Source of the DNA: an uncultured bacterium
GTDB lineage: Bacteria; Patescibacteriota; Minisyncoccia; UBA6257; 2-01-FULL-56-20
NCBI GenBank assembly: GCA_963844965.1
Contig: CAWJQC010000007.1
Coordinates: forward strand, 32,001 to 96,000
DNA length: 64,000 nucleotides
Reading direction: 5' to 3'
Below the pieces are notes generated by a model. That model did not search any database, was not told the origin of the DNA, and saw only the letters and a list, made by a program, of their open reading frames with translations. The number at the start of each line of letters is the position of its first letter. Positions within the stretch are counted from its first letter, which is position 1. Shown piece by piece: positions 1-64,000 of the stretch. The translations under genes were made by a program, and so were the position numbers.

Positions 1-1
1 T

Positions 2-175
2 TATGAATACACCTACGTACCAAATACTCCGCCGCAGAAGATACCGAGGATTCAGTTCTTGACTGCCGAAGATCTGTTCAAAGATCCATTGCCCATCAAG
101 CTTCCTCCAGCCGTCATTTCGCCCTTCAAGAAGCCCGCTATCGAAGCCATAAAAGAAGAAAGGGGCCTGTTCTAG
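2..175 (+). CDS. 3' end of a hypothetical protein (partial, runs off the window start)
   Basis: Frame open from the window edge to TAG at 173-175; no recognisable motif. Confidence 0.25.
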   Translation, partial: YEYTYVPNTPPQKIPRIQFLTAEDLFKDPLPIKLPPAVISPFKKPAIEAIKEERGLF

Positions 176-264
176 GTTTTGAAAATCAAACCCCAACCGA
201 AACGAGAATTTAAATATAAAAAATACCGAATACCAATATTCCAACAGCTCAACTCCCAAAGTCC

Positions 265-1137
265 CTATTCACGAGAGAAAACAACCTGAGGGCGGAACCC
301 CAAGTCGTCGTCCCGTGCGGCAGGGCCATCCCAGTACACGTCGGAGAGGCCACCGTAGCCTGAGCTGCCGCCATCGAGGCGCCTCGCGCCCTTCTGGTAA
401 GAATCTTCAAACCATTCCCAGGTATTGGTATCGCCCCACTCGGGGTGATAGGCGTTGCCGATGAAGTTCCATTCAATGGCTCGCGGCAGGCGGAGACACT
501 CTTCGGGCACGTCCATTGCCTCCGCTATGGCTTTTTTCACTTCCGGCTTGTTCAGCTCGTCCCAGGAGATGTTGAAGCGGGAGCCTTTCGTCTCAAAGTC
601 CGTAATAATCTTCTTTTTCCTCAAGTCCTCCAAGACGGGTCTGAGAACGTCGTCCTTATATATTTGCTTGCCGCTCTCGTACTTCGGCTTCCCGCGGGTG
701 TCGACGAGAATCCAGGAGGCGGGGAGCTTCAGGGCGTCCTTCGGCAAATCGTCCTTTTTAACATCGGCATAAAATTCAATTCCCCAACCATCGGCATATT
801 TTTTGCCCGGCTTCTTTTTCCAACCAGGCAAATCGCGCTCTTCTGTTAGTTCTTCATCGGGCAAGTAATGGAGCTCGAAGCCCATTTCCTTCCACTTCTC
901 GTATCGTTCGGGTGTGATTTCTTCCGGCAGCGGTGGAACCTCAACGTCGTAGCCGAAGAATTCCCTGAGTTTCTCGGTTTCCTGTTCCATTAGTTCCCTG
1001 AACTCTGCCGAGGATTCGGGCGCTTTCCTTTTCTCCTTCTCCGCCTCGCCCAATGCTTTTTCCACCTTCTTCTGGACGGTGGTTTTGTACTGGTCGGGGT
1101 TATACTCTTCGTAGATTTTGTAACCGGGGAAGGGCAT
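265..1137 (-). CDS. DGR target protein, paralog 1 (C-terminal FGE-sulfatase/C-type-lectin-fold domain carrying the variable region)
   Basis: 290 aa. C-terminus ..CLRLPRAIEWNFIGNAYHPEWGDTNTWEWFEDSY..RRLDGG..LGFRPQVV matches the RLPxEAEWE / GNxWEW / RGG / LGFR motifs of the FGE/SUMF1 fold used by DGR targets. The last ~35 codons are VR1. The N-terminal 2/3 is shared with paralogs 2 and 3. Confidence 0.7.
   Translation of the reverse strand: MPFPGYKIYEEYNPDQYKTTVQKKVEKALGEAEKEKRKAPESSAEFRELMEQETEKLREFFGYDVEVPPLPEEITPERYEKWKEMGFELHYLPDEELTEERDLPGWKKKPGKKYADGWGIEFYADVKKDDLPKDALKLPASWILVDTRGKPKYESGKQIYKDDVLRPVLEDLRKKKIITDFETKGSRFNISWDELNKPEVKKAIAEAMDVPEECLRLPRAIEWNFIGNAYHPEWGDTNTWEWFEDSYQKGARRLDGGSSGYGGLSDVYWDGPAARDDDLGFRPQVVFSRE
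286..391 (-). repeat. DGR variable region VR1
   Basis: 106 bp matching the template repeat at 4576-4681 except at positions that are A in the template sense strand (T on the printed strand); ends with the GC-rich ctgagggcggaaccccaag 3' element. Confidence 0.75.
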
Positions 1138-1142
1138 GGGGG

Positions 1143-3164
1143 TTATAAGTCTTTAGTATATTGAAGAATAACTTTTTGAACGGCCCGCGGCAATTTATTG
1201 ATGTCTTCAATGACTTCCGCGTCGGGCTTGTAGGTTTCTTTCACAGCGGCCCCAGATTCCGTCATCCCGAGTCCCAAAACAATCACTCCTTTCTCGCGAA
1301 GGGCTTTGAGATTTTTTTGAACAAGCTCCGCGTTTTCGCTTTCGCCGTCCGAGAGCACCACGATTACCTTGCGCCTTATCTTTTCTCGAATCTGTCGCTC
1401 GTCTTCTGGCGTCAACGATTTCAATACCTCATCAAGCGATAGATAATCCGGCGTTCCGCCGCCCGCGTTGTGCATTTTCTTCCAAATTGCGATGCGGTCT
1501 TTTTCCGATAGGTCTGGCGAGAGTTTTTTGAGTTCAGCGTCCCCGAAGTCGCCGAACGCTCTCGTTTCGGTTCTCACGCCCAAGCCAACCGGCGTACCGC
1601 TTTCGTACTCGGCCTCCTCAATTTCTTTTTGGAAATCCGCAAGCGATTCCAAGAAGAGAAGCTTGCTCTTCCGGTCCATTTCCAATTTTGATCCCTCGTT
1701 CATGGAACCGGACAGGTCGTTGATCAGGGTCATGTCAAGCGCACCGTATCCTTCCTCCTCCCGTTCTTTGCGCTCGACTTCTCGGAATGCCCTCGGCTCG
1801 CCGCCGCTTTTTGATTCAATGTACGCTTCCGCGATCGCGCCACCTTCTATTTCCTCTCCTTCCCTCTGAAGTTGTGGCCGCACTTTCCAGCGCCGCCGCA
1901 ATCTCCTTGTCACCACTTGTTTGAACACTTCTCGGAGTTCGGCGATGAGCGGTGCGATTTCTTTATATTCATTCCGATAGCCAATTATGTCCTCAGGGCT
2001 TACATTATGCTCTTTGGCCCACTGTTCAAGGATGCTTTGATCAAGCGACGGCATTCCGCCCCGTTCTTTCACGATCGTCTCCATTGTTTTCATGATTTTC
2101 TCCTCGTCTTTCGCGGATAACGGCTCGGGGTGCACATCTTCGTAAGTTTTATATTGCTTCTTGAAATTTTTTTCCGCTTCTTTTCGCGCCGCGCTCTCGC
2201 TCCCCTTATCTTTTTTCTTGTCTTTCTCTTTCCCGCCCTCTTCCTCTTTGCCCTTGCCGGCCTCGGCTTCTTTTTTCTTTTTGAATTTGTCCCACCATTT
2301 TTTATCCTGCTTTTGCTCGCCTTGTCCCCCCTGCCCTTCTTGAGGTTGGCCTTCTCCGGCCTCTTCCTGCCCCTTCCCTTTTTTACCCTTACCTTTCTGC
2401 GTTTCTTTCTCCAGGTCCTTGCGATAGAGCTCCATATAAACCGGCTCGACAACCTGGCGCATAAGCCTGAAGCGATCGCGCGGCTCTATCGTAGGAGTGG
2501 TTACGAGATCCAAAATATCCGTCTTGTCGCCGCCGAAGCTTCTGAGCTTATCGAGCGCTTCTTGGGCTTCGGGACCCACCATAACCTTTTCATCGGGGAC
2601 CATCATCTGACGTATAAAGCCGTAGACGAACTGGACGTGGGCCGCCAGTTCTTGTTCTTGCCCGGTCTTCGGGTCTTCCAGGCGTCGGTAGTCCGTCGCC
2701 GGAAACATTTTCTCTTTATATAAAGTTCGGCGCGTCTCCTCCAAAAATGGTAGTTCGGCGACGATACGCCGATTACCAAGCACATCTTCAAAAATATTAT
2801 GAAGGATGTGGAGCTGCGGTTTTTGCTGGCTGTATCGCTTCGCTTCTTTGAGTATGAACTCGGGGTCTCTCAAGAGCTCGCCGTAATGAGCCATAAGTTC
2901 GTGGGTTGTCGCAAAAAGGGTTTCTTTGAGATTGTAGCCGCGCTCGATAAAAAAGTTAGGATCGTAAATTAGCCGACGGTTTTCAAAATCGAACGCCCAG
3001 CCGTTATTGCCCCTATCAAGCGTGATATCGCCGCGCATGCCGTACGCGCCGAGAATCTCGCCCTCTCTATCGAAAAACGCTTCAATTTCGGATGGCGGCG
3101 CCTCCTTTTTCTCAGCGAGGACGGTATTCTCCTCTGGCGGTTTTTCTGGCGAGAATTTAGTCAC
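1143..3164 (-). CDS. vWA-domain protein with N-terminal HExxH metallopeptidase-like motif and K/E/G-rich linker
   Basis: 673 aa. ATTHELMAH (HExxH) near the N-terminus. C-terminal DMTLINDLSGSM (MIDAS DxSGS) and VVLSDGES, typical of von Willebrand A domains. Long low-complexity KEG linker. Confidence 0.65.
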   Translation of the reverse strand: MTKFSPEKPPEENTVLAEKKEAPPSEIEAFFDREGEILGAYGMRGDITLDRGNNGWAFDFENRRLIYDPNFFIERGYNLKETLFATTHELMAHYGELLRDPEFILKEAKRYSQQKPQLHILHNIFEDVLGNRRIVAELPFLEETRRTLYKEKMFPATDYRRLEDPKTGQEQELAAHVQFVYGFIRQMMVPDEKVMVGPEAQEALDKLRSFGGDKTDILDLVTTPTIEPRDRFRLMRQVVEPVYMELYRKDLEKETQKGKGKKGKGQEEAGEGQPQEGQGGQGEQKQDKKWWDKFKKKKEAEAGKGKEEEGGKEKDKKKDKGSESAARKEAEKNFKKQYKTYEDVHPEPLSAKDEEKIMKTMETIVKERGGMPSLDQSILEQWAKEHNVSPEDIIGYRNEYKEIAPLIAELREVFKQVVTRRLRRRWKVRPQLQREGEEIEGGAIAEAYIESKSGGEPRAFREVERKEREEEGYGALDMTLINDLSGSMNEGSKLEMDRKSKLLFLESLADFQKEIEEAEYESGTPVGLGVRTETRAFGDFGDAELKKLSPDLSEKDRIAIWKKMHNAGGGTPDYLSLDEVLKSLTPEDERQIREKIRRKVIVVLSDGESENAELVQKNLKALREKGVIVLGLGMTESGAAVKETYKPDAEVIEDINKLPRAVQKVILQYTKDL

Positions 3165-3201
3165 GTTGTTTTGTTTATTATACCGCTTATACGCAAAAAA
3201 A

Positions 3202-4221
3202 TCAAATGATTTTCTTTATCATTTCCAGCCGCACCCCGCGAGACCGAGAATGCTTCACGAGCCCCAAATACGAGATGAAAGAATCTTTATTGAAACCGTT
3301 ATCCAATTTTTGGAGCATTCTCCGTTTTGTTTTTGTGCGCAAAATGCGGTGATGCGGAAAACAAACAAATCCGAGAAAATCTACGCCCTGATGATATTTT
3401 CTTATGGAAACTTTTTTGGGGTGCAGCTCGAGTTTGAGGTTTGCGTTAAGAAAATCGCTGATTTTTTCGATGTAGCTCGACAGAAGTTCCTTGTCCCTGT
3501 CCAAAATCACGAAATCATCGCAATAGCGCATATAATATTTTGCCCGCAAGATCGTTTTTACGAATTGATCGAGCTCATTCATGTAGATATTCGCGAAGAG
3601 TTGGCTCGTAAGGTTGCCGAGCGGCAACCCCTTGCCAGCTTCTTTGCTGAAACTGTCGATAATTATTTGGAAAAGGCTGAGGGCGCGCGGATCTTGTATT
3701 CGCCGCGCAAGAAGATTCTTCAATATCCCGTGGTCAATGGAGTTGAAAAAACTTTTGATGTCGCACTTCAGGGCCCAAACTGTTTTCGTGTTGTTTTTGG
3801 ATAATTTCCAGCCAAATTTGTGCAAGCGCTCGAGCGCGGCGTGAGCCCCCTTCTCGTCCCGGCAAGCGTAAGAATCAAAAATGAAGCGCAGATCGAATAT
3901 CGGCTCGATCACCCTGACGATCGCGTGATGTAAAACCCGGTCGCGAACCGGTGCTTTGTGGATGTGTCTTTTCTTCGGATCGAACACAAAAAACGATTTA
4001 TACGCGCCATGTTGATATTTTCCGTCCTTTAGCGTATAATGCAGGCAGAAAAGGTTATCTTCAAGATTGCGGGAAAATTCCATCACTTCCAGCTTCCGCG
4101 ATTTACCTCGTAAAAACTCATACCATGCAAACAACAAATTATTAGATGAAATAATGTTTTCATACACAACATGACTATCCAAACCGTCCCCGATAGAATG
4201 TTGGACCTCCCTATTTTCCAT
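3202..4221 (-). CDS. Diversity-generating retroelement reverse transcriptase
   Basis: RT motifs: ENIISSNNLLFAWYEFLRGKSRK (motif 0/1), KKRHIHKAPVRDRVLHHAIVRVIEPIF (motif 2), KSFFNSIDH (motif A), LPLGNLTSQLFANIYMNELD (motif B with the DGR-specific GxxxSQ instead of SP), YCDDFVI (YxDD). The ORF track starts at alt-start 4278; the ATG at 4221 fits DGR RT N-termini better. Confidence 0.8.
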   Translation of the reverse strand: MENREVQHSIGDGLDSHVVYENIISSNNLLFAWYEFLRGKSRKLEVMEFSRNLEDNLFCLHYTLKDGKYQHGAYKSFFVFDPKKRHIHKAPVRDRVLHHAIVRVIEPIFDLRFIFDSYACRDEKGAHAALERLHKFGWKLSKNNTKTVWALKCDIKSFFNSIDHGILKNLLARRIQDPRALSLFQIIIDSFSKEAGKGLPLGNLTSQLFANIYMNELDQFVKTILRAKYYMRYCDDFVILDRDKELLSSYIEKISDFLNANLKLELHPKKVSIRKYHQGVDFLGFVCFPHHRILRTKTKRRMLQKLDNGFNKDSFISYLGLVKHSRSRGVRLEMIKKII

Positions 4222-4551
4222 AAAACATACGATTTTATTATTGTATTTTCCAATTACGTCGTTAAGTTTCCCAAACACGATCGCTTCACTCTCGGCGCGA
4301 GGATAGAAAACACCGCCGTCGAACTCTTAATGCTTATCATGCGGGCGAATTACGGGCAAGCCGTAGCGCGCGTCGGTTTTTTAAACGAAGGAAGTATCCT
4401 GCTCGATATGCTCAAGGTATTCGTGCGGCTCGCGAAGGATAAGAAAGCTATACACCCGAATCAGTATTTAATGCTCGAGGAACGGTTGCAGGAAATAGGC
4501 CGCATGCTCGGCGGTTGGATAAAGTCCTCAAGTGCAAAAAGACCCGTGTGA
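4198..4551 (+). CDS. avd: Avd-like accessory variability determinant (four-helix-bundle protein)
   Basis: ~118 aa. ..FPKHDRFTLGARIENTAVELL..FLNEGSILLDMLKVFVRLAKD..LQEIGRMLGGWIKS closely resembles Bordetella bAvd (..GRILGSWIA..) and the TIGR02436 four-helix-bundle family. Opposite strand to the RT, 5' ends overlapping by ~24 nt. Confidence 0.6.
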   Translation: MLDLPIFHKTYDFIIVFSNYVVKFPKHDRFTLGARIENTAVELLMLIMRANYGQAVARVGFLNEGSILLDMLKVFVRLAKDKKAIHPNQYLMLEERLQEIGRMLGGWIKSSSAKRPV

Positions 4552-4563
4552 GCGGGTCTTTTT
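4536..4563. terminator. Bidirectional hairpin terminator between avd and TR
   Basis: aaaaagacccg-tgtgag-cgggtcttttt perfect palindrome with A/T runs on both sides. Confidence 0.5.
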
Positions 4564-4575
4564 GTGAGATACGAT

Positions 4576-4681
4576 CTGAGGGCGGAACCCCAAGTTGTCG
4601 TTCCGTTCGGCAGGGTCATCCCAGTTCACGTTGGAGAGGCCACCGTTGTCTGAGTTGCCGCCATCGAGGCGCCTCGTGCCC
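4576..4681 (-). repeat. DGR template repeat (TR)
   Basis: Not in a full-length gene. In the sense (minus) orientation it encodes GTRRLDGGNSDNGGLSNVNWDDPAERNDNLGFRPQ, with AAC/GAC codons exactly where the three VRs differ. Every VR/TR mismatch I can see is at a TR adenine. Confidence 0.8.
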
Positions 4682-4920
4682 GGTCCCAAGCCCATCTGTG
4701 TCCCAAACCATCCAAGGCAGCGGCAATTCGCAGAAAGCGTCTTGCCTGTATAAATATGGAGCGGTATTCCTTTGTTTAAAGGAAATCCGCATAAGTTTGG
4801 AGCACGTCGTTTCTCTCGTTTGTTGGGCGAACCGACGATCCGTAGATCCGGCTACATTAGCCCGCATAAAAAATTTACACCGAAATGCCCAAAGGAGCAA
4901 CAGCCCAATCCCCAAAGTTC

Positions 4921-5799
4921 CTACTCACGAGAGAAAACAACCTGAGGGCGGAACCCCAAGTCGTCGTTCCGTCCGGCAGGGCCATCCCAGTCCACGTGGG
5001 AGAGGCCACCGCGGCCTGAGTGGCCGCCATCGAGGCGCCTCGCGCCCTTTTGGTAAGAGTCCTCGAACCATTCCCAGGTATTCGTCTCACCCCACTTGGG
5101 ATAATAAAGATTTCCCATATAGTTCCATTCAATAGCTCTTGGAAGTCTCAGGGATTCGGGCGGAACGTCGAGTGCCTCCGCGATGGCTTTTTTCACTTCC
5201 GGCTTGTTCAGCTCGTCCCAGGAGATATTATAGCGAGAGTTCTTGACTTTGAAATCCGTGATTATCTTTTTCTTTCTCAAATCCTCAAGTGTCTCTGCCA
5301 GTATGTCTTCGGCATATTTTTGTTTGCCGTCTTGATAGTTGGGCTTTTCGCGGCTGTCCACGAGAATCCACGAGGCAGGTAGTTTGAGGGTGTCTTTCGG
5401 AAGATTGCCGTTCTTTACCTCGTCAAAAAACTCGATACCCCAACTCTTATCCGGAGTGTATCGCGTGCCCGGCTTCTTTTTCCAACCAGGCAAATCGCGC
5501 TCTTCTGTTAGCTCTTCATCGGGCAAGTAATGAAGTTCAAGCCCCATTTCTTTCCACTTTTCGTATCGTTCTGGTGTGATTTCTTCCGGCAGCAGTGGAA
5601 CCTCAACGTCGTAGCCGAAGAATTCCCTGAGTTTCTCGGTTTCCTGCTCCATTAGTTCCCTGAACTCTGCCGAGGATTCGGGTGCTTTCCTTTTCTCCTT
5701 CTCCGCCTCGCCCAATGCTTTTTCCACCTTCTTTTGAACGGTGGTTTTGTACTGGTCGGGGTTATACTCTTCGTAGATTTTGTAACCGGGGAAGGGCAT
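4921..5799 (-). CDS. DGR target protein, paralog 2
   Basis: 292 aa; same architecture as 265..1137; C-terminal VR2. Confidence 0.7.
   Translation of the reverse strand: MPFPGYKIYEEYNPDQYKTTVQKKVEKALGEAEKEKRKAPESSAEFRELMEQETEKLREFFGYDVEVPLLPEEITPERYEKWKEMGLELHYLPDEELTEERDLPGWKKKPGTRYTPDKSWGIEFFDEVKNGNLPKDTLKLPASWILVDSREKPNYQDGKQKYAEDILAETLEDLRKKKIITDFKVKNSRYNISWDELNKPEVKKAIAEALDVPPESLRLPRAIEWNYMGNLYYPKWGETNTWEWFEDSYQKGARRLDGGHSGRGGLSHVDWDGPAGRNDDLGFRPQVVFSRE
4942..5047 (-). repeat. DGR variable region VR2
   Basis: Aligned to TR; substitutions only at TR adenines. Confidence 0.75.
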
Positions 5800-5888
5800 G
5801 GTGTCAAATGAATGGTCTTATTTGTTTATTGTTATAAAATTTTTTTTGAAAGCCTACCAAAGAAACAAGAGAACAATTGTCAAAGTTC

Positions 5889-6737
5889 CTACTCACGAGA
5901 GAAAACAACCTGAGGGCGGAACCCCAAGCTGCCGAGCCGCTCGGCAGGGTCATCCCAGTCCACGTGGGAGAGGCCACCGAGGCCTGAGCCGCCGCCATCG
6001 AGGCGCCTCGCGCCCTTTTGGTAAGAATCTTCAAACCATTCCCAGGTATTGGTATCGCCCCACTCGGGGTGATAGGCGTTGCCGATAACGTTCCATTCAA
6101 TCGCTCGCGGCAGGCGGAGACACTCTTCGGGCACGTCCATTGCCTCCGCTATGGCCTTTTTGACTTCGGGCTTATTCAGTTCGTCCCAGGAGATGTTGAA
6201 GCGGGAGCCTTTCGTCTCAAAGTCCGTAATAATCTTCTTTTTCCTCAAGTCCTCTAAGACGGGTCTGAGGACGTCGTCCTTATATATTTGCTTGCCGCTC
6301 TCGTACTTCGGCTTCCCGCGGGTGTCGACGAGAATCCAGGCGTCGGGGAGCTTAGCAGCATCGGCAGGGATTTCGTTCGCCTCTAAGCGGCCATAAAACC
6401 AATCTCCAGGTTTCTTTTTCCACCCCGGGAAAGCGGCATCCTTCCTCATCTCTTCCGGGGGAAGGTAGTGCAATTCAAAACCCATCTCTTTCCATTTTTC
6501 ATAACGCTCGGGGGTAACTTCATCGGGTAAGGGCGGGACTTCAACCTCATGACCGAAGAAAGTGCTGAGAGATTCTGTCTCGCGATCTACCAGTTCCCGG
6601 AATTCCGCTGATTCCGGCGTCATTCTCCCTTTCTCCTTCTCCGCCTCGCCCAGTGCTTTTTCCACCTTCTTCTGGACGGTGGTTTTGTACTGGTCGGGGT
6701 TGTACTCTTCATAGATTTTGTAGCCGGGGAAGGGCAT
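5889..6737 (-). CDS. DGR target protein, paralog 3
   Basis: 282 aa; same N-terminal and C-terminal architecture; middle segment divergent; C-terminal VR3. Confidence 0.7.
   Translation of the reverse strand: MPFPGYKIYEEYNPDQYKTTVQKKVEKALGEAEKEKGRMTPESAEFRELVDRETESLSTFFGHEVEVPPLPDEVTPERYEKWKEMGFELHYLPPEEMRKDAAFPGWKKKPGDWFYGRLEANEIPADAAKLPDAWILVDTRGKPKYESGKQIYKDDVLRPVLEDLRKKKIITDFETKGSRFNISWDELNKPEVKKAIAEAMDVPEECLRLPRAIEWNVIGNAYHPEWGDTNTWEWFEDSYQKGARRLDGGGSGLGGLSHVDWDDPAERLGSLGFRPQVVFSRE
5910..6015 (-). repeat. DGR variable region VR3
   Basis: Aligned to TR; substitutions only at TR adenines. Confidence 0.75.
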
Positions 6738-6742
6738 CGGAA

Positions 6743-8419
6743 TTATTCTTTACCTTGCCACGCACGTAGGGTCTTCGCCGCGAGTCCAGGCACCTTGAAA
6801 TCTTCCGGCTTGGTGTCTTTGAAGAATTTATTCGCCATAAAGACGCGGATCATGTTTTCCCTGTCTTTGCTCGCGCGTCCGCTGATTTCCGCCTTATGGA
6901 AGAACTCGCGGAGAACCACGTTTCCGAGCGGATCTTTGAAGCCGCCGGCCTTCCACGCCTTCATAATTTCAATCTGGTCCTTCAAGGTGATGACGAGTTC
7001 TCGAAACGCAAGGCGGTCGCTCTTTGACAAGCTTTCTTCCGCGCCCTCCCGCACCGAGAGCGTGAAATCTTCCTGAATTTTGCGGCAGGCGGCGGCAAAG
7101 CGCTTCAGCTCATCAACTTTTTGCCCTGCTTCCGCTTCGCTCCATTGAATGTTGCCGTGGCGGTCGGCGAGAACGGCGGTCAAAATCTGCAACGTTTCCG
7201 GAGCGATATACTGCCCTTCTTTATTTTTCTTGCCGAGGTCCAAGTAATGTATTTCCCGCGCCCCTGCGCCTCCGATGAAGCGGCGAAGGGTCGCGACGTC
7301 CAGCTCATAGCGCTGCTTATATCGTTCTGATTTCAAGTTTGCCGTTGCCATAATCGGCGCGCGGATCGGAATTTCTTCCCCGGTCACCGGATGCTTCCAT
7401 GCGTCGCCGACGCGTTTCTGAAGAAGATCGTGCAAGATCCCCGCGAATTCGTGGGGCATAAGGTTGACTTCGTCCAAGATCACCGGGCGTCCTTCTTTTT
7501 GCGCCTTTACGAATTCGGAATAGTCAAAAACCGTCTCGCCCCCTTTGAGCCCTCGGCTCCCTATGATTTGTGATTCTTTGATTTGTTCTTGAATGGGGAT
7601 TAGGGCTGGGTCTCTCCTTAAGTATCTTTCGGAAATATATTTTGCAAGCTGCGACTTTCCGGAACCGGTTTCGCCCTGGAAAAGAACCGGCGCACCCTGC
7701 ATCAAATCCGGAAGTATGGCTCGGATCAATTCCGTACGCGATTCCGTTTCGGCGAAGCTGTAACGTTCGAGGTCGCGCTGCATGCGTCTGATTCCTCGCC
7801 GCTCCAACATATCAATCGTTTCGGGGTCCAATTCAAACTTCTGTAATCTTTCTTGAAGCTCAATCTTCCGAGCCGCCATGTTCGCCAATTTCTTGCGTTC
7901 AATCGGACCGGGCGCTCGCCCCACTTTCTCGAAAAGCATCTGGAGCTTTTCTTCGGCAGAAGTTATTGCGCCAAGTTCTTTCTCCGCATGTTCGTATTCT
8001 AACGCTTTTGCGAGCGTCTGTTTTTGTCTTTCAAATTTTTCTTTGTAAGCACGCAGCACTTCTGGATTGCTTGCTAATTCTTTTATACGAGCGTCGTATT
8101 CGTGAAGCGTGGTTTCCTGAAATTCCGCTAATTCTGGATCGAGCGAAAGAGCCTCAAGATGTGCGGCCATTTCTTTTTCGCCTTTGGCTTTGAGATCGGC
8201 GAGTTCCGTTTTGCTTTTCACGCCCCAGGCCTCATTCACATGTTTTGCGACCTCCGCGCGAGAAGCCGAAAACTCGGCGAGTTCGCTGACTCGCGATTCT
8301 AATTCTTCAGGCGACAGGGTTTTTTCTTTTTTCCCGGATTTTTGCGCGCCCTCCTTCTCAAGAACGATTTCGGGGGTAGTTTTTACCTCGGGAACATGTG
8401 GTATTTTTTCTGGGGACAT
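6743..8419 (-). CDS. AAA+ ATPase (AAA_5/MoxR-like) with N-terminal coiled-coil region
   Basis: 558 aa. Walker A GETGSGKS, Walker B VILDEVNL, ATANL sensor-like segment, arginine finger region RRF. Confidence 0.7.
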   Translation of the reverse strand: MSPEKIPHVPEVKTTPEIVLEKEGAQKSGKKEKTLSPEELESRVSELAEFSASRAEVAKHVNEAWGVKSKTELADLKAKGEKEMAAHLEALSLDPELAEFQETTLHEYDARIKELASNPEVLRAYKEKFERQKQTLAKALEYEHAEKELGAITSAEEKLQMLFEKVGRAPGPIERKKLANMAARKIELQERLQKFELDPETIDMLERRGIRRMQRDLERYSFAETESRTELIRAILPDLMQGAPVLFQGETGSGKSQLAKYISERYLRRDPALIPIQEQIKESQIIGSRGLKGGETVFDYSEFVKAQKEGRPVILDEVNLMPHEFAGILHDLLQKRVGDAWKHPVTGEEIPIRAPIMATANLKSERYKQRYELDVATLRRFIGGAGAREIHYLDLGKKNKEGQYIAPETLQILTAVLADRHGNIQWSEAEAGQKVDELKRFAAACRKIQEDFTLSVREGAEESLSKSDRLAFRELVITLKDQIEIMKAWKAGGFKDPLGNVVLREFFHKAEISGRASKDRENMIRVFMANKFFKDTKPEDFKVPGLAAKTLRAWQGKE

Positions 8420-8860
8420 ATTATTGCAATTATAGTAGCAAGGCCTTTATTTCTCAAGACTTTCGATTGTTTCCATGATACCATAATAATATAACTGCGT
8501 CAAGTCGCGCGTTTTCGTTCCCGAACGACCCCTGCTCTATCCTCAAAAACCTTGTCAGGGTCTAACTACGAAGGCCCCTTCGCAAGTCCTCTGATCTAAG
8601 TTAGGGTGGATGCAAAGGTCGAAAAATCGTATAATCTCATTAACAACTGAATAACCTCAAAGGCAGAGCCGTAACCCTCGCGAAAAATCGTGCGGCATGG
8701 CTCGAAATCCGTCCTCGGTAGAAAGCTCCTAGTCAGAGCACCGGGGACGGTCATATCTCGAAAGGGGTGTGGGTCCCGCAAGGGATCGCTGGCTGGGAGC
8801 TTTTTATTTCGGTCGATCTCTCGCTGGCACATTAGTAAATAATTAACAAAAAATAAAAAT

Positions 8861-9421
8861 ATGGAAGAGCAAACAAAGAAATGCAGGGAGTGCAAGTCGG
8901 ACATTCCGGCTGGCGCCAAGCGATGTCCCAGCTGCCGAGCGGATCAAAGGAACTGGTTGATGCGCCATAAAGCCTTAACTGTCGTGGTGATATTTATAGC
9001 GCTCATTATCATAGCCATGGTTGCTGGTAGTAATAGCAATAACCCTAAACAGGTCGGCAATAACAGCCAGCCAGTCCCATCATCCCAAGAGCAGACGTTC
9101 AAGGTCGGCGATCACGTCCAGATGGGAAGCGATATCATAACGGTGAACAGCGCGGAGTTTTCGAGCGGTACAGAATTCGCAAAGCCAGCCGCTGGGAACA
9201 CCTGGTTAGACGTCAATCTGACGATACAAAACACGGACAACGCCCAGCAGTATATAACGACCATGGGACAGATGTTTGTTAAGGATTCCGACGGCAACAG
9301 TTACAACGTTTCGCCCACGGACAAAGAATTACAAAATCCATCGCTTGGCATGGACGGCCCGATTCTTGCCAACAGCAAAAAGACCGCTTGGGTAGGGTTT
9401 GTAAAGGATAGGTTTCTTTAG
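8861..9421 (+). CDS. Zinc-ribbon / single-TM / DUF4352-like extracellular domain protein, 3' end running into the IS3 terminus
   Basis: N-terminal CxxC..CxxC, TM helix, then a beta-rich domain. The last codons (..VKDRFL*) are encoded by the IS terminal repeat, so the native C-terminus is probably lost. Confidence 0.55.
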   Translation: MEEQTKKCRECKSDIPAGAKRCPSCRADQRNWLMRHKALTVVVIFIALIIIAMVAGSNSNNPKQVGNNSQPVPSSQEQTFKVGDHVQMGSDIITVNSAEFSSGTEFAKPAAGNTWLDVNLTIQNTDNAQQYITTMGQMFVKDSDGNSYNVSPTDKELQNPSLGMDGPILANSKKTAWVGFVKDRFL

Positions 9422-9456
9422 ACAGTGATTCGACGGCTTTTTGCCGTTTTTTTTCG

Positions 9457-10239
9457 TTAAGCCGCAATCTTCTCGGCAAACACGGACGGCGGCATCTTGA
9501 GGGCGGAGTGGATCCGCGTGTGGTTGTACTGCCACAAGGTGCTGTAGATCTCCGCCACGAGCTCGCCGAAGGTCCCGAACCGGTTGGGATCACCGAGGTC
9601 AATCTTGAACTTGTCATAGAACGATTCCTGGTAGCCGTTTTCCCATGGGGCACCGGGCCGCGACCGCGAGATCGTGATGCCACAGTCCCCCAGTGTATCG
9701 GTGAACGCTCGTGCCTTGTACTCGCTGCCGTTGTCCGAATGGAAGATGACCGGATGCGGATGGTGGAAAAGCGCGTTGGCCAGGGTCTGTATCGTGAGGG
9801 GCGATCCTTTCCGCAACGCCACATGGACGCCCATCAATCGTCTCGTGAAAAGATCGAGTATCGTGGACACGTACACTTTCTTGCCGCGATACAGGAACTC
9901 CGTGAAATCGGTTGCCCAGACGTGGTTCGCGTACGAGGGCATGATGGCAAGTAAGAGGTTCGGAAAGGCCCGCGATGCCTTTGATTTCCGGTATTTCCTG
10001 CCTCGCCTCCGGTACGGCCTTATGCCGAAGATTCGCATGACGCGCTGCGCTCGCGGACGGCTCACGCCCAGAGCTTGTCCCAAGCGCCGGGAACCGTATG
10101 CCGGATGGCGCTGCAATTCTTCTTCCATGCGGATCTTGAGCGCCCAATCTTTCTTGTCCTGCCGTGATACGTAGTAGAGCGATGCCCGCGAGACGCCCAT
10201 GGCCCGCGCCATGGCGGACTTGTTCCGCTTTTCCGTCAA
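9457..10239 (-). CDS. IS3-family transposase OrfB (DDE integrase core)
   Basis: 260 aa; ..WATDFTEF..HSDNGSEY..YNHTRIHSAL.. rve-type DDE motifs. Confidence 0.85.
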   Translation of the reverse strand: MTEKRNKSAMARAMGVSRASLYYVSRQDKKDWALKIRMEEELQRHPAYGSRRLGQALGVSRPRAQRVMRIFGIRPYRRRGRKYRKSKASRAFPNLLLAIMPSYANHVWATDFTEFLYRGKKVYVSTILDLFTRRLMGVHVALRKGSPLTIQTLANALFHHPHPVIFHSDNGSEYKARAFTDTLGDCGITISRSRPGAPWENGYQESFYDKFKIDLGDPNRFGTFGELVAEIYSTLWQYNHTRIHSALKMPPSVFAEKIAA

Positions 10240-10499
10240 TTCTTTTTTTGGGCCTGGGAGAGCTTCACGGTGAGCTCGCCCACCACTTCAAACAGCTCCC
10301 TGTTCTGCTTCTGGAGACGGCTGAACTCGCCCCAGGAAGGGACGCCCGATGCTCCTGCGCCTAGCCAATTGTAGATGGTGGACTCGTGCAAACCGTGGTC
10401 CTTCGCAGCCTGCGCTACGGGGACTCCTTCTTCCTTCACCCGGCGGAGGATGTCCGCCTTCACTTCCTTCGCAATCCGATGCCCTTTTTTGTTGCTCAT
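10236..10499 (-). CDS. IS3-family transposase OrfA (HTH)
   Basis: 87 aa; helix-turn-helix; ends QAQKKN* at the frameshift heptamer. Confidence 0.85.
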   Translation of the reverse strand: MSNKKGHRIAKEVKADILRRVKEEGVPVAQAAKDHGLHESTIYNWLGAGASGVPSWGEFSRLQKQNRELFEVVGELTVKLSQAQKKN

Positions 10500-10531
10500 G
10501 ACACAATGGTAGTTTGTTTCGACCTTTGTGT

Positions 10532-11794
10532 CTAAATTATCCTATCCGGGTCAATGGTTAAGTCGCAGAATGCCGGTTCCAATTCGACCGTATAGACCCG
10601 GCGCTTAAGTTGTTCACCTGCAATCAGCGTGCTGCCGCTGCCGCAAAAGCTGTCCAAGATAATGTCTCCCGGACGGCTGCACCTGCGGATCGCTTTTTCA
10701 TGGAGCGCTGGCGGCTTGGACGTAGCGTGCTGATATTCGTTGCCCGCGAGTCGCTTCACGAGCCAGATGTCAAGCAAATCCAGGATGTCGTCAATGAGCC
10801 TGTTGCCCGTGGAGAGTTCCTTGTTCTGGATCTCGTTGAGCGACTGGAGGCCCTTCGCGAGATACGGCTTGCCGCGGACGCCGTAGACGGCGGGTTCATA
10901 GCACTTCGAGAAAGCGACCTCGGGAGTGGGGTTCTGGCCGTTTTTAATCCAGAGGCAGACGCGCTTGTTTTCAAGGCCGAGTTCCGCGTAGAGTGTCTGC
11001 AGGAGCCAGATATAACGCTGGTCGCACCAATAAAAGACATGCATATCGTCTTTCGCGACGGCGAGGGCGTTTACGAGGCTCTTCCGGAGAAACTCTTTGT
11101 ACTCGTCGTCAGTCCGCGTGTCGTTGACGCTACCGCCGTAGTTGGCATGTCCGCCGACGCCCTTCGCATAATCCACGCCGCCCTTCAGGTTATAGACCGG
11201 ATCGGAATAAATGACGGATGCCTTCTCGCCGCCAAAAAGCTTTTTGAGGACGGCGGGGTCTGTTGAATCGCCGCAAGCTAATTTATGAGGGCCTAGCGAG
11301 AATATGTCGCCGAGCTTTGTTTTCGGTTTTTTGATCTTGGCGAGCTCGCGTTCGACATTGAACTCATCGTCCTGAACTTCCGCGATGTCGTCCCAGAGGT
11401 GCGACAGCTCTTCGTCTTTAAATCCGATTTCAAGCAATAGCTCGGTGTCGAAGGTGCGTAATAGCTCGTATGACCAGTCTCCGCGCACGGCATTTGAGGT
11501 GAGCAAGTATTGCTCAAACTCGTGTTTCGTCAATTTCCGGTTCGGCACGCGCACTTCTATTTCTTCGCTCCCTCGGCCAAGGAGCTGAAGGGCCTTCAAC
11601 CTTTGATGACCAGCTATGATCGTGCCGTCCGTGTCGATCGCGGGAAGTTCTACGACGTTGAATTTCGTCAGGCTCTTCTTAAGGGCCTCGAGCTGAGCCT
11701 CGCCGATGGTGCGGGGATTTTTGGAAAACGGGACGAGTGAGTTAATCGCTCTCTTCTCCGTGTGCCAGATTAGCGATATGTGTTTTCTAGCCAT
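10532..11794 (-). CDS. ParB-like nuclease domain fused to an N6-adenine/N4-cytosine DNA methyltransferase (beta-class, PF01555-like)
   Basis: 420 aa. N-terminal ParB/Srx-like region (..IIAGHQRLKA..). MTase motif IV variant SDPVYN. C-terminal motif I ILDSFCGSGSTLIAGEQLKRRVYTVELEP. The last 8 codons are encoded by the IS IRL. Confidence 0.7.
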   Translation of the reverse strand: MARKHISLIWHTEKRAINSLVPFSKNPRTIGEAQLEALKKSLTKFNVVELPAIDTDGTIIAGHQRLKALQLLGRGSEEIEVRVPNRKLTKHEFEQYLLTSNAVRGDWSYELLRTFDTELLLEIGFKDEELSHLWDDIAEVQDDEFNVERELAKIKKPKTKLGDIFSLGPHKLACGDSTDPAVLKKLFGGEKASVIYSDPVYNLKGGVDYAKGVGGHANYGGSVNDTRTDDEYKEFLRKSLVNALAVAKDDMHVFYWCDQRYIWLLQTLYAELGLENKRVCLWIKNGQNPTPEVAFSKCYEPAVYGVRGKPYLAKGLQSLNEIQNKELSTGNRLIDDILDLLDIWLVKRLAGNEYQHATSKPPALHEKAIRRCSRPGDIILDSFCGSGSTLIAGEQLKRRVYTVELEPAFCDLTIDPDRII

Positions 11795-12054
11795 TGTTGA
11801 TAATTTTTAATTTGTTCGACGACATAACGACTGCATTCCCACCCGACCGATTTTTCCTCTGACCATTCACGAAGGGTTGACAACGTGACATCAGTCGAGA
11901 TCGCAAACGCTTTTATCTGCTCCGGCGTCGCGTCGCGTACGGCGGCCCGCCAGTGGATGAATGCCGAGCGTCGCGCCAGTTCGTCGTATTTTCCGCGCCG
12001 GATGACGATCGGTTCCCGTGCCGTCGGCACTTTTTCGGGGCTTAGATATTGCAT
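11770..12054 (-). CDS. Hypothetical protein
   Basis: 94 aa; co-oriented, between the 309-aa ORF and the ParB-MTase; no motif recognised. Confidence 0.4.
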   Translation of the reverse strand: MQYLSPEKVPTAREPIVIRRGKYDELARRSAFIHWRAAVRDATPEQIKAFAISTDVTLSTLREWSEEKSVGWECSRYVVEQIKNYQQWLENTYR

Positions 12055-12168
12055 ATAAATGTAAATTTATTTTTCGACTCTTTGCCTCATGAAAAATTTG
12101 AGGCATGACCGTTCGGTCATACCTCTATCGAAGCACAAGCTCCTGTGGATATTCGGGAAAAAAGTAGA

Positions 12169-13098
12169 CTACTCTTTCCCGAAGCGCTTATCCCTCAATT
12201 CCTGCAGCAACCGGGCCGCCTCGGCGATTCGCTTGCCATCAGGCTTCCCTTTGATAAGTTTTTGCTCTATGGCGGTCTTGGCGAGTTCGTCGAGGGTGGT
12301 GTGGTAATACGCGCCGCGCTCGTTATTCTCGGCGTGATCCCAATGGTCGCGGTCTCCCATGACCCACTGCTCAATGGTCAATTTGTTATCGATGTCTTTA
12401 ATGGGATTAAACTTAGCGAGGCGGCGCTTGCCCCAGTAGGTGAGATAGCGTTTAAGTTCCTCGAAGTCTTCGTCGGTAAGTTGAGCATATACGTTTACGG
12501 GCACATACCGCATATCTTTCGATCGCGCGCCCGGCGGCCATGCGCCACCCTGAAAACTGCTCATGGGGGCGTTAATACTCCCGTTCAAAATATATTGCTG
12601 AATAAACCAGCCGAAGTGTTCCGGCGCGTTGAATCGTGCCGCGATATAGCGTGGCATTTCATGGAGATAATAGCTTGGGTTTTTGAAGTTCAGCATCTTC
12701 CGGCGTAGTTTCGCAGCATCGAAATCTTTCTGCGCTTTTTCTCGGTCTTGTGCAGTGGCGTTTTTGTCTCGCGATAACTCATAACAGACCTTCCGGCACT
12801 TCTCGATTTCGGCGTTTGCGTCGCGCTCGCTTTTCTGGAATTCGAGGGAATCCAAGACTGCTTCGGAGCGTTCCAGAAGGCAGTCGCCCCATCCAACGTG
12901 TCGCTTGTCATTTTTATCAGTGGGGATATCGAGAAATTCCCGCGCTTCCGCGACGAACTCTTGGAACGGCTTGTGGGAAATGAGCAGCTTCATCATGTCG
13001 AGATTCTTCCTGTGGGATGGAAATTTGCCGTTCAGCCATCCCGTCGCCATTCTCTTGGCCGGAGACTTTTTCTTTGTTTTACGTTTCGCTTTGGGCAT
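12169..13098 (-). CDS. Hypothetical protein (basic N-terminus)
   Basis: 309 aa; MPKAKRKTKKKSPAKR.. N-terminus; no recognised domain. Confidence 0.5.
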   Translation of the reverse strand: MPKAKRKTKKKSPAKRMATGWLNGKFPSHRKNLDMMKLLISHKPFQEFVAEAREFLDIPTDKNDKRHVGWGDCLLERSEAVLDSLEFQKSERDANAEIEKCRKVCYELSRDKNATAQDREKAQKDFDAAKLRRKMLNFKNPSYYLHEMPRYIAARFNAPEHFGWFIQQYILNGSINAPMSSFQGGAWPPGARSKDMRYVPVNVYAQLTDEDFEELKRYLTYWGKRRLAKFNPIKDIDNKLTIEQWVMGDRDHWDHAENNERGAYYHTTLDELAKTAIEQKLIKGKPDGKRIAEAARLLQELRDKRFGKE

Positions 13099-13147
13099 TG
13101 TAAGCTAATGGTAATTCCCTAGTTTTGGAAAAGCAATTTACCTCATT

Positions 13148-13795
13148 ATGGATAAAGAAAAGCAAGAACAAGAAATTGAAGAGACTGCGTCGACAAATCA
13201 ATCCAAGAAGCCACGCAAATTAAAAGCGCGTTTACTGCGCCTTTATTACCTCGCCGTTTGGAACAGTACCCTCCGCAAAGATCGCTGCGTACAGTGGTTT
13301 CGGCGATATGCGCACGCCCTACGCGAAATTTTTATCTTAATAGTCACGATCGTTGCGGCTTGGTCTATCACGCAATTCATCGACATTTCTTCAATTTCGA
13401 CGAATAACTTGGCGAGTTGTTTTGTCGCGGTTGGTGCGATGATCGGTGGCGTCATAGCCATCGTGTTTTCGCTCTCGATTTTTGCCCAGCAAAGCAGCGC
13501 CGATCTTTATTCATCCCAGTATTTCGAGGTGTATGCCCACGATTGGAAAGAGAAGATGACGTATTCGTTAATTGTGCTCATAACGATTGCGTTCTTCGTC
13601 GGCGGAATCATTTTTTACGGCAACGCGAACTTGGCCACGGTCTATAAGTATGTCGGTGTGTATGCATCGCTGATCTTAATAGGAACCGTCTTCATTTTGG
13701 TCGATTGGCAGTACCGAAACGTAACGTCGAAGGCTAATCCCATTAAAGCGCTCAACTTTCTCGAAAGGCAATCTGACCCGGATAGGATAATTTAG
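13148..13795 (+). CDS. Membrane protein, C-terminus running into the IS terminus (probably truncated)
   Basis: 215 aa; several hydrophobic helices; the last codons ..DPDRII* are encoded by the IS IRL. Confidence 0.45.
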   Translation: MDKEKQEQEIEETASTNQSKKPRKLKARLLRLYYLAVWNSTLRKDRCVQWFRRYAHALREIFILIVTIVAAWSITQFIDISSISTNNLASCFVAVGAMIGGVIAIVFSLSIFAQQSSADLYSSQYFEVYAHDWKEKMTYSLIVLITIAFFVGGIIFYGNANLATVYKYVGVYASLILIGTVFILVDWQYRNVTSKANPIKALNFLERQSDPDRII

Positions 13796-13827
13796 ACACA
13801 AAGGTCGAAACAAACTACCATTGTGTC

Positions 13828-14091
13828 ATGAGCAACAAAAAAGGGCATCGGATTGCGAAGGAAGTGAAGGCGGACATCCTCCGCCGGGTGAAGGAAGAAG
13901 GAGTCCCCGTAGCGCAGGCTGCGAAGGACCACGGTTTGCACGAGTCCACCATCTACAATTGGCTAGGCGCAGGAGCATCGGGCGTCCCTTCCTGGGGCGA
14001 GTTCAGCCGTCTCCAGAAGCAGAACAGGGAGCTGTTTGAAGTGGTGGGCGAGCTCACCGTGAAGCTCTCCCAGGCCCAAAAAAAGAATTGA
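13828..14091 (+). CDS. IS3 transposase OrfA
   Basis: Identical to the other copies. Confidence 0.85.
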   Translation: MSNKKGHRIAKEVKADILRRVKEEGVPVAQAAKDHGLHESTIYNWLGAGASGVPSWGEFSRLQKQNRELFEVVGELTVKLSQAQKKN

Positions 14092-14870
14092 CGGAAAAGC
14101 GGAACAAGTCCGCCATGGCGCGGGCCATGGGCGTCTCGCGGGCATCGCTCTACTACGTATCACGGCAGGACAAGAAAGATTGGGCGCTCAAGATCCGCAT
14201 GGAAGAAGAATTGCAGCGCCATCCGGCATACGGTTCCCGGCGCTTGGGACAAGCTCTGGGCGTGAGCCGTCCGCGAGCGCAGCGCGTCATGCGAATCTTC
14301 GGCATAAGGCCGTACCGGAGGCGAGGCAGGAAATACCGGAAATCAAAGGCATCGCGGGCCTTTCCGAACCTCTTACTTGCCATCATGCCCTCGTACGCGA
14401 ACCACGTCTGGGCAACCGATTTCACGGAGTTCCTGTATCGCGGCAAGAAAGTGTACGTGTCCACGATACTCGATCTTTTCACGAGACGATTGATGGGCGT
14501 CCATGTGGCGTTGCGGAAAGGATCGCCCCTCACGATACAGACCCTGGCCAACGCGCTTTTCCACCATCCGCATCCGGTCATCTTCCATTCGGACAACGGC
14601 AGCGAGTACAAGGCACGAGCGTTCACCGATACACTGGGGGACTGTGGCATCACGATCTCGCGGTCGCGGCCCGGTGCCCCATGGGAAAACGGCTACCAGG
14701 AATCGTTCTATGACAAGTTCAAGATTGACCTCGGTGATCCCAACCGGTTCGGGACCTTCGGCGAGCTCGTGGCGGAGATCTACAGCACCTTGTGGCAGTA
14801 CAACCACACGCGGATCCACTCCGCCCTCAAGATGCCGCCGTCCGTGTTTGCCGAGAAGATTGCGGCTTAA
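14088..14870 (+). CDS. IS3 transposase OrfB
   Basis: Identical to the other copies; -1 frame relative to orfA. Confidence 0.85.
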   Translation: MTEKRNKSAMARAMGVSRASLYYVSRQDKKDWALKIRMEEELQRHPAYGSRRLGQALGVSRPRAQRVMRIFGIRPYRRRGRKYRKSKASRAFPNLLLAIMPSYANHVWATDFTEFLYRGKKVYVSTILDLFTRRLMGVHVALRKGSPLTIQTLANALFHHPHPVIFHSDNGSEYKARAFTDTLGDCGITISRSRPGAPWENGYQESFYDKFKIDLGDPNRFGTFGELVAEIYSTLWQYNHTRIHSALKMPPSVFAEKIAA

Positions 14871-14929
14871 CGAAAAAAAACGGCAAAAAGCCGTCGAATC
14901 ACTGTCTAAAGAAACCTATCCTTTACAGG

Positions 14930-15675
14930 GCACGGAATATGGCGAAGGCGGTCATCTTGTCATCCCGACGCTTTCATCGCGGCCGCACCATCATCCACGC
15001 GAACTCGACCGAGCGGTCATTGGCCGCATCCTTGCACTTCGCAGCGAACGGGACCAATGCGCGGAGATCGTCCATCACCGGCTAGAAGAGGAAAAGATTG
15101 CCGTTAGCCTTTCGTCCGTGAAGCGTACACTCAAACGCCACGGTATCACGCGATATTCAAAATGGAAGAAGTGGCACCAGTATCTTCCGCGTCCCATGCC
15201 CACAAAGCCAGGCATATTGGTTGAGATCGATTCAATGCAAGAAGGTATTGCCATGGACCACCTCCATGCGTACGCCTTGATCGACGTATGTTCCCGTTGG
15301 GCGTGGGCATGGCCAGCCGCCCAGGTCTCAAGCCGCTTAAGCGCACGGTTCGTCCAGCAAGCGCAAGCGGCAGCTCCGTTTCCTTTCGTCACAATCCAAT
15401 CCGACCGTGGCGGGGAGTTTTCAAAATGGTTTACCAAGGTCATCGAGCATCAGGGATTTTCACATCGCCACTCGCGCGTACGGACGCCAACAGATAACAG
15501 CCATGTGGAACGGTTCATCCAAACGCTTCAGCGGGACTGTTTACGACGTATCCCTAACACTCTTGCCGCGTGGCGCAAGGAGATTCCCGATTTTCTTCAC
15601 TACTACAATACCGAACGGCCGCACATGGGACTTGATATGAAAACGCCCGTCGAGTGGTTAGAAGCTATTGATTAG
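14930..15675 (+). pseudogene. IS481-like DDE transposase (integrase core), 5' end disrupted or ambiguous
   Basis: ..HTH-like RELDRAVIGRILALRSE.., then DSMQEG..DHLHAYALIDV.., QSDRGGEF.., HYYNTERPHMGLDMKTP. No in-frame ATG after the IS3 right end; the only ATG (14939) is in another frame that closes at 15085. Confidence 0.5.
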
Positions 15676-15691
15676 AAAGCATCACCGCGGG

Positions 15692-16129
15692 CTAAAGCCC
15701 GCGGCTTGTGTTCGGCTCCTGTTCCCACTGGTTTCTGATATATTCTCTCATCGCTTTTTCGTTTTGACGGCCAACGGTTTCGGCAAAGTAACCATCCTGC
15801 CACAAGCTGTCTCCCCAGAGGAATTCTTCCAGCTCGGGAAATTCTTTTCTGACAGCCCTGGACGTACCGCCTTTGAGATAAAACACCGCTTTGGCAACCG
15901 TCAGGGTAGCAGGAATTTGAAGCAATAGATGGACATGGTCGGGCATTATCTGCGCTTCATGGATGAACCATTTATTCATCTTGGCGGCTTGAAAGAACAA
16001 TGTCTTGAGTCGCCCGACCATGTCCCCTCGCAGTATCGAGCGGCGGTACTTTGGGCAGAAAACAACGTGGTACAAACATCGCGTATAGCTGTGGTTGCTT
16101 GGCCAGAATCCAGAGGGCATTATCTTCAT
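15692..16129 (-). CDS. tnpA: IS200/IS605-family Y1 transposase TnpA
   Basis: 145 aa; HVHLLL (HuH), Y..IRNQ; the palindrome ccgcgggctaaagcccgcgg overlaps the 3' end. Confidence 0.8.
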   Translation of the reverse strand: MKIMPSGFWPSNHSYTRCLYHVVFCPKYRRSILRGDMVGRLKTLFFQAAKMNKWFIHEAQIMPDHVHLLLQIPATLTVAKAVFYLKGGTSRAVRKEFPELEEFLWGDSLWQDGYFAETVGRQNEKAMREYIRNQWEQEPNTSRGL

Positions 16130-16581
16130 TATCGCACCGGCAGAAACCAGTGGGAACAGGCAAATAAGCCCTCCGCCCCTCGCTTCGCTCGGGGCTACGG
16201 GGTCGCCTTATCCTCGGCCTAAAGGCCGGGGCTTGCGGCGGAGCGGGTCAAATGAGAAACCTCCCACATGCCTCTTTTTTGCCCCAAATGCCCCAAATGA
16301 TCACCGACCGCGGTGCTTCAGGAGCTGGCAAAGCATCTCAAAATGCTTTATATTTCCGTCATAGCCCCGCGACCAGGGTGCTTCGGAAAGGAGTGGAAGG
16401 GTAATCATCAAAATCCCTCAATAACCTTGTGAAACCTCGCTAGGAATACACCCTTAAAAGTTCGACACCGCACGGGGGGCAGGCAGGCCTCCAAGGCGCA
16501 CACCATCGTGGCTCTTGCTTCTGGCTCTGCGGGGGTTTAAGCTATTCGTAGTCCTATTTTTATTTTTACACGGAGACATGA

Positions 16582-17235
16582 TTGCTGAAAGATCCAAGGA
16601 TTCTGAGGCCGGCTCCTCCGAGCGTTTTGATTTGGGACATTGGCGGAGTGCTTATAAGGTATAGAAATCTTTGGGAAGATGGTGAGTTTGTGGGCAACTG
16701 TGCCTGCGGAGTTGCCGAGATAGAGAGGTTCTTTACCAGCTACCCATTTTTTCTCTGCGAGGAGAGTAAAATAAGCGACGCGGAATTATTCGGATTGGTC
16801 AAAGAACAACTTGGGTACAAGTTCGATCTTGGAAAGTTCGCTGTTGATTTCTGCGAATGCTGCCGTTTTGAGTTGGACAGGGAAGTATTCAAACTTTTCT
16901 TGTATATAAAGGTGAAATATGCCGACGTGACGACGCTGTGGGCGCTGAGTAACGTGAATAAAATCCATTATGATTACTTTCGGAAGCTATATCCCGGGCT
17001 CTATGCTAATTTTTCCGAACTTTTTCTGTCTTTCGAAATGGGAGCGAGAAAGCCAGATTTGGCAATCTATGAGAGAATGTGCGGGATGGGCGGAGTTAGT
17101 TATTCCGACTGCCTGCTTATTGATGATAACCCGGAAAACGGCGTTGCGCCGAAGCAACTCGGCATGGGGTTCGTACATTTTGAAAATTCTAGACGGTTGA
17201 GGTTGGCGCTTGCGGTTCGCGGCATCGTGATTTAA
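16582..17235 (+). CDS. HAD-superfamily hydrolase
   Basis: DIGGVL (motif I), ..SN.. , K, DD motif near the C-terminus. Confidence 0.65.
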   Translation: MLKDPRILRPAPPSVLIWDIGGVLIRYRNLWEDGEFVGNCACGVAEIERFFTSYPFFLCEESKISDAELFGLVKEQLGYKFDLGKFAVDFCECCRFELDREVFKLFLYIKVKYADVTTLWALSNVNKIHYDYFRKLYPGLYANFSELFLSFEMGARKPDLAIYERMCGMGGVSYSDCLLIDDNPENGVAPKQLGMGFVHFENSRRLRLALAVRGIVI

Positions 17236-17554
17236 TCCCCCCCAGTCGTTCTTCGGCGGGGGATTTTGATTTTTATCATTGCTTTGGTATTATTTGATTT
17301 GTGCGGAACGCCGATTCTGCCTTCGTTCTGAATTTTTGGGTGTGTAGTTCAGTGGCACCCCGTAGCAAAATTTGGGCACATAGTTCAGCTTGCCCCGCCA
17401 AATTTTACCAGTTAGTAAAATTTGGCGGGGTGAAGTAGAACGTCCCGATATTTGCAAAATTTTCAATTTTGCTAAAATATCGAGGATCCGCGATTTTGCT
17501 TTTCTGTCGCACCGAAAGCAAAATCGGGACTGTCCTGACCCCGCACCAAATTAT

Positions 17555-17626
17555 GCGCGTGTAGCTCAGTGGTAGAGCACAGTCCTGATAAGACTGGGGT
17601 CGATGGTTCAATTCCATCCACGCGCA
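17555..17626 (+). tRNA. tRNA-Ile (anticodon GAU)
   Basis: Full cloverleaf: acceptor gcgcgtg/cacgcgc, D arm gctc-agtggta-gagc, anticodon arm cagtc-ctGATaa-gactg, T arm gatgg-ttcaatt-ccatc, discriminator A; CCA not encoded. Confidence 0.85.
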
Positions 17627-17635
17627 CATCATAAT

Positions 17636-17711
17636 TGGTGCGGGGCAAGTAAGACAGACCTGCCTGCCGGCAGGCAGGGGTCGAAGGTTCGATTCCTTCT
17701 GTGCCCACCAA
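17636..17711 (+). other. tRNA-like 3' module (10-bp perfect hairpin + T arm + acceptor strand + encoded CCA), no canonical 5' half
   Basis: ttggtgcgggg...cctgcctgccggcaggcagg ggtc gaagg-ttcgatt-ccttc tgtgccc a CCA; the complementary acceptor strand gggcaca lies ~300 nt upstream at 17375. Confidence 0.3.
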
Positions 17712-17728
17712 AAACATAATTACAGCTC

Positions 17729-18472
17729 ATGTCGGAACCCGAAATTATCTATCAAGACGAGAATTTTCTGGCGGTCAACAAGCCGGCAGGCCTGCTGGTT
17801 CACAAGGCGCGAATTACCAATTACCAATTACCAATTACCAATGAGCCCACCTTGGTTGATTGGCTGCTTAAGAAATATCCTGAGATAAAAAACGTAGGCG
17901 ATGACCCCGAGACGCGACCAGGGATTGTTCATCGGCTGGATAAGGATACTTCCGGCGTGATGCTCGTGGCGAAAAACCAAAAATATTTTGAGTATCTGAA
18001 GTCGCTTTTCCAGAGACATGAAGTTAAAAAAACCTACCTGGCGGTGGTGGCGGGAGAATTGCGGCCGAGAGCGGGGGTTATAAGCAAGCCGATTGGCATT
18101 AAAAGCGGGACGACGAAACACAGCGTTCACTCCAAAAAGTTTTTAAAGGATGCGGTCACGGAGTATGGGGTCGTAAAATCGCTGAAATTGGATAGCGGTC
18201 GCGGTGAGGAGCGGGGATTTTCTCTGGTGGAAGTATGGCCCAAGACCGGCAGGACGCACCAAATCCGAGTGCATTTCGCGAGCATCGGGCACCCGGTCGT
18301 CGGCGACTTGCTCTATGGTCCCAAAAAGCAGCCAGAGTGGGCAACTCGTCTCATGCTTCACGCGCTATCTTTGGAATTTGCCGCGGCCGAAGGCAAGGTG
18401 TTGAAGATAGAGGCGGAGCCACCCGAAGAGTTCACTAAGTTTGCTGAAGTTGCGAGGTTGAAGGGCGGATAA
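17729..18472 (+). CDS. RluA-family pseudouridine synthase
   Basis: HRLDKDTSGVMLVAKN catalytic motif; contains a 4x ttaccaa heptamer repeat at 17814-17841. Confidence 0.8.
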   Translation: MSEPEIIYQDENFLAVNKPAGLLVHKARITNYQLPITNEPTLVDWLLKKYPEIKNVGDDPETRPGIVHRLDKDTSGVMLVAKNQKYFEYLKSLFQRHEVKKTYLAVVAGELRPRAGVISKPIGIKSGTTKHSVHSKKFLKDAVTEYGVVKSLKLDSGRGEERGFSLVEVWPKTGRTHQIRVHFASIGHPVVGDLLYGPKKQPEWATRLMLHALSLEFAAAEGKVLKIEAEPPEEFTKFAEVARLKGG

Positions 18473-18566
18473 GAGTTCTGAGCTGGGCTCTGTTTGCGAC
18501 CCGGAAAAAGAGGCGGTCTGTGCATAACTCCCGCCGCCGGATTTGATATAATTAAATTCTAAGACA

Positions 18567-20177
18567 ATGTCTGATACGCCCGGTTTCATAGGGGGAGCTA
18601 TGCGCAAGGGTCTTCTTGTTGCCCTATTGGCCTTCATTGTGCTCGCCGGTCTGACCATCTCGATCGGCTTGTATTATTATCGATTTATAAATCAGCAGCT
18701 TACTTTGAGCGTTTACAATCACCGGCTGGTTGTCGCGAGCCTGACCGCATCCGGAATCAAGTTGAAATTGGACCATCTTGAGGGGATCGCGATATCTTTC
18801 GCGGCGCAGGACGACATGCGCGCAGAAATTATTGGCGGCAGATGGGAAGACGCCATGGCTAAGGCCGAGGACCTCTCCAACAGCCCAGATTTTTATGATT
18901 ACTACATAGACAGAACCTTATTGGTGGACGCCTCGGGAGCCATAAGAGCTGCCTATCCGCTCCTTAGCGGAACCATGGGTTTGCCCAAGTCAAATTTTAA
19001 GGAGTGGAGCGTTCCCCTTGAGAACGGGCAGGCCGCGTATGTTTCCGATGTCTATGAAAGGTCCGTCTCCCCGCGGATTAATGTCGTTGACGTCGTCGCG
19101 CCGGTTGCGGCGCACTCCGTTATTTACGGCTTCGTCGTTCTGCAGGTGCCCATCAATGAATTTTCCGATTTCGGCCAGGATACCGACATCAGCTCCAACG
19201 GTTTTGCCTACATAGTTGACAGGAAGGGTCAGATTGTATATCACCCGAAATATTCTTCCGTCGGTCCCATTGTTGACTATTCGGAGGTGCCGGCTGTGCA
19301 AAAATTGCTCAGCGGCGAAACCGGAATCGGAATTTTATCCAATCCGATTGAGAGAACGGAGAGAGTGTCGGCTTACGAATTGGTGCCGACATACGGGTGG
19401 GGCGTTGTGTCCGTGGAGCCGACCGCGGACGCGTTTGAGGCGCGGAATAGCATTTTGCACCAGATTTTGCTGGCCATTTCGGTTTTATGCGCATCAGAGC
19501 TTTTCCTGGCGATTTTCATTTTTTGGCTGGTTACGAGGTCCGAGAGAAGCAAACCGAACGCGGGATACGCGAGACAATTTCCGAAGACGCCGCCGAGGGC
19601 CAGCGGAGGGTTCACGCTGATAGAACTTTTGGTCGTTATCGCCATTATCGCCGTTTTGTCCATAGTCGTCATCCTGACCCTTAATCCGACGGAACTTCTG
19701 CGCCAGGCGAGGGATTCCGACAGGATTTCGGATCTCTCCATAATAAAGAGCGCCATTTCTATTTATTTGGTAGACCTGCGCAATCCGATTATCGCTTCCT
19801 CTACGGAATACTGCTACGAATCGGTCTTGGCAGCGAACGTCACCACTACCTACAGCACTTGGTTTCCCTCAATCCCACTCGGCAATGCGACTACTTCTCC
19901 GCAAGCTACCTACAGAAATATTGACGGCACGGGCTGGATTCATGTGAACTTTACCCAAATCAGCGCCGGCACGCCCTTCGGCCAGCTTCCGATCGACCCC
20001 TTGAATAACGCACAGTATATGTATATGTATGTAGGCAGTTCCACGCAGTCCACATTCAAACTCGCTACGGATATGGAAAGTTCAAAGTACGGCAATGGCG
20101 GAGCAGCGGACGTTGAGTCAAAAGACGGCGGCACTGACCCGAATAAATACGAAGCCGGAAGCAATCTCAATTTGTAG
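18567..20177 (+). CDS. dCache-like sensor domain (two TM helices) fused in frame to a type IV pilin/pseudopilin module
   Basis: N-terminal TM, ~300-aa periplasmic domain with Cache-like YVSDVY..GFVVLQVP..IVDRKGQIVYHP, second TM, then GGFTLIELLVVIAIIAVLS prepilin class-III signal, then a pilin body homologous to the two downstream pilins. Confidence 0.6.
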   Translation: MSDTPGFIGGAMRKGLLVALLAFIVLAGLTISIGLYYYRFINQQLTLSVYNHRLVVASLTASGIKLKLDHLEGIAISFAAQDDMRAEIIGGRWEDAMAKAEDLSNSPDFYDYYIDRTLLVDASGAIRAAYPLLSGTMGLPKSNFKEWSVPLENGQAAYVSDVYERSVSPRINVVDVVAPVAAHSVIYGFVVLQVPINEFSDFGQDTDISSNGFAYIVDRKGQIVYHPKYSSVGPIVDYSEVPAVQKLLSGETGIGILSNPIERTERVSAYELVPTYGWGVVSVEPTADAFEARNSILHQILLAISVLCASELFLAIFIFWLVTRSERSKPNAGYARQFPKTPPRASGGFTLIELLVVIAIIAVLSIVVILTLNPTELLRQARDSDRISDLSIIKSAISIYLVDLRNPIIASSTEYCYESVLAANVTTTYSTWFPSIPLGNATTSPQATYRNIDGTGWIHVNFTQISAGTPFGQLPIDPLNNAQYMYMYVGSSTQSTFKLATDMESSKYGNGGAADVESKDGGTDPNKYEAGSNLNL

Positions 20178-20290
20178 ATATATTTGCAAATGTGTCTTCG
20201 CGCGCTACTTCCCGCACCTCCTCAGGACGGGTTTTCGGTTATCCACAGAGGCGGTTATGAAGACGTGAGCGGTTTGTTACAATTAAGATT

Positions 20291-20330
20291 GTTGGTATTA
20301 GCAAAACGAAAAAGGTCGATTTGACGCGAT
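20291..20330 (+). promoter_or_regulatory. Conserved upstream element of pilin paralogs (copy 1)
   Basis: gttggtatta.c.aaac.a.aaaggtcgatttgacgcgat, repeated at 21205-21244 at the same distance from the start codon. Confidence 0.35.
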
Positions 20331-20348
20331 GTTTAGTGTGAAATAAAC

Positions 20349-20954
20349 ATGTCAAAGAAAACCAATAAAGGTTTTACGCTCGTTGAGCTTCTGGTTGTTA
20401 TCGCCATTATCGCCGTAATGTCCATAGTCGTCATTTTGACCCTTAACCCGGCGGAACTTCTGCGCCAGTCAAGGGATTCCAACAGAATTTCGGATATGGC
20501 GACGCTTAAGAGCGCGATGTCGCTCTACCTCGCGGATGTGAACGCGCCGTACCTCGGGACAAGTACCTGGTGTTATCAGGATGTAAGCGCGGCAAACGCC
20601 GCTACCGCGGGCACGAGCTCGAATTCCTGCAATGCTACGTTCGGTAATAATCCCGCCACAAATGCCGTGAGCAATGTGGCTTCTCCGAGGAATGTGGACG
20701 GCACGGGCTGGATTCCGGTTAATTTCTCCAAAATCAGCTCCGGCGCTCCGTTCGGCCAGCTTCCGATTGACCCCCTGGACAATGATGCGTTGCACCTGTA
20801 TCTCTACAAGACATCGAGCACGCTTCTCACTTTCCACATTGCAGTAAAGATGGAAAGCGCGAAGTACAGCTATCCTTCAGCCACCAATATTGAGGGTACC
20901 GATGGCGGCACCTCGCTTACCGAGTATGAAGTTGGAAATAATTTGAGCTTGTAA
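20349..20954 (+). CDS. Type IV pilin / pseudopilin (class III signal peptide)
   Basis: MSKKTNKGFTLVELLVVIAIIAV; conserved C-terminal VDGTGWIPVNF..GQLPIDPLDND. Confidence 0.75.
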   Translation: MSKKTNKGFTLVELLVVIAIIAVMSIVVILTLNPAELLRQSRDSNRISDMATLKSAMSLYLADVNAPYLGTSTWCYQDVSAANAATAGTSSNSCNATFGNNPATNAVSNVASPRNVDGTGWIPVNFSKISSGAPFGQLPIDPLDNDALHLYLYKTSSTLLTFHIAVKMESAKYSYPSATNIEGTDGGTSLTEYEVGNNLSL

Positions 20955-20996
20955 CGTCTGCGGACGGCAAGCCAGTCCGATTCTTGGCTTAAGAAC

Positions 20997-21028
20997 GTGA
21001 GCGCTCCGACCAAAGTCGGAGCGCTCAC
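20997..21028. terminator. Hairpin terminator after the pilin gene
   Basis: gtgagcgctccgac-caaa-gtcggagcgctcac followed by a T-rich stretch. Confidence 0.5.
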
Positions 21029-21204
21029 GTTTCTGCGTTGCCAGAACATCGTTCCGACCGCGGAAATATGCGGCGGCTCGGTTTCTGAGGCCGGCTCCAT
21101 CTTTGCTTTCGTTGATTTGCGCGAGCGGTATGGCCATAAATTGGGCTTTTGGGTTATCCACAGAGCATTCTGCGGATAAGGGGGAGATTTGCTATAATGT
21201 ATTT

Positions 21205-21244
21205 GTTGGTATTAACCAAACAAGAAAGGTCGATTTGACGCGAT
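21205..21244 (+). promoter_or_regulatory. Conserved upstream element of pilin paralogs (copy 2)
   Basis: See 20291-20330. Confidence 0.35.
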
Positions 21245-21252
21245 ATTCACAC

Positions 21253-21888
21253 AAAACGAATATGTCAAAGAAAACCAGCAAAGGTTTTACACTTATTGAA
21301 CTTTTGGTCGTTATTGCCATTATCGCCGTCTTGTCCATAGTCGTCATCTTGACCCTTAACCCCGCGGAACTCCTGCGTCAGGCGAGGGATTCCAACAGAA
21401 TTTCGGATATGTCCGTGGCGAAGAGCGCGATTTCGCTCTACCTCGCGGACGTGAGCTCGAATATCTCTATCGGGAGCACAACACCGTTCGTATACTGCTA
21501 TGAGGATGTTTCTGCGGCAAATGCGACCACTAATGGCACTACTTCGGCGAGTTGCAAAAGTGGTGTGGCAGGCGCAGAAACGTTTGCGAGCGACATAAGC
21601 TCCTCTAGCAACGCGGTTACTCCCAGAAACGTTGACGGCACGGGCTGGATTCCGGTTAACTTCACTAAAATCAGCTCCGGCGCGCCAATCGGTCAGCTTC
21701 CGGTTGACCCGTTAGATAATGACGGCATGCACATGTACCTCTACAGAACGAGTTCAACCCTCGTTTTCAAGATGGCGACAAAGATGGAAAGCTCTAAGTA
21801 CAGCAAGGGCGGCGCAGGTGACGTTGAGTCAACCGATGGCGGCACTAATACTGGCATGTATGAATCGGGAACCAATTTGAGTTTGTAG
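21253..21888 (+). CDS. Type IV pilin / pseudopilin
   Basis: MSKKTSKGFTLIELLVVIAIIAV; the ORF track extends it upstream to 21103, but this Met gives the canonical short leader. Confidence 0.75.
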   Translation, partial: KTNMSKKTSKGFTLIELLVVIAIIAVLSIVVILTLNPAELLRQARDSNRISDMSVAKSAISLYLADVSSNISIGSTTPFVYCYEDVSAANATTNGTTSASCKSGVAGAETFASDISSSSNAVTPRNVDGTGWIPVNFTKISSGAPIGQLPVDPLDNDGMHMYLYRTSSTLVFKMATKMESSKYSKGGAGDVESTDGGTNTGMYESGTNLSL

Positions 21889-21933
21889 TATGTAGGCGTG
21901 TGAAAGTTTGTCCCGGCGGTTTGTCCCACAAGG

Positions 21934-21963
21934 GGAGCGCTCCGACTTTGGTCGGAGCGCTCC
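21934..21963. terminator. Hairpin terminator after the pilin gene
   Basis: ggagcgctccgac-tttg-gtcggagcgctcc + TTTGTGTTTTT; same stem as 20997-21028 in opposite orientation. Confidence 0.5.
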
Positions 21964-22160
21964 TTTGTGTTTTTGGCCGTGAAGCCGTATTTTGTTATGA
22001 TTAAGGAGTAATCGCCGATGATGCGAATCCTGGCCCATTTTCACCAAACCTCCAGCGAGGTAAACAGATAATACCGACGAGGATTCGCATTATTGAATGA
22101 AAATTCGCGTTATTAGCGAACACTCTTATGAGGACGCCCTTGCCGCCGCTACAACTTAAA

Positions 22161-23843
22161 AAGGCGCTTATGGCCGATAACCTGATCACGGCCGAGAGAT
22201 TTGACGAACTTCTCGGGGAAGCCGAGAGGAAAGACCAGAACATACTTGATGTTCTTGTTTCCGAGAAGATCGCGAGCTACGGGTTTTTGGGCGATATGGT
22301 GGCGAAGATCTTGGGAGTTGAACGTGTGGATTTCGCGGCGAAATCCACTGACAGGCAAACCGTGCAGATGCTTCCGGAAGACGTCGCGCGGCAGCGGCAG
22401 GTGATAGTCTTTGACCGCGAGCCGAACGGGACACTGGACGTAGCCATGACAGATCCTTCCGACCTGGAAACCATAGAATTTCTGACCCAGCGCTTTAAGG
22501 TGGAAATCAGGCCGTTTCTCGCCACGGCGGACGATTTGAACCGCGGCTTCGCGGTGTACGGCTATGAACTCGGCCAGGATTTCAAAAAATTGATTGAGGA
22601 AAATATCAAGGCCTCGCTTACGAGCCGCGCCGGAACAATAGAGGAAGCGGCGTCTCAATTGCCGATTGTCGGCATCGTGGACAACATCTTGTCCTACGCG
22701 ATGGCTTCCAGGGCGTCGGATATCCACATTGAAATATTTGAAGAGGCGACCCTCATCCGCTACAGGATTGACGGGATTTTATACGAGATCATGAGCATCG
22801 CCAAGGCGGTGCATCCGGCCATTGTCGCGAGAATTAAACTCCTCTCCGGCCTCAAAATTGACGAGCACGTGAAACCGCAGGACGGCCGTTTCCGCCACCA
22901 GATTGTCGGCGATATCATTGACGTCAGGGTTTCGGTGATGCCGACCTACTTCGGAGAGAAGGTGGAAATGAGATTATTGGAAGCCGCGCAGAAGCCGCTT
23001 TCGTTGGAAGAACTGGGGATCGAGCGGGAAACCGCGAAGATCATTTCTGACAATCTCGGCAACACTTTCGGAATGATACTTTCGTGCGGGCCGACCGGTT
23101 CGGGAAAAACGACCACGCTGTACGCTGTGATGAACATAATCAACAAGCCGCAGATTAACGTCGTGACGATTGAAGATCCGATTGAATATAACATGCGCTA
23201 TGTGAATCAGACGCAGATCAATCCGCAGGCGGGAATAACTTTTGCCTCCGGTCTCAGAGCGATACTCCGCCAGGACCCGAACGTTATCATGGTCGGCGAG
23301 ATCAGGGATTCGGAAACCGCGGAAATAGCCGTGCAAGCCGCGATCACAGGCCACCTTTTGTTGTCGTCTTTGCACACCAACGACGCGCTTACTGCCATCC
23401 CGCGCCTCTTTGACCTGAAGGTGCAGCCGTTTCTTGTATCTTCCGTCCTGAATTTGATAATTGCCCAGCGGCTGGTTAGAAGAATTTGCCAAAGTTGCGT
23501 GTGCTCCTATGACGCCGGTCCGGAGGTGGGTCGGATTATCGCCGAGCAGTTCAAAGAGTCCGGCATCTCCAAAGAGGTCATAAGAGTTCCCAAAACGTTG
23601 TATAGGGGCAAAGGTTGTGCCGCTTGCGGCATGACAGGATACAAGGGACGGCTGGGAATTTTTGAGATATTCGCCGTTGATGATAAAATTAGGAAGATTA
23701 TGAATGATTCAGACTTTGACTTTGACAAGCTCCGCGCGGCGGCGCGCGAGCGCGGCATGAGAACGATTTTTGAGGACGGTCTCGACAAAGCGGAATTGGC
23801 CATTACGACCCTGGAAGAGGTGTTGAGGGTGGTGCAGGAATAG
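22161..23843 (+). CDS. pilB: Type IV pilus assembly ATPase PilB/GspE family
   Basis: GPTGSGKTTTL Walker A, ..CQSCV..C..CG tetracysteine, GspE signature region. Confidence 0.9.
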   Translation, partial: KALMADNLITAERFDELLGEAERKDQNILDVLVSEKIASYGFLGDMVAKILGVERVDFAAKSTDRQTVQMLPEDVARQRQVIVFDREPNGTLDVAMTDPSDLETIEFLTQRFKVEIRPFLATADDLNRGFAVYGYELGQDFKKLIEENIKASLTSRAGTIEEAASQLPIVGIVDNILSYAMASRASDIHIEIFEEATLIRYRIDGILYEIMSIAKAVHPAIVARIKLLSGLKIDEHVKPQDGRFRHQIVGDIIDVRVSVMPTYFGEKVEMRLLEAAQKPLSLEELGIERETAKIISDNLGNTFGMILSCGPTGSGKTTTLYAVMNIINKPQINVVTIEDPIEYNMRYVNQTQINPQAGITFASGLRAILRQDPNVIMVGEIRDSETAEIAVQAAITGHLLLSSLHTNDALTAIPRLFDLKVQPFLVSSVLNLIIAQRLVRRICQSCVCSYDAGPEVGRIIAEQFKESGISKEVIRVPKTLYRGKGCAACGMTGYKGRLGIFEIFAVDDKIRKIMNDSDFDFDKLRAAARERGMRTIFEDGLDKAELAITTLEEVLRVVQE

Positions 23844-23980
23844 TTCCGGTAATTTCTAAATCCTAATATCTAATTTCTAAATAAATCCCAATTTTACAAT
23901 GGACAATATCAAAACTTTTTGAATTTTGGATTTGGAACGTTGAACATTGTTTAGAAATTAGATATTAGAAATTTTAAAAC

Positions 23981-25190
23981 ATGCTCTATCGTTACGTCGC
24001 GGCGGATAAGGGGGGCAGGGTTCACGAGTCGCAATTGGATGCCGACAACTTGAATCAGGTTCTCCAGTACTTGGCCGGGCACGAACTCCAACCAATCTCG
24101 GTTAAGCCCCTCGGAGAAGCGCATGCGACCGCGTGGCACTTTTTTGGCAAGAAGATTTCCACGACGGACAAGGTTTTTTTAACTAAATACTTGGCCCTGA
24201 TGCTGCGGGTGGGGACCGATTTGCTGTCGGCCATTAATATTCTGATCCAGGACTTTGATAAGCCGGCGGTGAGAAATTTTCTTCTGGAAGTAAGGGATAA
24301 TCTGACCCGCGGCCGCCAGTTTTACACCGCGTTTGAGGCGCACGAAGACGTTTTTTCCCCGGCTCTCGTCAATATGATAAGGGCGGCGGAGGCTTCCGGG
24401 AATCTCCAGCAGACCATGGAGGATTTGAGCGTCAGTTTGGGTCGTGACGCCGAGCTCGGTGGGCGTATAAAGTCGGCGCTTATCTATCCGATAATCCTGC
24501 TTTCACTTTCTTCCGTGATCATAGTTTTTTATGGTGACCTACGCGCTGCCCAAGGTTGCCAAGGTTTTCACGGATAGTGGCATAAAACCGCCGATTTTTT
24601 CGCGAATTGTGTTTACGGTCGGCCTCTTTGTGGGAGATCATATAATTGTGATTTGCATTTTGCTTGTAGGCACGATAGTGGGCGTCATTTACGCTTATCT
24701 CAAAACCGTTATCGGGAGGCGCGTGATTAATCGCGTGCTTTTCGGTTTGCCCCTCATTAAGAAGATTTACAGCGAACTCGCGATTCAGCGGCTTGCCTCC
24801 ACGATGGGTTCGCTTATGAAGGCCGGCCTGCCGATTACAGAAAGCATTAAAGTCGCCGCAAGGACTGTCGGCCTTGACGAATACCGCTTTCAGCTGGAGC
24901 GCGTTGCCGATGGAATCACCAAGGGGCTTACACTTGGGGAGGCGTTCAAACGCGAGGTTGTTTTTCCCAAGACGGTGGTCAATTTGATTGCCATATCGGA
25001 GAAAGCCGGTCACCTTGAAGAAGTTTTGGCGACGCTCGCGGATTTTTACGCGTCTAGCGTTGATAACGGGATAAAGGCCATTGTGTCCCTGCTCGAGCCG
25101 GTTCTCTTGCTGACCATGGCCCTGTTTGTGGGAATATTAGCGGTTGCGATTATCGTGCCGATTTATCAGCTGACAAGCAACATCAGTTAA
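23981..25190 (+). CDS. pilC: PilC/GspF-family platform protein, interrupted by a frameshift at a T6 run (24525-24530)
   Basis: Two overlapping ORFs (23981-24577, 24531-25190) each carry one GspF domain; joining them at the T6 run restores a normal ~400-aa PilC. Confidence 0.7.
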
Positions 25191-25234
25191 TTTGAAACGA
25201 AATTCACTTCAAATATCCGGATAAGACATGTATT

Positions 25235-25819
25235 TTGACGCGCTTAGGCCGAAAACATCACAGAGAAAGTTTGTTCCCGCATCGGGGCGGGGATTCACCC
25301 CCACGCCAGAAACGGGAAGTTTTGGGTATCCAATGTCCGCGGCCCGTCTCCCGTTCGGTGCGGGGGTTCACGATGATAGAGGCAATCGTTTGCATCGGTA
25401 TATTGGCAGTTATCGGGACGGCTACTATTCTTTCGCTTTTATCCAGGCGTAGCCAGACCGATCTCACCACTACGGCTCAGAAAATCGCGGCGCTGCTCCG
25501 TGAGGCGCAGAGTCGTTCGGCCGCCGTGGAAGGAGGCGTGGCTTGGGGCGTGTATTTCGCGAATCCGACGACCACGCAGCCGTTCTACGCCATCTTCAGC
25601 AATGTTTATGGGACGTCCACCGTGAAGGGTTTGTACCTGCTGCCCAATACGGTAAGTTTTTCCGCAGCAACGGTCACGTCCGGTTCTTCGACGCAAATTA
25701 TTTTCGGAAACGTTTCGGGCCTTCCCGCCGCTTCATTCAGTGTCGGCATATTTGTCACGTCTAATCCAAATCAGTCGTCAACCATAAGTGTCGCTACCTC
25801 GGGGTTGGTGAATTATTGA
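25235..25819 (+). CDS. Pseudopilin (prepilin-type N-terminus RGFTMIEAIV..), start ambiguous
   Basis: G|FTMIEA cleavage motif and hydrophobic helix; the ORF-track start gives an unusually long 44-aa leader; a GTG at 25358 is possible. Confidence 0.55.
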   Translation: MTRLGRKHHRESLFPHRGGDSPPRQKREVLGIQCPRPVSRSVRGFTMIEAIVCIGILAVIGTATILSLLSRRSQTDLTTTAQKIAALLREAQSRSAAVEGGVAWGVYFANPTTTQPFYAIFSNVYGTSTVKGLYLLPNTVSFSAATVTSGSSTQIIFGNVSGLPAASFSVGIFVTSNPNQSSTISVATSGLVNY

Positions 25820-25893
25820 AGGCGCGAAAGTCACAATCTCAGCAGGAGAACGCGGCTCCGATTTTTGGACCGACTTGATGTTATAATAAAAGC

Positions 25894-26550
25894 GTGGGGA
25901 ATTTTCTGCTTTCCATTTTCCGCCCTCTGCTATTTGCGAAGCGGGGGCAGTCATTGATTGAGATTCTGGTTGCCGCCTCTGTCGGCGCTGTTTTGATCAT
26001 GGCAGCCGCTTCTCTGATTGCTCCGGCATTGAGAATTAATACCGAAACAATTCAGGAACAGACGGCTGCCGCGCTGGCCAAGGGGCTTTTGGACAATGTG
26101 AGCGTTTGGGCGGACGGCAACTGGCACAATATTGCCAACCTTTCCACAAGTTCCGCGTATCATTATTATCTGAACGCTTCGGGCTCGCCATTTTCGTCTT
26201 CCGCCGGTGATGACAGCATCGTGGTGGCTACAACGACATATAAAAGGTTTTTTTATGTTGACGATGTTTGCCGCGACGGCGGCGGGAATATCGCCTCACC
26301 GCCATGCAGCGGCCCGCCCTATTACGATCCTTCCACGAAGAAGATCACCGTCGGCTACAGCTGGCCGAATGCCACGACGGCCACCATATCGGCCTATCTC
26401 ACGAGGAACTCCGATATGGTCTTTATGCAAACCGATTGGTCCGGCGGGCCTAACCAGGCGGGGCCGATTACAAACGCCAACTCACAGTTCGCTTCTTCAA
26501 CCCCGAATATTAATTATGCCTCGAGTGGGGCCATATATTTAAATCTGTAG
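25894..26550 (+). CDS. Pseudopilin-like protein
   Basis: ..RGQSLIEILVAASVGAVLIMAAASL prepilin-like N-terminus. Confidence 0.55.
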   Translation: MGNFLLSIFRPLLFAKRGQSLIEILVAASVGAVLIMAAASLIAPALRINTETIQEQTAAALAKGLLDNVSVWADGNWHNIANLSTSSAYHYYLNASGSPFSSSAGDDSIVVATTTYKRFFYVDDVCRDGGGNIASPPCSGPPYYDPSTKKITVGYSWPNATTATISAYLTRNSDMVFMQTDWSGGPNQAGPITNANSQFASSTPNINYASSGAIYLNL

Positions 26551-26583
26551 CCGGACCAGTCCTTCGCTTCAGGCCGCAATCCA

Positions 26584-27510
26584 ATGCTCAAAGATCTTAT
26601 GAGATTATTTAAAAACATTTCCGGCGCGGCGATTGGTTTCGCTTTCGTCTGCATCGTTTTATACTTAACGACGCTCACGGTTTCGGCTAGTCCGAATATC
26701 AGCTCCACGTATCCAAATTACTGGGGATGGAACGATGTGATGGGGTGGATAGATTTTTACGACACCAAGACCATCAATATTGGTTCAAATCAGACAACCA
26801 CGGGCTATGCCGGTTCTTCCGCCGGTTATATTTCTCTTGATTGCGCGACTACGTACAGCGGAAATATTTGCGGCACGAGCAACTACGGTGTTTACAATCC
26901 CGGCAACGGCAATCTCACCGGCTGGGGCTGGAACAATACTTACGGCTGGATAAGTTTTGATTGCCACAATAACGGCGGCTGCGGCAGCGGGCCAAGTTCG
27001 TCAACTTATCAGGTTGAAATCAATCCGGCTACCGGCGATTTCGGCGGCACCAATACCGTGGATTTTGCCTGGAACGATATTGTTGGCTGGATAAGTTTTA
27101 ACTGTTCCGATTATGGCGGTTGCGGAACCTCGATTTTTAAGGTGAATACAACGTGGCAGTCCACCTCTACCAGTGGCTATCTTGACTCCACTACCTACGA
27201 CACCGGAGTCGCCGGCGGTGCGGAATTGAACTCCATTGTCTGGCAGGGACCGTCGCTGCCGGCGGGGACGGCAGTGAGATTTCAAATTGCGGCGAGCAGC
27301 ACTCCGAACGGACCGTGGAATTTTATCGGTCCCGACGGAACCGGAAATGGTTACTATGTGGGTTTGGGGGCGCCTGGCTCATCCATCCAACTTGACTACG
27401 TTTTACACAATAACCAGCGATATTTCCGTTACCGCGTGATTTTGGTGTCGGACCAGACGCAAAAATTGACCCCGACCGTAAACAGCATCAGTGTCAATTG
27501 GAGCCCATGA
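26584..27510 (+). CDS. Secreted/anchored protein with GW-rich ~45-aa repeats (possible pilus-associated adhesin)
   Basis: TM/signal anchor; repeats ..GWIDFYD.., ..YGWISFDC.., ..VGWISFNC.. with paired Cys and NG/GT-rich linkers. Confidence 0.5.
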   Translation: MLKDLMRLFKNISGAAIGFAFVCIVLYLTTLTVSASPNISSTYPNYWGWNDVMGWIDFYDTKTINIGSNQTTTGYAGSSAGYISLDCATTYSGNICGTSNYGVYNPGNGNLTGWGWNNTYGWISFDCHNNGGCGSGPSSSTYQVEINPATGDFGGTNTVDFAWNDIVGWISFNCSDYGGCGTSIFKVNTTWQSTSTSGYLDSTTYDTGVAGGAELNSIVWQGPSLPAGTAVRFQIAASSTPNGPWNFIGPDGTGNGYYVGLGAPGSSIQLDYVLHNNQRYFRYRVILVSDQTQKLTPTVNSISVNWSP

Positions 27511-27592
27511 AATTAATAAACAGTAGGTAGTAGGTGGTAAGTAGTAATTGGCGAATAAAAAACCGCGAATGCGTTATAATTAGATAACGAAC

Positions 27593-28024
27593 ATGGCCCT
27601 ACTACCTACTACTTACTACCCGCTACCTACCCATAGGGGGCAGGCGGCCCTGGCCCTGGTTCTTATAATCGGCGGGACAATAGTGACCGTCTCCTTAACT
27701 CTCGCGATCCTCACCACCTCCTTCGTCAATTCCGCTTACGGCTTCAGTGTTTCCGAGAGGGCAGAGGCGGTTGCTTCATCCGGAGCGGCGGATGCACTTG
27801 TGCGGCTTTTGCGCAATAAAGATTTCTCGTCTCCCGGTGGTTATTCGGTTAACGTTGGCAGCGACTCGGCTTGGGTAACCGTGAGCAACGGTTCGCCGAT
27901 TGCCGGTGAAGTTACTATAATCTCAAAAGCTACGGCTTCCACGCGCCAACGGACAACTACCGTTATCGCAGCCAGAAGTTCTACGAGCAGCCTTATAACC
28001 GTAGTTTCTAGGATACAGTCCTGA
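27593..28024 (+). CDS. Pseudopilin-like protein
   Basis: HRGQAALALVLIIGGTIVTVSL hydrophobic N-terminus after a G; no Glu at +5. Confidence 0.45.
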   Translation: MALLPTTYYPLPTHRGQAALALVLIIGGTIVTVSLTLAILTTSFVNSAYGFSVSERAEAVASSGAADALVRLLRNKDFSSPGGYSVNVGSDSAWVTVSNGSPIAGEVTIISKATASTRQRTTTVIAARSSTSSLITVVSRIQS

Positions 28025-28040
28025 AGATTAATTTGAAGAC

Positions 28041-29554
28041 ATGGCAATAAATTTTAAATATTACGCAGGAAAAATATTGTCCGCTCTGAGGATTAAGACC
28101 TTCGTGGGCGGCTTGGAGGTTTCCGATTCGGTGATGCGCTTCGCGTATTTTGACGGAAGGACGTGGCGTTTGGCTGGCGTGCGCCTCGAACCGGGCATAA
28201 TCGATGGCGGCAAGATAAAAAACCGCGACGGTTTCATTTCGGCCCTGCAGGCGCTCAAGTCCCAGATTTTCAGCGGTCACGATTTAAAAAGAGGGCCAGC
28301 GTCATTGTTTCTTTGAGTTCCATCGGCATTTACAGCCAGGTATTCAGCTTGCCGATTATAGAGGGGGAAAATCTGGAGAAGGCCATCCAACTTAATGTTC
28401 AGATGGTTTCTCCGATTGAGGCCTCGCAGGCTTACTCCGGTTGGCAGAAGGTCGGCGAGGATAAGGCCTCTTTGCGCCTTGAAATTTTGAGCGCTTTCGT
28501 GGACAAATCGGTGATTGACGAACTTAATCAGGCGCTTTTTGACGGCGGCTTTGTCGCCGCAGCGGTTGATTCGCGGGCGTTGTCTCTCGCTCGTCTTTTC
28601 CGGGAGGAAGGGATTGGTTTTGACGAGAACAAGTCCTACGTGCTTCTGAGCATTGACAGTTCCGGCATGGATTTTTTGATAATCAGGCGTAGCCAACTTT
28701 ATTTTGAATATTTTAGCCCCTGGCGCGAGGCCGCGGACGAGAAAGGCGAAATACAAATCTCTTCATTCAATGCCGCAATCACACGCAATCTTCACCGCGT
28801 TATGAATTTTTACAGTCAGCACTGGCCGGAACCCCTGGAGGGCGTTATACTTTCCGCGACCGCGCTGGTTGACGAGACGAAGAAGGTCGTTGCCGAAAAT
28901 TTCTCGCTCCCGGTGAGGGAATTGCGGCTAAGCATGGACCAATCAATAGGTCCGGAATGGTTCGTCGCCCTGGGGTGTGGACTGCGGGGTGTGAAGCCGA
29001 GGGGCGCCGATAAAGAAGTGAGTTTGCTGGGGATCGGCGCCGCAGAGGAGTTTTATCGCGAACAGCTGATTGGATTCATGAGTTTTTGGCGCTTGCTTGT
29101 GCCACTCGTGCTCGGTTTACTTGTTGTATCGTTTTTCTTGTCGGATTTATTCCTGATTCAGACGCGTCATTCTCTCGAGGCGCGAGCGCTGCCCACTTTT
29201 TCAGGCGAGCAAACAAAAGAGTATTCTACGCTCGCGGCGCAAGCCGATGACTTCAACCGCTCAGTTAAGCTGATTGAGAGTGTCCAGAGTTCACTTTTTT
29301 CGGATGGTAAGCTTTGGGATAAAATTTCTGGAATTATGGCTACCGCCGGGGTAAAACCAGACCACCTTTCTTTCCAGGGCATTAATTCGCCGGTTGCTTT
29401 GAGCGGTACCGCCAAATCAGAGGATCAGGTTATGGCCTTCAAATCCGCATTGGCGAACGATCCAGAATTCGGCGGGGTTAATTTGCCGATTTCAAACATT
29501 GAAACCAACCCCGAAGGAGTTTCTTTTTCCCTTACCTTTAACATAAATCACTAA
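28041..29554 (+). CDS. pilM: PilM-like actin-fold ATPase fused to PilN-like TM protein; N-terminal part frameshifted at an A5 run (28286-28290)
   Basis: 28041-28316 encodes the PilM N-terminus and 28163-29554 the rest plus a TM and a PilN-like tail; the frames meet at gatttAAAAAgag. Confidence 0.65.
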
Positions 29555-29571
29555 AGGACGGTTCGGGCTGT

Positions 29572-30181
29572 TCAGCTGCCGGCGAGACCGATATCTTCGG
29601 CAGCTTTTTTGACAGCCCGAGCCAGCAGTTCGGAGTTCTCCTTCCCGATTTTCTTTAAGACGAATTCCCCAGCCTTTTTTCTTGTTCCTAGTCCAACACC
29701 ATCCAGATGCTCCACTCTTATGCCAATACGCAAGCGCCACAGTTTTTTTGTGCCCAGACGGCTGATTATGGATTCAACTCCTTTGTGGCCGGCCGAGCCG
29801 CGGTTCCAGGACAACTTCGTGCGGCCGATCTCGAGAATCGCTGTCGTCGTGTATGACAAGGATTTCTTCGGGTCGGAGGTTGAAATAGTGGAGCGCCTTC
29901 TCTGCCACCGCACCGGATTCGTTCATAAAGGTCAAGGACTTGATCCAGACGAGCCTTTTCCCCCTGCAATATTCAAAGGACCTTCCGACTCTTTTCGTGG
30001 CAGCTGCTTCTTTGGTGTGATTCCGGCGCAGCCAATCAACAGCGCTGATACCGACATTGTGATAGGTGTTTTCGTATTCGGCCGCGGCATTTCCGAGTCC
30101 GATTATGGCTTTGATAGACGAGGCATCCCATTGTTTTTCACCCTCGGAGCTCGGAGCTTGATTCGATCCTTTTTTAGTCAT
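29572..30181 (-). CDS. pth: Peptidyl-tRNA hydrolase, split by a frameshift near 29845
   Basis: 29774-30181 gives IIGLGNAAAEYENTYHNVG..KSLTFMNESG..VIHDD; 29572-29913 gives ..WNRGSAGHKGVESIISRLGT..RLRIGI..; together they make a complete Pth. Confidence 0.7.
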
Positions 30182-30227
30182 ATAATGTAGTATAACGCTG
30201 CGGGGAAAAAATTAGAAATTTTTTATA

Positions 30228-30779
30228 TTGATGCGCCAATTTTTCGCTTCGGTTTTGGAGGTTTTCGAGGTCGCCCTCGTTGCCGTGGGCGCCGTCTTTG
30301 TGATCCGAAGCTTTTTGGTCCAGCCGTTTCTTGTAAGCGGCTCAAGCATGGTCCCGAATTTCAAGAACGGCGATTATCTTCTCGTGGACGAGCTGACCTA
30401 TCGCTTTCGTCCGCCGGAGCGCGGCGAAGTGATCGTTTTCCGGTACCCGAACGATCCGTCAACATACTTTATCAAACGCATCGTCGGCCTTCCGGGTGAG
30501 CGAATTGTGATTAAAGACGACAAAATTATGGTTTATAACCAAACGACCACTGGCGGTTTCGTTTTGACGGAAGATTATCTGCCCAAGTCGATTTACACGA
30601 ACGGCGATGAAGAATTCAAATTAAAAGATGATCAGTATCTGACGCTGGGGGATAATCGTTCGCTCAGTTTTGATTCGCGAAGCTGGGGACCTCTTCCCAA
30701 GAACGATATTGTTGGCCTTGTGCGCTTGCGGCTTTGGCCCCTACCGGATTTCCAGGCGTTCGCGGCGCCGCAATACTAA
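30228..30779 (+). CDS. lepB: Signal peptidase I
   Basis: GSSMVPNF (catalytic Ser region), YIKRIVGLPGE (Lys box), GDNRSLSFDSR. Confidence 0.85.
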   Translation: MMRQFFASVLEVFEVALVAVGAVFVIRSFLVQPFLVSGSSMVPNFKNGDYLLVDELTYRFRPPERGEVIVFRYPNDPSTYFIKRIVGLPGERIVIKDDKIMVYNQTTTGGFVLTEDYLPKSIYTNGDEEFKLKDDQYLTLGDNRSLSFDSRSWGPLPKNDIVGLVRLRLWPLPDFQAFAAPQY

Positions 30780-30891
30780 ATTAAACTTACGAAAATACGA
30801 AAATATACGAAAATATGAAAGGAAACGAGGATTCATTTTTTTCGTACGTTCGTACAATTTCGTACTTTCGTAAGGGTGAGCAGAAGCGAAC

Positions 30892-32193
30892 ATGAAAAAC
30901 AAATCCAAAAACAAGGAAACGCCGAAGATGTTCCAAGCGCCGAAGGGGATGCATGATGTTTTGCCCCACGACCAGCCGTACTGGGAGAGAATTGAATCTG
31001 TCGTGAAAGATGCGGCGCGGTACTTTAATTTCCAGAGGATTGAGCCGCCGATTTTGGAGGATGCCGATTTGTTTAAGAAGACCACTGGCGAGGACAGCGA
31101 CATTGTTCAGAAAGAAATGTATACCCTAAGGACAAAAGGCGGCGATTTGCTGGCGCTACGGCCGGAATATACGCCGTCAATCTGCCGCGCCTATTTGGAA
31201 CACGGACTCTCGCGCCTTGGTCAGCCACAGAAGCTTTTCCATTTCGGCCCGGTTTTTCGCCATGACCGCCCGCAGCTCGGCCGGTTCCGGCAGTTCACCC
31301 AATTTGGCTTTGAGATTCTTGGCGGTCCGAACGATCCGATTTACGACGCGCAAGTGATTTTGATTTACAACACCATCCTTGAGGATTTGAAAATAAAAAA
31401 TACATTATTGAAAATAAATTCAATAGGGTGCAAGGTTTGCCGGCCCCTCTATAAGAAACAGTTGCAGAACTATTACAAAAATCACGAGAAAGAATTGTGC
31501 GCTGATTGTGCGAGGCGCCTGAAAACTAACCCATTGCGCCTTCTTGATTGTAAAAACGAGAACTGCGAGAAATTGAAGAGTAAGGCGCCGAATTTCCTGG
31601 ACAAACTGTGCGCCACCTGCGGCAAACACTTCAGAGAGGTGTTGGAATATTTGGATGAGCTTAACATTCCATACACTCTTGATAACCAGCTCGTTAGGGG
31701 GCTTGATTACTACAGCCGGACGGTTTTTGAAATTTACGCGGACGGCGTCGGCAGCGATGTCGGCGCTTTGCCTGCTGGCGGACGCTACGATTATCTGATG
31801 GAATTTTTGGGCGGGCGCCTCACGTTCGCGGTGGGAGCCGCTTGCGGCGTTGAACGATTGATCGCCGTTATGAAGCTGCGCGAGATTGGTTTGCAGCCGA
31901 AGATTATGAAACGGATTTTTCTGGCGCACGCCGGGGACTTGGCAAAACGAAAGGCGCTAAAGTTGATGAAAACTTTGGAATCAGAGGGGATTCCGGTGGT
32001 CGAGGCGTTGTCCAGGGAATCCTTGGGGGCTCAGCTTAAGTTGGCGAACAAGGAGGGGATATCGCTCGCCTTGATATTGGGGCAGAAAGAGATTTACGAA
32101 TCGTCGGTCATAATCCGCGACATGAGGACGGGGTTGCAAGAATCCGTGCCTTTAGATAGACTGGTTGATGAAATTAAAAAGCGCTCGAAGTAG
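30892..32193 (+). CDS. hisS: Histidyl-tRNA synthetase with Cys-rich insertion
   Basis: Class II motifs ..FRHDRPQLGRFRQF.., GGRYDYL; insertion with CKVC..C..C / CADCARR / CKNENC / CATCG clusters; anticodon-binding C-terminal domain. Confidence 0.9.
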   Translation: MKNKSKNKETPKMFQAPKGMHDVLPHDQPYWERIESVVKDAARYFNFQRIEPPILEDADLFKKTTGEDSDIVQKEMYTLRTKGGDLLALRPEYTPSICRAYLEHGLSRLGQPQKLFHFGPVFRHDRPQLGRFRQFTQFGFEILGGPNDPIYDAQVILIYNTILEDLKIKNTLLKINSIGCKVCRPLYKKQLQNYYKNHEKELCADCARRLKTNPLRLLDCKNENCEKLKSKAPNFLDKLCATCGKHFREVLEYLDELNIPYTLDNQLVRGLDYYSRTVFEIYADGVGSDVGALPAGGRYDYLMEFLGGRLTFAVGAACGVERLIAVMKLREIGLQPKIMKRIFLAHAGDLAKRKALKLMKTLESEGIPVVEALSRESLGAQLKLANKEGISLALILGQKEIYESSVIIRDMRTGLQESVPLDRLVDEIKKRSK

Positions 32194-32247
32194 AGTAATC
32201 GCTAATGACGCGAATGATAGCAAATAACGCAAATAAAATTCGCATTA

Positions 32248-32712
32248 TTGGTAAAAATTAGCATTATTCGCGAACACTCTATGGAAGATTGTATCTTTTG
32301 TAAAATAGCGGTCAAGAAAAATCCGGCCTTCGTCGTCTACGAGGACGAAGAAACGATGGCGTTTTTGGATGTTACTCCGCGCGCGGAGGGGCACACCATG
32401 GTCATACCGAAGCAGCATTACGCCACGCTCGTTGACTTGCCGGAATCGGAGGTTAAGGCGCTTTTTCTGGCCGTGAAGTCGGTATCGGAGCTTCTTCTTA
32501 AGAACCTGAACGCGGAAGGGCTTACGATCGGCATCAATCACGGCGCGGTGAGCGGCCAGGTTGTGGGGCACCTACACGTTCACGTTCTGCCAAGATTCAG
32601 CAATGATGGTGGCGGCATGATTCAGTCTATCGTGCACCAGCCACCCACGAGTTCGCTAGGAGATACGCTCAAAAAAATACTGGCGAAATCAAAAGGCCGA
32701 AAATTAAATTAA
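32248..32712 (+). CDS. HIT-family hydrolase
   Basis: HLHVHVLP histidine triad; the start is probably the internal Met at 32281. Confidence 0.8.
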   Translation: MVKISIIREHSMEDCIFCKIAVKKNPAFVVYEDEETMAFLDVTPRAEGHTMVIPKQHYATLVDLPESEVKALFLAVKSVSELLLKNLNAEGLTIGINHGAVSGQVVGHLHVHVLPRFSNDGGGMIQSIVHQPPTSSLGDTLKKILAKSKGRKLN

Positions 32713-32787
32713 AGATGAAAAATGAAATATTAAAAATTAGTACCCATGCGCATTTTTAATTTTTAATATTTAATTTTTTATTTTTCG

Positions 32788-33006
32788 ATGTCAAGCGTTG
32801 AAGCAAAAAGAAAACAGGGCGAGTCGGCTTCAAGCCTTCTCTATAATTTCACCAAAAGGGTAAAACGCAGCGGCGTTTTAAAGGAAGCGCGCAAACGCCG
32901 TTTCCACACGCGCCGGATAAGCCGTCTGAAGCGGCGCCTTTCGGCGATTCACCGCGACAATAAGCGGAAAGAAATGGAAAGGGCGCGCAAGCTGGGCATT
33001 CTATGA
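32788..33006 (+). CDS. rpsU: Ribosomal protein bS21-like
   Basis: 72-aa basic protein, ..VKRSGVLKEARKRRFHTRRISRLKRR.. Confidence 0.65.
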   Translation: MSSVEAKRKQGESASSLLYNFTKRVKRSGVLKEARKRRFHTRRISRLKRRLSAIHRDNKRKEMERARKLGIL

Positions 33007-33018
33007 ACCATATATTTT

Positions 33019-33474
33019 ATGTCTACCCACGACAAAATTAAAGAAGACCTGACGGTGGCGTTGAAGAGTGGCTTGAAAGACCGCATCAGTGTTTTGCGCA
33101 TGATTATGGCGGAGCTTCACAATAAAGAAAAAGAAAAGCCGGCGGATAAGCAATCTTTGATCGAAGAAGAAACGCTCGCGGTTTTGAAAAAAGAAGTTAA
33201 AAAAAGAAAGGAGGCCATAGAACTTTTCCGAAAAGGAAACCGGGAAGATTTGGCAAAAAAAGACGAAGCCGAACTCAAGATTATCGGCGAGTATCTGCCG
33301 CCGGAGATTGACCCCGCAGAAATCAAAGCGGTCGTTGAGCGGCTCTTCACCGCGGGTAACAAAGAATTCAACACGCTGATGCGCGAAACGATGAAAGAAC
33401 TCGCGGGCCGCGCCGATGGCAAGATTGTGAGTGAGAATCGTGAAAGAGAAGTTGGCAAAATAAGCCGTGGTTGA
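33019..33474 (+). CDS. GatB/YqeY-domain protein
   Basis: ..VLRMIMAELHNKE..LKKEVKKRKEAIELFRKGNREDLAKKDEAELKIIGEYLP.. Confidence 0.65.
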   Translation: MSTHDKIKEDLTVALKSGLKDRISVLRMIMAELHNKEKEKPADKQSLIEEETLAVLKKEVKKRKEAIELFRKGNREDLAKKDEAELKIIGEYLPPEIDPAEIKAVVERLFTAGNKEFNTLMRETMKELAGRADGKIVSENREREVGKISRG

Positions 33475-33550
33475 CGCTGTATTGCAGCGGTCGGGCGTTG
33501 CTCGGCTTTTTTGTTATTGACTATGGCCGTTTTTTCAGCGAAGATATGTC

Positions 33551-33958
33551 TTGATGGTTAGAAAATTGGGAAAAACACCACTCGAAACGCGGCTTGAATC
33601 GCTCTCTCAGCGGCTGTTTCGCGTTCTCAAAATTAAAAACTCCTACGCGGAGGTTTTTTTATTGAGCGGGGCGGAAATGCGGCGTTTAAGCAGGAAATAC
33701 CTCAAAAAAAAGAAGGGCTATACGCCGGATGTCCTAAGTTTTGTTGAGCCAAAAGGATTCCCGCACCCGGAAAAATCAAAGAAGCTTCTGGGTGAAATTT
33801 GTATAAATGAAGACATTGCCCGTCGCGACCCGAGGCGCGCGCGGGTGCTCCTCCTGCATGGACTTTTGCACATCTTGGGCTACACACACGACAAGAAAGG
33901 TGATACGCTGAAGATGGAGCGGTTAGAACGAAAGCTGATTAAAAAATTAACGAATTAA
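33551..33958 (+). CDS. ybeY: rRNA maturation endoribonuclease YbeY
   Basis: HGLLHILGYTHD zinc-binding motif. Confidence 0.75.
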   Translation: MMVRKLGKTPLETRLESLSQRLFRVLKIKNSYAEVFLLSGAEMRRLSRKYLKKKKGYTPDVLSFVEPKGFPHPEKSKKLLGEICINEDIARRDPRRARVLLLHGLLHILGYTHDKKGDTLKMERLERKLIKKLTN

Positions 33959-34015
33959 CGAGTTCACGAGTTAGCGCGACGCTTATTGTTTTTATTTAAC
34001 CCGTTAACCGATTAA

Positions 34016-35257
34016 TTGTATTTACTAATTATGTCTTCTAACTTTATAACCGGCTTAGATATCGGAACTTCCGCGATTAAAGTCGCTGTTGCCGAGAACA
34101 AAGACAACCGGCCGGCGCTAAAAGCGGTTTTTAAGGAACCGTCCATGGGATTGAGGAAGGGCGCCATTACCGAGCTCGCGGAGGCCTCCCAGGCCATAAG
34201 CCGCGCCCTCGCGGAGGTCAAAAAGATTTCCAAATCCGCGGCGAAGAACATTTACGTGAACATAGGAACTTCGCAGGTCAAGGCACAGGTTTCAAAAGGA
34301 ATAGTAGCGGTATCCCGCGCCGACACGGAAATTTATCGCGACGACGTAGATAGGGCAGTCAAGGCGAGTCAGGCGGTAAATCTCCTGCCGAATCGGACTA
34401 TCATACATAACGTCACGAGGGAATTCGTAGTTGACGGAGTCGGAGACATTCCTGACCCCTTGGGATTGTCTGGCAGCCGCCTTGAGGTGCAGAGTCTGGT
34501 CATAGACGCATTCTCTCCTCACGTGAAAAGCCTGGTCAAGGCCGTGGAACTTGCCGGTGGTCAAGTATCGGGACTCGTATTCAGTCCGCTTGTCGCAAGC
34601 CGTTCGTCTTTGAGCAGGAGCCAGAAGGATCTGGGAGTCGCGCTCATAGATATCGGATTCGGCACGACGGGCCTCGCGATTTACGAGGAGAACAAATTGT
34701 TGAGCGCGGTGAAGTTCCCGGTCGGCGCCTCCAACATTTCCAACGATTTGGCCGTCGGTTTGAAGATTCCCGTTCCGGCCGCGGAGAGTTTGAAATTGAA
34801 TTATGGCTACGCCTTGGCTCGCGACGTCGGGCAGAAAGAGTCCGTGGACCTCAAGAAATTTTTCCCGGAGGCTAAAGGAACAGTTTCGCGCCGTTTTGTG
34901 GCGGAGATTATAGAATCGCGGCTTGCCGAAATTCTGGATTTTATTAATAATGAATTGAAACTTTTGGAGAATCGAGGAAAGTTGCCCGGCGGAGTTATGT
35001 TAGTTGGGGGCGGAGCGAAGATGCCGGGCTTGAGCGACCTCGTCAAACAGGAACTGAAGCTTCCGAGCCAGGTAGGATTGTCTCTCGGCGATGAATGGGG
35101 AACCGAGGGCGCAAATTTTGAAGAATTTTTGGAAGATCCGGAATTTGTCACAGCCTTGGGGCTGGTCCTTTGGGGAACAGATAATGAGGGTTGGAATCGG
35201 AGCGGAGCGCTTTCCGGTTTCAGTGTCAGAAATGTCGTGAAATTGTTTTTGCCATAA
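34016..35257 (+). CDS. ftsA: Cell division protein FtsA
   Basis: GLDIGTSAIKVAV actin-fold N-terminus; the start may be the Met at 34031. Confidence 0.85.
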   Translation: MYLLIMSSNFITGLDIGTSAIKVAVAENKDNRPALKAVFKEPSMGLRKGAITELAEASQAISRALAEVKKISKSAAKNIYVNIGTSQVKAQVSKGIVAVSRADTEIYRDDVDRAVKASQAVNLLPNRTIIHNVTREFVVDGVGDIPDPLGLSGSRLEVQSLVIDAFSPHVKSLVKAVELAGGQVSGLVFSPLVASRSSLSRSQKDLGVALIDIGFGTTGLAIYEENKLLSAVKFPVGASNISNDLAVGLKIPVPAAESLKLNYGYALARDVGQKESVDLKKFFPEAKGTVSRRFVAEIIESRLAEILDFINNELKLLENRGKLPGGVMLVGGGAKMPGLSDLVKQELKLPSQVGLSLGDEWGTEGANFEEFLEDPEFVTALGLVLWGTDNEGWNRSGALSGFSVRNVVKLFLP

Positions 35258-35387
35258 CCTTCCAATACATGAATCCCGTTAGAAGCCGCGATCGCCATAT
35301 CAAACAACAAATCAGTCCCATGTACTACAGTCGTTGTTATAAAATAATTTTACAGACTCGCATCAATCGCGATCTGCTTCTAACGGG

Positions 35388-36638
35388 ATGAAAGAGAGCA
35401 AGAAGCAGCGCCATATTCAGAAGAAGAAGGAGAAGCCCCAAGAAATCTTGGCGAATATAAAAGTGGTCGGCATTGGCGGCGGAGGGGGAAATGCGGTGGC
35501 GCGCATGAGCAAGAACTTCATCCGCGGAGTTGAATTTGTTGCCATCAATACCGACCATCAGGACCTTGACCGGTGCAGCGTGCGCAGGAAAATTTATATC
35601 GGTAAAAATCTCACGAAAGGATTGGGCACCGGCATGAATCCGGACCTCGGGAGGCAGGCGGCGGAAGAGAATAAGTCGGAGATTGCGGAGGCGCTCGCAG
35701 GCGCGGATATGGTTTTTGTGGCGGCGGGGTTGGGCGGCGGAACCGGTTCCGGCGGAGCGCCGGTCATTGCCGAGGTCGCGAAGCACAGCGGAGCGCTCAC
35801 GATTGCCGTTGTCACGAAACCCTTCGCTTTTGAAGGAGCCCAGCGCGACAGGATCGCCCGCGAGGGCCTCGTGAAGCTGAAGGACAAGGTGGACGCCATA
35901 ATCGTGGTTCCGAACGATAGGATTTTCAGTATCATCAGCAAGGATACGCCGATCATGAAGGCCTTTGACGCAATTGACGACGTTCTGAGGAACGCGCTCC
36001 GCGGCATTGTTGAGCTGATTGTTTCTCCGGGGATAATCAACGTTGACTTCGCCGATGTCAAAACGATAGTTCAGGACGCCGGCGCCGCCGTTATCGGGGT
36101 CGGGATTGGGTCTGGTGCTGACAGGGCCGCGAGCGCCGTCAATCTGGCGCTAAGCTCGCCGCTCGTTGAGGCGACTGCCGAAGGCGCGAAAGCGGTGCTT
36201 TTGGGAATTTCCGGCGGGCGCGATTTGAAAATGAACGAGATAAATGAGGCGGCAAAAGTTGTCGCTCAGGTAGTAGATCCGGGCGCGCGCATAATATTCG
36301 GTGCGTATCACGATAAGAACTTGCGGCCGAACCAGGTCAAGGTCACTTTGATCGCTACCGGTTTTAACGGCAATCAGCCAAGCTCCCTTTTTCCCGGCGG
36401 CCAGTCGGGCGAGAAACATCCGGGTTATGGCGTGGAGTCGGCGCATGGCGACGACAAATCCAAAACCGGCATTGCTGATGCGAGAAAGACACAAGTTTTC
36501 AAATCTAAGCAGGAAAGCGGCGCGGTGCAGGCCGTTGCTGATAAAAGAAGAGACGATAATTTTCCGCAGAAAACCGAGGCGGCAAAAAGCGACAGCGACT
36601 GGGACTTCCCGACGTTTTTGAGAAAAAAGAAAAAATAA
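35388..36638 (+). CDS. ftsZ: Cell division GTPase FtsZ
   Basis: GIGGGGGNAV, GLGGGTGSGGAPVIAEV tubulin signature. Confidence 0.9.
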   Translation: MKESKKQRHIQKKKEKPQEILANIKVVGIGGGGGNAVARMSKNFIRGVEFVAINTDHQDLDRCSVRRKIYIGKNLTKGLGTGMNPDLGRQAAEENKSEIAEALAGADMVFVAAGLGGGTGSGGAPVIAEVAKHSGALTIAVVTKPFAFEGAQRDRIAREGLVKLKDKVDAIIVVPNDRIFSIISKDTPIMKAFDAIDDVLRNALRGIVELIVSPGIINVDFADVKTIVQDAGAAVIGVGIGSGADRAASAVNLALSSPLVEATAEGAKAVLLGISGGRDLKMNEINEAAKVVAQVVDPGARIIFGAYHDKNLRPNQVKVTLIATGFNGNQPSSLFPGGQSGEKHPGYGVESAHGDDKSKTGIADARKTQVFKSKQESGAVQAVADKRRDDNFPQKTEAAKSDSDWDFPTFLRKKKK

Positions 36639-36701
36639 TCCGCTTAAGAATTTCAACCCCCTCTGTTGCGAGGGGGTTTCACTTCTGGCTGAGGTCGTTT
36701 C

Positions 36702-37748
36702 CTAATCGTCGCTTTCAGTGTCTGGTCCTTCAATCGCCATGGGCTCTATATTCATGCCTTCGCCGGTGATTTTCAGAACGTCTTTGTCCACTTTTTTCAG
36801 TTCTTTGTAGGCTTTTGTATACATTCCTACCGTTGTTCCGAGGTGTGTTCCCAATTTTTGCATGTAGGCATCGTAGCTCCCGAGATGTCTTCCCAATTCT
36901 TCCACGCGGGCGCGGATTTCCTTTGCCGATTCTTCAATTTGCATCGCCTTTAGTCCCTGGAGGACCGTTTGCAGATAGGCGAGAAACGAAGTGGGGGAGA
37001 CGATGATCACCTTCTTATCTTTTGTCGCGTACTCCACGAGGTCGCGCGTGTTCGCCTTTACCGAGCCGATTTTGTTGACGAGAAGATCGTAGTAAATGGC
37101 TTCGGAGGGGATGAACATGAAGGCGAAGTCCATCGTGCCTTCGTTGGGCTTGATGTATTTTGACGTTTCGTCAATTCTGGTTTTGAGGTCGTTTTTGAAT
37201 ACTTCCTCAAGTCGTTCCCGCTCGGCGTCATTTTTCGCTTCAAGAATGCGGTTGTAATTATCAAGACTGAATTTGGAATCAATCGGTATGATCCTGTCTT
37301 TTACGAAAATGATGGCATCCACAATCGTTCCGTCCTTGAATCCGTACTGCATTTGATACGTACCCGGCGGCATGACATTCTTCAAAACCGTTTCCAGGTA
37401 ATATTCGCCGAGTATCCCGCGCTGTTTCGGGTTTTTCAGGATATCCTGGAGATTTTTCAGCTGGTCGGTTATGTTCATGACCTGCTTTTGCCCTTCGCCC
37501 ACCTTTGTGAGCTCGGTCGTGATTTCCTTGATGATTTTGGCGCTTTCGCCGAATTGTTGCTGGATCACCTTCGTAGATTCGCCGAGTTTTGTATCAAGCG
37601 TGCGTGAGAGTTCATTGATTTGGTTCTGAATCAGTAGAAACGCCTGATCTTTTTGATCGGTTTTCTTGTGAGCTCTTACGAAATTCCAGAAGATGGCGAT
37701 TCCCGCAGCTAAGACTATTAAGACGATTATGAGGAGTATTGTTTCCAT
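36702..37748 (-). CDS. rmuC: DNA recombination protein RmuC
   Basis: N-terminal TM, coiled coil, RmuC C-terminal domain. Confidence 0.8.
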   Translation of the reverse strand: METILLIIVLIVLAAGIAIFWNFVRAHKKTDQKDQAFLLIQNQINELSRTLDTKLGESTKVIQQQFGESAKIIKEITTELTKVGEGQKQVMNITDQLKNLQDILKNPKQRGILGEYYLETVLKNVMPPGTYQMQYGFKDGTIVDAIIFVKDRIIPIDSKFSLDNYNRILEAKNDAERERLEEVFKNDLKTRIDETSKYIKPNEGTMDFAFMFIPSEAIYYDLLVNKIGSVKANTRDLVEYATKDKKVIIVSPTSFLAYLQTVLQGLKAMQIEESAKEIRARVEELGRHLGSYDAYMQKLGTHLGTTVGMYTKAYKELKKVDKDVLKITGEGMNIEPMAIEGPDTESDD

Positions 37749-38216
37749 TTTTTTAATTCTAACTTTTTTCGTAAAAATTTAAAACAAAACCGCCGAGCAC
37801 GTATACCCGGCGGTTTTATAAAAGGCGTTTCATTTCGACCGTTATCTCAAGATGATTTTCGCCACAGTGCACAGTGGCGAGCGCACTAAACCATCTCAAT
37901 CAAACGCGTTCTACTTTGAAATCTTCTCGTTAGCCTTAGCCGCTGGATTGCTCCAAGCCGTAGGCGGTGGGCCGATAAATCGACTCTGCCTGTATGGGGG
38001 AGGCCTTTCAGCATTCCCGACTTACCTTAAGTATAGCTCCTATATTCCTCAAAGTCAAATTGTTTTATCCACAGGACAAAACATCCCCAATTTGAGCCGG
38101 GGTGTTTTTTGGGTTGCGTTTACCAGCGTCCCTGTCCGCCGCGATCTCCGCGCAGAGCCGGTTCAAAGAAAAAAGCTGCCATACGGCAGCTATCTGGAGG
38201 ATTTACCTCCCGCACT

Positions 38217-38387
38217 TCATTTTTTTGAGGCGCGTTTTTTGCGCTTAGTACTTTTTGTGGCTGTCTCGTCAATAATTGACTCTATCTGCTTACGCCTTTT
38301 TTCTGAAACCCCCAGAATTTTCGCGACTTCTTTTGTTGTCGGGTATGGTGTGGTGATTAGGACCGGTTTCTTCTTTTGTTTTGCCAT
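38217..38387 (-). CDS. Small basic protein (56 aa), possible HTH
   Basis: MAKQKKKPVLITTPYPTTKEVAKILGVSEKRRKQIESIIDETATKSTKRKKRASKK; flanked by terminator hairpins; below the ORF-track size cutoff. Confidence 0.3.
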   Translation of the reverse strand: MAKQKKKPVLITTPYPTTKEVAKILGVSEKRRKQIESIIDETATKSTKRKKRASKK

Positions 38388-38448
38388 TTTCTAGCCTCCT
38401 CGTACGAGTTAATTGATGCTAAATTTATTATATCGTCATATATACAAT

Positions 38449-38481
38449 AAAACAACCCCGACTTTGTGTCGGGGTTGTTTT
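38449..38481. terminator. Bidirectional hairpin terminator
   Basis: aaaacaaccccgac-tttg-tgtcggggttgtttt. Confidence 0.55.
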
Positions 38482-38499
38482 ATTGTCTCAAGCGGTAAA

Positions 38500-38805
38500 T
38501 TACCAACGTCCCTGTCCGCCGCCGTAACCGCCCCTGTCTCCGCGAGGAGCCCGGGGTTCTAACGGCCGCGCTTCGTTGACCGTGAGCGTGCGTCCGCCGA
38601 ATTCCTTTCCGTTCCACATTTCAATTGCCTTGTTTGCCTCATCGTCAGAGGACATCTCAACAAAGCCGAAGCCCTTGGAGCGGCCGGACATCTTGTCAAC
38701 GATTACCGTTGCCGAGGTGACCGTGCCGGCCTGGGCGAAGGCGTTTTGCAATTCGTCCTGCGTCGTAGAGTAGGGCAGACCGCCAACGTATAACTTCTTA
38801 GCCAT
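38500..38805 (-). CDS. RRM-type glycine-rich RNA-binding protein
   Basis: RNP2 LYVGGL, RNP1 KGFGFVEM; RGG/GGYGGG tail. Confidence 0.85.
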   Translation of the reverse strand: MAKKLYVGGLPYSTTQDELQNAFAQAGTVTSATVIVDKMSGRSKGFGFVEMSSDDEANKAIEMWNGKEFGGRTLTVNEARPLEPRAPRGDRGGYGGGQGRW

Positions 38806-39097
38806 TAATTAATAAATTAACTTCTAGCTTTTAGCTCAAAGCTTTTAGTAATTTTAGTCTTCTAAAACCTAACAGCTAACACCTAAAAACTATTTTCTTG
38901 TAAGGCGACCGATTTCTCTTTATTTCGCGCACACCTCGCACACAGTTTGCTGTTGCGCGGGGCATATCCACACCTTATTTGTGCGTAGATTCGCGTTTGC
39001 GAGAACACTTACAAACATATGTAGTATACACCAATATGAAAAATAAAGCAAGAGGCGGGCTTTTTAGGCTATTTGCTTCACGCCGCTACCTCGGGCG

Positions 39098-39589
39098 GTG
39101 TATACTTTTTGTATATATATGCCCAAAACCAGCGCGGGAATAATTTTATATCGCAAACGCGAGGGTGGATTGGAAGTTTTGCTTGTGCACCCAGGAGGAC
39201 CGTTTTGGGCTAAAAAAGATTCGGGCGCATGGAGCGTGCCGAAGGGGGAGATTGAATCCGGCGAGGACTTGCTATCCGCCGCCAAGCGGGAATTTGAAGA
39301 GGAACTGGGGTTTACGCCGCCGTCCGTAGAGCTCTTGCCACTCGGGACGATTATTCAGAAGGGCGGGAAGGTAGTTTATGCCTGGGCGATTGAAGGGGAT
39401 TGTGACGTCCGGGCGATAAGAAGCAACACTGTTAAGGTTGAATGGCCGCCGCACTCGGGAAGACTTCAAGAGTTTCCGGAAGTGGATCGCGCGGAGTTTT
39501 TCGGAATTGAAGAAGCGAAGAAAAAAATCAACCCGGCGCAGGTTGAGCTTCTGGAGAGAGCTGGAGAGAAAAAAGGATTAGGAGCGTAA
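39098..39589 (+). CDS. NUDIX hydrolase
   Basis: Nudix box GEIESGEDLLSAAKREFEEELG. Confidence 0.8.
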   Translation: MYTFCIYMPKTSAGIILYRKREGGLEVLLVHPGGPFWAKKDSGAWSVPKGEIESGEDLLSAAKREFEEELGFTPPSVELLPLGTIIQKGGKVVYAWAIEGDCDVRAIRSNTVKVEWPPHSGRLQEFPEVDRAEFFGIEEAKKKINPAQVELLERAGEKKGLGA

Positions 39590-39614
39590 TTTGTCGCCCC
39601 CCCTTATTTCTGTG

Positions 39615-40253
39615 TCATGCTCGGCCGAACAGCAGATAATCCTTCGGGAATATGTATTTTGTAATATGGAAAATACCGAAAGAGATAAAGAGTGCGGAGA
39701 AAACGTCTATGGAATAGTGAAGATGCCCTAAAAGGACGCTTGTGCCGCCGATCGCGGTTGAAAGAAGGAAGAAATACCTTGGAAGTTTTTCTTTCCAGAA
39801 GATGATCGCAAAGAGAAACGGCAAGCCGGTGTGCGCGGAGAAGAACAGATCGTCGCCGGAGCTCAGCTTGTGGAGAATTTCGGTCGGGTCTATATACGAT
39901 TGGGCAAGGGGAGGAGCAAGATGCGTGAGGACCATAAAAAGCGAGCGCACGAGCGTGAAAAGCGCCGCACCCTTCAAGACGAAGGGAATTCGCCGCGGTT
40001 CGTGGAGAAGCATTATCACGACTATGCATATAAAAATTAAAGCGCCCTCGTTGAAAACGAAGTCCACGTTTACTACTGGCAAATTGTCCAGAATGATATC
40101 CGTGACGGCGTTGCTCGCGCGAATGGTGGTGTAAATGTTGGCGTAATACGTCGCGACCAAACTTGCCGCAAGTAGCAGCAAGCCGAACAAAACCTGCCAA
40201 ATGAACGATTTATTTGGCCAAAGTAACTTGTGCTTTTGGAGAATTTCGCGCAT
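39615..40253 (-). CDS. PAP2-family membrane phosphatase
   Basis: Multi-TM; ..SAHTG.. and ..HYSIDV.. PAP2 motifs. Confidence 0.6.
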   Translation of the reverse strand: MREILQKHKLLWPNKSFIWQVLFGLLLLAASLVATYYANIYTTIRASNAVTDIILDNLPVVNVDFVFNEGALIFICIVVIMLLHEPRRIPFVLKGAALFTLVRSLFMVLTHLAPPLAQSYIDPTEILHKLSSGDDLFFSAHTGLPFLFAIIFWKEKLPRYFFLLSTAIGGTSVLLGHLHYSIDVFSALFISFGIFHITKYIFPKDYLLFGRA

Positions 40254-40336
40254 TTATCGCTTTGTTGCCGTCCCCGGCTGCTTGTATGGTAGTATACCAC
40301 TCCCGCGCACAGCGCGGGAGTGGTGGCTGGGGAAGA

Positions 40337-40813
40337 TTACTGCTGTGGGTTTGCTTGCTGTCCGGGATTACCTGCGGGGCTATTGGTCGGCCGTATTTGT
40401 ATTGACTGCGCGGTTACGCTGCCGTCGGAATTGGCCGTGCCGACAACGGTTACATTTTCTCCCGTCGTGAGGTCGTCAAGAGTGCCGTTCACCGATTTCG
40501 TTATGGGCGTGGAGTTTGAGACAAGGACTATTTTCGTGGAATTCCCGGAACTTGTAGAACTGCCATTGCTCAATTCCACGATTATGCTCTGGTTATCTTT
40601 GGAGATAATTTGTCCGGATACGAATCCGCCGCTATTTCCTCCGCCGGATCCACCGTTCCTCATCCTTCCTGTTCCAAACCCTTGGCCTCCTGCCGATGTG
40701 CCGCTAGACGGACTTTTAGTTCCGGTTTGCGACTTGCCATATATCATGCCGCCGTAAAACACGGCTATCACAACTATGAGTGCGCCGACGATTGTAATGA
40801 TGCGTTTTTTCAT
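40337..40813 (-). CDS. Secreted Gly/Ser-rich protein
   Basis: Signal anchor MKKRIITIVGALIVVIAV; GS-rich; short beta-rich domain. Confidence 0.5.
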   Translation of the reverse strand: MKKRIITIVGALIVVIAVFYGGMIYGKSQTGTKSPSSGTSAGGQGFGTGRMRNGGSGGGNSGGFVSGQIISKDNQSIIVELSNGSSTSSGNSTKIVLVSNSTPITKSVNGTLDDLTTGENVTVVGTANSDGSVTAQSIQIRPTNSPAGNPGQQANPQQ

Positions 40814-40895
40814 CTTACGGTTTTTATTTAAGCCACCCGACTAAGTGGCCGGTTTATTTGTGCTCAAGTGTTTTTTATCGGATTAGGTTCAGCGT

Positions 40896-42575
40896 CTATT
40901 TTCCGGCATTGAGCGCCGCCCGTGTCGCAGGGCCAACGTTGCCAAGTGGCTCAATGCCGTTGAGTGTTTGATATTTCTCAACAGCCGTTTCCGTGAGGGA
41001 GCCATAGTATCCCGTGATTGGTCCTGAATATATTCCTTCAGTAGTAAGCCGCTGTTGAAGTTCCGTGACATCCTGACCTGTGGAGCCGAGTGTCAGCGGA
41101 TTGAGGAATTTGTAAGTGGTAGCGGCGCTGTTGCTTTGCTGGGCTTGGGTTTGCAGTTGTGCAAGCTGGGTCTGCAATGCCTGAATTTGAGCTGTTAACG
41201 CGCTTGTGCCCGAAGCTTGAATTGTCGCGGTTGCTCCTGTCTGAACGGTGAATGGGGAAATAAAGAGCTGATTGCTGGTATTCCCGGAATAGTCGGTGAC
41301 CGTAATAGAGCAATTACTGTGTGTTCCGTCAGCCAAACTGTTAAAAATTATGTTATTCGTGCCAGCAATGGCGTTCGCCACAGAACCTGAGCAGTCCCCG
41401 CCGTAACGTATGATGCCGGCAACGTTTGAGACGAAGCCATAGCTTGGGTTTGCCGTCGTAACCACGCTTGGCACCGAAGTTACCACATAAATGAACGGCG
41501 CTGAGGAGTTAGTGTTGATTGTCCTCACCACGTCATAACCGGAAATGGGATAACTTGTGTTGCCGTTCTCGTCTGTCACCGTCACGCCGGTTATCTGAAG
41601 CGGTGTGGATTGGTTGGCTTGGCCACCTGCAACGATATAAGTGGCCGTGTATGTCGCTCCGCCGTCATTTGTATACCAAGAAAGGAGAACGCCATTGTAA
41701 TAGCCGGTTACTTTCGCGTTGGGCAGCGCCGTCCCGAGATGCAGGGTGAAGATGATTGAACCTCCCACGCTCAACACGCCTGCCGTCGTGGCGTCAGACG
41801 TGATATAACCGCTTATGGCCGCTGACGAATTCGTGCTGCCATAGATGTTTACCGTTGCCCGCCCGGAATTTCCTTGGGCATCCGTGAAGGAAACAATGAC
41901 GGGAATGGTTCCTTCCTGATCACCGCTTACTAATGTGTAGTTTACCGTGTACGGGCCGGAACCATTCCCGTTCACCGCGATCGTGTGGCCTAAAATGGTT
42001 ACGGTCGGATTCACCACGGTCTCGTTCGTGGTGAACGAAATTGTTACCATACTGCCGACGGTAGAGAAGGCGTTGTTTATATTATTGAAGTTTGCGGAAA
42101 ATGACTGAAGGATGGGCACGACGGCGCTTGTGACCTGAAATGTTCCGCCGGAGAAATAAGTTGTGTCGCTTATGCCGTAAACACCGCTGCCGATGTAGAG
42201 GTAGCCGGTCGCGCCAGGCTGGAACGGCGTGCCGTTGAAGGTAAGGGTGATGGTGTTCGTGCCGCTGCCGTTCACCGACATCAAAGCGGCTCCGGAAAGT
42301 GACCCCGTGAAGCCGCTGTAATCGCCGGGACTTGTAGCCACCGGCTCCGACCACAGAAGCGTTATCGTATTGGTACTTGTCACTTTCGCGCTTATAAGCG
42401 ACGGTCCCGCCGCGTAGACCGGATAGATGGGGGCGCTTAGCGCGATAATGCCCATGGCAAGGAAAATACTTAAGAAGGTGGACTTGTTTTTACTTGAAAC
42501 CATATTTGTTGTGTTTTTATTTTTAGTAATGGACTTTTTTTTGCAATCGTTCGACCAAACCCGCCGGAATTTCAA
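40896..42575 (-). CDS. Secreted multi-domain protein with C-terminal peptidoglycan-binding domain
   Basis: Ig-like/T-S-rich repeats, coiled coil QIQALQTQLAQLQ, C-terminal PG_binding_1-like ..GYYGSLTETAVEKYQTLNGIEP..; the likely start is the internal Met (MVSSKNKSTFLSIFLAMGII..) at 42503. Confidence 0.6.
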   Translation of the reverse strand: MKFRRVWSNDCKKKSITKNKNTTNMVSSKNKSTFLSIFLAMGIIALSAPIYPVYAAGPSLISAKVTSTNTITLLWSEPVATSPGDYSGFTGSLSGAALMSVNGSGTNTITLTFNGTPFQPGATGYLYIGSGVYGISDTTYFSGGTFQVTSAVVPILQSFSANFNNINNAFSTVGSMVTISFTTNETVVNPTVTILGHTIAVNGNGSGPYTVNYTLVSGDQEGTIPVIVSFTDAQGNSGRATVNIYGSTNSSAAISGYITSDATTAGVLSVGGSIIFTLHLGTALPNAKVTGYYNGVLLSWYTNDGGATYTATYIVAGGQANQSTPLQITGVTVTDENGNTSYPISGYDVVRTINTNSSAPFIYVVTSVPSVVTTANPSYGFVSNVAGIIRYGGDCSGSVANAIAGTNNIIFNSLADGTHSNCSITVTDYSGNTSNQLFISPFTVQTGATATIQASGTSALTAQIQALQTQLAQLQTQAQQSNSAATTYKFLNPLTLGSTGQDVTELQQRLTTEGIYSGPITGYYGSLTETAVEKYQTLNGIEPLGNVGPATRAALNAGK

Positions 42576-42599
42576 ATAAATTGGGCGGGCAAACGATTT

Positions 42600-43838
42600 T
42601 TATTCATATCTCAGGGCCTCTATGGGATTGAGGCCGGCCGCGCGGCGGGCGGGATAATATCCGAAAACGATTCCCGTTAGCGCCGACACGCCTACGGCCA
42701 GGAAGACCGACCACCAAGAAACGCTCGTGGTAATGCTTGCGAATCTGGTTATCAGGAATGAAACTATCCAGCCGAGTATCACCCCCACAATGCCGCCGAC
42801 AAACGTGAGCATCACGGATTCCAGCAAAAACTGTATGCTTATGTCCCTTTTTTTCGCGCCAATTGCTTTGCGCAGCCCTATTTCCCTCGTCCTTTCGGTC
42901 ACGGTCGTGAGCATCATGTTCATGATCCCTATGCCGCCGACGATAAGTGAAATTCCGGCGATGGAAGCGAGAAGCATGGTGAACGTATTCGTAACGCTTG
43001 AGGCCGTGGCGACAATGTCCGATTGAGTTTGAACGGTGAAATCCGCTTGCGAAGAATCGGAAATGTTATGCCTGCCCAAAAGCAGATCGGTGATCTCGTT
43101 CTGCACTTGTGAAATTGAATTCTGGTCTTGCGCCTGGACGTCTACTTCGGAAACGTAGGACGTGCTTCCCAAAAGATAATGTTGGCCCGTTGTAAGCGGG
43201 ACATAGATGACGTTGTCCTGATTGCCGAATCCGGTGCCGCCTTTGGATACAGTGACGCCGACAACCTTGAAGTTAATGCTTTTTATCCTGATGGTATTTC
43301 CGATCGCCTCGTCCGGAGTAGCGGTGGCATTTACGCCAAAGAGGTCTTGCAGGACCGTAGGACCAATAACCGCAATCTTGTCGGATTTTGTCACGTCCGC
43401 ATCCGTGATAAAAGCGCCCTGATCGATTGCCACGTTGCGTACTTGTGTATACGCCGGGACAGTTCCCACAACGCTTGTGTTGGTGTTCGCACCCTTGTAG
43501 ATAACTTGGTATCTGCCGCTGATTTGGGAGCCGTCGCTTCCACGCCGCTCAGCCCTGCGATCGCGTCTGCGTCGTCCGGCGTCAAGGTTTGCGCGCTTCC
43601 TTGCCCTGCCCGCACACCGTAGCCCAAAGTTCTTTGTTGCCCCGGAGTTACCATTAGAAGATTTGATCCAATTGATTGGATTCGCGCGGTGATCGAATCC
43701 TTGCGCACCTTGGCCGATGGAAACCATGGCGATGACGGAGCCGATGCCGATTACGATGCCCAATATTGTGAGGCCCGACCGCACCTTGTTCACCGTTATG
43801 GCGGACGAGGCCTCGTGAAATAGTTCGGAGATGATCAT
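42600..43838 (-). CDS. MacB/FtsX-family ABC transporter permease, with a ~190-nt internal segment in the wrong frame
   Basis: N-terminal TM and 3 C-terminal TMs typical of MacB. Between ~43698 and ~43510 the MacB-like sequence (..DSITARIQSIGSNLLMVTPGQ..EATAPKSAAD..) is in the -1 frame (ORF 43391-43708), while the long ORF reads an Arg-rich nonsense stretch. Confidence 0.65.
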   Translation of the reverse strand: MIISELFHEASSAITVNKVRSGLTILGIVIGIGSVIAMVSIGQGAQGFDHRANPINWIKSSNGNSGATKNFGLRCAGRARKRANLDAGRRRRDRRAERRGSDGSQISGRYQVIYKGANTNTSVVGTVPAYTQVRNVAIDQGAFITDADVTKSDKIAVIGPTVLQDLFGVNATATPDEAIGNTIRIKSINFKVVGVTVSKGGTGFGNQDNVIYVPLTTGQHYLLGSTSYVSEVDVQAQDQNSISQVQNEITDLLLGRHNISDSSQADFTVQTQSDIVATASSVTNTFTMLLASIAGISLIVGGIGIMNMMLTTVTERTREIGLRKAIGAKKRDISIQFLLESVMLTFVGGIVGVILGWIVSFLITRFASITTSVSWWSVFLAVGVSALTGIVFGYYPARRAAGLNPIEALRYE

Positions 43839-44548
43839 TGATGGTTAACGTGAACAATGCGGCGGTCGTGACTTTTGCCGTCTGTGGCTATTTCGCCGTC
43901 GAGTATGTGAATTATGCGTTCGGCGTGTTCGGCGATGTATTTTTCGTGCGTGATGAGCACGATGGTGCGTCCTTCTTCGTGCAGGTTCTGGAATGTGTCA
44001 ATGACTATTTCGCCGGTTTTTGAATCAAGATTGCCGGTCGGTTCGTCAGCTAAGATAAGCGTCGGATTATTCACGAGCGCCCGGGCAATGGCTACTCTCT
44101 GCATTTGTCCTCCCGATAGCTGATTTGAATGGTGTTGCCACCATGCTTCGGGCAGGGCCGCACCTCTAAGTGCGCGCTTCGCCTCCTCCTCCCTTTTCTC
44201 TTTCGCCGCGCCGGCGTAAATGAGGGGCAGCATTACGTTGCGGAATACCGTAGCGCGGGGCAATAGATTGAATTGCTGGAATACGAAACCTATTTTTTCG
44301 TTGCGGATGTCGGCGAGCTCGTCTTCGGAGAACTTTGAAACGTCTTTTCCATCGAGAAGATATTCTCCGCTCGTCGGCGTATCAAGAGCTCCCAGGATAT
44401 GCATCAGGGTTGACTTGCCGGAACCGGAAGGTCCCATAATCGAAACAAATTCCCCGTCTTTTATGGTGAAAGAAATGTTTTTCAGCGCCACCGTTTCAAC
44501 ATCGTCGCCGATTTTATATATTTTCGTGATGTTGCGCAGTTCGATCAT
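43835..44548 (-). CDS. ABC transporter ATP-binding protein (MacB/LolD-type)
   Basis: GPSGSGKSTL, LSGGQMQRVAIARAL, ILADEPTGNLD. Confidence 0.9.
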   Translation of the reverse strand: MIELRNITKIYKIGDDVETVALKNISFTIKDGEFVSIMGPSGSGKSTLMHILGALDTPTSGEYLLDGKDVSKFSEDELADIRNEKIGFVFQQFNLLPRATVFRNVMLPLIYAGAAKEKREEEAKRALRGAALPEAWWQHHSNQLSGGQMQRVAIARALVNNPTLILADEPTGNLDSKTGEIVIDTFQNLHEEGRTIVLITHEKYIAEHAERIIHILDGEIATDGKSHDRRIVHVNHQ

Positions 44549-44580
44549 TGTGATTTAGCCGCCGCCAGATCTACCGCCGC

Positions 44581-46278
44581 CTATGAGTATCCCGCCCCCT
44601 CCCCCAAGACCCGGAAGTCTGGTTCCCCTCCGCCCGTAGTAGCTTGCGAAGTGCCAGAAGTTATGGTTTGCGTAACGACGGCGTCTCCTTCGTTCAGGCC
44701 TGAAACTATTTCCGTCATCGTGTCGTTCGATAGGCCGACGGTTACCTCCTGTTGTTTCGGCTTACCGTCTGACCCTAGGACGCTCACATGCGAAGTTCCT
44801 TGTTTTGTCGTAACGGCAGAATTTGGCACAAGAAGCACGCCTGATTTTACGTTTGTGATAATGTTAACCGTGTCGCTCATGCTGGGTTTTACGTCCGAAG
44901 TGGAATTGTCCAGCACGATTTGCACGCCGTAGCTCACAACTCCCTGAGATACGGTTCCTACCGGATCAACCTCCGAAACTTTTCCAGTAAAGGTAACGTC
45001 CGGCAGTGCGTCAAGCGTTATTGTGGTCTCCTGCCCGACTTTTACGTTGACTATGTCGGTCTCGTTGAATGTCGCCTGCGCGAATTTCTGGTCGGAAACG
45101 ATTGTTGCGACGGCGCCGCTTGCCGTATCGCCGACTTTCACGCTGACCGAAGCAATGGTGCCGTCAAACGGTGCAACGATCGTGTAGTAACTCAAATCAT
45201 TTTGCAGGTCAACAAGATTTTGCTCCTCGGTTATAAGATTGTTATTAGCGATCTGAAGGCTTATTGGATTGTCGCCGTTGGGATTGCCGACCTGGAGTAG
45301 CGCGATGTTCTGCTTGTCGGCTGTAATCGTCTGCTTGTCTGTATCGATCGTGTTTTTCTGGGACAAGAGAGCGCTCAGGTCGTTATTCACCGTCGACAAA
45401 TAGTTCCGCGTATTTGTCTGCAGCGTATTTACCGCCGTCGGGAGGTAACGATTATACTGAGTCGCGAGATCGTTCGCCGCCCCAAGTAGATTCAACTCGT
45501 CCTGTAATGTTTGCGCAACGTCAGTCGCCATATCAATCGATTGTTCAAGTATGGTTTCAATCTGGTCGCCGCTCGAATTCCGACTTAATTGTTTATAGGC
45601 AATAACGCTCGGGTCATATTCTGCAGTCGCGGTCGCGTAGCTACTTTTTGCGCTGTCTGCAAGTGTTTCCATTGTTGATGTGGTTTTGTCGCTGAATAAG
45701 TTGATAAGTGTGTCTACGTTCCACTGGCTGGCCTTCGGGTTGATGTCTGTGCCATAGAGGACGTCTTGCATGCCGGTCATGACGTTTGGCAGGTCCAAGT
45801 AGGTGTTCGATAGCGTGTTGAACGCATCGTTATATTGGGTTTGCAAATTATCTTGATCGGTGGTGAGGGTATCAAGCGCTTTTTGGTAATCGATCGGGGC
45901 CTGAGCCGTACTTTGCTGGAGTTGGAGCTTTGCTGTTACGAGGGATTGCTTTGCGTTTGCAACTGCCTGTTGCGCATCGGTGTCATCCATCTTCATTATC
46001 GCCTGATTGGCTTTGACCTTGTCGCCCGCGCTTACCCCTATCCACGTTATCTCTCCGGCAACCTGCGCTTTTATGTCAATTTGGTACAAGGCCGCGATCT
46101 GCCCGCTGCCCGAAACAGAAACGACAAGCGTTCCTTTCTGGGCCTTAGTTGTGACGTATTGCAACTTAGTGGAAGTGCCACCTCTGATTGCGCCGTAGGC
46201 GTAGTAGGCGGCGATAATGATAACGATTGCTGCTATAACGAGAAATTTTTTATTTGTTAATATCTTTTTCATGTTCAA
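44581..46278 (-). CDS. Periplasmic adaptor / membrane fusion protein (HlyD/MacA-like) with a long coiled coil
   Basis: N-terminal TM, biotinyl/lipoyl-like hairpin, ~250-aa coiled coil, beta-barrel C-terminus. Confidence 0.7.
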   Translation of the reverse strand: MNMKKILTNKKFLVIAAIVIIIAAYYAYGAIRGGTSTKLQYVTTKAQKGTLVVSVSGSGQIAALYQIDIKAQVAGEITWIGVSAGDKVKANQAIMKMDDTDAQQAVANAKQSLVTAKLQLQQSTAQAPIDYQKALDTLTTDQDNLQTQYNDAFNTLSNTYLDLPNVMTGMQDVLYGTDINPKASQWNVDTLINLFSDKTTSTMETLADSAKSSYATATAEYDPSVIAYKQLSRNSSGDQIETILEQSIDMATDVAQTLQDELNLLGAANDLATQYNRYLPTAVNTLQTNTRNYLSTVNNDLSALLSQKNTIDTDKQTITADKQNIALLQVGNPNGDNPISLQIANNNLITEEQNLVDLQNDLSYYTIVAPFDGTIASVSVKVGDTASGAVATIVSDQKFAQATFNETDIVNVKVGQETTITLDALPDVTFTGKVSEVDPVGTVSQGVVSYGVQIVLDNSTSDVKPSMSDTVNIITNVKSGVLLVPNSAVTTKQGTSHVSVLGSDGKPKQQEVTVGLSNDTMTEIVSGLNEGDAVVTQTITSGTSQATTGGGEPDFRVLGEGAGYS

Positions 46279-46339
46279 TAAAATTCAATATTTAAATATT
46301 AATTAATTTATTACCGCAGAATACGTATGAAACTTGCTT

Positions 46340-46789
46340 CTATTTGGCCGCTTTCGTCCGGAGAGCCGATGACAACGACCGGGTCACCGGTTTTAAAATC
46401 AGCAATCTGGATTTCTTCACCGCCTTCACGCATGATTGTAGAAGGAAGGATGGTTGCGGTCCTCTCGATCCGTCTTGGCCGCTTATGGCTATGCTGGAAC
46501 TCGTTGTGTTTAGAACCGTGCCGAAAGCGCCGTGCGCATTTATGGGGCCAGGGTTTGGAGGAGTTCCTGGGGCGCCTATAAATCCTGGGCCTGCTGGAAT
46601 TCCTAATATGTTATGACGTTCTCCTCCGAAATTGCGGCCATAGTTCTCTCCCCAGGCGTACGAAAACCGCGCCTTGTTATAGCCAACCAAAATCCCTGCG
46701 CCGAAAGATATTAAAACTATAATAAGCAGGCCGACGCCGATGACGATTCTCTTGAAAAGTTTTGATTGGAGAAAATTATTGTAGTTCAT
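46340..46789 (-). CDS. Hypothetical membrane/secreted protein
   Basis: TM anchor, Gly/Pro-rich; possibly co-transcribed with the sigma/anti-sigma pair. Confidence 0.4.
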   Translation of the reverse strand: MNYNNFLQSKLFKRIVIGVGLLIIVLISFGAGILVGYNKARFSYAWGENYGRNFGGERHNILGIPAGPGFIGAPGTPPNPGPINAHGAFGTVLNTTSSSIAISGQDGSRGPQPSFLLQSCVKAVKKSRLLILKPVTRSLSSALRTKAAK

Positions 46790-46792
46790 CGC

Positions 46793-47221
46793 TTAGTTGC
46801 TCTTTACAAGTTTTGAGAACGAGAAGGTGTCGCTCGCGTATTTGGCGGCATATTTGAGCGACTCAAGGAGGACGAGAAGTGTAGTCAGGAAAACTGCCAG
46901 GTAAACAACGGGGAGTGACTCCAGGAGGAACGAACCGAAGTCCAACCAATTGGCCGCGATTGACAGAGGGTCGGAGACGATAAGCGAAAGGAGTTTGAAT
47001 ATTTGTGACTCCGCAAGCGCACCCTCCAGCGATAAGAACGCGGCCAAAAAAGCGATTGCCGAACCGAAAAGCGCGAAAACGAAAAATACCGTTCTCTTTC
47101 GAACCACTTCAAATTTTTTCTCGGCGCGTATGCGGTTCATTATCTTGCCACAAAGACAAGAAGGCGGCGTCGCCGCTTCCTTGTTGTCAAGGAAAATATC
47201 AGTTTTATCGCCTTGTTCCAT
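46793..47221 (-). CDS. Putative anti-sigma factor (zinc-finger N-terminus, TM helices)
   Basis: CLCG.. N-terminus, hydrophobic segments; immediately downstream of the ECF sigma gene. Confidence 0.4.
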   Translation of the reverse strand: MEQGDKTDIFLDNKEAATPPSCLCGKIMNRIRAEKKFEVVRKRTVFFVFALFGSAIAFLAAFLSLEGALAESQIFKLLSLIVSDPLSIAANWLDFGSFLLESLPVVYLAVFLTTLLVLLESLKYAAKYASDTFSFSKLVKSN

Positions 47222-47256
47222 AACAATAATACGGCGGGACCGGCGTTTTTGGTGCG

Positions 47257-47880
47257 TTAATCCTCGTTTTCCGGCGCTTTGGCGTAGCTGCGCAAAAGAT
47301 GGATGGCGCGCCAGTAATGGCTTTTGACTGTGTTCAGCGGTTTCTTTAATTTTTTGGCTATTTCCTTGAACGTTAGATATTCTTTGTTCCGCATCGTTAT
47401 TACCGCTTGGTAGTGTTCCGGCAAACTGTTGGCGGCCGCATTCACTTTCTCGGCGGCCATCTTAATGTCCAGTGTGGCGTCGGGCAGGGCAAGCGAATCG
47501 GCCACTTCAAGAATCGGATTTTCGTTTTCTTCTCTGGTCGCGAGCGAAGAGAACGGCAAGGCCCCGCGCTTCTTCAGCCAATCAAGCGCCGTGTTTTTGG
47601 CGATGGCGTAGAGCCACGGTTTGAATTGTTTTGTCCGGTCAAATTTTTTCAGATTGCGCCAGACCTTGATGAATGTTTCCTGCGCGATATCGGCGGCTTT
47701 GTCGGTGTCGCCGGTATAGCGCCGCGAAAAACCATAAATCAACGGTAGGTATCTTTTAATAAGAACCTCCAAAGCCGTTTCATCGCCTTTGCGCGATAAG
47801 AGAATAAGTTCTTCGTCTTTTAGATTTTCCAAATTATTCATGCCTACAGTGTCCATTTTAGCACAACCAAAAGAAATCAC
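47257..47880 (-). CDS. ECF-type sigma-70 factor
   Basis: Region 2 (..YLPLIYGFSRRY..ETFIKVWRNLKKFD) and region 4 HTH (LTFKEIAKKLKKPLNTVKSHYWRAIHLLR). Confidence 0.8.
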   Translation of the reverse strand: MISFGCAKMDTVGMNNLENLKDEELILLSRKGDETALEVLIKRYLPLIYGFSRRYTGDTDKAADIAQETFIKVWRNLKKFDRTKQFKPWLYAIAKNTALDWLKKRGALPFSSLATREENENPILEVADSLALPDATLDIKMAAEKVNAAANSLPEHYQAVITMRNKEYLTFKEIAKKLKKPLNTVKSHYWRAIHLLRSYAKAPENED

Positions 47881-48136
47881 GCAAGCTCAGTATGGTTGTT
47901 TGTGGTGTTTTTGGAGGTTTATCTAAACATAGACGTTAAATTATGAATAATATCTGAAGAATCATGGGCATGGGTATGACGCATTTCGGGCGTTTACACG
48001 AATCCCGGAAAGAAATCGGTTTTGATTCGTCGCCTTTCTAACCCAATGTTTTTTGATACTTCTTCAAATGCGACGACCATGGAGCGCGGGCCCGAGGGGT
48101 AGAACATTCTTTTCCGATAGTCCGGGATTTCTTTTT

Positions 48137-48535
48137 CTAATTCCAGTTTAGGGCCGTTATGGTGAGTTGCAACACTGTCGCGAATAAGACCCAGAGGAGG
48201 TACGGAATATTTACGAGGGCGATCCAATTCGCGTAGGGATAGATCGCGGCGATTGTCCAGACAAGTGTAGCGAGTACGAGGAGAATGTCGATTGCCGCCA
48301 GGATATTATTTCGCAGGCCGAATTGGATCGGCGCGAAGGCAAGATTGGAAACGAGATTCAGGGCGAACGGCAGAGCCGTTATCTTTGGCAATTGGCCCTC
48401 TGCGATTTTATAGAATGTCGCGCCAAAAGAAACAGCGATAATCGCGTAGAGTACTGTCCAGACCGGCCCGAAGAGCCAGGCGGGCGGAGCCCACGACGGC
48501 TTCGTTAATGTTTGATACCAAGCGTAAGCGCTCAC
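48137..48535 (-). CDS. TspO/MBR tryptophan-rich sensory protein
   Basis: W..L.KPSWAPP..FGPVWTVLY signature; 5 TM. Confidence 0.75.
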   Translation of the reverse strand: MSAYAWYQTLTKPSWAPPAWLFGPVWTVLYAIIAVSFGATFYKIAEGQLPKITALPFALNLVSNLAFAPIQFGLRNNILAAIDILLVLATLVWTIAAIYPYANWIALVNIPYLLWVLFATVLQLTITALNWN

Positions 48536-48690
48536 CTGTTAATTCTATATTTTTTTGGGAAATTTGAAAGTTTCGGGCGCAATGATTTTTTCGGCTGGCT
48601 GGATTTTGGTTTGGATTCGAGCTCATTAAGTAAATCCAGTTATTCTGGTACTATAATAGTGTTCTGGCTGAGAAAAAATAAAAGTTCTCA

Positions 48691-51208
48691 ATGCGCAAAC
48701 AAGATGTTCTCGGGATAAGTTTGAGCGGGCTTTTTGGCGAATTGAGATCGTCCGAGAACGGTCTCACCGAAGAAGAAGCCGCCAAACGTTTTCGCGAGCA
48801 CGGTCCGAATATTCTCAAAAAAGAAGGCGTTAGCGCGCTCGGAGTTTTGCTTCGCCAATTCCAAAGCTCACTGATTTATCTTCTTGTCGCGGCGAGCGCG
48901 ATATCTTTTTGGATTAGGGATTATTCGGATGGGACGATTATCGCCGTTATTCTCCTCGTCAACGCCTCCCTGGGATTTTTTCAGGAATATAGATCGGAAA
49001 AGATCGTTGAGAAACTTTCAAAGTTTATCAGCCACCAAGTTCGCCTCAGGAGAAGCGGGCAGATTGTGTTATTGGACGAATCACGGATTGTTGTCGGAGA
49101 CGTGCTTGTCGTTCGCGAAGGCGATATTGTTCCGGCGGACATGCGGCTGTTTGAAGCCGACAATCTGGAAGTGAACGAGTCGCAGCTTACGGGCGAGTCG
49201 GTGCCGGTCGTTAAGCGTGTCTCAAATGATATCGCCAAAAATCCCGACTGCCTCGTTTTCACTGGCAGCGTCATTGAGAAAGGTGAGGGCGTTGGGATTG
49301 TCTATGCGATCGGCAACGACACGGAATTGGGAACTATCGCCAGGTTGTCAACGGAAACAAAGAAAGAAACGCAGTATGAGAAATCACTGCGGTCATTCAG
49401 TTCTTCTTTGATGAAAGTTGTTCTCCTCGGCTTGGCCCTGGTTTTCGCGCTCAAGTTGATTTTGAACGGAGGATTTTCAAACGCAGCGGGTCTTTTGCTT
49501 TTTATCATAGCCATGGCCGTTGCCGTGGTGCCCGAAGTTCTGCCGGTTATCGCCACGGTTACCTTGTCAAACGGAGCATTGAAACTCGCCAAAAGGCATG
49601 TGGTAGTTAAACGCCTGTCGTCGCTGGAGGATCTCGGCAATGTGGATTTGCTGTGCGCCGATAAGACAGGGACCATCACCGAAAACAGAATGGTCATAAA
49701 CAAAATTGTTTCCGCCGATGATAAATTGTTTCAGGAGCTTGCCTACGCCGCCATTACGCCCCTGAAAGGCAGAAAGAGAAGGATGCAGAATTCGTATGAC
49801 GACGCGTTCAACCGATATGTTTCCGACGCCGTGAGGAAAGAGGCGGTGAATTTCAGAGATCTTGAAAGAACTTCCTTTTGACCCGTATGACAGGAGAAGC
49901 CGGGTGGTGCTTGAGGATGCGGCGCACGGAAAACACTTTCTGCTTTCAATCGGCGCCCCCGAAGCGGTCTTTGAAATTAGCGGGAGCGAGCAAAAAGCGA
50001 AATATCTGGAAGACATCGCCGCGGAAGGCAGAAAAGGCCTGCATCATCTGGCGATAGCGTACAAGGAAGTATCATATGCTAACGATTTTGATATTTTGAA
50101 AAACGAACGCGATTTGAAATTCCTCGGATATGTGAGTTTAGAAGATCCGTTGCGGCCTACGGCCAAGAATACCGTTTACCTTGCCGAAAAACTTGGCATA
50201 AAAATCAAAATCCTGACGGGAGACAGCAAAGAGGTCGCCGAGTATGTCGGAAAGCAAATAGGGTTGGTGAAAGAGGGAGATAAAGAGGAAGATAAGGTGT
50301 ATCTCGGCGGCGAACTTGAGAAAATGTCGGAGGACGAATTCAGGACAGCCGTTCGGAGATGCAATGTGTTCGCCAGAGTTTCTCCGACCGATAAATACAA
50401 TATTATAAGGGCTCTCAAGGAAACTAATGTCGTCGGCTACGAGGGAGACGGCATCAATGACGCTCCGGCGCTGAAACTGGCGGACGTGGCGATCGCGGTC
50501 AACTCGGCCACGGACATCGCCAAGGAAAATTCCGACATTGTTCTTCTCAACAAAAGCCTTGAGGTCGTTATCAACGGCATAAAATACGGCAGGTCCATAT
50601 TCGTGAATATCAATAAGTATATTAAATACACCATGGTAAATAATTTTGGCACCTTTATTGCACTGGCCGTTTTATACTTGCTGTCTGCCTATTTACCAAT
50701 GCTCCCGATTCAAATACTTTTGACGAATGTGATTACAGACATTCCTCTCGTCACAATTTCGTCCGACACGGTTGAAGATGTAGAAGTAGTGCGGCCGGAA
50801 AAACACAATACGAAAGAACTGGTGTTCATCTCGCTTATTCTGGGAATTCCAACGGCTTTTTTTGAACTTCTCTACTTCTTGATTATCCGCTCACATCCCC
50901 GAGAGTTCGTGGCAACAGGCCTTTACGTCTTCCTTACCTTCTTGGCATTAATTGTTTTCTATGCGATAAGAAACAAAGAAAATTTCTGGAAAACAAAGCA
51001 GCCATCCCGTCTTTTGAACGTCTCTTTTGTGCTCGCTTTTGTCTTCTCGCTCGCGATCATTTATATGCCCCAGTTTCAGGCGTGGTTTTCCTTCGTGCCG
51101 TTGCCCGCGGCGTCGGTGATTGTCATTCTAATTCTGATGGTGCTCTACCTTTTCGCGGTGGATTTCGTCAAGGTGAGGTATTACAAGTTTTCTGCGGGGG
51201 AGAAATGA
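48691..51208 (+). CDS. mgtA: Mg2+-type P-type ATPase (MgtA-like), split by a frameshift near 49862-49870
   Basis: 48691-49881 carries TGES and CADKTGTIT; 49862-51208 carries GDGINDAPAL and the C-terminal TMs; the two frames join at ..NFRDL|KELPFDP. Confidence 0.75.
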
Positions 51209-51388
51209 GGTTTATATCATAACCGGTTATTTTTCCGTTGTTGTGTGTTTGATGGTTACAAATCGTTGGGCCATTACGATAGATTTTGCAATATCATACC
51301 GGACAGTTGGTTAGAAAATAAAAACGCCCCGTTTGTTTCGGGGCGTTTTTATAGCTTACTGGGCATTTATTTATAGCATAGCGTTTTG

Positions 51389-51862
51389 TCAGAACCCCAA
51401 ATGTTTCTTGAAAATGGTGCCGTAGATGTCTCTGCGGGTTATGATGCCGATCAGCTTTTTATTTTCCACCACGGGCAAGCGATGGAGGCCTCGGCCGAGC
51501 ATAAGGCCGCCGGCGCTCAGGATGCAGGCGTCGGCGTCAATCGTGACTACGCGCCTGTTCATATATTTTTCTATCGGCTGCGCGCGAATCTCTTCAATTT
51601 CATCTTCCTGAAGCTCCGGGTCGTGGTACACGTAAGGTTCCCGTGCGTAGTTCTCGTAGGACGGGAACATTGCCCGGAAGAGATCTTTCTCCGAAACAAT
51701 GCCGATGAGATTCCCCGCGTCGTCCACCACTGGCATGCCACTGATTTTGTGCTTATGAAGAAGCGCCGCCGTCTCCTCGTAGCTTGTCTTCGGCGAGACC
51801 GTGACGACAGGCGCAATCATTACTTCACGCACCTTCATGCAGTTTATCGTAGCGCTTGCCAC
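51389..51862 (-). CDS. CBS-domain pair protein
   Basis: Two CBS motifs (..ISGMPVVDDAGNLIGIVSEKD.., ..HRLPVVENKKLIGIITRRD..). Confidence 0.75.
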   Translation of the reverse strand: MASATINCMKVREVMIAPVVTVSPKTSYEETAALLHKHKISGMPVVDDAGNLIGIVSEKDLFRAMFPSYENYAREPYVYHDPELQEDEIEEIRAQPIEKYMNRRVVTIDADACILSAGGLMLGRGLHRLPVVENKKLIGIITRRDIYGTIFKKHLGF

Positions 51863-51968
51863 GCAAAAGGGAAGTCACAGTTTGTGCACCGATTTCCTTA
51901 CACAAAATTAAAAAATATTGCTTGCTATGACAACAGGAATCGAACCTAAAATTGGAAGCCCCCGATAT

Positions 51969-52023
51969 CCAGAGGCTATTATAAGTGTCCTTTCAGATAG
52001 AAATTATATGGAAAATCTGCATT
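51969..52023 (+). repeat. 55-bp direct repeat, copy A
   Basis: ccagaggctattataagtgtcctttcagatagaaattatatggaaaatctgcatt; ~85% identical to 54485-54539. Confidence 0.6.
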
Positions 52024-52296
52024 TTAAATTCTGTTTCATAAAGGCGTTACAACGCTCAGAAACGGCACATTAACGGCGGCAAGAAATTATTATAACAAAG
52101 GACCTCTTCTTGCGCGGCATAGTAGACGACGCTAGAGCCGTCATCCAGCGATAAAATGAGTATATTTACATCCCAAATTTGAGGGCAGAAGCAATGAGGG
52201 TATAATTTCACCTACTGCATTATTCACTATTTCTCTTGCCATAATATCCTGCGCTTGACACCTGTTTTTAATTTTTGGAAGGGATATAATTATATT

Positions 52297-52572
52297 ATGA
52301 ATAAAAAATTACTAATAAGCGTCTTAGGTGTCTTCGTGTTATTAATTTTAGGCCTAGCCGGTTATTATTTGTGGTTTTATAAAAAACCAATGTCTCCTAC
52401 CGCCGAACAAGCGGTTACGGATATTCAAAAAACGGTTCAGTCTATTGATCAGAATGTAGCCGGGAGTGTTTTCGGCACCACAACGGCTAATCCAATGGAG
52501 AATGTCCCCGATGTTAATCCCTATAAAAATACCAACCCATTTTCAGATATTAAAACCAATCCTTTTCAATAA
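52297..52572 (+). CDS. Small signal-anchored protein
   Basis: MNKKLLISVLGVFVLLILGLAGYYLWFY.. then an N/P/T-rich tail. Confidence 0.4.
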   Translation: MNKKLLISVLGVFVLLILGLAGYYLWFYKKPMSPTAEQAVTDIQKTVQSIDQNVAGSVFGTTTANPMENVPDVNPYKNTNPFSDIKTNPFQ

Positions 52573-52577
52573 AAACT

Positions 52578-54263
52578 ATGAATAAAAAAACTTTAAGCGT
52601 ATTGATACTAATTTCTTCAGTAATGATCTCCGGTGTTATTGTCGGTTCGGCGATGGCGCAGACCCCGGCCGATCAAAGTACGACAACTTTATCCGCAAGT
52701 ATCACGTATCCGATTCCGGAATTGGGCAATTGTCAAAGTCAGGCGGATTGTAAAACCTTTTGCGACGATACCAAGAATACCGATGCCTGTTTGGCTTTTG
52801 CCCAAGCCAATAATTTAATGAGTTCCGACCAAGTGGCTGCCGCTAAAAAATTTGCGGATAGCGGAATGGTTGGTCCGGGCGGATGCAAGGGAGAAACCGA
52901 ATGCGACACGTATTGCGGCGATACGAGCCACATAGAAGAGTGTATTACGTTTGCGCAAAATAACGGATTGATGTCCGAACAAAAGCTACAGGAATCGCAA
53001 AAGGTTTTGGCAGCCATTAAAACAGGTGTCAAACCTTTGGGCTGCAATAGTGAGCAGGAATGTGAAGCATATTGTGCGACCGCTGAACATATGGAGGAGT
53101 GCATAAATTTCGGCACCGAGGCAGGAATATTGCCGGCTCAGGATCAGGAGAATGCGCGCAAAGTTTTGACCGCTATAAAAAATGGTGCCGTGCCTCCGTG
53201 CGAAGGTGATGCGTGTCCGGCTTTTTGCAGCAAACCGCAGAACGCGGATGCTTGCGAGAAGTTCCGTATCGAGGCTGGAATTCCGTCACGCTCCGAAATG
53301 ATAGTAGTTCAGGCAATACTTACTCTTATAGCAAAAGGAACTACTATGTCTACTTGCAGCGGTGCGCAAGGATGCCAGGATTATTGTTCTCAAGATGCCC
53401 ATGCTGAAGAATGCGCTAAATTTGCCGAGGATAATGGGGCGATTACGTCTTCAGAGGCAGAAGCAGCTATAGGCGGAGAAGCAGCGCCCGAAGGACCGGG
53501 TGGATGTAAGACTAAAGACGAGTGCGATGCTTATTGCAATAATCCGGATAATTCCGAAACTTGCTTTAATTATGCCAAGGATAACGGACTGATTTCCTCG
53601 GAAGACCTAAAGAAAATAGAAGATAGCCAGCAGCAAATGAAAGATTCTTTTAATAATATGCCCGCAGAGATATTAACCTGTTTAACTACTTCTTTAGGCG
53701 CAGACACGGTTGAAAAATTAAAAAGCGGAAACGCTATACCAGATCAGAAAACGGCCGAACAAATGAAGACTTGTTTTGACCAATACACTCCAACCGCTCC
53801 AACCGCTCCGGCTGGTCCGGGGAGTCAAGCCGGACAAAATCAGGGCGGACAAGGACAGGGTGGCGGAGGAGGTGGCAACGGTGGTGGTAGCGGCGGAGGT
53901 AGTGGCGGGGGAGGACAGGGCCAAGGTAACCAACCAACCCAACCTACTCAACCGAGCCAACCTATGCAACCAACCCAACCTACTCAACCGGGCCAGCCGA
54001 CTCAGCCCAGCCAACCATCACAGCTACTACCTCAGACGGGCCCCGGTGGATGCAAAACCATCGAAGAATGTAAGACGTATTGCCAGGCGCATCCGGAAGC
54101 TAAAACAGAGTGTCAGCAATTTAAGCAGAGTCAACAGGGACAATCTGGACAGAATCAGCCGACGCAAGGCCCGAATAATCAACAACCCAGTCAACCCAGC
54201 CAGCCGACTCCACCGCAACCTCCGACTCAGCCTACTCCACCAAGTCAACCAAGCCCGCCATAA
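52578..54263 (+). CDS. Secreted protein with ~9 tandem 4-Cys repeats (C-x5-C-x3-C-x8-C) plus Gly-rich and PTQ-rich tail
   Basis: Signal peptide; repeats such as GPGGCKGETECDTYCGDTSHIEECITFAQNNGLMS; GGQGQGGGGGG and QPTQPTQPSQP low-complexity tail. Confidence 0.6.
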   Translation: MNKKTLSVLILISSVMISGVIVGSAMAQTPADQSTTTLSASITYPIPELGNCQSQADCKTFCDDTKNTDACLAFAQANNLMSSDQVAAAKKFADSGMVGPGGCKGETECDTYCGDTSHIEECITFAQNNGLMSEQKLQESQKVLAAIKTGVKPLGCNSEQECEAYCATAEHMEECINFGTEAGILPAQDQENARKVLTAIKNGAVPPCEGDACPAFCSKPQNADACEKFRIEAGIPSRSEMIVVQAILTLIAKGTTMSTCSGAQGCQDYCSQDAHAEECAKFAEDNGAITSSEAEAAIGGEAAPEGPGGCKTKDECDAYCNNPDNSETCFNYAKDNGLISSEDLKKIEDSQQQMKDSFNNMPAEILTCLTTSLGADTVEKLKSGNAIPDQKTAEQMKTCFDQYTPTAPTAPAGPGSQAGQNQGGQGQGGGGGGNGGGSGGGSGGGGQGQGNQPTQPTQPSQPMQPTQPTQPGQPTQPSQPSQLLPQTGPGGCKTIEECKTYCQAHPEAKTECQQFKQSQQGQSGQNQPTQGPNNQQPSQPSQPTPPQPPTQPTPPSQPSPP

Positions 54264-54422
54264 CAACCAACTCCACCACAACTGCCGACTCCGCCAAGCA
54301 GTTTCTTGCGACAAACGCAGAAGTTTTTAGGGAGCATCTTGGATGTATTCACGAGGTAAGGATTTTTGCAATAAAATAGATTGTTATTCCTCCCGGCCCT
54401 CTCCTTCGGTTCGAATCCAGAC

Positions 54423-54455
54423 TGTCAAAACGAGAAATAAAAATGAACGGCGCAA
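54423..54455 (+). terminator. Rho-independent terminator
   Basis: atgaacgg-cgcaaga-ccgttcat followed by TTTTTATTTT. Confidence 0.6.
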
Positions 54456-54484
54456 GACCGTTCATTTTTATTTTAGCTCCAGGT

Positions 54485-54539
54485 TCCAGAAGCTATTATA
54501 AGTGTCTTATCGGATAGGAATTATATGGAAAATCTGTAT
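54485..54539 (+). repeat. 55-bp direct repeat, copy B
   Basis: ccagaagctattataagtgtcttatcggataggaattatatggaaaatctgtatt. Confidence 0.6.
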
Positions 54540-54644
54540 TCCAAGTTTTACATTTTGAGGGAGATGGAGCGGTTGGAAATATCTAAATGTAAAGGATAGG
54601 TTTCTTTAGACAGTGATTCGACGGCTTTTTGCCGTTTTTTTTCG

Positions 54645-55427
54645 TTAAGCCGCAATCTTCTCGGCAAACACGGACGGCGGCATCTTGAGGGCGGAGTGGA
54701 TCCGCGTGTGGTTGTACTGCCACAAGGTGCTGTAGATCTCCGCCACGAGCTCGCCGAAGGTCCCGAACCGGTTGGGATCACCGAGGTCAATCTTGAACTT
54801 GTCATAGAACGATTCCTGGTAGCCGTTTTCCCATGGGGCACCGGGCCGCGACCGCGAGATCGTGATGCCACAGTCCCCCAGTGTATCGGTGAACGCTCGT
54901 GCCTTGTACTCGCTGCCGTTGTCCGAATGGAAGATGACCGGATGCGGATGGTGGAAAAGCGCGTTGGCCAGGGTCTGTATCGTGAGGGGCGATCCTTTCC
55001 GCAACGCCACATGGACGCCCATCAATCGTCTCGTGAAAAGATCGAGTATCGTGGACACGTACACTTTCTTGCCGCGATACAGGAACTCCGTGAAATCGGT
55101 TGCCCAGACGTGGTTCGCGTACGAGGGCATGATGGCAAGTAAGAGGTTCGGAAAGGCCCGCGATGCCTTTGATTTCCGGTATTTCCTGCCTCGCCTCCGG
55201 TACGGCCTTATGCCGAAGATTCGCATGACGCGCTGCGCTCGCGGACGGCTCACGCCCAGAGCTTGTCCCAAGCGCCGGGAACCGTATGCCGGATGGCGCT
55301 GCAATTCTTCTTCCATGCGGATCTTGAGCGCCCAATCTTTCTTGTCCTGCCGTGATACGTAGTAGAGCGATGCCCGCGAGACGCCCATGGCCCGCGCCAT
55401 GGCGGACTTGTTCCGCTTTTCCGTCAA
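54645..55427 (-). CDS. IS3 transposase OrfB
   Basis: Identical to the other copies. Confidence 0.85.
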   Translation of the reverse strand: MTEKRNKSAMARAMGVSRASLYYVSRQDKKDWALKIRMEEELQRHPAYGSRRLGQALGVSRPRAQRVMRIFGIRPYRRRGRKYRKSKASRAFPNLLLAIMPSYANHVWATDFTEFLYRGKKVYVSTILDLFTRRLMGVHVALRKGSPLTIQTLANALFHHPHPVIFHSDNGSEYKARAFTDTLGDCGITISRSRPGAPWENGYQESFYDKFKIDLGDPNRFGTFGELVAEIYSTLWQYNHTRIHSALKMPPSVFAEKIAA

Positions 55428-55687
55428 TTCTTTTTTTGGGCCTGGGAGAGCTTCACGGTGAGCTCGCCCACCACTTCAAACAGCTCCCTGTTCTGCTTCT
55501 GGAGACGGCTGAACTCGCCCCAGGAAGGGACGCCCGATGCTCCTGCGCCTAGCCAATTGTAGATGGTGGACTCGTGCAAACCGTGGTCCTTCGCAGCCTG
55601 CGCTACGGGGACTCCTTCTTCCTTCACCCGGCGGAGGATGTCCGCCTTCACTTCCTTCGCAATCCGATGCCCTTTTTTGTTGCTCAT
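55424..55687 (-). CDS. IS3 transposase OrfA
   Basis: Identical to the other copies. Confidence 0.85.
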   Translation of the reverse strand: MSNKKGHRIAKEVKADILRRVKEEGVPVAQAAKDHGLHESTIYNWLGAGASGVPSWGEFSRLQKQNRELFEVVGELTVKLSQAQKKN

Positions 55688-55741
55688 GACACAATGGTAG
55701 TTTGTTTCGACCTTTGTGTCTAAATTATCCTATCCGGGTCA

Positions 55742-55773
55742 ACCTTTGTGTCTAAATTATCCTATCCGGGTCA
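55742..55773 (-). repeat. Tandem duplicate of the terminal 32 bp (IRL) of the IS3 element
   Basis: acctttgtgtctaaattatcctatccgggtca repeats 55710-55741 exactly. Confidence 0.7.
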
Positions 55774-55776
55774 AGT

Positions 55777-55951
55777 GATGGTTGATTTAAGTAAGCTCTA
55801 TCCCGATATTGATATTGCCGAAACGCTCTCGAACCTAACGGGAAAATGGATCAAGACAATCAAGGGCAATAAGGTTGAATTTTCTGATGGTAGCGAGATA
55901 GATACAAGCGATATGGATTACAAACTTATTAAGCCATTGATTTGGTGGTAA
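55777..55951 (+). CDS. Small hypothetical protein
   Basis: ~58 aa from MVDLSKLYPDIDIAE..; N-terminus resembles the start of the downstream helicase (MSKLY..). Confidence 0.3.
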
Positions 55952-58650
55952 ATATGTCGAAGTTGTATTTACAAGACATAGTTGAGGACATCCCGTTTGA
56001 TGATCTGCCCGCGAAATGGCAGGACTTTGACTTCGGCAGGTTTTCTTCCGATAAAACACTATTTGGCTTCCAGCAAAATGGCTTACGGAACGCTCTGAAA
56101 GCGCTCTGGCTTTTTTATAAAGATAGGAAGGGAAACAAAATAGAGCTTTATGAACAATATAAGGCAAATGGCTTGGGCGCGGATTTTGATTATGATTTGA
56201 CGCGAGAAAGAAAAGCCGCTGACCATCTTTTGGAATTTGATACGGATTATCCGAAAACAGACGGCAAAATTGCTTTTGCCCACTTCTTAAACCGCATGAG
56301 CTTTTGGATGGCTACGGGCTCTGGAAAGACGCTGATTATCGTAAAACTCATTGATATGCTCGGCGCTTTAATGAGGCAAAAAGAGATTCCTCAAAACGAT
56401 ATTCTGTTCTTGGCTCATAGGGACGACCTTTTGGAACAATTCAAAAATCATGTGGATCAATTCAATAGCTTCAATTTTGAAACAAGAATCAACTTCAAGA
56501 GCTTGAAAGATTATGAGAGCGTCAAGCGCGAGAACGCTCTGCCATTTGCAAAAAACGAGATAACGGTATTCTACTACCGCTCGGATTTAATATCAGACGA
56601 GCACAAAGAAAAAATTGTCAATTTCAAAAATTATGATAACGGCGGCAAGTGGTATGTTCTTCTCGATGAGGCGCACAAAGGCGATAGAGAGGACAGCAAA
56701 AGACAGATTCTATATTCAATCCTTTCAAGAAGCGGCTTTCTGTTCAATTTTTCCGCTACCTTTACCGATCCGCGGGATTACGCAACCTGTGCCTTTAATT
56801 TCAATCTTTCAAAATTCATTGAGGATGGTTACGGCAAGCATATTTATGTATCAAGCGCGGAAGTAACGGCTTTCCGCGATCAAGACGACTTCTCAAAAAT
56901 TACGAAGCAGAAAATCGTTTTGAAAACGCTGATACTGCTTACATATATCAATAAGTATTTTGAGAAGGTTCGGAAACAGGATAAAAAGCTGTATCATCGC
57001 CCACTCCTTCTTACTCTCGTCAATTCCGTTGATACGAAAGATGCGGACTTAAAGCTGTTCTTTTCCGAACTGGAAAAGATAGCCAAAAATGAAATAAGAG
57101 GCGACTTGATTGAAAAAGCCAAAGAGGAACTCATAAAAGAATTTGAAGAAAATCCGCAATATGAATTTGAGGGCATAAATGTAGAGATTGATAAGGCCTC
57201 GCTCAAAAAAATCTGCTATAAGGATATTTTGAAGCAGATTTTCAACGCAAAATCTTCTGGTAATATCGAGGTTTTGAAAATTCCGAATAACAGAAACGAA
57301 ATAATCTTTAAGCTGCAAACTTCTGAAAAACCATTCGGGCTGATTAAGATCGGGGATATTTCGGGATGGCTTAAGGAAACGCTTGAGGGTTATGAAATAA
57401 TCGAGAGCTTTGAGAATGAAAGCGTATTTAAGCGGATCAACCACGATGACTCCGAAATTAACATTCTGATGGGCTCCCGTGCCTTTTACGAGGGCTGGGA
57501 CTCAAACAGGCCGAACATTCTCTTATTCGTAAATATCGGCATCGGAAGCGACGCAAAGAAGTTTGTCCTGCAATCCGTTGGCCGAGGCGTAAGAATTGAA
57601 CCGCAAAAGAATAAACGGAAAAGAATTTTGGAATTGCACAACGCAAAAGAAATAAAGACAGAGCTATTTAATAAAATCCGAAGCAATATACAAGCGCTTG
57701 AGAGCTTGTTCGTATTCGGAACAAACGCCGATAATCTGAAGGAAATAATCAAGGCGCTGAAAGAAGAAAAACAAGAGCAAGATTTAGGTGCCGAATTTAT
57801 TATAAATAAAGATGCTGAAAAACGGCTGTTGCTTATACCTACTTACCGAGAATCGGAAAAGATATTTGCCGAAGAAAAAGAGCCGCAGAAATACGGAATC
57901 AGCCGAGAGGACTTGGCACTCGCAAAATCAATGTTCAGCTATCTTGGCGATAAAGTAACTCTGGCAAAATTTGAGTGTGAAGTAAGGGTTATTAAAAAGA
58001 CAGCCGAGAGTTTTGAAACAGCCGAGCAATACTTTGACCTTAACGAGGAGAGGTCAATTTCCGAGCCAGATTTGCTGGTTGATAGGATACTGGACTACTT
58101 CAGCGTCAGGGATAAAGAATTTGATAAATTCAAAAAACTGGAAAACGAGATCGTCCACTTCAAGCGGATAAGGTTTAATGACGGCGAGAAGTTTGAAGAA
58201 ATAAAACAGAAAATCGGCAAAATAAAGGAGTATCCAGAAAGACAGCGAGAACTGGATAAACAATACGGAAAAATATCGCGGGAAGAATTTGCGAGAAAGC
58301 AGGCGAGTTTGTTTGACGCGCAGACCTTTGAATACAAGAGCAAAAAGCTAAAAATCAAATATATCCAAAACCATTACTACATTCCTCTGATTATTTCAGA
58401 AAATGAAAAAGTTGATTATCTCAACCACATTATTGATGTTGAAAGCGAAGTCCGTTTCATAGAACAATTGGAAGAATACCTACAGCAGGACGACAATGTA
58501 TTCAAACAATTTGATTGGTGGATGTTCTCAAAGCTCGATCAAACGCTGGACGAAGTTCATGTGCCGTATTACAGCCCAAAAGAAAACAATATGGCAAGGT
58601 TTAAGCCCGACTTTATCTTCTGGCTGCAAAAGGTGACCCGGATAGGATAA
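55942..58650 (+). CDS. Superfamily-2 DEAH helicase, type III restriction Res-like (ResIII/PF04851-like), C-terminus interrupted by an IS
   Basis: Motif I MATGSGKT, II VLLDEAHKG, III SATF, VI QSVGRGVRI; C-terminus ..KPDFIFWLQK reads straight into the IS IRL, so a C-terminal (nuclease?) portion may be lost. Confidence 0.7.
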   Translation: MVVNMSKLYLQDIVEDIPFDDLPAKWQDFDFGRFSSDKTLFGFQQNGLRNALKALWLFYKDRKGNKIELYEQYKANGLGADFDYDLTRERKAADHLLEFDTDYPKTDGKIAFAHFLNRMSFWMATGSGKTLIIVKLIDMLGALMRQKEIPQNDILFLAHRDDLLEQFKNHVDQFNSFNFETRINFKSLKDYESVKRENALPFAKNEITVFYYRSDLISDEHKEKIVNFKNYDNGGKWYVLLDEAHKGDREDSKRQILYSILSRSGFLFNFSATFTDPRDYATCAFNFNLSKFIEDGYGKHIYVSSAEVTAFRDQDDFSKITKQKIVLKTLILLTYINKYFEKVRKQDKKLYHRPLLLTLVNSVDTKDADLKLFFSELEKIAKNEIRGDLIEKAKEELIKEFEENPQYEFEGINVEIDKASLKKICYKDILKQIFNAKSSGNIEVLKIPNNRNEIIFKLQTSEKPFGLIKIGDISGWLKETLEGYEIIESFENESVFKRINHDDSEINILMGSRAFYEGWDSNRPNILLFVNIGIGSDAKKFVLQSVGRGVRIEPQKNKRKRILELHNAKEIKTELFNKIRSNIQALESLFVFGTNADNLKEIIKALKEEKQEQDLGAEFIINKDAEKRLLLIPTYRESEKIFAEEKEPQKYGISREDLALAKSMFSYLGDKVTLAKFECEVRVIKKTAESFETAEQYFDLNEERSISEPDLLVDRILDYFSVRDKEFDKFKKLENEIVHFKRIRFNDGEKFEEIKQKIGKIKEYPERQRELDKQYGKISREEFARKQASLFDAQTFEYKSKKLKIKYIQNHYYIPLIISENEKVDYLNHIIDVESEVRFIEQLEEYLQQDDNVFKQFDWWMFSKLDQTLDEVHVPYYSPKENNMARFKPDFIFWLQKVTRIG

Positions 58651-58687
58651 TTTAGACACAAAGGTCGAAACAAACTACCATTGTGTC

Positions 58688-58951
58688 ATGAGCAACAAAA
58701 AAGGGCATCGGATTGCGAAGGAAGTGAAGGCGGACATCCTCCGCCGGGTGAAGGAAGAAGGAGTCCCCGTAGCGCAGGCTGCGAAGGACCACGGTTTGCA
58801 CGAGTCCACCATCTACAATTGGCTAGGCGCAGGAGCATCGGGCGTCCCTTCCTGGGGCGAGTTCAGCCGTCTCCAGAAGCAGAACAGGGAGCTGTTTGAA
58901 GTGGTGGGCGAGCTCACCGTGAAGCTCTCCCAGGCCCAAAAAAAGAATTGA
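58688..58951 (+). CDS. IS3 transposase OrfA
   Basis: Identical to the other copies. Confidence 0.85.
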   Translation: MSNKKGHRIAKEVKADILRRVKEEGVPVAQAAKDHGLHESTIYNWLGAGASGVPSWGEFSRLQKQNRELFEVVGELTVKLSQAQKKN

Positions 58952-59730
58952 CGGAAAAGCGGAACAAGTCCGCCATGGCGCGGGCCATGGGCGTCTCGCG
59001 GGCATCGCTCTACTACGTATCACGGCAGGACAAGAAAGATTGGGCGCTCAAGATCCGCATGGAAGAAGAATTGCAGCGCCATCCGGCATACGGTTCCCGG
59101 CGCTTGGGACAAGCTCTGGGCGTGAGCCGTCCGCGAGCGCAGCGCGTCATGCGAATCTTCGGCATAAGGCCGTACCGGAGGCGAGGCAGGAAATACCGGA
59201 AATCAAAGGCATCGCGGGCCTTTCCGAACCTCTTACTTGCCATCATGCCCTCGTACGCGAACCACGTCTGGGCAACCGATTTCACGGAGTTCCTGTATCG
59301 CGGCAAGAAAGTGTACGTGTCCACGATACTCGATCTTTTCACGAGACGATTGATGGGCGTCCATGTGGCGTTGCGGAAAGGATCGCCCCTCACGATACAG
59401 ACCCTGGCCAACGCGCTTTTCCACCATCCGCATCCGGTCATCTTCCATTCGGACAACGGCAGCGAGTACAAGGCACGAGCGTTCACCGATACACTGGGGG
59501 ACTGTGGCATCACGATCTCGCGGTCGCGGCCCGGTGCCCCATGGGAAAACGGCTACCAGGAATCGTTCTATGACAAGTTCAAGATTGACCTCGGTGATCC
59601 CAACCGGTTCGGGACCTTCGGCGAGCTCGTGGCGGAGATCTACAGCACCTTGTGGCAGTACAACCACACGCGGATCCACTCCGCCCTCAAGATGCCGCCG
59701 TCCGTGTTTGCCGAGAAGATTGCGGCTTAA
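58948..59730 (+). CDS. IS3 transposase OrfB
   Basis: Identical to the other copies. Confidence 0.85.
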   Translation: MTEKRNKSAMARAMGVSRASLYYVSRQDKKDWALKIRMEEELQRHPAYGSRRLGQALGVSRPRAQRVMRIFGIRPYRRRGRKYRKSKASRAFPNLLLAIMPSYANHVWATDFTEFLYRGKKVYVSTILDLFTRRLMGVHVALRKGSPLTIQTLANALFHHPHPVIFHSDNGSEYKARAFTDTLGDCGITISRSRPGAPWENGYQESFYDKFKIDLGDPNRFGTFGELVAEIYSTLWQYNHTRIHSALKMPPSVFAEKIAA

Positions 59731-59862
59731 CGAAAAAAAACGGCAAAAAGCCGTCGAATCACTGTCTAAAGAAACCTATCCTTTACATCGGGCAAAAAGT
59801 TAGAGTTTACAATGCGAAAACCGTTTGATGCGGTCCTCGAATTGGCTACTTGTCCAACTGGG

Positions 59863-59933
59863 CTCCGGCGCCTGGATTCGAACCAGGAACCTTCTCCTTA
59901 ACAGGGAGCCGCTCTACCGTTGAGCTACGCCGG
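59863..59933 (-). tRNA. tRNA-Asn (anticodon GUU)
   Basis: Reverse complement folds as acceptor tccggcg/cgccgga, D arm gctc-aacggta-gagc, anticodon loop cuGUUaa, T arm cctgg-ttcgaat-ccagg, discriminator G. Confidence 0.8.
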
Positions 59934-60087
59934 AATCCTTATTCTTATTAATGTATCAAAAAAACAGATTTTTTTCAATCTCGCCAGCCGCAATGCTGCG
60001 AGATCATACTTTAATGTTGAAAAAAAAGAAAAAAGCCGAGTGGTTGGAAAAGTTAGGAAAGGCGGCGTAAAAATTAAAACGTCCCGG

Positions 60088-60831
60088 TTAGAATCGGGGC
60101 GTTCTTGTTTGGTGCCAGGCGCGCAATTTTTTCCAGGCGAGCTTTAATATCTTCGTTTCGTCAGTGACGTCAGTGAACGGTATTGGAAAAGCGTTGAGTA
60201 CGATAAGGAAGATAGAGAAGAATCCTCCAATAATTAGCCACACAACAATATTGCCGTAGTCAGGGGCGGATGTCCCTGCGGCGTGCGCGGTAGTGGTTGT
60301 GACGGCGTTGTGGTGGATTATAAAAGCGCAGAAGGTGTAGTAGGAGAGAAGTCCGGCGGCTATCGGGCCAAGAAGCGGCAATACGTAGGCACAGAATATT
60401 TTTGAGAAAATAATCAATACGGAAATTACCGCGCAGCTCGCGGCGGCAATTATCATAAACCACTGGTTTTTTGGACAGTAGCCGATAAGGAAAGCGGCGG
60501 AAAGCAAGGTTATTCCGAATACAATATTTGCTAACATGCCGGCTCCGTGAAAAAGAGCAGCGTCTTTGTATGCGAGTTTCCCGAATTTCTCTGTGGTATC
60601 GGGCGACGTTTCAAGGTTGATTCCAACGAAAAATAGTGGATTTATTGTTATCGGATATTTGCGGAATTTCAGCTGCAAGGAGGGGAGCCATTTTATTTTC
60701 ATGCCTAAGCCGATTTTCACTATTTTTATGCCGAGATTGCGCATGGCAAGCCAATGTCCAGTTTCGTGTACGGCGGCAACCAAAGCGATCAAAAAGACAG
60801 TAGAAATAATGGGTAACACAGCAGCCTCCAC
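60088..60831 (-). CDS. Site-2 protease-like M50 zinc metalloprotease (membrane)
   Basis: HETGHW (HExxH) in the first TM region; multiple TM helices. Confidence 0.65.
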   Translation of the reverse strand: MEAAVLPIISTVFLIALVAAVHETGHWLAMRNLGIKIVKIGLGMKIKWLPSLQLKFRKYPITINPLFFVGINLETSPDTTEKFGKLAYKDAALFHGAGMLANIVFGITLLSAAFLIGYCPKNQWFMIIAAASCAVISVLIIFSKIFCAYVLPLLGPIAAGLLSYYTFCAFIIHHNAVTTTTAHAAGTSAPDYGNIVVWLIIGGFFSIFLIVLNAFPIPFTDVTDETKILKLAWKKLRAWHQTRTPRF

Positions 60832-60967
60832 ATAAAATATAAAAGCAACGCTGTTTTATTTATACAGCAGGCGCGATTTTTTGTATAGTCGACGGTTTAT
60901 CGGTGGCAAGCGATCAGCCACGGGTAGTTGTGCGGCAGGCGCGATTCTTCCGGCGCGGTATCTTTGG

Positions 60968-63274
60968 TTAGGAAGTATATTTGGCCAGATTTTCGTCGCC
61001 GATTTTCGCCACGGCCTCGTCTATTTCGCAAACGCCGCCGACGCACGCCAATTCTTTCTTTACGTCCGTTTCATCATCTTTCTCGTAGAGAAGGATCTGC
61101 GAGAAATCTATCTCGGGCATTTTCGCTGCCATTTCTTCGTACCTCTCTTTCGTGATCTCTTCGTACGGCGCGAGAAGGTAAGAATGGTCGTCGCGCGGCA
61201 GGAAAGAAAGTCCGCCGATTATTTCCCAATTGTCGTAGACCCAGTTCGCAACTCCGATCCATTCTTTATCGCCGACGGAAATGGTCACCGAAGGATTGTG
61301 CTCCGTGTAATTCACCTTCACTTTTTTCCAGTAGTCCAGTTGTTCAAGCGCGGTGAGGTCGTCTTTCACGACGGCTCCTTCCGGCGACTTTATGGGGAAT
61401 TCAATCACGAAAGTGTTTGCCGCGTTCGTTGATTGTCCGACTTCCGGATAGTAGGGGATCTTCTGGTCCTTGAGCATTTGGAAGAGAGCGTCGGTGGAAG
61501 CGATGCGCACGCGCCGGATGTAATACTTGGAGTGACGCGGATGGAGGCCGGAAGAGGCGTCAACGGTTTGCGAAAGATTTCCGGATGGTTTGATGCAGGT
61601 GATCGCGGCGGAGGGGTTGATGCCGAACCTCGCTGCATATTCCTTATTGACTTCAATGGCGCGATTCAGCAGTTTGCGGAGCGTTTGTTCGTTCCTCACT
61701 GCTTCGCAATCCCATTGGCCGGTGATGGAGACACCAAGGAGTCGCTCCTCGTCGCAGTGTTTTTTCCATTCGCTTGAAAGGAAAGGAAAGTTTGTGAGCG
61801 TTGACTGGTATGTCCCCAAAATCGTGGCCAAGCTGATTTTTTTGAGCAGGGTTTCTTCGGTGTCCTTGGCGCGGGCGACAACTTCCGACAGATTGCAGAA
61901 TTCCTTCGGCTCAAGAAGTATTTCGCCGCAGGGATTTGTACCGATTTTTGAGATATAGGGTTTTATTGTTTTGCGGCGACGCTCGGGAATTTGGTTTAAG
62001 ATGCTACCGCGGTTGAATATGCCGCGCTCGCCCGTGCCGCTTCTCGCCAAGGCGAGCCATTCTTCCAAGAATTGCGTCGCGCTCGGCTTTTCGGTATAGA
62101 CGGCGGAGTTGTTGGCCATGGAGCGCTGCGGTTCTGTGATGTAGAATTGTCCTTTTTTCGCGTCGCGCATTAGTGGATCGTCCAGATCGGAGAGGGAGAT
62201 CATCGCGCTCCTTCGCACGCCGCCCGACACCACGACTTCGCCGATCTTGCAGATGATGTCGTGGACGTCAATGTTCGAGAGCCGCTTGTTCTGGTTAGCC
62301 AAAATTTTGCGGCGGGTGAAATCCAAGAGCGCGCGCAACGGTTCCGGTCCAGAACTTTTGCCTCCCATGGTCTTAAGGCGAGCTCCCGCCGGCCGGAGTT
62401 TTGAATAGTCAAATGTGATATCTTTGCCGCCGAACCAAGCTTTGAGGCCGAACGTGAGTGCTCCGCACCATCCTTCCTTGCTGTCCTCTATAATGTGGGT
62501 CGGCAATTTTTTTCCGGTTTGTTTTTTTATTTGCGGGAGTTGCTGGACTGATTGGCTTTCAACGCTGAAGCCCGCGCCGGTGCCGCACATGGAGATGTAC
62601 ATGATCTCAGCGAAGTCCTCGAGCTTCTCCGGCGTTATGAATGAGCAATTGAAAGCGGCGACGTTCGTCGCGCGCGCCGCGCGGCCCGCGAATTGCAGAA
62701 GCCGCATTGAAGGCATCGCTTCCTGACGGAGAATTCCTTCGCGCAATTCCGCGTATTCATCGTCGTTGAGCTTCCCTCCAAGATTTTCTTTCATGAAGTT
62801 CATGTAGCGGTCAACGGTCTCTATCCAGGTTTCGCGGCGGCCTTCCTCGTCTACCCAACGGGAGTAGGTGCGGTAATACACGAACTCGGCGAGCTGATTT
62901 CTGAAATATTTTTTGCTTTCGGCGGCAAGGTGCGCGACGTGTTCCGGGATCTGTCTCCTTTGTTCCCTGATTTCGGCGCGCTTTTTTCTGTATAAGATGT
63001 AGGCTTTCGCGGTTTTGGCGAAGTCCATCATCACGAGCTGTTCCTCAACGACATCCTGTATCTCTTCAATGGAGGGAACATGGTCTTTGTCAATTTTTTT
63101 TGCGAGCGAACTTATCACCTGGTCGGCGACTTTCTCCGCGTCGTCCTTCGGATCGCCTTCCTGAGCCGCCTGCATCGCGCGCGAAACTGCGCTTACTATT
63201 CTCGTTTGATCAAAAGGCGCGATTCTCCCATCGCGCTTTCTTACTTCCGTGAACGGAAACTTCTTGAAGAGCAT
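60968..63274 (-). CDS. nrdJ: Class II (adenosylcobalamin-dependent) ribonucleotide reductase with N-terminal ATP-cone
   Basis: ATP-cone VRKRDGRIAPFD..; RNR class II core ..NCSFI..MCGTGAGFSV.., C-terminal CxxC pair. Confidence 0.85.
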   Translation of the reverse strand: MLFKKFPFTEVRKRDGRIAPFDQTRIVSAVSRAMQAAQEGDPKDDAEKVADQVISSLAKKIDKDHVPSIEEIQDVVEEQLVMMDFAKTAKAYILYRKKRAEIREQRRQIPEHVAHLAAESKKYFRNQLAEFVYYRTYSRWVDEEGRRETWIETVDRYMNFMKENLGGKLNDDEYAELREGILRQEAMPSMRLLQFAGRAARATNVAAFNCSFITPEKLEDFAEIMYISMCGTGAGFSVESQSVQQLPQIKKQTGKKLPTHIIEDSKEGWCGALTFGLKAWFGGKDITFDYSKLRPAGARLKTMGGKSSGPEPLRALLDFTRRKILANQNKRLSNIDVHDIICKIGEVVVSGGVRRSAMISLSDLDDPLMRDAKKGQFYITEPQRSMANNSAVYTEKPSATQFLEEWLALARSGTGERGIFNRGSILNQIPERRRKTIKPYISKIGTNPCGEILLEPKEFCNLSEVVARAKDTEETLLKKISLATILGTYQSTLTNFPFLSSEWKKHCDEERLLGVSITGQWDCEAVRNEQTLRKLLNRAIEVNKEYAARFGINPSAAITCIKPSGNLSQTVDASSGLHPRHSKYYIRRVRIASTDALFQMLKDQKIPYYPEVGQSTNAANTFVIEFPIKSPEGAVVKDDLTALEQLDYWKKVKVNYTEHNPSVTISVGDKEWIGVANWVYDNWEIIGGLSFLPRDDHSYLLAPYEEITKERYEEMAAKMPEIDFSQILLYEKDDETDVKKELACVGGVCEIDEAVAKIGDENLAKYTS

Positions 63275-63598
63275 GGTGATAACGATAAATCTGTTTTTTC
63301 AACCCAATATGATTTTAGCACGTCAAGCTATCCGCTTTTCACGGAAACTGGGGATAACTTTCGCCTGGATATTGAAGTCCGGCTCGGATCCGGGAAATTT
63401 TTACCCCAGATACACATTTTGTGTATGGCATGAACCGTTCGCACTGCCATTTCAATGGAAATACGCTTGGAGGCGCTGGTAACTGATGTTTTTTGTCGGT
63501 GCGGTGATTTTTTTGGGGGCGTATTGACGCGAAGAGGCCGTCTTTGATAGGGTAGTGGTGATTTTATTTGGGATTCCGTGTGTTAGATTCCCGCGAAT

Positions 63599-64000
63599 AT
63601 GGACACTTTTGGCTTGGAAGAAGAAAAACAAAAGGAGAAAAATAGCCGCAGATTGCGATTCGTGCTTATTATTGTTGTGGTCGCCGCCGTTTTGGTGGTT
63701 GGCATATGCGGATTTATTTACGGATTTGACGTACCGGAGGCATTTTTGAGCAAAACCGCGGCTTTGACGCTTAATACGTTCCGTGATGTGCTTGGTTCGG
63801 GAGGCGGAGGAAAATTGGCCTTCGAGATTGACATGAGCGGCGAGCCGCAGTCGTCTTCGCCGCTGTCCGCGATTTCCGAAACGGCGTCATCCGGCGCCGT
63901 CCAAGATTACGCGAGCGGTGAAATGGTCTCCGTGTCTCAAATTTTGAATGCGAGCGGCGAAAAAAGCGCGGCTTTGGGCGGCTCCAACGGGGAATCGTCA
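63599..64000 (+). CDS. 5' part of a membrane-anchored hypothetical protein (runs off the window end)
   Basis: ATG at 63599; open to the window end; TM helix LRFVLIIVVVAAVLVVGICGFIYGF. Confidence 0.4.
   Translation, partial: MDTFGLEEEKQKEKNSRRLRFVLIIVVVAAVLVVGICGFIYGFDVPEAFLSKTAALTLNTFRDVLGSGGGGKLAFEIDMSGEPQSSSPLSAISETASSGAVQDYASGEMVSVSQILNASGEKSAALGGSNGESS

Follow-up and report, generated by a model that had tools for sequence, protein, structure and literature searches.

How a complete tRNA gene can come to lie among the pieces of another is the question raised by a short locus in the 64-kb stretch of DNA analysed here, which we call the window. A tRNA-Ile(GAU) gene is found there, bracketed by an 11-bp inverted repeat and surrounded by fragments of tRNA sequence, for which the original prediction had offered three readings: a tRNA with one very large intron hosting the tRNA-Ile, a split or permuted tRNA, or nested pieces left by serial integrations at a tRNA gene.

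Anatomy of the tRNA-Ile locus

The locus is composed of the following elements, listed from 5' to 3' in window coordinates.

17266-17293, + strand: promoter-like site (TTGATT-16 nt-TATTAT with TG), found by consensus scan upstream of the whole stack; putative function
17338-17357, + strand: layer 0, 5' half of an older tRNA-Ile (GGGTGTG TA GTTC AGTGGCA), interrupted within its D loop (21/22)
17358-17373, + strand: 5' arm CCCCGTAGCAAAATTT of the cassette that brought the GGGCACA-type gene into the D loop; 3' arm absent in the window
17374-17392, + strand: outer gene, exon 1 (acceptor GGGCACA, TA, D stem GTTC, D loop AGCTTG)
17393-17434, + strand: insertion 1 (D loop), an empty module consisting of the hairpin CCCCGCCAAATTTTAC/GTAAAATTTGGCGGGG and TGAA
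17435-17442, + strand: outer gene, exon 2 (GTA GAAC G: end of the D loop, 3' strand of the D stem, position 26)
17443-17529, + strand: insertion 2 (26/27), 87 nt, TCCCG...CGGGA, two hairpins joined by CGAGGATCC
17530-17538, + strand: outer gene, exon 3 (5' strand of the anticodon stem CTGTC, loop CTGA through A35)
17539-17554, + strand: insertion 3 (35/36, 111 nt), 5' arm CCCCGCACCAA (17539-17549) and leader ATTAT
17555-17626, + strand: innermost tRNA-Ile(GAU), GCGCGTG type, intact, without encoded CCA
17627-17649, + strand: insertion 3, trailer CATCATAA, 3' arm TTGGTGCGGGG (17635-17645) and 4-nt tail CAAG
17650-17658, + strand: outer gene, exon 4 (TAA, positions 36-38; 3' strand of the anticodon stem GACAG; A44)
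17659-17678, + strand: insertion 4 (variable loop, 20 nt), perfect 10+10 palindrome CCTGCCTGCC/GGCAGGCAGG
17679-17710, + strand: outer gene, exon 5 (GGTC; T arm GAAGG TTCGATT CCTTC, 17683-17699; acceptor TGTGCCC, 17700-17706; A73, 17707; encoded CCA, 17708-17710)

All the elements named in the original prediction were present, although most of their coordinates had been set 1 nt too high. The innermost gene was called by ARAGORN and by Rfam (tRNA, 74.4 bits), the arms of the bracketing repeat are complementary at 11/11 positions once placed as above, and GGGCACA, followed by TA GTTC AG, lies at 17374-17380. The second TAGTTCAG unit was found at 17345-17352, and the palindrome and the 3' module from the T arm to the encoded CCA (17683-17710) were likewise as described. 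The hairpin reported as a 15-bp stem at 17394-17431 is in fact a perfect 16-bp stem at 17393-17430. Three further pieces were identified: GAAC (17438-17441), CTGTC CTGA (17530-17538) and TAA GACAG (17650-17657). Since the 3' strand of the D stem, both halves of the anticodon stem and loop and the 26/27 element are thus accounted for, the outer gene is complete, and positions 17374-17710 are a tRNA-Ile(GAU) gene in five colinear pieces with four insertions. A single very large intron does not describe this arrangement, given the four separate insertions, the failure to detect a group I core, a last exon base that is A and not U, and junctions at which no bulge-helix-bulge can be drawn; neither does a split or permuted tRNA, the five pieces being colinear, ordered and on one strand within 337 nt.

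In silico removal of 17393-17434, 17443-17529, 17539-17649 and 17659-17678 left a clean cloverleaf. Apart from the D loop, it has the same sequence as the ordinary tRNA-Ile(GAU) genes of Harrisonbacteria and further Patescibacteria, and ARAGORN identified it as tRNA-Ile(gat) in a run where the 26/27 cut was made 1 nt rightward (17444-17529). Exon 1 matches the normal tRNA-Ile genes of L003 and L004 (contigs used for comparison are designated L and a number), and the 25-nt string of T arm and acceptor occurs only once in the window, 0 matches being expected by chance. On the unspliced sequence ARAGORN, intron mode included, called the inner tRNA-Ile only; the ordinary second tRNA that the original prediction had proposed to look for with tRNA finders was not found. 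Rfam searches at the gathering threshold over the whole window, and at permissive E-values over the locus and the nest of L026, returned intact tRNAs only, and no ribozyme, group I intron or tmRNA. A 29.1-bit tRNA match at 17643-17707 was discarded, as in it a degenerate GGGCAAG is matched with the 3' half of the outer gene, and tmRNA was rejected since the pair is G3-C70 and not G3.U70, a single-stranded tag region is absent and ARAGORN makes no tmRNA call.

The 339 nt from 17375 to 17713 fold at -162 kcal/mol, compared to -98 +/- 4.8 in shuffled sequences (z = -13.3), in a structure closed by the outer acceptor stem in which the inner cloverleaf is preserved. A strand-specific RNA signature was not obtained in the folding test of the whole nest (104 G.U in sense versus 87 in antisense). 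Allowing one bulged A, the helix of insertion 3 extends by 5 further pairs and reaches the 5' end of the inner tRNA. CCA is encoded on the outer 3' end only. The inner tRNA-Ile(GAU) is presumed to be a functional gene; the analysis covered 64 kb of this genome.

Outside the outer gene, layer 0 matches exactly the first 20 nt of an intact GGGTGTG-type tRNA-Ile in L032 and differs in one D-loop base from that of L028; the same split GGGTGTG-type host is carried by L026. A 3' partner for layer 0 was not found downstream in the window. L017 and L026 contain the D-loop cassette in full, including its two arms. Sequences similar to the promoter-like site (ttgatttt...tata) precede tRNA-Ile in L030 and L032.

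Recurrence in related genomes

Nesting bracketed by a helix recurs in many related genomes of ultra-small Patescibacteria. The recurrent junction, in which a slash marks the border between host and insertion, is loop / CCCC(G)...(C)GGGG + ~4 nt / loop, and was found in at least 10 independent contigs (L011, L012, L017, L020, L022, L024, L026, L028, L029 and L032); loci in relatives were located by means of one 22-mer and one synteny block, so that frequencies are biased. Nesting involves Ile, Val, Ala and Thr isotypes, and the cargo has the isotype of the host wherever the latter could be typed (Ile/Ile in at least 8 cases, Val/Val-like in 4, Ala/Ala, Thr/Thr). The gene called by tRNA finders is always the innermost one. 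Insertions into the anticodon loop take the form CTGA/.../TAA in the window, L011 and L022, TGA/C in the Val host of L028 and TTTG/TAA in the Thr host of L020, and the GGGG CAAG/TAA junction of insertion 3 is shared with L011. The site of insertion 1 is occupied by a tRNA-Val in L017, a tRNA-Ile in L024 and a cargo of ~100 nt in L026, and the palindrome of insertion 4 is identical at the same site of the host 3' half in L032 and longer in L017. Arms of the CCCCGTAG family sit at D-loop position 21/22 in Ile and Thr hosts alike, while homologues of the 26/27 element, with compensatory changes in the first hairpin, occupy 26/27 in both the Ile and the Val host of L026 and in L028; the window element is closer to the copy in the Val host of L026 (92% identity) than to that in its Ile host (82%). 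Some insertions elsewhere split stems, at 29/30 and 39/40. Non-tRNA cargo was found in either orientation, and host and cargo tRNAs share one direction.

The arms are kept as a helix, as indicated by three observations: 92.5% of the cells pair over 20 modules, changes on both sides of an arm pair number 52 in these modules versus 18 +/- 3 in shuffles, and the CCCC/GGGG pairs at the outer end hardly vary. Curated arms contain 16 G.U versus 4 A.C. A general pairing between leaders and trailers was rejected as the source of the bracket, because stand-alone tRNAs of the same contigs, including the tRNA-Asn of the window, lack such a helix.

The locus occupies a conserved position, with a HAD hydrolase or DprA on one side and RluA on the other. 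At that position L030 has a plain tRNA-Ile, L032 a cargo with only the 3' half of a host, L029 relics, and L028, L026 and L017 nests two and three deep. The tRNA pieces are therefore present at the homologous locus of relatives, a comparison that the original prediction had called for, and its serial-integration reading comes closest to the evidence as far as nested pieces are concerned, with relatives that are plain, half-shelled (L032, L029) or more deeply nested (L017, L026, L028). Its other half did not hold: these are not ordinary att-site debris, and the tie to the nearby IS cluster fails, since a HAD hydrolase gene intervenes and relatives have nests with no rve-type gene called in the stretch fetched.

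The same tRNA types exchange roles from one genome to another. L028 and L032 carry the GGGTGTG type as cargo, L026 and the window as shell; the GGGCACA type is cargo in L017, L026, L011, L020, L022 and L024 and shell in the window and L012; and the GCGCGTG type is shell in L032 and cargo in the window. Shells of relatives carry A35G (L028), mismatches in acceptor or T stems (L017, L022) or an anticodon arm reduced to a plain hairpin (L017), and whole halves are missing, the 5' one in L032 and the 3' one in layer 0 of the window and in L020. Being defective or incomplete in this way, shells are dispensable, and they are probably without function.

Some observations point to mobility or exchange, among them the affinity of the 26/27 element to the Val-host copy and the two orientations of non-tRNA cargo. 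In addition, the CCCCGTAGC cassettes (119 nt) of L017 and L026 share 97.5% identity (45/47 positions beyond the tRNA), in different host alleles and next to RluA DNA that is 67% identical, a value that ranges from 66 to 73% among nest-bearing relatives. A block of 44 nt (window 17345-17388) is 100% identical to L017 5860-5817. Between the outer 5' halves of the window and L026, 1/36 exon positions differ, versus 16/87 in the element between the exons (p = 0.02 against the exons) and 29% in the neighboring gene (p = 2e-4 against the exons). By these counts the shell exons are, unexpectedly, better conserved than free decay would predict, which counts against a model in which they are relics. 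L017 4455-4556 was considered as a second copy of a module, and hence as evidence of transposition, and was rejected, its 5' arm being RluA coding sequence. The only ORF inside a nest (379 aa, L029) had no notable match in Pfam, NCBIfam or the PDB, and viral contigs scanned with the 3' exon and three junction sequences gave no match.

Proposed serial replacement and the alternatives

We consider it somewhat more probable than the opposite that the locus represents three generations of tRNA-Ile(GAU), replaced serially at the DNA level by tRNA cassettes with helical arms. The innermost gene would be the one that makes tRNA-Ile, having arrived in a short cassette that has ends forming a CCCC.../...GGGG helix and that would have landed between positions 35 and 36 of the previous resident, the GGGCACA-type gene. 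The latter would itself have been brought earlier, by a comparable cassette, into the D loop of a GGGTGTG-type gene, of which the 5' half and one arm would remain (17338-17373). Splitting of an essential tRNA gene would be survivable because the cassette supplies a working tRNA of the same isotype. Once split, shells would gather further hairpins at the D loop, at 26/27 and in the variable loop, would recombine with each other and would lose halves. The whole stack may be expressed as one precursor transcript from the promoter-like site, and the GC-clamped arms may prevent mispairing between near-identical shell and cargo and expose the inner tRNA to 5' and 3' processing. The cassettes would be mobile as DNA or spread by recombination; an inserting enzyme, a target-site duplication or an autonomous element was not found at the window nest or at the nests of relatives examined. 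As a counterpoint to serial replacement, all the insertions in the outer gene of the window are self-folding and are placed either within loops or where helices meet, which fits a spliced or tolerated insertion.

It is unlikely, in our judgement, that the outer gene is instead a functional, multiply interrupted tRNA-Ile whose hairpin modules are protein-dependent introns or excised intervening sequences. Cuts would then fall at the base of the helix on the 5' side and about 4 nt beyond it on the 3' side, the exons would be religated, and each transcript would yield two tRNA-Ile. Such an arrangement would be in keeping with exons that are intact, colinear, equal to functional tRNA-Ile genes and more conserved than the insertions between them, with the self-folding of the insertions at the D loop, 26/27, 35/36 and the variable loop, with the constant orientation of host and cargo, with the excess of G.U over A.C in the arms, and with arm families bound to a site as intron lineages are (the 21/22 family and the 26/27 element). 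Moreover, 35/36 in the anticodon loop is a known intron site in Patescibacteria tRNAs, where group I introns interrupt tRNA-Asn and tRNA-Asp (Nakagawa et al., 2026, PMC13011429). The nest resembles these introns in phylum, in this unusual insertion point and in that the interrupted gene escapes standard tRNA finders; it differs from them in that 72 of the 111 nt inserted are a complete tRNA, in that the hosts are Ile, Val or Thr and not Asn or Asp, and in the additional interruptions of the host, which affect its D loop, the 26/27 site and its variable loop. A group I core (P3-P9) was not detected with Rfam at E<=10 on window 17200-17800 or at E<=1 on the nest of L026, and the insertion shares with the class its position and a G as last base (CAAG), while the last exon base (-1) is A35 in place of U and the length is below ~200 nt. 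By inspection, the junctions have no bulge-helix-bulge motif (two 3-nt bulges and a 4-bp helix), nor can one be drawn; their internal loops are asymmetric (4x7 at 35/36; 7x4 and 6x7 in the D loop), without a 4-bp central helix, and an uninterrupted helix of 11-18 bp starts right at the 5' boundary.

The interrupted-gene explanation is also at odds with the lost halves, A35G and broken stems of shells in relatives, with the insertions that cut stems, with the flipping orientation of non-tRNA cargo and with the fact that every interrupted gene seen has an intact tRNA of its own isotype inside it or next to it, which harmless introns would not need. Disrupted tRNAs of archaea and red algae, which include genes with multiple bulge-helix-bulge introns at non-canonical positions as well as split and permuted genes, are comparable in having several self-folding insertions per gene, at positions in the D, anticodon, variable and T loops; in contrast, the present locus is bacterial, lacks the bulge-helix-bulge, has colinear pieces and an insertion carrying a whole tRNA of the same isotype, and the shells of relatives are visibly defective or incomplete.

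Less credible still is that the whole transcript of 337-375 nt is a functional structured RNA, a CCA-ended tRNA-shaped scaffold or tRNA mimic that stabilizes, times or regulates the release of the inner tRNA-Ile, its usefulness being what keeps the shells. The strength of the fold and its closure by the outer acceptor stem, the CCA encoded at the outer end, the conservation of shell exons and of the 26/27 element, with compensatory changes in its first hairpin, and the persistence of nests in streamlined genomes despite the divergence of RluA DNA could all be explained in this way. However, the structure is dispensable in relatives, since L030 has a plain tRNA-Ile and L032 no 5' shell, and depth, sites and content vary widely among close relatives, which makes the architecture unlike a conserved RNA machine. 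No Rfam family is matched, and the helices are mostly perfect palindromes, without strand bias in the whole-nest test.

Transfer RNA genes are common sites of integration, and classical insertion and excision by an integrase, or IS debris, could leave att duplications and incidental hairpins at such a gene. Partial tRNA copies do exist here, and the mobile-element ORF nearest to the nest, 1.7 kb away, encodes an rve-type DDE integrase (14503-15675). Nevertheless, this origin seems very improbable. Duplications at att sites are direct repeats of the tRNA 3' part around an island, while here complete tRNAs lie inside loops between inverted arms, and neither an island nor a tyrosine integrase is present; an integrase island at the tRNA was rejected on these grounds, the neighbors being a HAD hydrolase and RluA and the repeats nested, not direct or flanking. 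The HAD hydrolase gene separates the IS ORF from the nest, no rve-type gene was called in the fetched stretch around the nests of L017, L026, L028 and L032, and a repeated junction pattern with covarying arms is not incidental. Integrative elements that target tRNAs share with the cassettes that the insertion is tolerated since the incoming DNA supplies what it destroys; they provide a 3' segment, not a complete tRNA, and they differ from these ~110-nt units with inverted arms, no integrase, insertion in a loop and nested rather than side-by-side arrangement. Finally, metagenome assembly can collapse or chimerize repeats, tRNA genes among them; an artefact of assembly, or a resemblance by chance, can nevertheless practically be dismissed, because the same architecture and junctions occur in independent JGI, NCBI and other public assemblies, mis-assembly cannot yield perfectly complementary, covarying arms, and the match statistics rule out chance.

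Implications and relation to known elements

A full-text literature search, with subscription-only papers outside its scope, returned the study of group I introns cited above and no description of nested or hairpin-interrupted bacterial tRNA genes. If serial replacement by cassettes holds, these loci would represent a new bacterial architecture, with complete tRNA genes in the loops of older copies, up to three or four deep, and would indicate that essential single-copy genes can be occupied by an insertion that takes their place. Long "gene-free" gaps beside Patescibacteria tRNAs would then be stacks of tRNA generations, readable like strata, in which the turnover of tRNA alleles, and probably exchange between species, is recorded. 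For annotation, standard tRNA finders see the innermost gene and overlook the shells. The arms also raise the question of how pre-tRNAs are processed in organisms that bear nests. If, on the contrary, the shells were spliced, a protein-dependent tRNA splicing system would exist in Bacteria, and a mature tRNA with the GGGCACA acceptor would join CTGTCCTGA directly to TAAGACAG.

Going further, we tentatively raise, with more doubt than confidence, the possibility that the modules with helical arms belong to a class of selfish elements so far unrecognised, specialized on tRNA genes and acting by natural disruption and rescue. A cassette would interrupt a tRNA gene that is essential and single-copy, always at one structural position, and would survive because it brings a functional copy of that tRNA along. 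It would spread between genomes either by recombination, with the conserved tRNA halves as homology arms, or through a putative helix-specific enzyme, and successive invasions would produce the Russian-doll arrangement. Synthetic cleave-and-rescue and home-and-rescue drives are engineered to disrupt an essential gene and carry a rescue copy. The resemblance, in disruption coupled to a working copy, is a conceptual analogy only, the present case being a natural bacterial locus.

The modules share with MITEs their terminal inverted repeats, the arms being 11-18 bp long with conserved CCCC/GGGG ends; target-site duplications were found at no junction (e.g. CTGA/../CAAG TAA and GGCA/../CAGG GAAC), and dispersed copies were not found in the 64 kb. 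They are also reminiscent of Rickettsia palindromic elements, Correia/REP-type elements, mitochondrial GC clusters and the rRNA intervening sequences removed by RNase III, in being GC-clamped hairpins in loops of structured RNAs, with no coding capacity and no obvious autonomous partner nearby. Their helix geometry (11-18 bp) is compatible with an intervening sequence of the rRNA type, and the empty hairpin modules may represent a novel type of intervening sequence in bacterial tRNAs, one that is either excised from the RNA or tolerated in it. A helix followed on its 3' side by ~4 nt shares the geometry of an acceptor stem with NCCA, which enzymes of the RNase P and RNase Z types measure. Unlike those palindromic elements, some modules carry a tRNA gene, each arm family is tied to a tRNA position, target-site duplications are lacking and the modules are confined to the nest, as neither the arms nor the 26/27 core nor the palindromes are repeated elsewhere in the window. 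A possible Val relic near 16478 may be the sole exception to this confinement.

Anatomy of the tRNA locus

ARAGORN and Rfam detected a single feature in the region, an ordinary tRNA-Ile(GAU) at 17555-17626 (74.4 bits), and not the ordinary second tRNA that would have spoken against the original prediction. The features listed in that prediction were all found in the window, most of them 1 nt below the positions it had given. The intact tRNA-Ile (the cargo) and the pairing arms around it interrupt an outer tRNA gene (the host or shell), which is laid out as follows:

17338-17357: 5' half of layer 0, the oldest shell (GGGTGTG TA GTTC AGTGGCA)
17345: second TAGTTCAG
17358-17373: one arm of layer 0, CCCCGTAGCAAAATTT
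17374: start of GGGCACA-TA-GTTC-AG
17374-17392, 17435-17442, 17530-17538, 17650-17658, 17679-17710: the five pieces of the outer gene, in order
17393-17430: 16-bp perfect hairpin; with TGAA it forms insertion 1 (42 nt), in the D loop
Between positions 26 and 27 of the tRNA: insertion 2 (87 nt), a two-hairpin element, TCCCG...CGGGA
Between A35 and U36: insertion 3 (111 nt), consisting of arm, leader, intact inner tRNA-Ile, trailer, arm and CAAG
17539-17549 and 17635-17645: arms CCCCGCACCAA and TTGGTGCGGGG, perfectly complementary
Between positions 44 and 45: insertion 4, a 20-nt palindrome (10+10, 17659-17678)
Ending at 17710: canonical T arm, then TGTGCCC-A-CCA

When the insertions were removed in silico, ARAGORN returned the outer gene as tRNA-Ile(gat) with a normal cloverleaf (in the splice tested, the 26/27 element was cut 1 nt further right, at 17444-17529), and splicing at the listed boundaries gave the reference tRNA-Ile(GAU) described below throughout, with the exception of the D loop. 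In the unspliced sequence ARAGORN, intron mode included, called the inner gene alone and missed the outer one. Folding of 17375-17713 (339 nt) yielded -162 kcal/mol, versus -98 +/- 4.8 in shuffles (z = -13.3), and the predicted structure is closed by the outer acceptor stem and keeps the inner cloverleaf. Layer 0, upstream of the outer gene, lacks its 3' partner.

Neighbouring genes are bacterial (HAD-IA hydrolase, RluA-type pseudouridine synthase, type IV pilins), and the nearest homologues of RluA are in Liptonbacteria, Paceibacterota and other Patescibacteria. Near its N-terminus the RluA gene contains four in-frame copies of the 7-nt unit AATTACC (17812-17839, + strand); that of the relative L017 has a different low-complexity repeat near the C-terminus. 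A promoter-like pair (TTTGCA, 16 nt, TAAAAT, with TG) is located in the first hairpin of the 26/27 element (17451-17478, + strand), and the Ile-host copy of this element in another relative, L026, differs in sequence, yet shows TTGTCT...TACAAT again; this pair may serve the cargo as an internal promoter, or may have arisen simply because the palindrome is AT-rich.

Nested tRNA genes in relatives

A 22-nt T-arm/acceptor string searched against one genome per species matched ordinary tRNA-Ile(GAU) genes in Harrisonbacteria (L003) and other Patescibacteria (L002, L004), which served as reference: GGGCACA TA GTTC AGTGGTA GAAC G CTGTC CTGATAA GACAG AGGTC GAAGG TTCGATT CCTTC TGTGCCC A. In L004 (6259-6320, - strand) and identically in L008, a 28-nt tRNA-Ile 5' fragment, reaching position 29 in the anticodon stem, immediately precedes an intact tRNA-Ile whose leader CAAGTATTTTGGTG and trailer CACCAAAATACTTG lengthen the acceptor stem, a form of nest that lacks CCCC/GGGG ends.

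Scanning metagenomes for this 22-mer and looking up RluA homologues added 27 loci. In 10 of them (L011, L012, L017, L020, L022, L024, L026, L028, L029 and L032) a tRNA is enclosed by the split halves of a further tRNA-like gene or adjoins them directly; as sampling rests on one 22-mer and one synteny block, these counts give no frequencies. The junction in most of the 10 reads host loop, CCCC(G)...helix...(C)GGGG plus about 4 nt, host loop.

Recurring insertion sites (tRNA position numbers)
D loop, after AGCTTG: window, L017, L024, L026
D loop, 21/22 (arms always CCCCGTAG, tail CAGG or TAAG): window layer 0, L017 (twice), L026, Thr host in L020
26/27, TCCCG...CGGGA element in Ile and Val hosts: window, L026, L028
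29/30
35/36: Ile in window, L011, L020, L022, L026 and L028; Val in L028; Thr in L020
Variable loop and T loop

Bracketing arms were absent from the stand-alone tRNAs of the same contigs, the window tRNA-Asn included. The modules were not found as dispersed repeats, and within the 64-kb window they are confined to this nest. The cargo trailers of L011, L017 (two cassettes) and L024 repeat the final 4-5 nt of the acceptor 3' strand (...TGTGCCC A C, 2-7 nt, GCCC, arm), so that the arm helix could run on over the tRNA's initial 4-5 nt as an alternative to acceptor-stem pairing. The nest of L029 contains a 379-aa ORF (799-1938, + strand) between the intact tRNA-Ile and the host 3' relic.

Orthologous locus upstream of RluA (types named after the acceptor 5' strand)
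L030 (Liptonbacteria): plain tRNA-Ile, hydrolase on one side and RluA on the other
L032: intact GGGTGTG-type tRNA-Ile directly after a promoter-like sequence, then 3' arm and a host 3' half with a 20-nt palindrome identical to the window's, ending in CACGCGC-A, the acceptor of the window inner gene
L028: intact GGGTGTG-type cargo at 35/36 of a GGGCGGC-type shell with a mismatched T stem, whose anticodon loop would read GGU (A35G)
L026: GGGTGTG gene interrupted at D-loop 21/22 by a cassette holding an intact GGGCACA-type gene, all within 35/36 of an outer GGGCACA-type shell whose D-loop module and 26/27 element are the same as in the window
L017: three layers
Window: a GCGCGTG-type gene interrupts the GGGCACA gene that L017 and L026 carry as intact cargo

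The roles of cargo and shell are exchanged between tRNA types from genome to genome, and shells can lose either half, which favours repeated replacement and disfavours indispensable shells. The relatives carry such pieces, the lack of which would have spoken against the original prediction. Of its proposals, that of nested tRNA fragments left by serial integration comes closest to the range of orthologous states, from a plain gene to three layers.

Regularities and signs of exchange

Cargo and host shared the isotype in all cases with a typable host (Ile in Ile, Val in Val-like, Ala(UGC) in Ala(UGC), Thr(UGU) in Thr-like), the intact gene was the innermost in every nest, and both tRNAs always had the same orientation; non-tRNA cargo (~100 nt) was found in both. 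The arms retain pairing despite sequence change: when the outer 12 bp were compared in 20 modules, 92.5% of cells were paired and double-sided changes numbered 52 (shuffles, 18 +/- 3), with almost no variation in the CCCC/GGGG ends. In curated arms G.U exceeded A.C by 16 to 4 (p about 0.01, with modules not fully independent), as would fit a need for pairing in the sense transcript; the whole-nest test revealed no strand bias (104 vs 87).

RluA DNA identity among these genomes is 66-73%. L017 and L026 carry the 119-nt CCCCGTAGC cassette in different host alleles, at 97.5% identity (45/47 outside the tRNA); the window and L017 have a 44-nt block in common at 100% identity, and the window 26/27 element matches the L026 copies at 92% (Val host) and 82% (Ile host). 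At 16450-16500 (+ strand) the sequence ...GTTCGACACCGCACGGGGGGCAGGCAGGCCTCCAAGGCGCACACC resembles a tRNA-Val 3'-half relic with a GGCAGGCAGG arm, and its AAGGCGC-A is the acceptor strand of Val in L026; the relic lies upstream of the hydrolase gene, and in relatives a Val nest immediately precedes the Ile nest. The window inner tRNA-Ile and tRNA-Val(GAC) of L028 (1818-1890) share acceptor stem and D arm (GCGCGTG TA GCTC AGTGG.A GAGC ... CACGCGC A) and differ in anticodon and T arms, which suggests that segments may have been exchanged between adjacent Val and Ile nests. In L017 (4455-4556, - strand), a helix CCCCCACACCAAT.../...ATTGGTGTGGGGG with T-arm-like flanks resembles the T-loop module of its nest, and the 5' arm belongs to the coding sequence of RluA (SPPHQF; the homologous stretch in the window is EPPEEF), suggesting possible copying between the nest and the 3' end of the RluA gene.

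Origin of the nest

We lean towards serial DNA-level replacement of a resident tRNA gene by helix-armed tRNA cassettes. Such a cassette would land in, or recombine into, a loop of a same-isotype resident gene, the cell staying viable because the cargo substitutes for the gene destroyed; shells would afterwards gain more hairpin insertions, recombine and erode. The nest may be co-transcribed from a promoter-like site at 17266-17293, and the arms may serve as a clamp or in processing. No inserting enzyme was found, the sole ORF within a nest, that of L029, having no recognisable domain (no significant match in Pfam, NCBIfam or PDB).

The picture of simple relics is a poor fit to the conservation of the shell exons, which differ at 1/36 positions versus 16/87 in the insertions between them (p = 0.02) and versus 29% in RluA DNA (p = 2e-4), and to the placement of the window's four insertions, all in loops or at a junction. 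Any of three causes could account for this: gene conversion from functional copies, recent transfer in which exons served as homology arms, or a real function of the shells. For both reasons two other readings are retained: that the outer gene is functional once its insertions are spliced out, which we regard as unlikely, and that the nest acts as a scaffold, which seems more doubtful still.

The single very large intron initially considered does not agree with four separate insertions. As for group I, no core was detected, the length is too short and the -1 base is A; for a bulge-helix-bulge intron, the internal loops at the junctions are asymmetric and the 5' boundary is the base of a continuous helix. 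The pieces are colinear, and the split or permuted tRNA also proposed was discarded. A tmRNA was rejected (G3-C70, tag region absent), as were a DDE-type MITE (no target-site duplication, copies not dispersed), an assembly artefact (independent assemblies, arm complementarity) and integrase or IS debris (island, direct 3' repeats and linked recombinase all absent). The suggested link to the upstream IS cluster did not hold: the rve integrase ORF (14503-15675) is on the far side of the hydrolase gene, and no rve-type gene was called in the relatives' fetched stretches with nests.

No account of tRNA genes nested in tRNA genes, or of hairpin-interrupted bacterial tRNA genes, came up in full-text searches of non-subscription literature. 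Since the locus did not pass the defining tests of any family considered, its architecture is rated categorically new, a claim that covers the architecture and not the mechanism.

Elsewhere in the window, 8667-8787 (+ strand) is a full-length match to the Rfam LOOT RNA (83 bits, gathering score 46.4), and a hairpin scan returned near-identical flank pairs at 298-445/5922-6069 and 782-1129/5438-5791 (- strand), which suggest two copies of a repeated segment near the window start, probably IS-related.

Follow-up and report, generated by a model that had tools for sequence, protein, structure and literature searches.

How a type IV prepilin site comes to lie in the middle of a membrane protein is the question raised by an open reading frame (ORF) in the 64,000-nt stretch of DNA analysed here, which we call the window. 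A sequence-only reading of this DNA had described the ORF as a Cache-like domain between two TM helices, joined in frame to a type IV pilin, and had offered three explanations: an unrecognised internal start, a gene fusion, or a true sensor-pilin chimera. In the 536-aa product, TM1 is followed by a dCache domain on the extracytoplasmic side and then by TM2; a basic linker of 26 aa leads on to a prepilin site and a pilin body (Table 1). The basic residues R13 and K14 precede TM1, and the N-terminus is predicted to lie inside. Orthologues of the fused ORF start shortly before TM1, and its own true start may be M12 at position 18600. Judged from its relatives (Parcubacteria/Paceibacterota), the source is probably an ultra-small bacterium of the CPR/Patescibacteria.

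Table 1. Features of the fused ORF and of the pilus genes around it, in window coordinates. A slash within a sequence marks the prepilin cleavage position.
Feature	Position	Strand	Evidence and remarks
Whole fused ORF: dCache membrane protein joined to a type IV pilin precursor	18567..20177	+	536 aa, one unbroken frame
TM1, ~G15-Y37	18609..18677	+	Hydropathy (~15-37); AF2 helix 10-79
Double-Cache (dCache_1-like) domain, extracytoplasmic, ~residues 38-299	18678..19463	+	Pfam, AF2, Foldseek, PDB sequence matches
TM2, I300-V322	19464..19532	+	Hydropathy (~300-322), AF2, family alignment
Basic cytoplasmic linker T323-G348 (TRSERSKPNAGYARQFPKTPPRASGG)	19533..19610	+	Ends in invariant G(-1)
Predicted prepilin-peptidase cleavage site G348/F349	19608..19613	+	Invariant G(-1), F+1 and E+5
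Predicted mature pilin, 188 aa: alpha1N FTLIELLVVIAIIAVLSIVVILTL, alpha1C, beta-sheet head	19611..20174	+	
Paralogous pilin 2, leader MSKKTNKG/FTLVELL	20349..20954	+	Body 57% identical to fused pilin
Paralogous pilin 3, leader MSKKTSKG/FTLIELL	21265..21888	+	Body 62% identical to fused pilin
PilB-type assembly ATPase	22128..23843	+	T2SSE and MshEN
PilC platform protein, two overlapping ORFs (23981-24577, 24531-25190)	23981..25190	+	One T2SSF each
Two more pilin-like genes	25235..26550	+	N_methyl motifs; likely minor pilins
463-aa protein, possible alignment-complex component	28163..29554	+	Weak C-terminal PilN match, 21.9 bits, cut-off 22.8

Pfam, AF2, Foldseek and hydropathy agreed on a Cache-like domain between two TM helices and in frame with the pilin, as the sequence-only reading had proposed. 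The Pfam dCache_1 match covers residues 111-283 (E=5.9e-11) and, at 42.8 bits, falls just below the gathering cut-off of 45. Precomputed PF02743 matches are present in all orthologues of the fused ORF, and the family profile matches chemoreceptor ligand-binding domains in the PDB. The AF2 model of the N-terminal part (residues 10-327 at pLDDT ~90) consists of TM1 continuing in a long helix, two alpha/beta modules and the TM2 helix; the elements of a dCache fold, a long N-terminal helix and two PAS-like alpha/beta modules with a TM helix on either side, are thus all in place. Foldseek matched it to the dCache ligand-binding domains of PscC, PctA, CtaA, Mlp24, DctB and KinD, with E-values of 1e-9 to 1e-10 and TM-scores on target of 0.6-0.77. 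The family profile, the Pfam matches of the orthologues and the fold search support the dCache identity, while the window protein's own profile score stays below the cut-off.

The 72 longer relatives in the Cache clade, all of which have a dCache_1 match at E<=1e-5, are mostly histidine kinases (56/72), with six GGDEF proteins. The Cache family shares core positions with these kinase relatives (IDR, W147, Y163/R165 and HPK). An Arg before W147, which we take to belong to the amino-acid-binding dCache motif, is not conserved in the Cache family. Pfam and NCBIfam profile searches found no cytoplasmic transmitter after TM2, and N_methyl was the sole domain there. TM2 itself carries an acidic residue, E311, at mid-membrane (D/E in 15 of 20 family members). 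We infer the label "sensor" for the Cache protein from homology.

The prepilin motif GFTLIELLVVIAIIAV, which the sequence-only reading had placed at about residue 350, begins at G348/F349, and the site is complete (G348/FTLIELLVVIAIIAV). Pfam N_methyl scores 29.7 bits over residues 344-368 (cut-off 21.2), and NCBIfam TIGR02532, IV_pilin_GFxxxE, scores 24.2 bits (cut-off 16.3). This part of the protein has the hallmarks of a class III prepilin, namely Gly(-1), ~21 hydrophobic residues and Glu at +5, as well as a lollipop fold in which a long N-terminal alpha1 helix lies on a beta-sheet head; hydropathy places alpha1N at 349-372. G(-1), F+1 and E+5 are invariant in 15 of 15 fused proteins and in 10 of 10 free pilins, and positions +1 to +10 (FTLIELLVVI) are the same in both groups. 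Positions -2 to -6 vary among the 15 fused proteins. What departs from an ordinary prepilin is the leader: 348 residues precede the site, including two TM helices and the dCache domain, and only the last ~26 of them are leader-like. We know of no bacterial prepilin leader that is longer than ~30 aa or contains TM helices. Described leaders are hydrophilic and 6-26 aa long (PMC4471445), in line with the earlier expectation of fewer than 30 aa. Judged by pilin homology and conservation among orthologues, the fused feature is far beyond chance.

Pilus machinery lies directly downstream of the fused ORF (Table 1). The two downstream pilins do share its pilin body. Each of them comes with an upstream element and a hairpin, at 20289-20333 and 20994-21026 for pilin 2 and at 21203-21247 and 21931-21966 for pilin 3, whose 16-bp hairpin is terminator-like. 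No Peptidase_A24 was found by Pfam among the 44 window ORFs scanned or by a crude six-frame scan of the window for the motif GxGDxK, so a prepilin peptidase, if any, must be encoded elsewhere in the genome. At least two window genes are split by frame changes, pilC at a T-run (~24525-24531) and a P-type ATPase gene at ~49840-49880; these splits make the base-level accuracy of the assembly uncertain.

This uncertainty bears on the possibility that the fusion is an artefact or a mis-annotation, in which an assembly or sequencing indel, or an overlooked internal start, hides the fact that the organism makes a Cache protein and a prepilin of the usual kind. The two frame-split genes, which could reflect indel errors or decay, are in keeping with such an artefact, as is the closest relative of the window ORF (P0011, 58% identity), which is split. 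The DNA itself argues against it. The pilin frame contains no ATG, GTG or TTG in the 46 codons before G348, a stretch that includes the whole linker T323-G348, and the other two frames contain no Met-initiated leader. An indel upstream would leave the pilin's own start codon in place, so an assembly indel cannot conceal a separate pilin gene. An alignment of the linker DNA to the corresponding promoter and leader DNA of pilins 2 and 3, made to look for a relic start codon, showed similarity from roughly the G(-1) codon onwards and none to the paralogues' promoter or leader region further upstream. The basic, leader-like composition of the linker is also found in 13 independent fused orthologues. 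We regard an artefact as very improbable. The internal start suggested by the sequence-only reading is thus not supported for this locus, and its linker counterparts in most fused orthologues have no Met either. As a general explanation, internal initiation was rejected after the pilin frame was scanned in the window, which has no start, and in three fused loci; a few orthologues (P0005, P0018) have a Met that lies ~12 residues ahead of G(-1) and may be a relic.

Homologous fusions, which the sequence-only reading had proposed as a check, were found: 13 full-length fused orthologues of 512-530 aa (39-47% identity, 93-98% coverage), drawn from independent metagenomes in JGI, ENA, NCBI and Logan assemblies. 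The DNA of fused loci was checked in L006, L007 and L009. Other relatives consist of the Cache protein only, and in the 8 of 8 independent cases examined a pilin gene comes next, -23 to +12 nt away, and has a separate ATG and a normal leader of 5-14 aa. The gene fusion supported by these data is therefore an in-frame join of conserved, always-adjacent Cache and pilin genes. Most Cache-pilin pairs lie outside pilus gene clusters. A 571-aa gene behind the pair at L010, considered as a PilB because of its matching length, proved unrelated by BLASTP.

The linker after TM2 is net basic in all family members and spans ~13-24 aa in most (read from alignment A1), reaching ~35 in P0018. Split Cache proteins stop 8-13 aa after TM2, and this tail plus the 5-14 aa leader roughly equals the linker in length; the window linker T323-G348 is equivalent to what split orthologues carry as Cache tail and prepilin leader. 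At L024 both genes share one frame, interrupted by a single TAA. A programmed frameshift or transcriptional slippage in the split forms was considered and rejected: the eight junctions (-23, -20, -8, -8, -4, +2, +10 and +12 nt) differ, occupy all three relative frames and have no common slippery motif. The A-runs at two of them (A6 in L001, A8 in L004) are Lys codons of the basic tail or leader.

NJ trees of the Cache and pilin parts were broadly congruent. Fused (F) and split (S) forms are interleaved as pairs (P0001F with P0011S, P0002F with L011S, P0004F with P0019S), which points to at least three fusion or fission events. Cache-pilin fusions therefore seem to have arisen or reverted repeatedly. 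One clade of seven diverged members is wholly fused, and from its existence we conclude that the fusion is real and under selection. The sequence-only reading had looked to stops or frameshifts between the halves in orthologues as evidence against a fusion; these occur in the split lineages and are missing from the fused ones, and this mixed outcome is itself informative. Taken as a whole, a real and conserved fusion of the gene pair is close to certain.

We propose the following explanation, which in its entirety, from a conserved two-gene cassette that has truly been fused in frame, through cleavage, to a partner role, we consider on the whole probable. The cassette occurs in Patescibacteria/CPR-type genomes, its first gene encoding a two-TM dCache protein with a short basic tail and its second a type IV pilin. 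The fused product would insert by three membrane helices, with the N-terminus in, the Cache domain out, the linker in and the pilin head out, a topology that puts the class III site G348/F349 at the cytoplasmic face. Prepilin peptidase would cut there. The 348-residue Cache portion, in effect a giant "leader", would remain membrane-bound as a protein in its own right, and the released pilin, normal and 188 aa long with an N-terminal Phe, would be available for assembly by the adjacent PilB and PilC. These products would be the same two polypeptides that split orthologues encode separately. We infer cleavage from the topology and from a G(-1) that is invariant despite the variable linker, and judge that the fused precursor is probably processed. 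Both the separate-gene orthologues and the invariance of G(-1) speak for halves that end as separate polypeptides and not as an obligate chimera.

The TM2-loop-alpha1N hairpin might impede access of the peptidase to the site. Neither the linker nor any packing of TM2 against alpha1N was modelled with confidence by AF2.

The fused protein could instead remain uncleaved, as a three-TM receptor that carries a tethered pilin module as its output domain. Ligand binding would then reposition the pilin helix or head, which would dock on, prime or block the PilC/PilB platform, making the protein a pseudo-pilin regulator. This comes close to the "ligand-gated pilin" of the sequence-only reading. The missing transmitter, where relatives have kinase or GGDEF domains, would fit such a receptor, as would the retention of the fusion over long divergence in the all-fused clade. 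Two TM helices also flank the site, which places it in a hairpin of a kind never shown to be a peptidase substrate, and no peptidase gene was found among the window ORFs scanned. Peptidase recognition is the sole established role of G(-1), though, and its invariance in the fused proteins beside variable residues is hard to reconcile with a tether that is never cut. The closest relatives moreover make two proteins, the pilin with a normal cleavable leader, so the covalent tether is not essential to function, and repeated switching between fused and split states is most easily explained if both give the same products. We therefore think an uncleaved chimera unlikely.

That the two genes are obligatorily linked suggests a Cache protein dedicated to its pilin as a partner. 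Speculatively, it may hold or sense the membrane pilin and tie its availability to an extracellular ligand, so that control of the pilin would stand in for the kinase output usual in the Cache clade. In support of a partner or sensor we cite the kinase-rich Cache clade and one Patescibacteria locus in which a Cache-kinase, a response regulator and PilB are consecutive. Membrane pilins act as signals to the sensor kinases PilS and PleC (PMC6058289; PMC7196804). A ligand-dependent gating of the pilin by the Cache protein is a tentative proposal, less likely than not.

The Cache portion might also be a structural pilin-handling factor, a chaperone or docking protein built on a recruited sensor fold that prevents premature polymerisation. 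Its target would be alpha1N or the head of the pilin, bound either in the membrane or outside it, and fusion would provide 1:1 synthesis and co-insertion ahead of cleavage. Strict adjacency and congruent trees suggest physical interaction, and the conserved acidic residue in mid-TM2, the unconserved Arg and the lack of an output domain beyond a tail of 8-13 aa are all compatible with such a factor. Against it, the core positions of the kinase-linked relatives are kept (IDR, W147 and HPK), as is the full dCache fold with its distal module. To our knowledge, no pilin chaperone has a dCache fold. We find this role improbable.

Ligand sensing and internal-site cleavage can also be read jointly, as a new signalling architecture of episymbiotic ultra-small bacteria in which the dCache output is the supply or release of a type IV pilin and not a kinase. 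We hold this joint reading to be possible but rather doubtful. If it were true, pilus composition could, for example, switch on a host cue, prepilin peptidase would be processing an internal site of a polytopic membrane protein for the first time, and a 348-residue "leader" with two TM helices would persist as a functional protein.

Our search of the literature open to searching, which leaves subscription-only papers outside, found no prior description of a Cache-pilin combination or of long or internal prepilin leaders, and none of non-pilin prepilin-peptidase substrates. The Cache-pilin pair is a conserved and, in that literature, undescribed partnership. Nearly all Patescibacteria have type IV pili, which bring about their attachment to host cells, and the control of these pili in such reduced organisms is an open question (PMC11623550). 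Strictly linked and repeatedly fused, the pair is a concrete, testable candidate for a route by which an outside signal could govern pilus composition with no two-component pathway involved. If the precursor is cleaved, prepilin peptidases process internal sites in polytopic proteins, and tools and surveys that look for an N-terminal motif, such as PilFind-type searches and the modular-pilin census, systematically miss such proteins; that census demanded an N-terminal IPR012902 motif (PMC8179133). If it is not cleaved, a pilin module serving as the output domain of a receptor would be equally new.

The pilin half is that of known type IV pilins (PilA, PilE, PulG and the T4aP of monoderms and Patescibacteria), with the same G/FTLIELL site with Glu5 and ~21-residue alpha1N, the same N_methyl and TIGR02532 matches and lollipop fold, paralogues whose leaders are normal, and neighbouring PilB, PilC and minor pilins. 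In those proteins, however, the signal peptide is N-terminal and has the short leader described above, whereas here it stands inside the protein, at residue 348. Modular pilins (S. sanguinis PilB/PilC, CofB and the CPR pilin-LamG proteins) likewise combine a pilin with a non-pilin functional domain. Pilin-LamG proteins are abundant in CPR, and ~65 matches of our homology search had the same pilin body with C-terminal LamG domains. Their extra module is C-terminal to the pilin and so displayed on the filament (PMC8179133), and modular pilins as defined by Raynaud et al. 2021 carry a C-terminal graft attached via a short linker. Here the Cache module is membrane-anchored and precedes the cleavage site, so that the pilus would lose it and not display it.

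The Cache half shares its fold and TM-dCache-TM topology with dCache_1 sensors (PctA, Mlp24, DctB and KinD), and by sequence it is most closely related to histidine kinases and GGDEF proteins of Patescibacteria; those sensors continue into HAMP, HisKA, MCP or GGDEF domains, whereas here TM2 is followed by a short basic tail or by the pilin. For the pair, P. aeruginosa PilS-PilA, C. crescentus PleC-PilA and FimS with minor pilins may offer a mechanistic analogy, each a polytopic sensor coupled to a membrane pilin, presumably through intramembrane contacts. As kinases, PilS, PleC and FimS monitor the level of pilin, and their genes are neither fused nor strictly adjacent to those of their pilins; the Cache protein has no kinase, and any interaction with the pilin is a prediction. 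Geobacter PilA-N/PilA-C is a precedent for pilin-related fission or fusion with an adjacent partner gene, but that split parts the pilin stick from its head, whereas the partner here is an unrelated sensor-fold protein placed before the signal peptide.

A single unbroken reading frame of 536 codons joins a Cache sensor domain to a type IV pilin (see table). The N-terminal part matched the Pfam model dCache_1 over residues 111-283 (E=5.9e-11; 42.8 bits, slightly below the gathering score of 45) and residues 344-368 matched the prepilin N_methyl motif (29.7 bits vs a cut-off of 21.2), with the motif starting at G348/F349. The cut-off of the NCBIfam model TIGR02532 (IV_pilin_GFxxxE) was also exceeded. 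An AlphaFold2 model built from the family alignment was confident over residues 10-327 (pLDDT ~90), with a TM helix that extends into a long helix, then two alpha/beta modules and finally another long TM helix. Foldseek matched this part to dCache ligand-binding domains of chemoreceptors and kinases (PscC, CtaA, PctA, Mlp24, DctB, and KinD; TM-score on target 0.6-0.77), and the family profile matched PDB sequences of chemoreceptor ligand-binding domains.

A search of 5.8 billion proteins identified 13 full-length proteins with the same dCache_1 and N_methyl architecture (512-530 aa, 39-47% identity, 93-98% coverage), originating from JGI, ENA, NCBI, and Logan assemblies, and two partial fused orthologues. 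The frame was continuous in the DNA of all three fused orthologues checked (loci L006, L007, and L009). These results bear out the in-frame fusion proposed by the sequence-only reading and show that it is a real gene fusion. That reading had also considered an unrecognised internal start, which is contradicted by the absence of ATG, GTG, or TTG in the pilin frame over the 46 codons upstream of G348; no Met-initiated leader was found in the other two frames upstream of the pilin half. This absence matters because two other genes in the same assembly, pilC and a P-type ATPase gene, are split between frames: an assembly indel might join two frames, yet it cannot remove the pilin's own start codon. 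The fusion can be explained neither by an artefact nor by a hidden start.

Relatives of ~338 aa aligned to the Cache half only, ending 8-13 residues past TM2 (protein search and family alignment A1). The next gene after every Cache-only relative with readable DNA encodes a pilin that starts at an ATG of its own and has a leader of 5-14 aa. This adjacency held in 8/8 independent split lineages, several of them recovered from multiple samples. Neighbour-joining trees of the Cache and pilin parts were broadly congruent, with fused and split forms intermixed: three sister pairs each unite a fused and a split form (the window protein and P0011, P0002 and L011, P0004 and P0019; the fused member is named first). 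The pair is thus inherited as a unit and has switched between the two states at least three times. In one clade all seven diverged members are fused; the fused state is able to persist through long divergence and is therefore functional. By sequence comparison, the window ORF is the fused version of a conserved Cache-pilin gene pair. Sequences of the family are already in databases under generic names ('prepilin-type N-terminal cleavage/methylation domain-containing protein', 'cache domain-containing protein'). The names given to relatives suggest that the window probably comes from a Patescibacteria/CPR bacterium (Parcubacteria/Paceibacterota). One split-form pilin (L021:1458-2135) has the N-terminus MKKGFTLIDPGRSSSPRRRGPDDIANQSKTKDG followed by FTLIELL, in which a degenerate first prepilin motif precedes the real motif by ~30 residues, as if the leader region had been duplicated.

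Features of the window, the fused protein, and the split gene pairs
Feature	Position	Strand	Remarks
Fused ORF	18567-20177	+	Cache-pilin
TM1	residues about 15-37		
Cache domain	residues about 38-299		
TM2	residues 300-322		acidic residue E311 (19494-19496) mid-membrane
Linker	T323-G348		after TM2
Pilin 2	20349-20954		
Pilin 3	21265-21888		
45-nt upstream element	20289-20333 (pilin 2), 21203-21247 (pilin 3)		conserved between both
GC-rich downstream hairpin	20994-21026 (pilin 2), 21930-21966 (pilin 3)		
PilC platform gene	23981-25190		two overlapping ORFs (198 + 219 aa), one T2SSF domain each
P-type cation ATPase	48691-51208		two overlapping ORFs, junction ~49840-49881
Insertion sequence, at least 1027 nt	9400-10426, 13901-14927, 54588-55614, 58761-59787	-, +, -, +	
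LOOT RNA (Rfam RF03000)	8667-8787	+	full-length match, 83 bits vs gathering score 46.4
RVT_1 ORF, 358 aa	3202-4278	-	reverse-transcriptase domain; may belong to a retron, a group II intron or a DGR-type element
Split pair	L001-L003		overlap, -20 nt to pilin gene
Split pair	L004/L005		overlap, -23 nt
Split pair	L010		gap, +2 nt
Split pair	L011/L012		overlap, -8 nt; Parcubacteria genomes
Split pair	L020		overlap, -4 nt
Split pair	L021		gap, +10 nt
Split pair	L022/L023		overlap, -8 nt
Split pair	L024		gap, +12 nt; pilin in frame after single TAA

The segment before TM1 is a basic N-terminus. The acidic residue in TM2 is conserved, with D/E in 15/20 sequences, N in two, and A in two at the E311 column; it may touch the alpha1N of the pilin or the amine at the pilin N-terminus. 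Linker equivalents differ in sequence and length between orthologues and are net positive in all family members (K+R 3-11 vs D+E 0-5 in the scored segments). In alignment A1, about 13-24 aa separate TM2 from G(-1), the residue before the predicted cleavage site, in the majority of members, and up to about 35 in P0018; this length approximates the split-form Cache tail plus pilin leader. By the positive-inside rule the linker would be cytoplasmic, placing the G-F site at the cytoplasmic face, where prepilin peptidases need it (PMC4471445; PMC10191384), and the pilin head outside. The class III signal peptide is complete and conserved at its internal position: the 15 fused proteins differ from one another at positions -6 to -2, have G(-1) in 15/15 cases, and read FTLIELLVVI from +1 to +10, identical to 10 free pilins of the family. 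To our knowledge, the only established role of prepilin G(-1) is peptidase recognition. Because this glycine is invariant beside variable residues, and because frequent switching between fused and split forms is easiest explained by identical end products, we consider it fairly probable that prepilin peptidase cuts the fused precursor between G348 and F349. The products would be a Cache protein with two TM helices and a mature pilin of 188 aa, as the split orthologues encode.

The clade of the Cache module comprises 368 representatives at E<=1e-30, and its 72 longer members include 56 histidine kinases and six GGDEF proteins. In a Patescibacteria genome (L014:3977-8618), the gene for an 829-aa relative, a putative histidine kinase like most long members, precedes a response-regulator-like gene of 133 aa and one for a PilB ATPase that shares 39% identity with the window PilB, a hint that the clade as a whole is linked to pilus control. 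PilS and PleC detect membrane pilin by intramembrane contact (PMC6058289; PMC7196804). By analogy, we favour, more speculatively, a Cache protein that would be a dedicated partner holding or sensing its own pilin and coupling pilin availability to an external ligand. The Cache-pilin family has no transmitter domain. A chaperone role without sensing is a serious rival reading. The fused protein may also be a ligand-gated sensor-pilin chimera, as first suggested.

The fused pilin half shares 57% identity with pilin 2 and 62% with pilin 3, confirming the shared C-terminal body noted earlier, and the three bodies together make up a tandem triplication (repeat families D1-D4 and D6). Both free paralogues have ordinary leaders (MSKKTNKG and MSKKTSKG, each followed by F). 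Each carries the upstream element and the hairpin (21930-21966 scored as a 16-bp terminator-like stem) and therefore seems to form a transcription unit of its own. Both elements are missing from the fused copy, whose DNA resembles the paralogues only from about the G(-1) codon onward. The window pilin half clusters with pilins 2 and 3 in both trees, so the extra free copies arose within this lineage or were homogenised with the fused copy. About 65 CPR-type proteins (P0021-P0088; ~400-480 aa) share the pilin body (~40-48% identity) and end in LamG (PF13385) or FGE-sulfatase (PF03781) modules; one scaffold thus serves both C-terminal display modules and the N-terminal Cache fusion.

The adjoining pilus machinery includes PilB, PilC, further pilin-like genes, and a PilN-like protein. 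The PilC frame changes at a T-run (GTTTTTTATG; junction ~24519-24545); the cause may be an error in sequencing the homopolymer, a genuine pseudogene, or phase variation at this site. A genuine frame change might impair the neighbouring pilus machinery. The P-type ATPase, the second apparent frameshift in the window, is divided into an N-terminal half with the E1-E2 domain and a Hydrolase domain with the C-terminal half, at a junction without a long homopolymer. The four insertion-sequence copies are 100% identical and encode an rve-type integrase of 260 aa. About 3.6 kb separate the fused ORF from one upstream copy, which adjoins a second rve-like ORF (14503-15675) and, on the - strand, an IS200-type Y1 transposase (15692-16129).

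In openly searchable literature on Cache or dCache domains with pilins or prepilins, on long or internal leaders, and on non-pilin peptidase substrates, no account of this architecture was found, and a recent study of Saccharibacteria pili did not mention Cache proteins. Bacterial prepilin leaders described so far are hydrophilic and 6-26 aa long (PMC4471445). In modular pilins the additional modules follow the pilin on its C-terminal side, whereas the Cache module here is N-terminal; the published census of modular pilins demanded an N-terminal signal-peptide motif (PMC8179133). The fused protein has the prepilin motif and lollipop fold of type IV pilins but lacks their defining short N-terminal leader, and has the dCache fold between two TM helices but lacks the transmitter domain that defines Cache signal transducers. 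Judged by its domains, it appears to combine two known kinds of protein while being a plain member of neither.

What the first reader, a model, noticed from the sequence alone, without database searches (positions are those of the whole stretch)
43500..43710. MacB-like permease contains two compensating frameshifts ~190 nt apart
The conserved periplasmic-domain sequence (..DSITARIQSIGSNLLMVTPGQ..PKSAAD) is in the -1 frame between ~43698 and ~43510. The long ORF stays open through this stretch but reads Arg-rich nonsense (..RCAGRARKRANLDAGRRRRDRRAERRGSDG..). This implies a +1 and a -1 indel that cancel. Either there are two errors, or the gene was frameshifted and then restored by a second-site indel.
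Basis: seen in the sequence. Interest (0 to 1): 0.5.

Follow-up and report, generated by a model that had tools for sequence, protein, structure and literature searches.

The report
Two cancelling indels, probably assembly errors
A membrane-transporter gene really does carry a one-base insertion and a one-base deletion 171 bases apart that scramble 57 amino acids, but the same stretch of genome has three more broken genes and nearly all the breaks sit next to the motif GATC, so this is most likely a long-read sequencing artefact, not biology.

Summary
In the MacB-type permease gene 42600-43838 (-), ORF residues 47-103 are read out of frame. The conserved sequence lies in the neighbouring frame. 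DNA alignment with orthologues places a +1 base at 43699-43702 and a -1 base at 43526-43531.

The shifted segment still shows purifying selection in the old frame, so the indels are either very recent or not real. It replaces the first beta-alpha-beta motif of the Porter subdomain, and AlphaFold2 predicts no structure for it.

The evidence favours artefact:
- The window holds three further frameshifts in conserved genes: pilC, a P-type ATPase and a small gene in the same operon.
- The contig runs through four 100% identical 1.15-kb IS copies, which implies a long-read assembly.
- Four of the five indels lie within 10 nt of a GATC (Monte-Carlo P about 3e-5 to 1e-4), as expected for single-molecule reads near a methylated motif.
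- The shifted frame is naturally open in this gene, so the unbroken ORF needs no selection to explain it.

No second assembly of this species was found, so a real, recent compensated frameshift cannot be excluded (about 15%). Interest is low.

The parts
42600..43838 (-). MacB-type (Type VII ABC) permease gene, 412-aa ORF, open throughout
   Evidence: Pfam MacB_PCD plus FtsX. NCBIfam best hit is MacB, below its cutoff.
43699..43702 (-). Site 1: one extra base (an A or a G in CAAGGAT). Shifts reading from the ancestral frame into the -1 frame.
   Evidence: DNA alignment with L081, L084 and L087. GATC at 43691-43694, 5-8 nt away.
43530..43700 (-). 57 codons (ORF residues 47-103) translated out of frame as Arg-rich sequence
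   Evidence: AF2 pLDDT <50 and no secondary structure at residues 43-105. The orthologue has a helix to residue 56, strand 60-65, helix 87-94 and strand 99-114.
43526..43531 (-). Site 2: one missing base, either GGC^TCC or CCCC->CCC. Restores the ancestral frame.
   Evidence: Nearest GATC is 28-35 nt away.
43391..43708 (-). Alternative-frame ORF that holds the conserved periplasmic-domain sequence
   Evidence: On its own it matches MacB_PCD profile positions 28-92.
43835..44548 (-). ABC ATPase partner, intact
   Evidence: Pfam ABC_tran. 85-87% identical to orthologues in a single HSP. No internal drop in identity.
44581..46278 (-). Membrane-fusion (HlyD/YknX-like) adaptor, intact except for a doubtful G-rich tail
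46340..46789 (-). Small operon gene with an uncompensated -1 indel at 46466-46470 (GACGG^ATCGAG). The conserved C-terminal 50 aa are in another frame.
   Evidence: tblastn of orthologue proteins switches frame at 46469. Translations. The indel touches GATC at 46467-46470.
47257..47880 (-). ECF-type sigma factor heading the syntenic operon
   Evidence: Pfam Sigma70_r2/r4. Synteny in L081 and L084.
23981..25190 (+). pilC (two T2SSF domains) split into two ORFs by a +1 indel in the T6 run at 24525-24530
   Evidence: GATC at 24517-24520.
48691..51208 (+). P-type ATPase split into two ORFs by a +1 indel within 49850-49861
   Evidence: GATC at 49858-49861.
9400..10553 (-). One of four 100% identical IS3-like copies. 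The others are at 13774-14927 (+), 54587-55748 (-) and 58627-59788 (+). Used here as evidence of a long-read assembly.
   Evidence: Pfam HTH_Tnp_1 plus rve.

Best explanation
The gene is an ordinary MacB-type permease of a Patescibacteria (Paceibacterota-like) MAG. The two cancelling indels are most likely consensus errors of a long-read, probably Nanopore, assembly.

What is shown: the two indels exist in the deposited sequence; the ancestral frame is the conserved one; the window contains three more frameshifting indels in conserved genes; four of the five indels lie within 10 nt of GATC.

What is inferred: the contig comes from single-molecule long reads; GATC is methylated in this organism and disturbs base calling nearby; the true gene is uninterrupted. 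The pair looks 'compensating' only because a +1 and a -1 error fell 171 nt apart in a gene whose -1 frame has no stop codon before codon 187.
For: (1) The window holds other frameshifts: pilC at a T6 run, a P-type ATPase, and a small gene in the same operon. That makes 5 indels in 64 kb.

(2) Four of the 5 indels have their whole uncertainty interval within 10 nt of a GATC. Only 7.7% of window positions do. Monte-Carlo P=3e-5, or 1e-4 with a 5-nt criterion. None of the other 15 palindromic tetramers shows this. Base modification at GATC is a documented source of Nanopore read and assembly errors (PMC11610603). Residual indels that cause frameshifts are typical of Nanopore MAGs (PMC9262707).

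(3) The contig passes through four 100% identical 1154-1162-bp IS copies. Short-read assemblers do not resolve such repeats.

(4) Frame-B pN/pS in the segment is 0.21-0.32 against orthologues, the same as among the orthologues themselves (0.12-0.30). Differences are concentrated at frame-B third positions.

(5) The -1 frame is open to codon 187 in this gene and is open in 2 of 4 orthologues, so the intact ORF needs no selection to explain it.

(6) The scrambled residues replace the first Porter beta-alpha-beta motif (5LIL residues ~314-366; PMC5985334). AF2 predicts them disordered and loses the partner strands at 231-236 and 267-271. A functional product is therefore unlikely, which removes the selective reason for a real compensation.

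(7) The ABC ATPase and the MFP partner genes are intact.
Against: No reads and no second assembly of this species were available, so the artefact is not demonstrated.

Site 2 is not near a GATC (28-35 nt away), and neither macB site is a long homopolymer. About 140 homopolymers of 6 nt or more in the window sit in undisturbed ORFs, so this is not a crude assembly.

Published methylation-linked Nanopore assembly errors are mainly substitutions, not indels.

If the 5 indels were spread uniformly over 64 kb, some pair of opposite sign within 171 nt would occur with probability only about 3% (my estimate). This is offset by the fact that the finding was selected for being odd.

Three of the five indels hit one operon, and the window is IS-rich. 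Both also fit real gene decay.

The sequencing platform is inferred, not known.
Confidence: 0.7

Rival explanations
1. Both indels are real. A frameshift in the permease gene was rescued by a nearby second-site indel of opposite sign (a classic intragenic suppressor). This gives a MacB variant with 57 scrambled, Arg-rich residues in the periplasmic domain.
For: The ORF is open and full length, with perfectly conserved flanks. The partner genes are intact. Under a uniform error model two cancelling indels 171 nt apart are improbable. Site 1 creates a second copy of 'CAAGG', which occurs 10 nt upstream, a context in which real templated slippage could occur.
Against: The old frame keeps the full signature of purifying selection. 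The replaced segment is the first Porter motif, which connects directly to the stalk helices and is regarded as intrinsic to mechanotransmission. AF2 predicts loss of structure there. The open -1 frame is a property of the gene, not evidence of selection. Site 1 shares the GATC proximity of the other indels.
Confidence: 0.15
2. The operon, and other accessory genes of this IS-rich genome, are really decaying. The macB indels are two independent pseudogenising mutations, or one real mutation plus one error, that happen to cancel.
For: Three indels lie in one operon (macB twice, plus the small gene at 46469), and a neighbouring ATPase is broken. The window has a very high mobile-element load: four IS3-like copies, another rve integrase, an IS200-like transposase and a DGR. 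The essential genes HisRS, FtsA, FtsZ, RNR, signal peptidase and PilB are intact.
Against: No mechanism explains why real mutations should lie within 10 nt of GATC. There are no stop codons, larger deletions or excess non-synonymous change in macB. The cancelling pair would again be a coincidence.
Confidence: 0.12
3. Programmed recoding: the ribosome shifts +1 and then -1 (or bypasses) to make the conserved protein from the sequence as deposited.
For: None beyond the fact that the conserved sequence is in the other frame.
Against: All orthologues encode the segment in one continuous frame. There is no slippery X XXY YYZ heptamer at either site. Two coordinated shifts in one gene would be needed.
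Confidence: 0.01

Closest known systems
MacB of the MacAB-TolC pump (Type VII ABC superfamily; structures 5LIL, 5GKO, 5NIK) and the Gram-positive MacAB-like / YknXYZ systems (5XU1)
   Same: It has an FtsX permease domain and a MacB periplasmic core domain between TM1 and TM2, with four TM helices. The operon includes a separate ABC ATPase and a HlyD/YknX-type adaptor.
   Different: The NBD is a separate gene, not fused as in E. coli MacB. As deposited, the first Porter beta-alpha-beta motif is replaced by out-of-frame sequence. The host is a Patescibacteria MAG, and the substrate is unknown.
Frameshift errors in long-read (Nanopore) metagenome-assembled genomes, including errors around methylated motifs such as GATC
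   Same: There are several 1-nt indels in conserved genes of one contig, one of them in a homopolymer and four within 10 nt of GATC. The contig spans identical repeats (PMC9262707, PMC11610603).
   Different: The platform and methylation status of this record are not known to me. Published methylation-linked assembly errors are mostly substitutions. One of the two macB indels is not near a GATC.
Intragenic frameshift suppression (compensating +1/-1 mutations, as in the classic phage T4 rII experiments; recalled from general knowledge)
   Same: Two indels of opposite sign a short distance apart leave the downstream frame intact.
   Different: In the classic cases the scrambled stretch lies in a tolerant region and the double mutant is selected for function. 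Here the stretch is a conserved structural motif, and there is no sign of evolution in the new frame.

Membership tests
MacB-type (Type VII ABC) permease | FtsX C-terminal permease domain (PF02687) | tested here: met
   82.6 bits, residues 292-405.
MacB-type (Type VII ABC) permease | MacB periplasmic core domain (PF12704) between TM1 and TM2 | tested here: met
   127.2 bits as deposited, 163.9 bits after frame repair.
MacB-type (Type VII ABC) permease | [quoted passage not shown] | tested here: not met
   As deposited, residues 47-103 (equivalent to 5LIL ~314-366) are out of frame. AF2 gives pLDDT <50 and no strands there.
MacB-type (Type VII ABC) permease | Operon partners: ABC ATPase and membrane-fusion adaptor | tested here: met
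   ABC_tran at 43835-44548 and HlyD-type adaptor at 44581-46278. Same order in L081 and L084.
MacB-type (Type VII ABC) permease | Export activity or substrate | not testable with these tools
   No experimental data.
Long-read consensus indel artefact | Assembly made from long single-molecule reads | tested here: inconclusive
   Inferred from four 100% identical 1.15-kb IS copies inside one gap-free contig and a 331,718-bp contig. The platform is not on record here.
Long-read consensus indel artefact | Other frameshifts in conserved genes of the same contig | tested here: met
   pilC, a P-type ATPase and a small operon gene.
Long-read consensus indel artefact | Errors tied to homopolymers or modified-base motifs | tested here: met
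   One indel in a T6 run. Four of five within 10 nt of GATC, P=3e-5. Methylation itself was not tested.
Long-read consensus indel artefact | Indels not supported by the majority of reads or by short reads | not testable with these tools
   No reads available. No independent assembly of the species found.
Genuine compensated frameshift allele | Two indels of opposite sign with the ORF kept open | tested here: met
Genuine compensated frameshift allele | Evidence of evolution or selection in the new frame, or presence in independent genomes | tested here: not met
   The old frame keeps pN/pS 0.21-0.32 with third-position bias. All nine close orthologues are unshifted. The only protein with the scrambled segment is the window's own.
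Programmed ribosomal frameshifting | Slippery site, and conservation of the shift among orthologues | tested here: not met
   Orthologues are in one frame. No heptameric slippery motif at either site.

The most novel reading that the evidence does not exclude
The indels are real. Either this lineage carries a recently rescued MacB allele whose first Porter motif has been replaced by 57 Arg-rich out-of-frame residues, or, more broadly, this IS-laden Patescibacteria genome accumulates 1-nt indels preferentially next to GATC sites through some GATC-directed nicking and repair process.
Probability: 0.1. Interest if true: 0.45.

Novelty: not a real feature. Interest (0 to 1): 0.12.

Why it matters
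If the indels are artefacts, as I think, the finding matters only for quality control. The deposited protein (P0006) is a mistranslated MacB permease that has already entered protein databases. The same contig also miscalls pilC, a P-type ATPase and a small operon gene. The clustering of indels next to GATC gives a cheap, read-free flag for methylation-linked long-read errors in MAGs. If the indels were real, this would be a natural example of intragenic frameshift suppression inside a conserved structural motif of a Type VII ABC transporter. That would be of moderate interest to people studying protein tolerance and CPR genome decay.

Tried and rejected
1. Independent copies of the species.
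- The exact-protein look-ups found nothing.
- All window proteins tested are singletons on one 331,718-bp contig.
- A degenerate DNA pattern for the frame-B peptide against JGI metagenomes returned only loci 76-77% identical in DNA.
- The N-terminal 169 aa of the repaired protein found nothing above 69% identity.

2. Two 54-aa Logan proteins share a cluster with the window's RNR. Their contigs have no DNA similarity to the window, so this was a dead end.

3. A self-trained codon-usage frame scan was too weak. The macB segment scored 10.8 and ranked ninth. Its top 'hits' were IS overlaps, neighbouring genes and a low-complexity Q/P-rich protein (alt frame 53776-54330), which I rejected as a frameshift.

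4. The TspO gene (48137-48535) lacks the first ~21 profile positions, but no upstream frame encodes a TM helix. I did not count it as an indel.

5. The MFP C-terminal tail (44581-44640) may hide another indel in G-runs. The similarity is low-complexity only, so I did not count it.

6. The specificity of the Type II methyltransferase at 10532-11794 could not be determined. GATC methylation therefore remains an inference.

7. Openness of the shifted frame as evidence of selection was rejected. The -1 frame is open to codon 187 in the repaired gene and open in 2 of 4 orthologues.

Full report
**What is in the sequence.** The ORF 42600-43838 (-) encodes 412 aa with Pfam MacB_PCD and FtsX domains. 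It overlaps by 4 nt the stop of an ABC ATPase gene (43835-44548). Upstream of that lie a HlyD/YknX-type membrane-fusion gene (44581-46278), two small genes and an ECF sigma factor. Relatives show the same order.

ORF residues 47-103 read 'GFDHRANPINW...RRRRDRRAERRGSDG'. The neighbouring frame (ORF 43391-43708) reads 'DSITARIQSIGSNLLMVTPGQQ...GVEATA'. Joining the frames raises the MacB_PCD score from 127.2 to 163.9 bits. The joined protein aligns through the segment to MacB structures 5GKO and 5LIL.

The nine closest database proteins (83-84% identity, all 412 aa) carry the frame-B sequence in frame. The only protein with the scrambled stretch, P0006, is 412/412 identical to the window's ORF and occurs on a single 331,718-bp contig.

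A DNA alignment with three orthologues places one extra base in 'GCGCAAGGATTC' (43699-43702) and one missing base in 'GACGGC^TCCCAAATC' (43526-43531). The shifted stretch is 171 nt, 57 codons.

**How old is it, and would the product work?** In frame B, the segment's pN/pS between the window and four orthologues is 0.21-0.32. Among the orthologues themselves it is 0.12-0.30. Differences are concentrated at frame-B third positions, 24-30 of 39-50. The lineage has thus spent essentially all of its divergence translating frame B, so the indels are very recent or not real.

The segment corresponds to 5LIL residues ~314-366. That is most of the first of the two beta-alpha-beta motifs (306-346) that build the Porter subdomain, plus the start of the Sabre subdomain. 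The Porter joins both stalk helices and is considered intrinsic to mechanotransmission (PMC5985334).

I ran AlphaFold2 with the same family alignment on two proteins:
- Orthologue P0003 shows a helix to residue 56, strand 60-65, helix 87-94 and strand 99-114.
- The deposited window protein has pLDDT <50 and no secondary structure over residues 43-105. It also loses the partner strands at 231-236 and 267-271.

This prediction is only indicative, but it gives no reason to expect a functional product.

The unbroken ORF is not evidence of selection. In the repaired gene the -1 frame has no stop before codon 187. The same frame is open across the segment in 2 of 4 orthologues.

**The rest of the window.** Three more conserved genes are frameshifted.
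- pilC is split into two ORFs, each with one T2SSF domain. The break is in a T6 run at 24525-24530, inside the continuous motif '...SSVIIVF|FMVTYALPKV...'.
- A P-type ATPase is split between DKTGT and the 'ILKELPFD' motif, with the indel within 49850-49861.
- In the macB operon, the small gene 46340-46789 (-) has its conserved C-terminal 50 residues in another frame from 46469 onward, at 'GACGG^ATCGAG'.

Genes whose domains could be checked are intact: PilB, HisRS, FtsA, FtsZ, RmuC, signal peptidase, class II RNR, the ABC ATPase and the MFP.

Four 1154-1162-bp IS3-like elements in the window are 100% identical. A gap-free contig running through them implies long reads. This is an inference. 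Long contigs of near genome size are also common among the related Patescibacteria entries from the same sources.

**The GATC pattern.** Four of the five indels lie next to a GATC:

| Indel | Distance to nearest GATC (nt) |
|---|---|
| macB site 1 | 5-8 |
| small gene (46469) | 0-1 |
| pilC | 5-10 |
| P-type ATPase | 0-8 |
| macB site 2 | 28-35 |

Only 4.6% of window positions lie within 5 nt of a GATC, and 7.7% within 10 nt. Placing intervals of the same widths at random gives P=1e-4 with a minimum-distance criterion of 5 nt. With the stricter criterion that the whole interval lies within 10 nt, P=3e-5. None of the other 15 palindromic tetramers shows the effect. The motif was noticed post hoc, but the result survives a 16-fold correction.

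I know of no mutational process that would place real 1-nt indels a few bases from intact GATC sites. A modified base in GATC that disturbs single-molecule base calling over the neighbouring few bases is a documented source of Nanopore read and assembly errors (PMC11610603). Residual frameshifting indels are the characteristic defect of Nanopore MAGs at modest coverage (PMC9262707).

There are caveats:
- Published methylation-linked assembly errors are mainly substitutions.
- About 140 homopolymers of 6 nt or more in the window are undisturbed.
- The specificity of the methyltransferase in the window could not be determined.
- macB site 2 is not explained by GATC.

**Weighing the explanations.** The artefact reading (about 0.7) explains the following:
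- the other broken genes;
- the GATC association;
- the untouched selection signature in frame B;
- the intact partner genes;
- the implausible product.

Its weak point is the coincidence of two opposite indels 171 nt apart, roughly 3% for five uniformly placed indels by my estimate. The finding was picked because it looked odd, and consensus errors tend to cluster.

A real, recently rescued allele (about 0.15) fits the open ORF. It requires tolerance of a scrambled Porter motif and leaves the GATC pattern unexplained.

Real decay of an accessory operon in an IS-rich genome, or one real plus one erroneous indel (about 0.12), fits three hits in one operon. It also does not explain GATC.

Programmed recoding is excluded by the orthologues and by the lack of slippery sites.

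**Limits.** No reads and no second assembly of this species could be found. The verdict therefore rests on internal evidence. The decisive test is a read pileup at the five sites together with a methylation call for GATC.

**Comparison and novelty.** The gene is an ordinary member of the MacB/Type VII ABC permease family, with a separate ATPase and a YknX-like adaptor as in Gram-positive MacAB-like systems. As deposited it fails only the intact-Porter criterion. The 'double frameshift' is best filed as not a real feature. The practical outcomes are a mis-translated database protein and a read-free warning sign for assembly quality: indels clustered next to GATC.

Noticed in passing
window 231-6737: RT 3202-4278 (-); template repeat about 4571-4681; variable repeats 281-391, 4937-5047, 5905-6015: This is a diversity-generating retroelement. 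It has a reverse transcriptase (Pfam RVT_1) and a ~111-nt template repeat. Three paralogous target genes (265-1137, 4921-5799, 5889-6737) have 3' ends that differ from the template only where the template has A.
   Followed up: partly
window 9400-10553 (-), 13774-14927 (+), 54587-55748 (-), 58627-59788 (+): Four 100% identical IS3-like elements are present. Each has an 87-aa HTH orfA and a 260-aa rve orfB, with an A7 run at the orfA/orfB junction. They form two inverted pairs. One pair brackets a Type II-like DNA methyltransferase (10532-11794). The other brackets a Type III restriction (Res) helicase-nuclease (55942-58650). The arrangement looks like composite transposons.
   Followed up: partly
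window 23981-25190 (+), break at 24525-24530: pilC, the type IV pilus platform protein with two T2SSF domains, is split by a +1 indel in a T6 run. The pilB gene (22128-23843) and the pilin genes are intact.
   Followed up: partly
window 48691-51208 (+), break within 49850-49861: A P-type cation ATPase is split into an N-terminal ORF (through DKTGT) and a C-terminal ORF by a +1 indel at or next to a GATC.
   Followed up: partly
window 46340-46789 (-), break at 46466-46470: A small conserved gene of the sigma-factor/MacB operon has its last ~50 conserved residues in another frame. One base is missing right beside a GATC.
   Followed up: partly
window-wide; GATC at 43691-43694, 46467-46470, 24517-24520, 49858-49861: Four of the five frameshifting indels found lie within 10 nt of a GATC (P about 3e-5 to 1e-4). 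No other palindromic tetramer shows this.
   Followed up: yes
window 14503-16129: More mobile elements follow an IS3-like copy directly. One is a second, different rve-integrase ORF (14503-15675), whose reading frame runs back into the IS copy. The other is an IS200-like Y1 transposase (15692-16129).
   Followed up: no
window 18567-21888 (+): A 536-aa ORF joins a dCache sensor domain (residues 111-283) in frame to a prepilin (N_methyl motif at 344-368) with no start or stop between them. Two further paralogous pilin genes follow (repeats at 19579, 20341, 21254). It is either a real fusion or a lost stop/start.
   Followed up: no
window 48137-48535 (-): The TspO/MBR gene matches only profile positions 22-143 of 145. 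No upstream frame encodes the missing first TM helix.
   Followed up: partly
window 44581-44640 (-): The C-terminal tail of the membrane-fusion protein differs from orthologues ('...GGGGGPPL*'). A similar Gly-rich ending appears in another frame among G5 runs. This may be a further indel, but the evidence is low-complexity only.
   Followed up: partly
window 51968-52030 and 54485-54547: A 63-nt direct repeat (86% identity) flanks a lower-GC stretch. That stretch encodes a 561-aa Q/P/G-rich, Cys-motif protein (52578-54263) with no family match.
   Followed up: no
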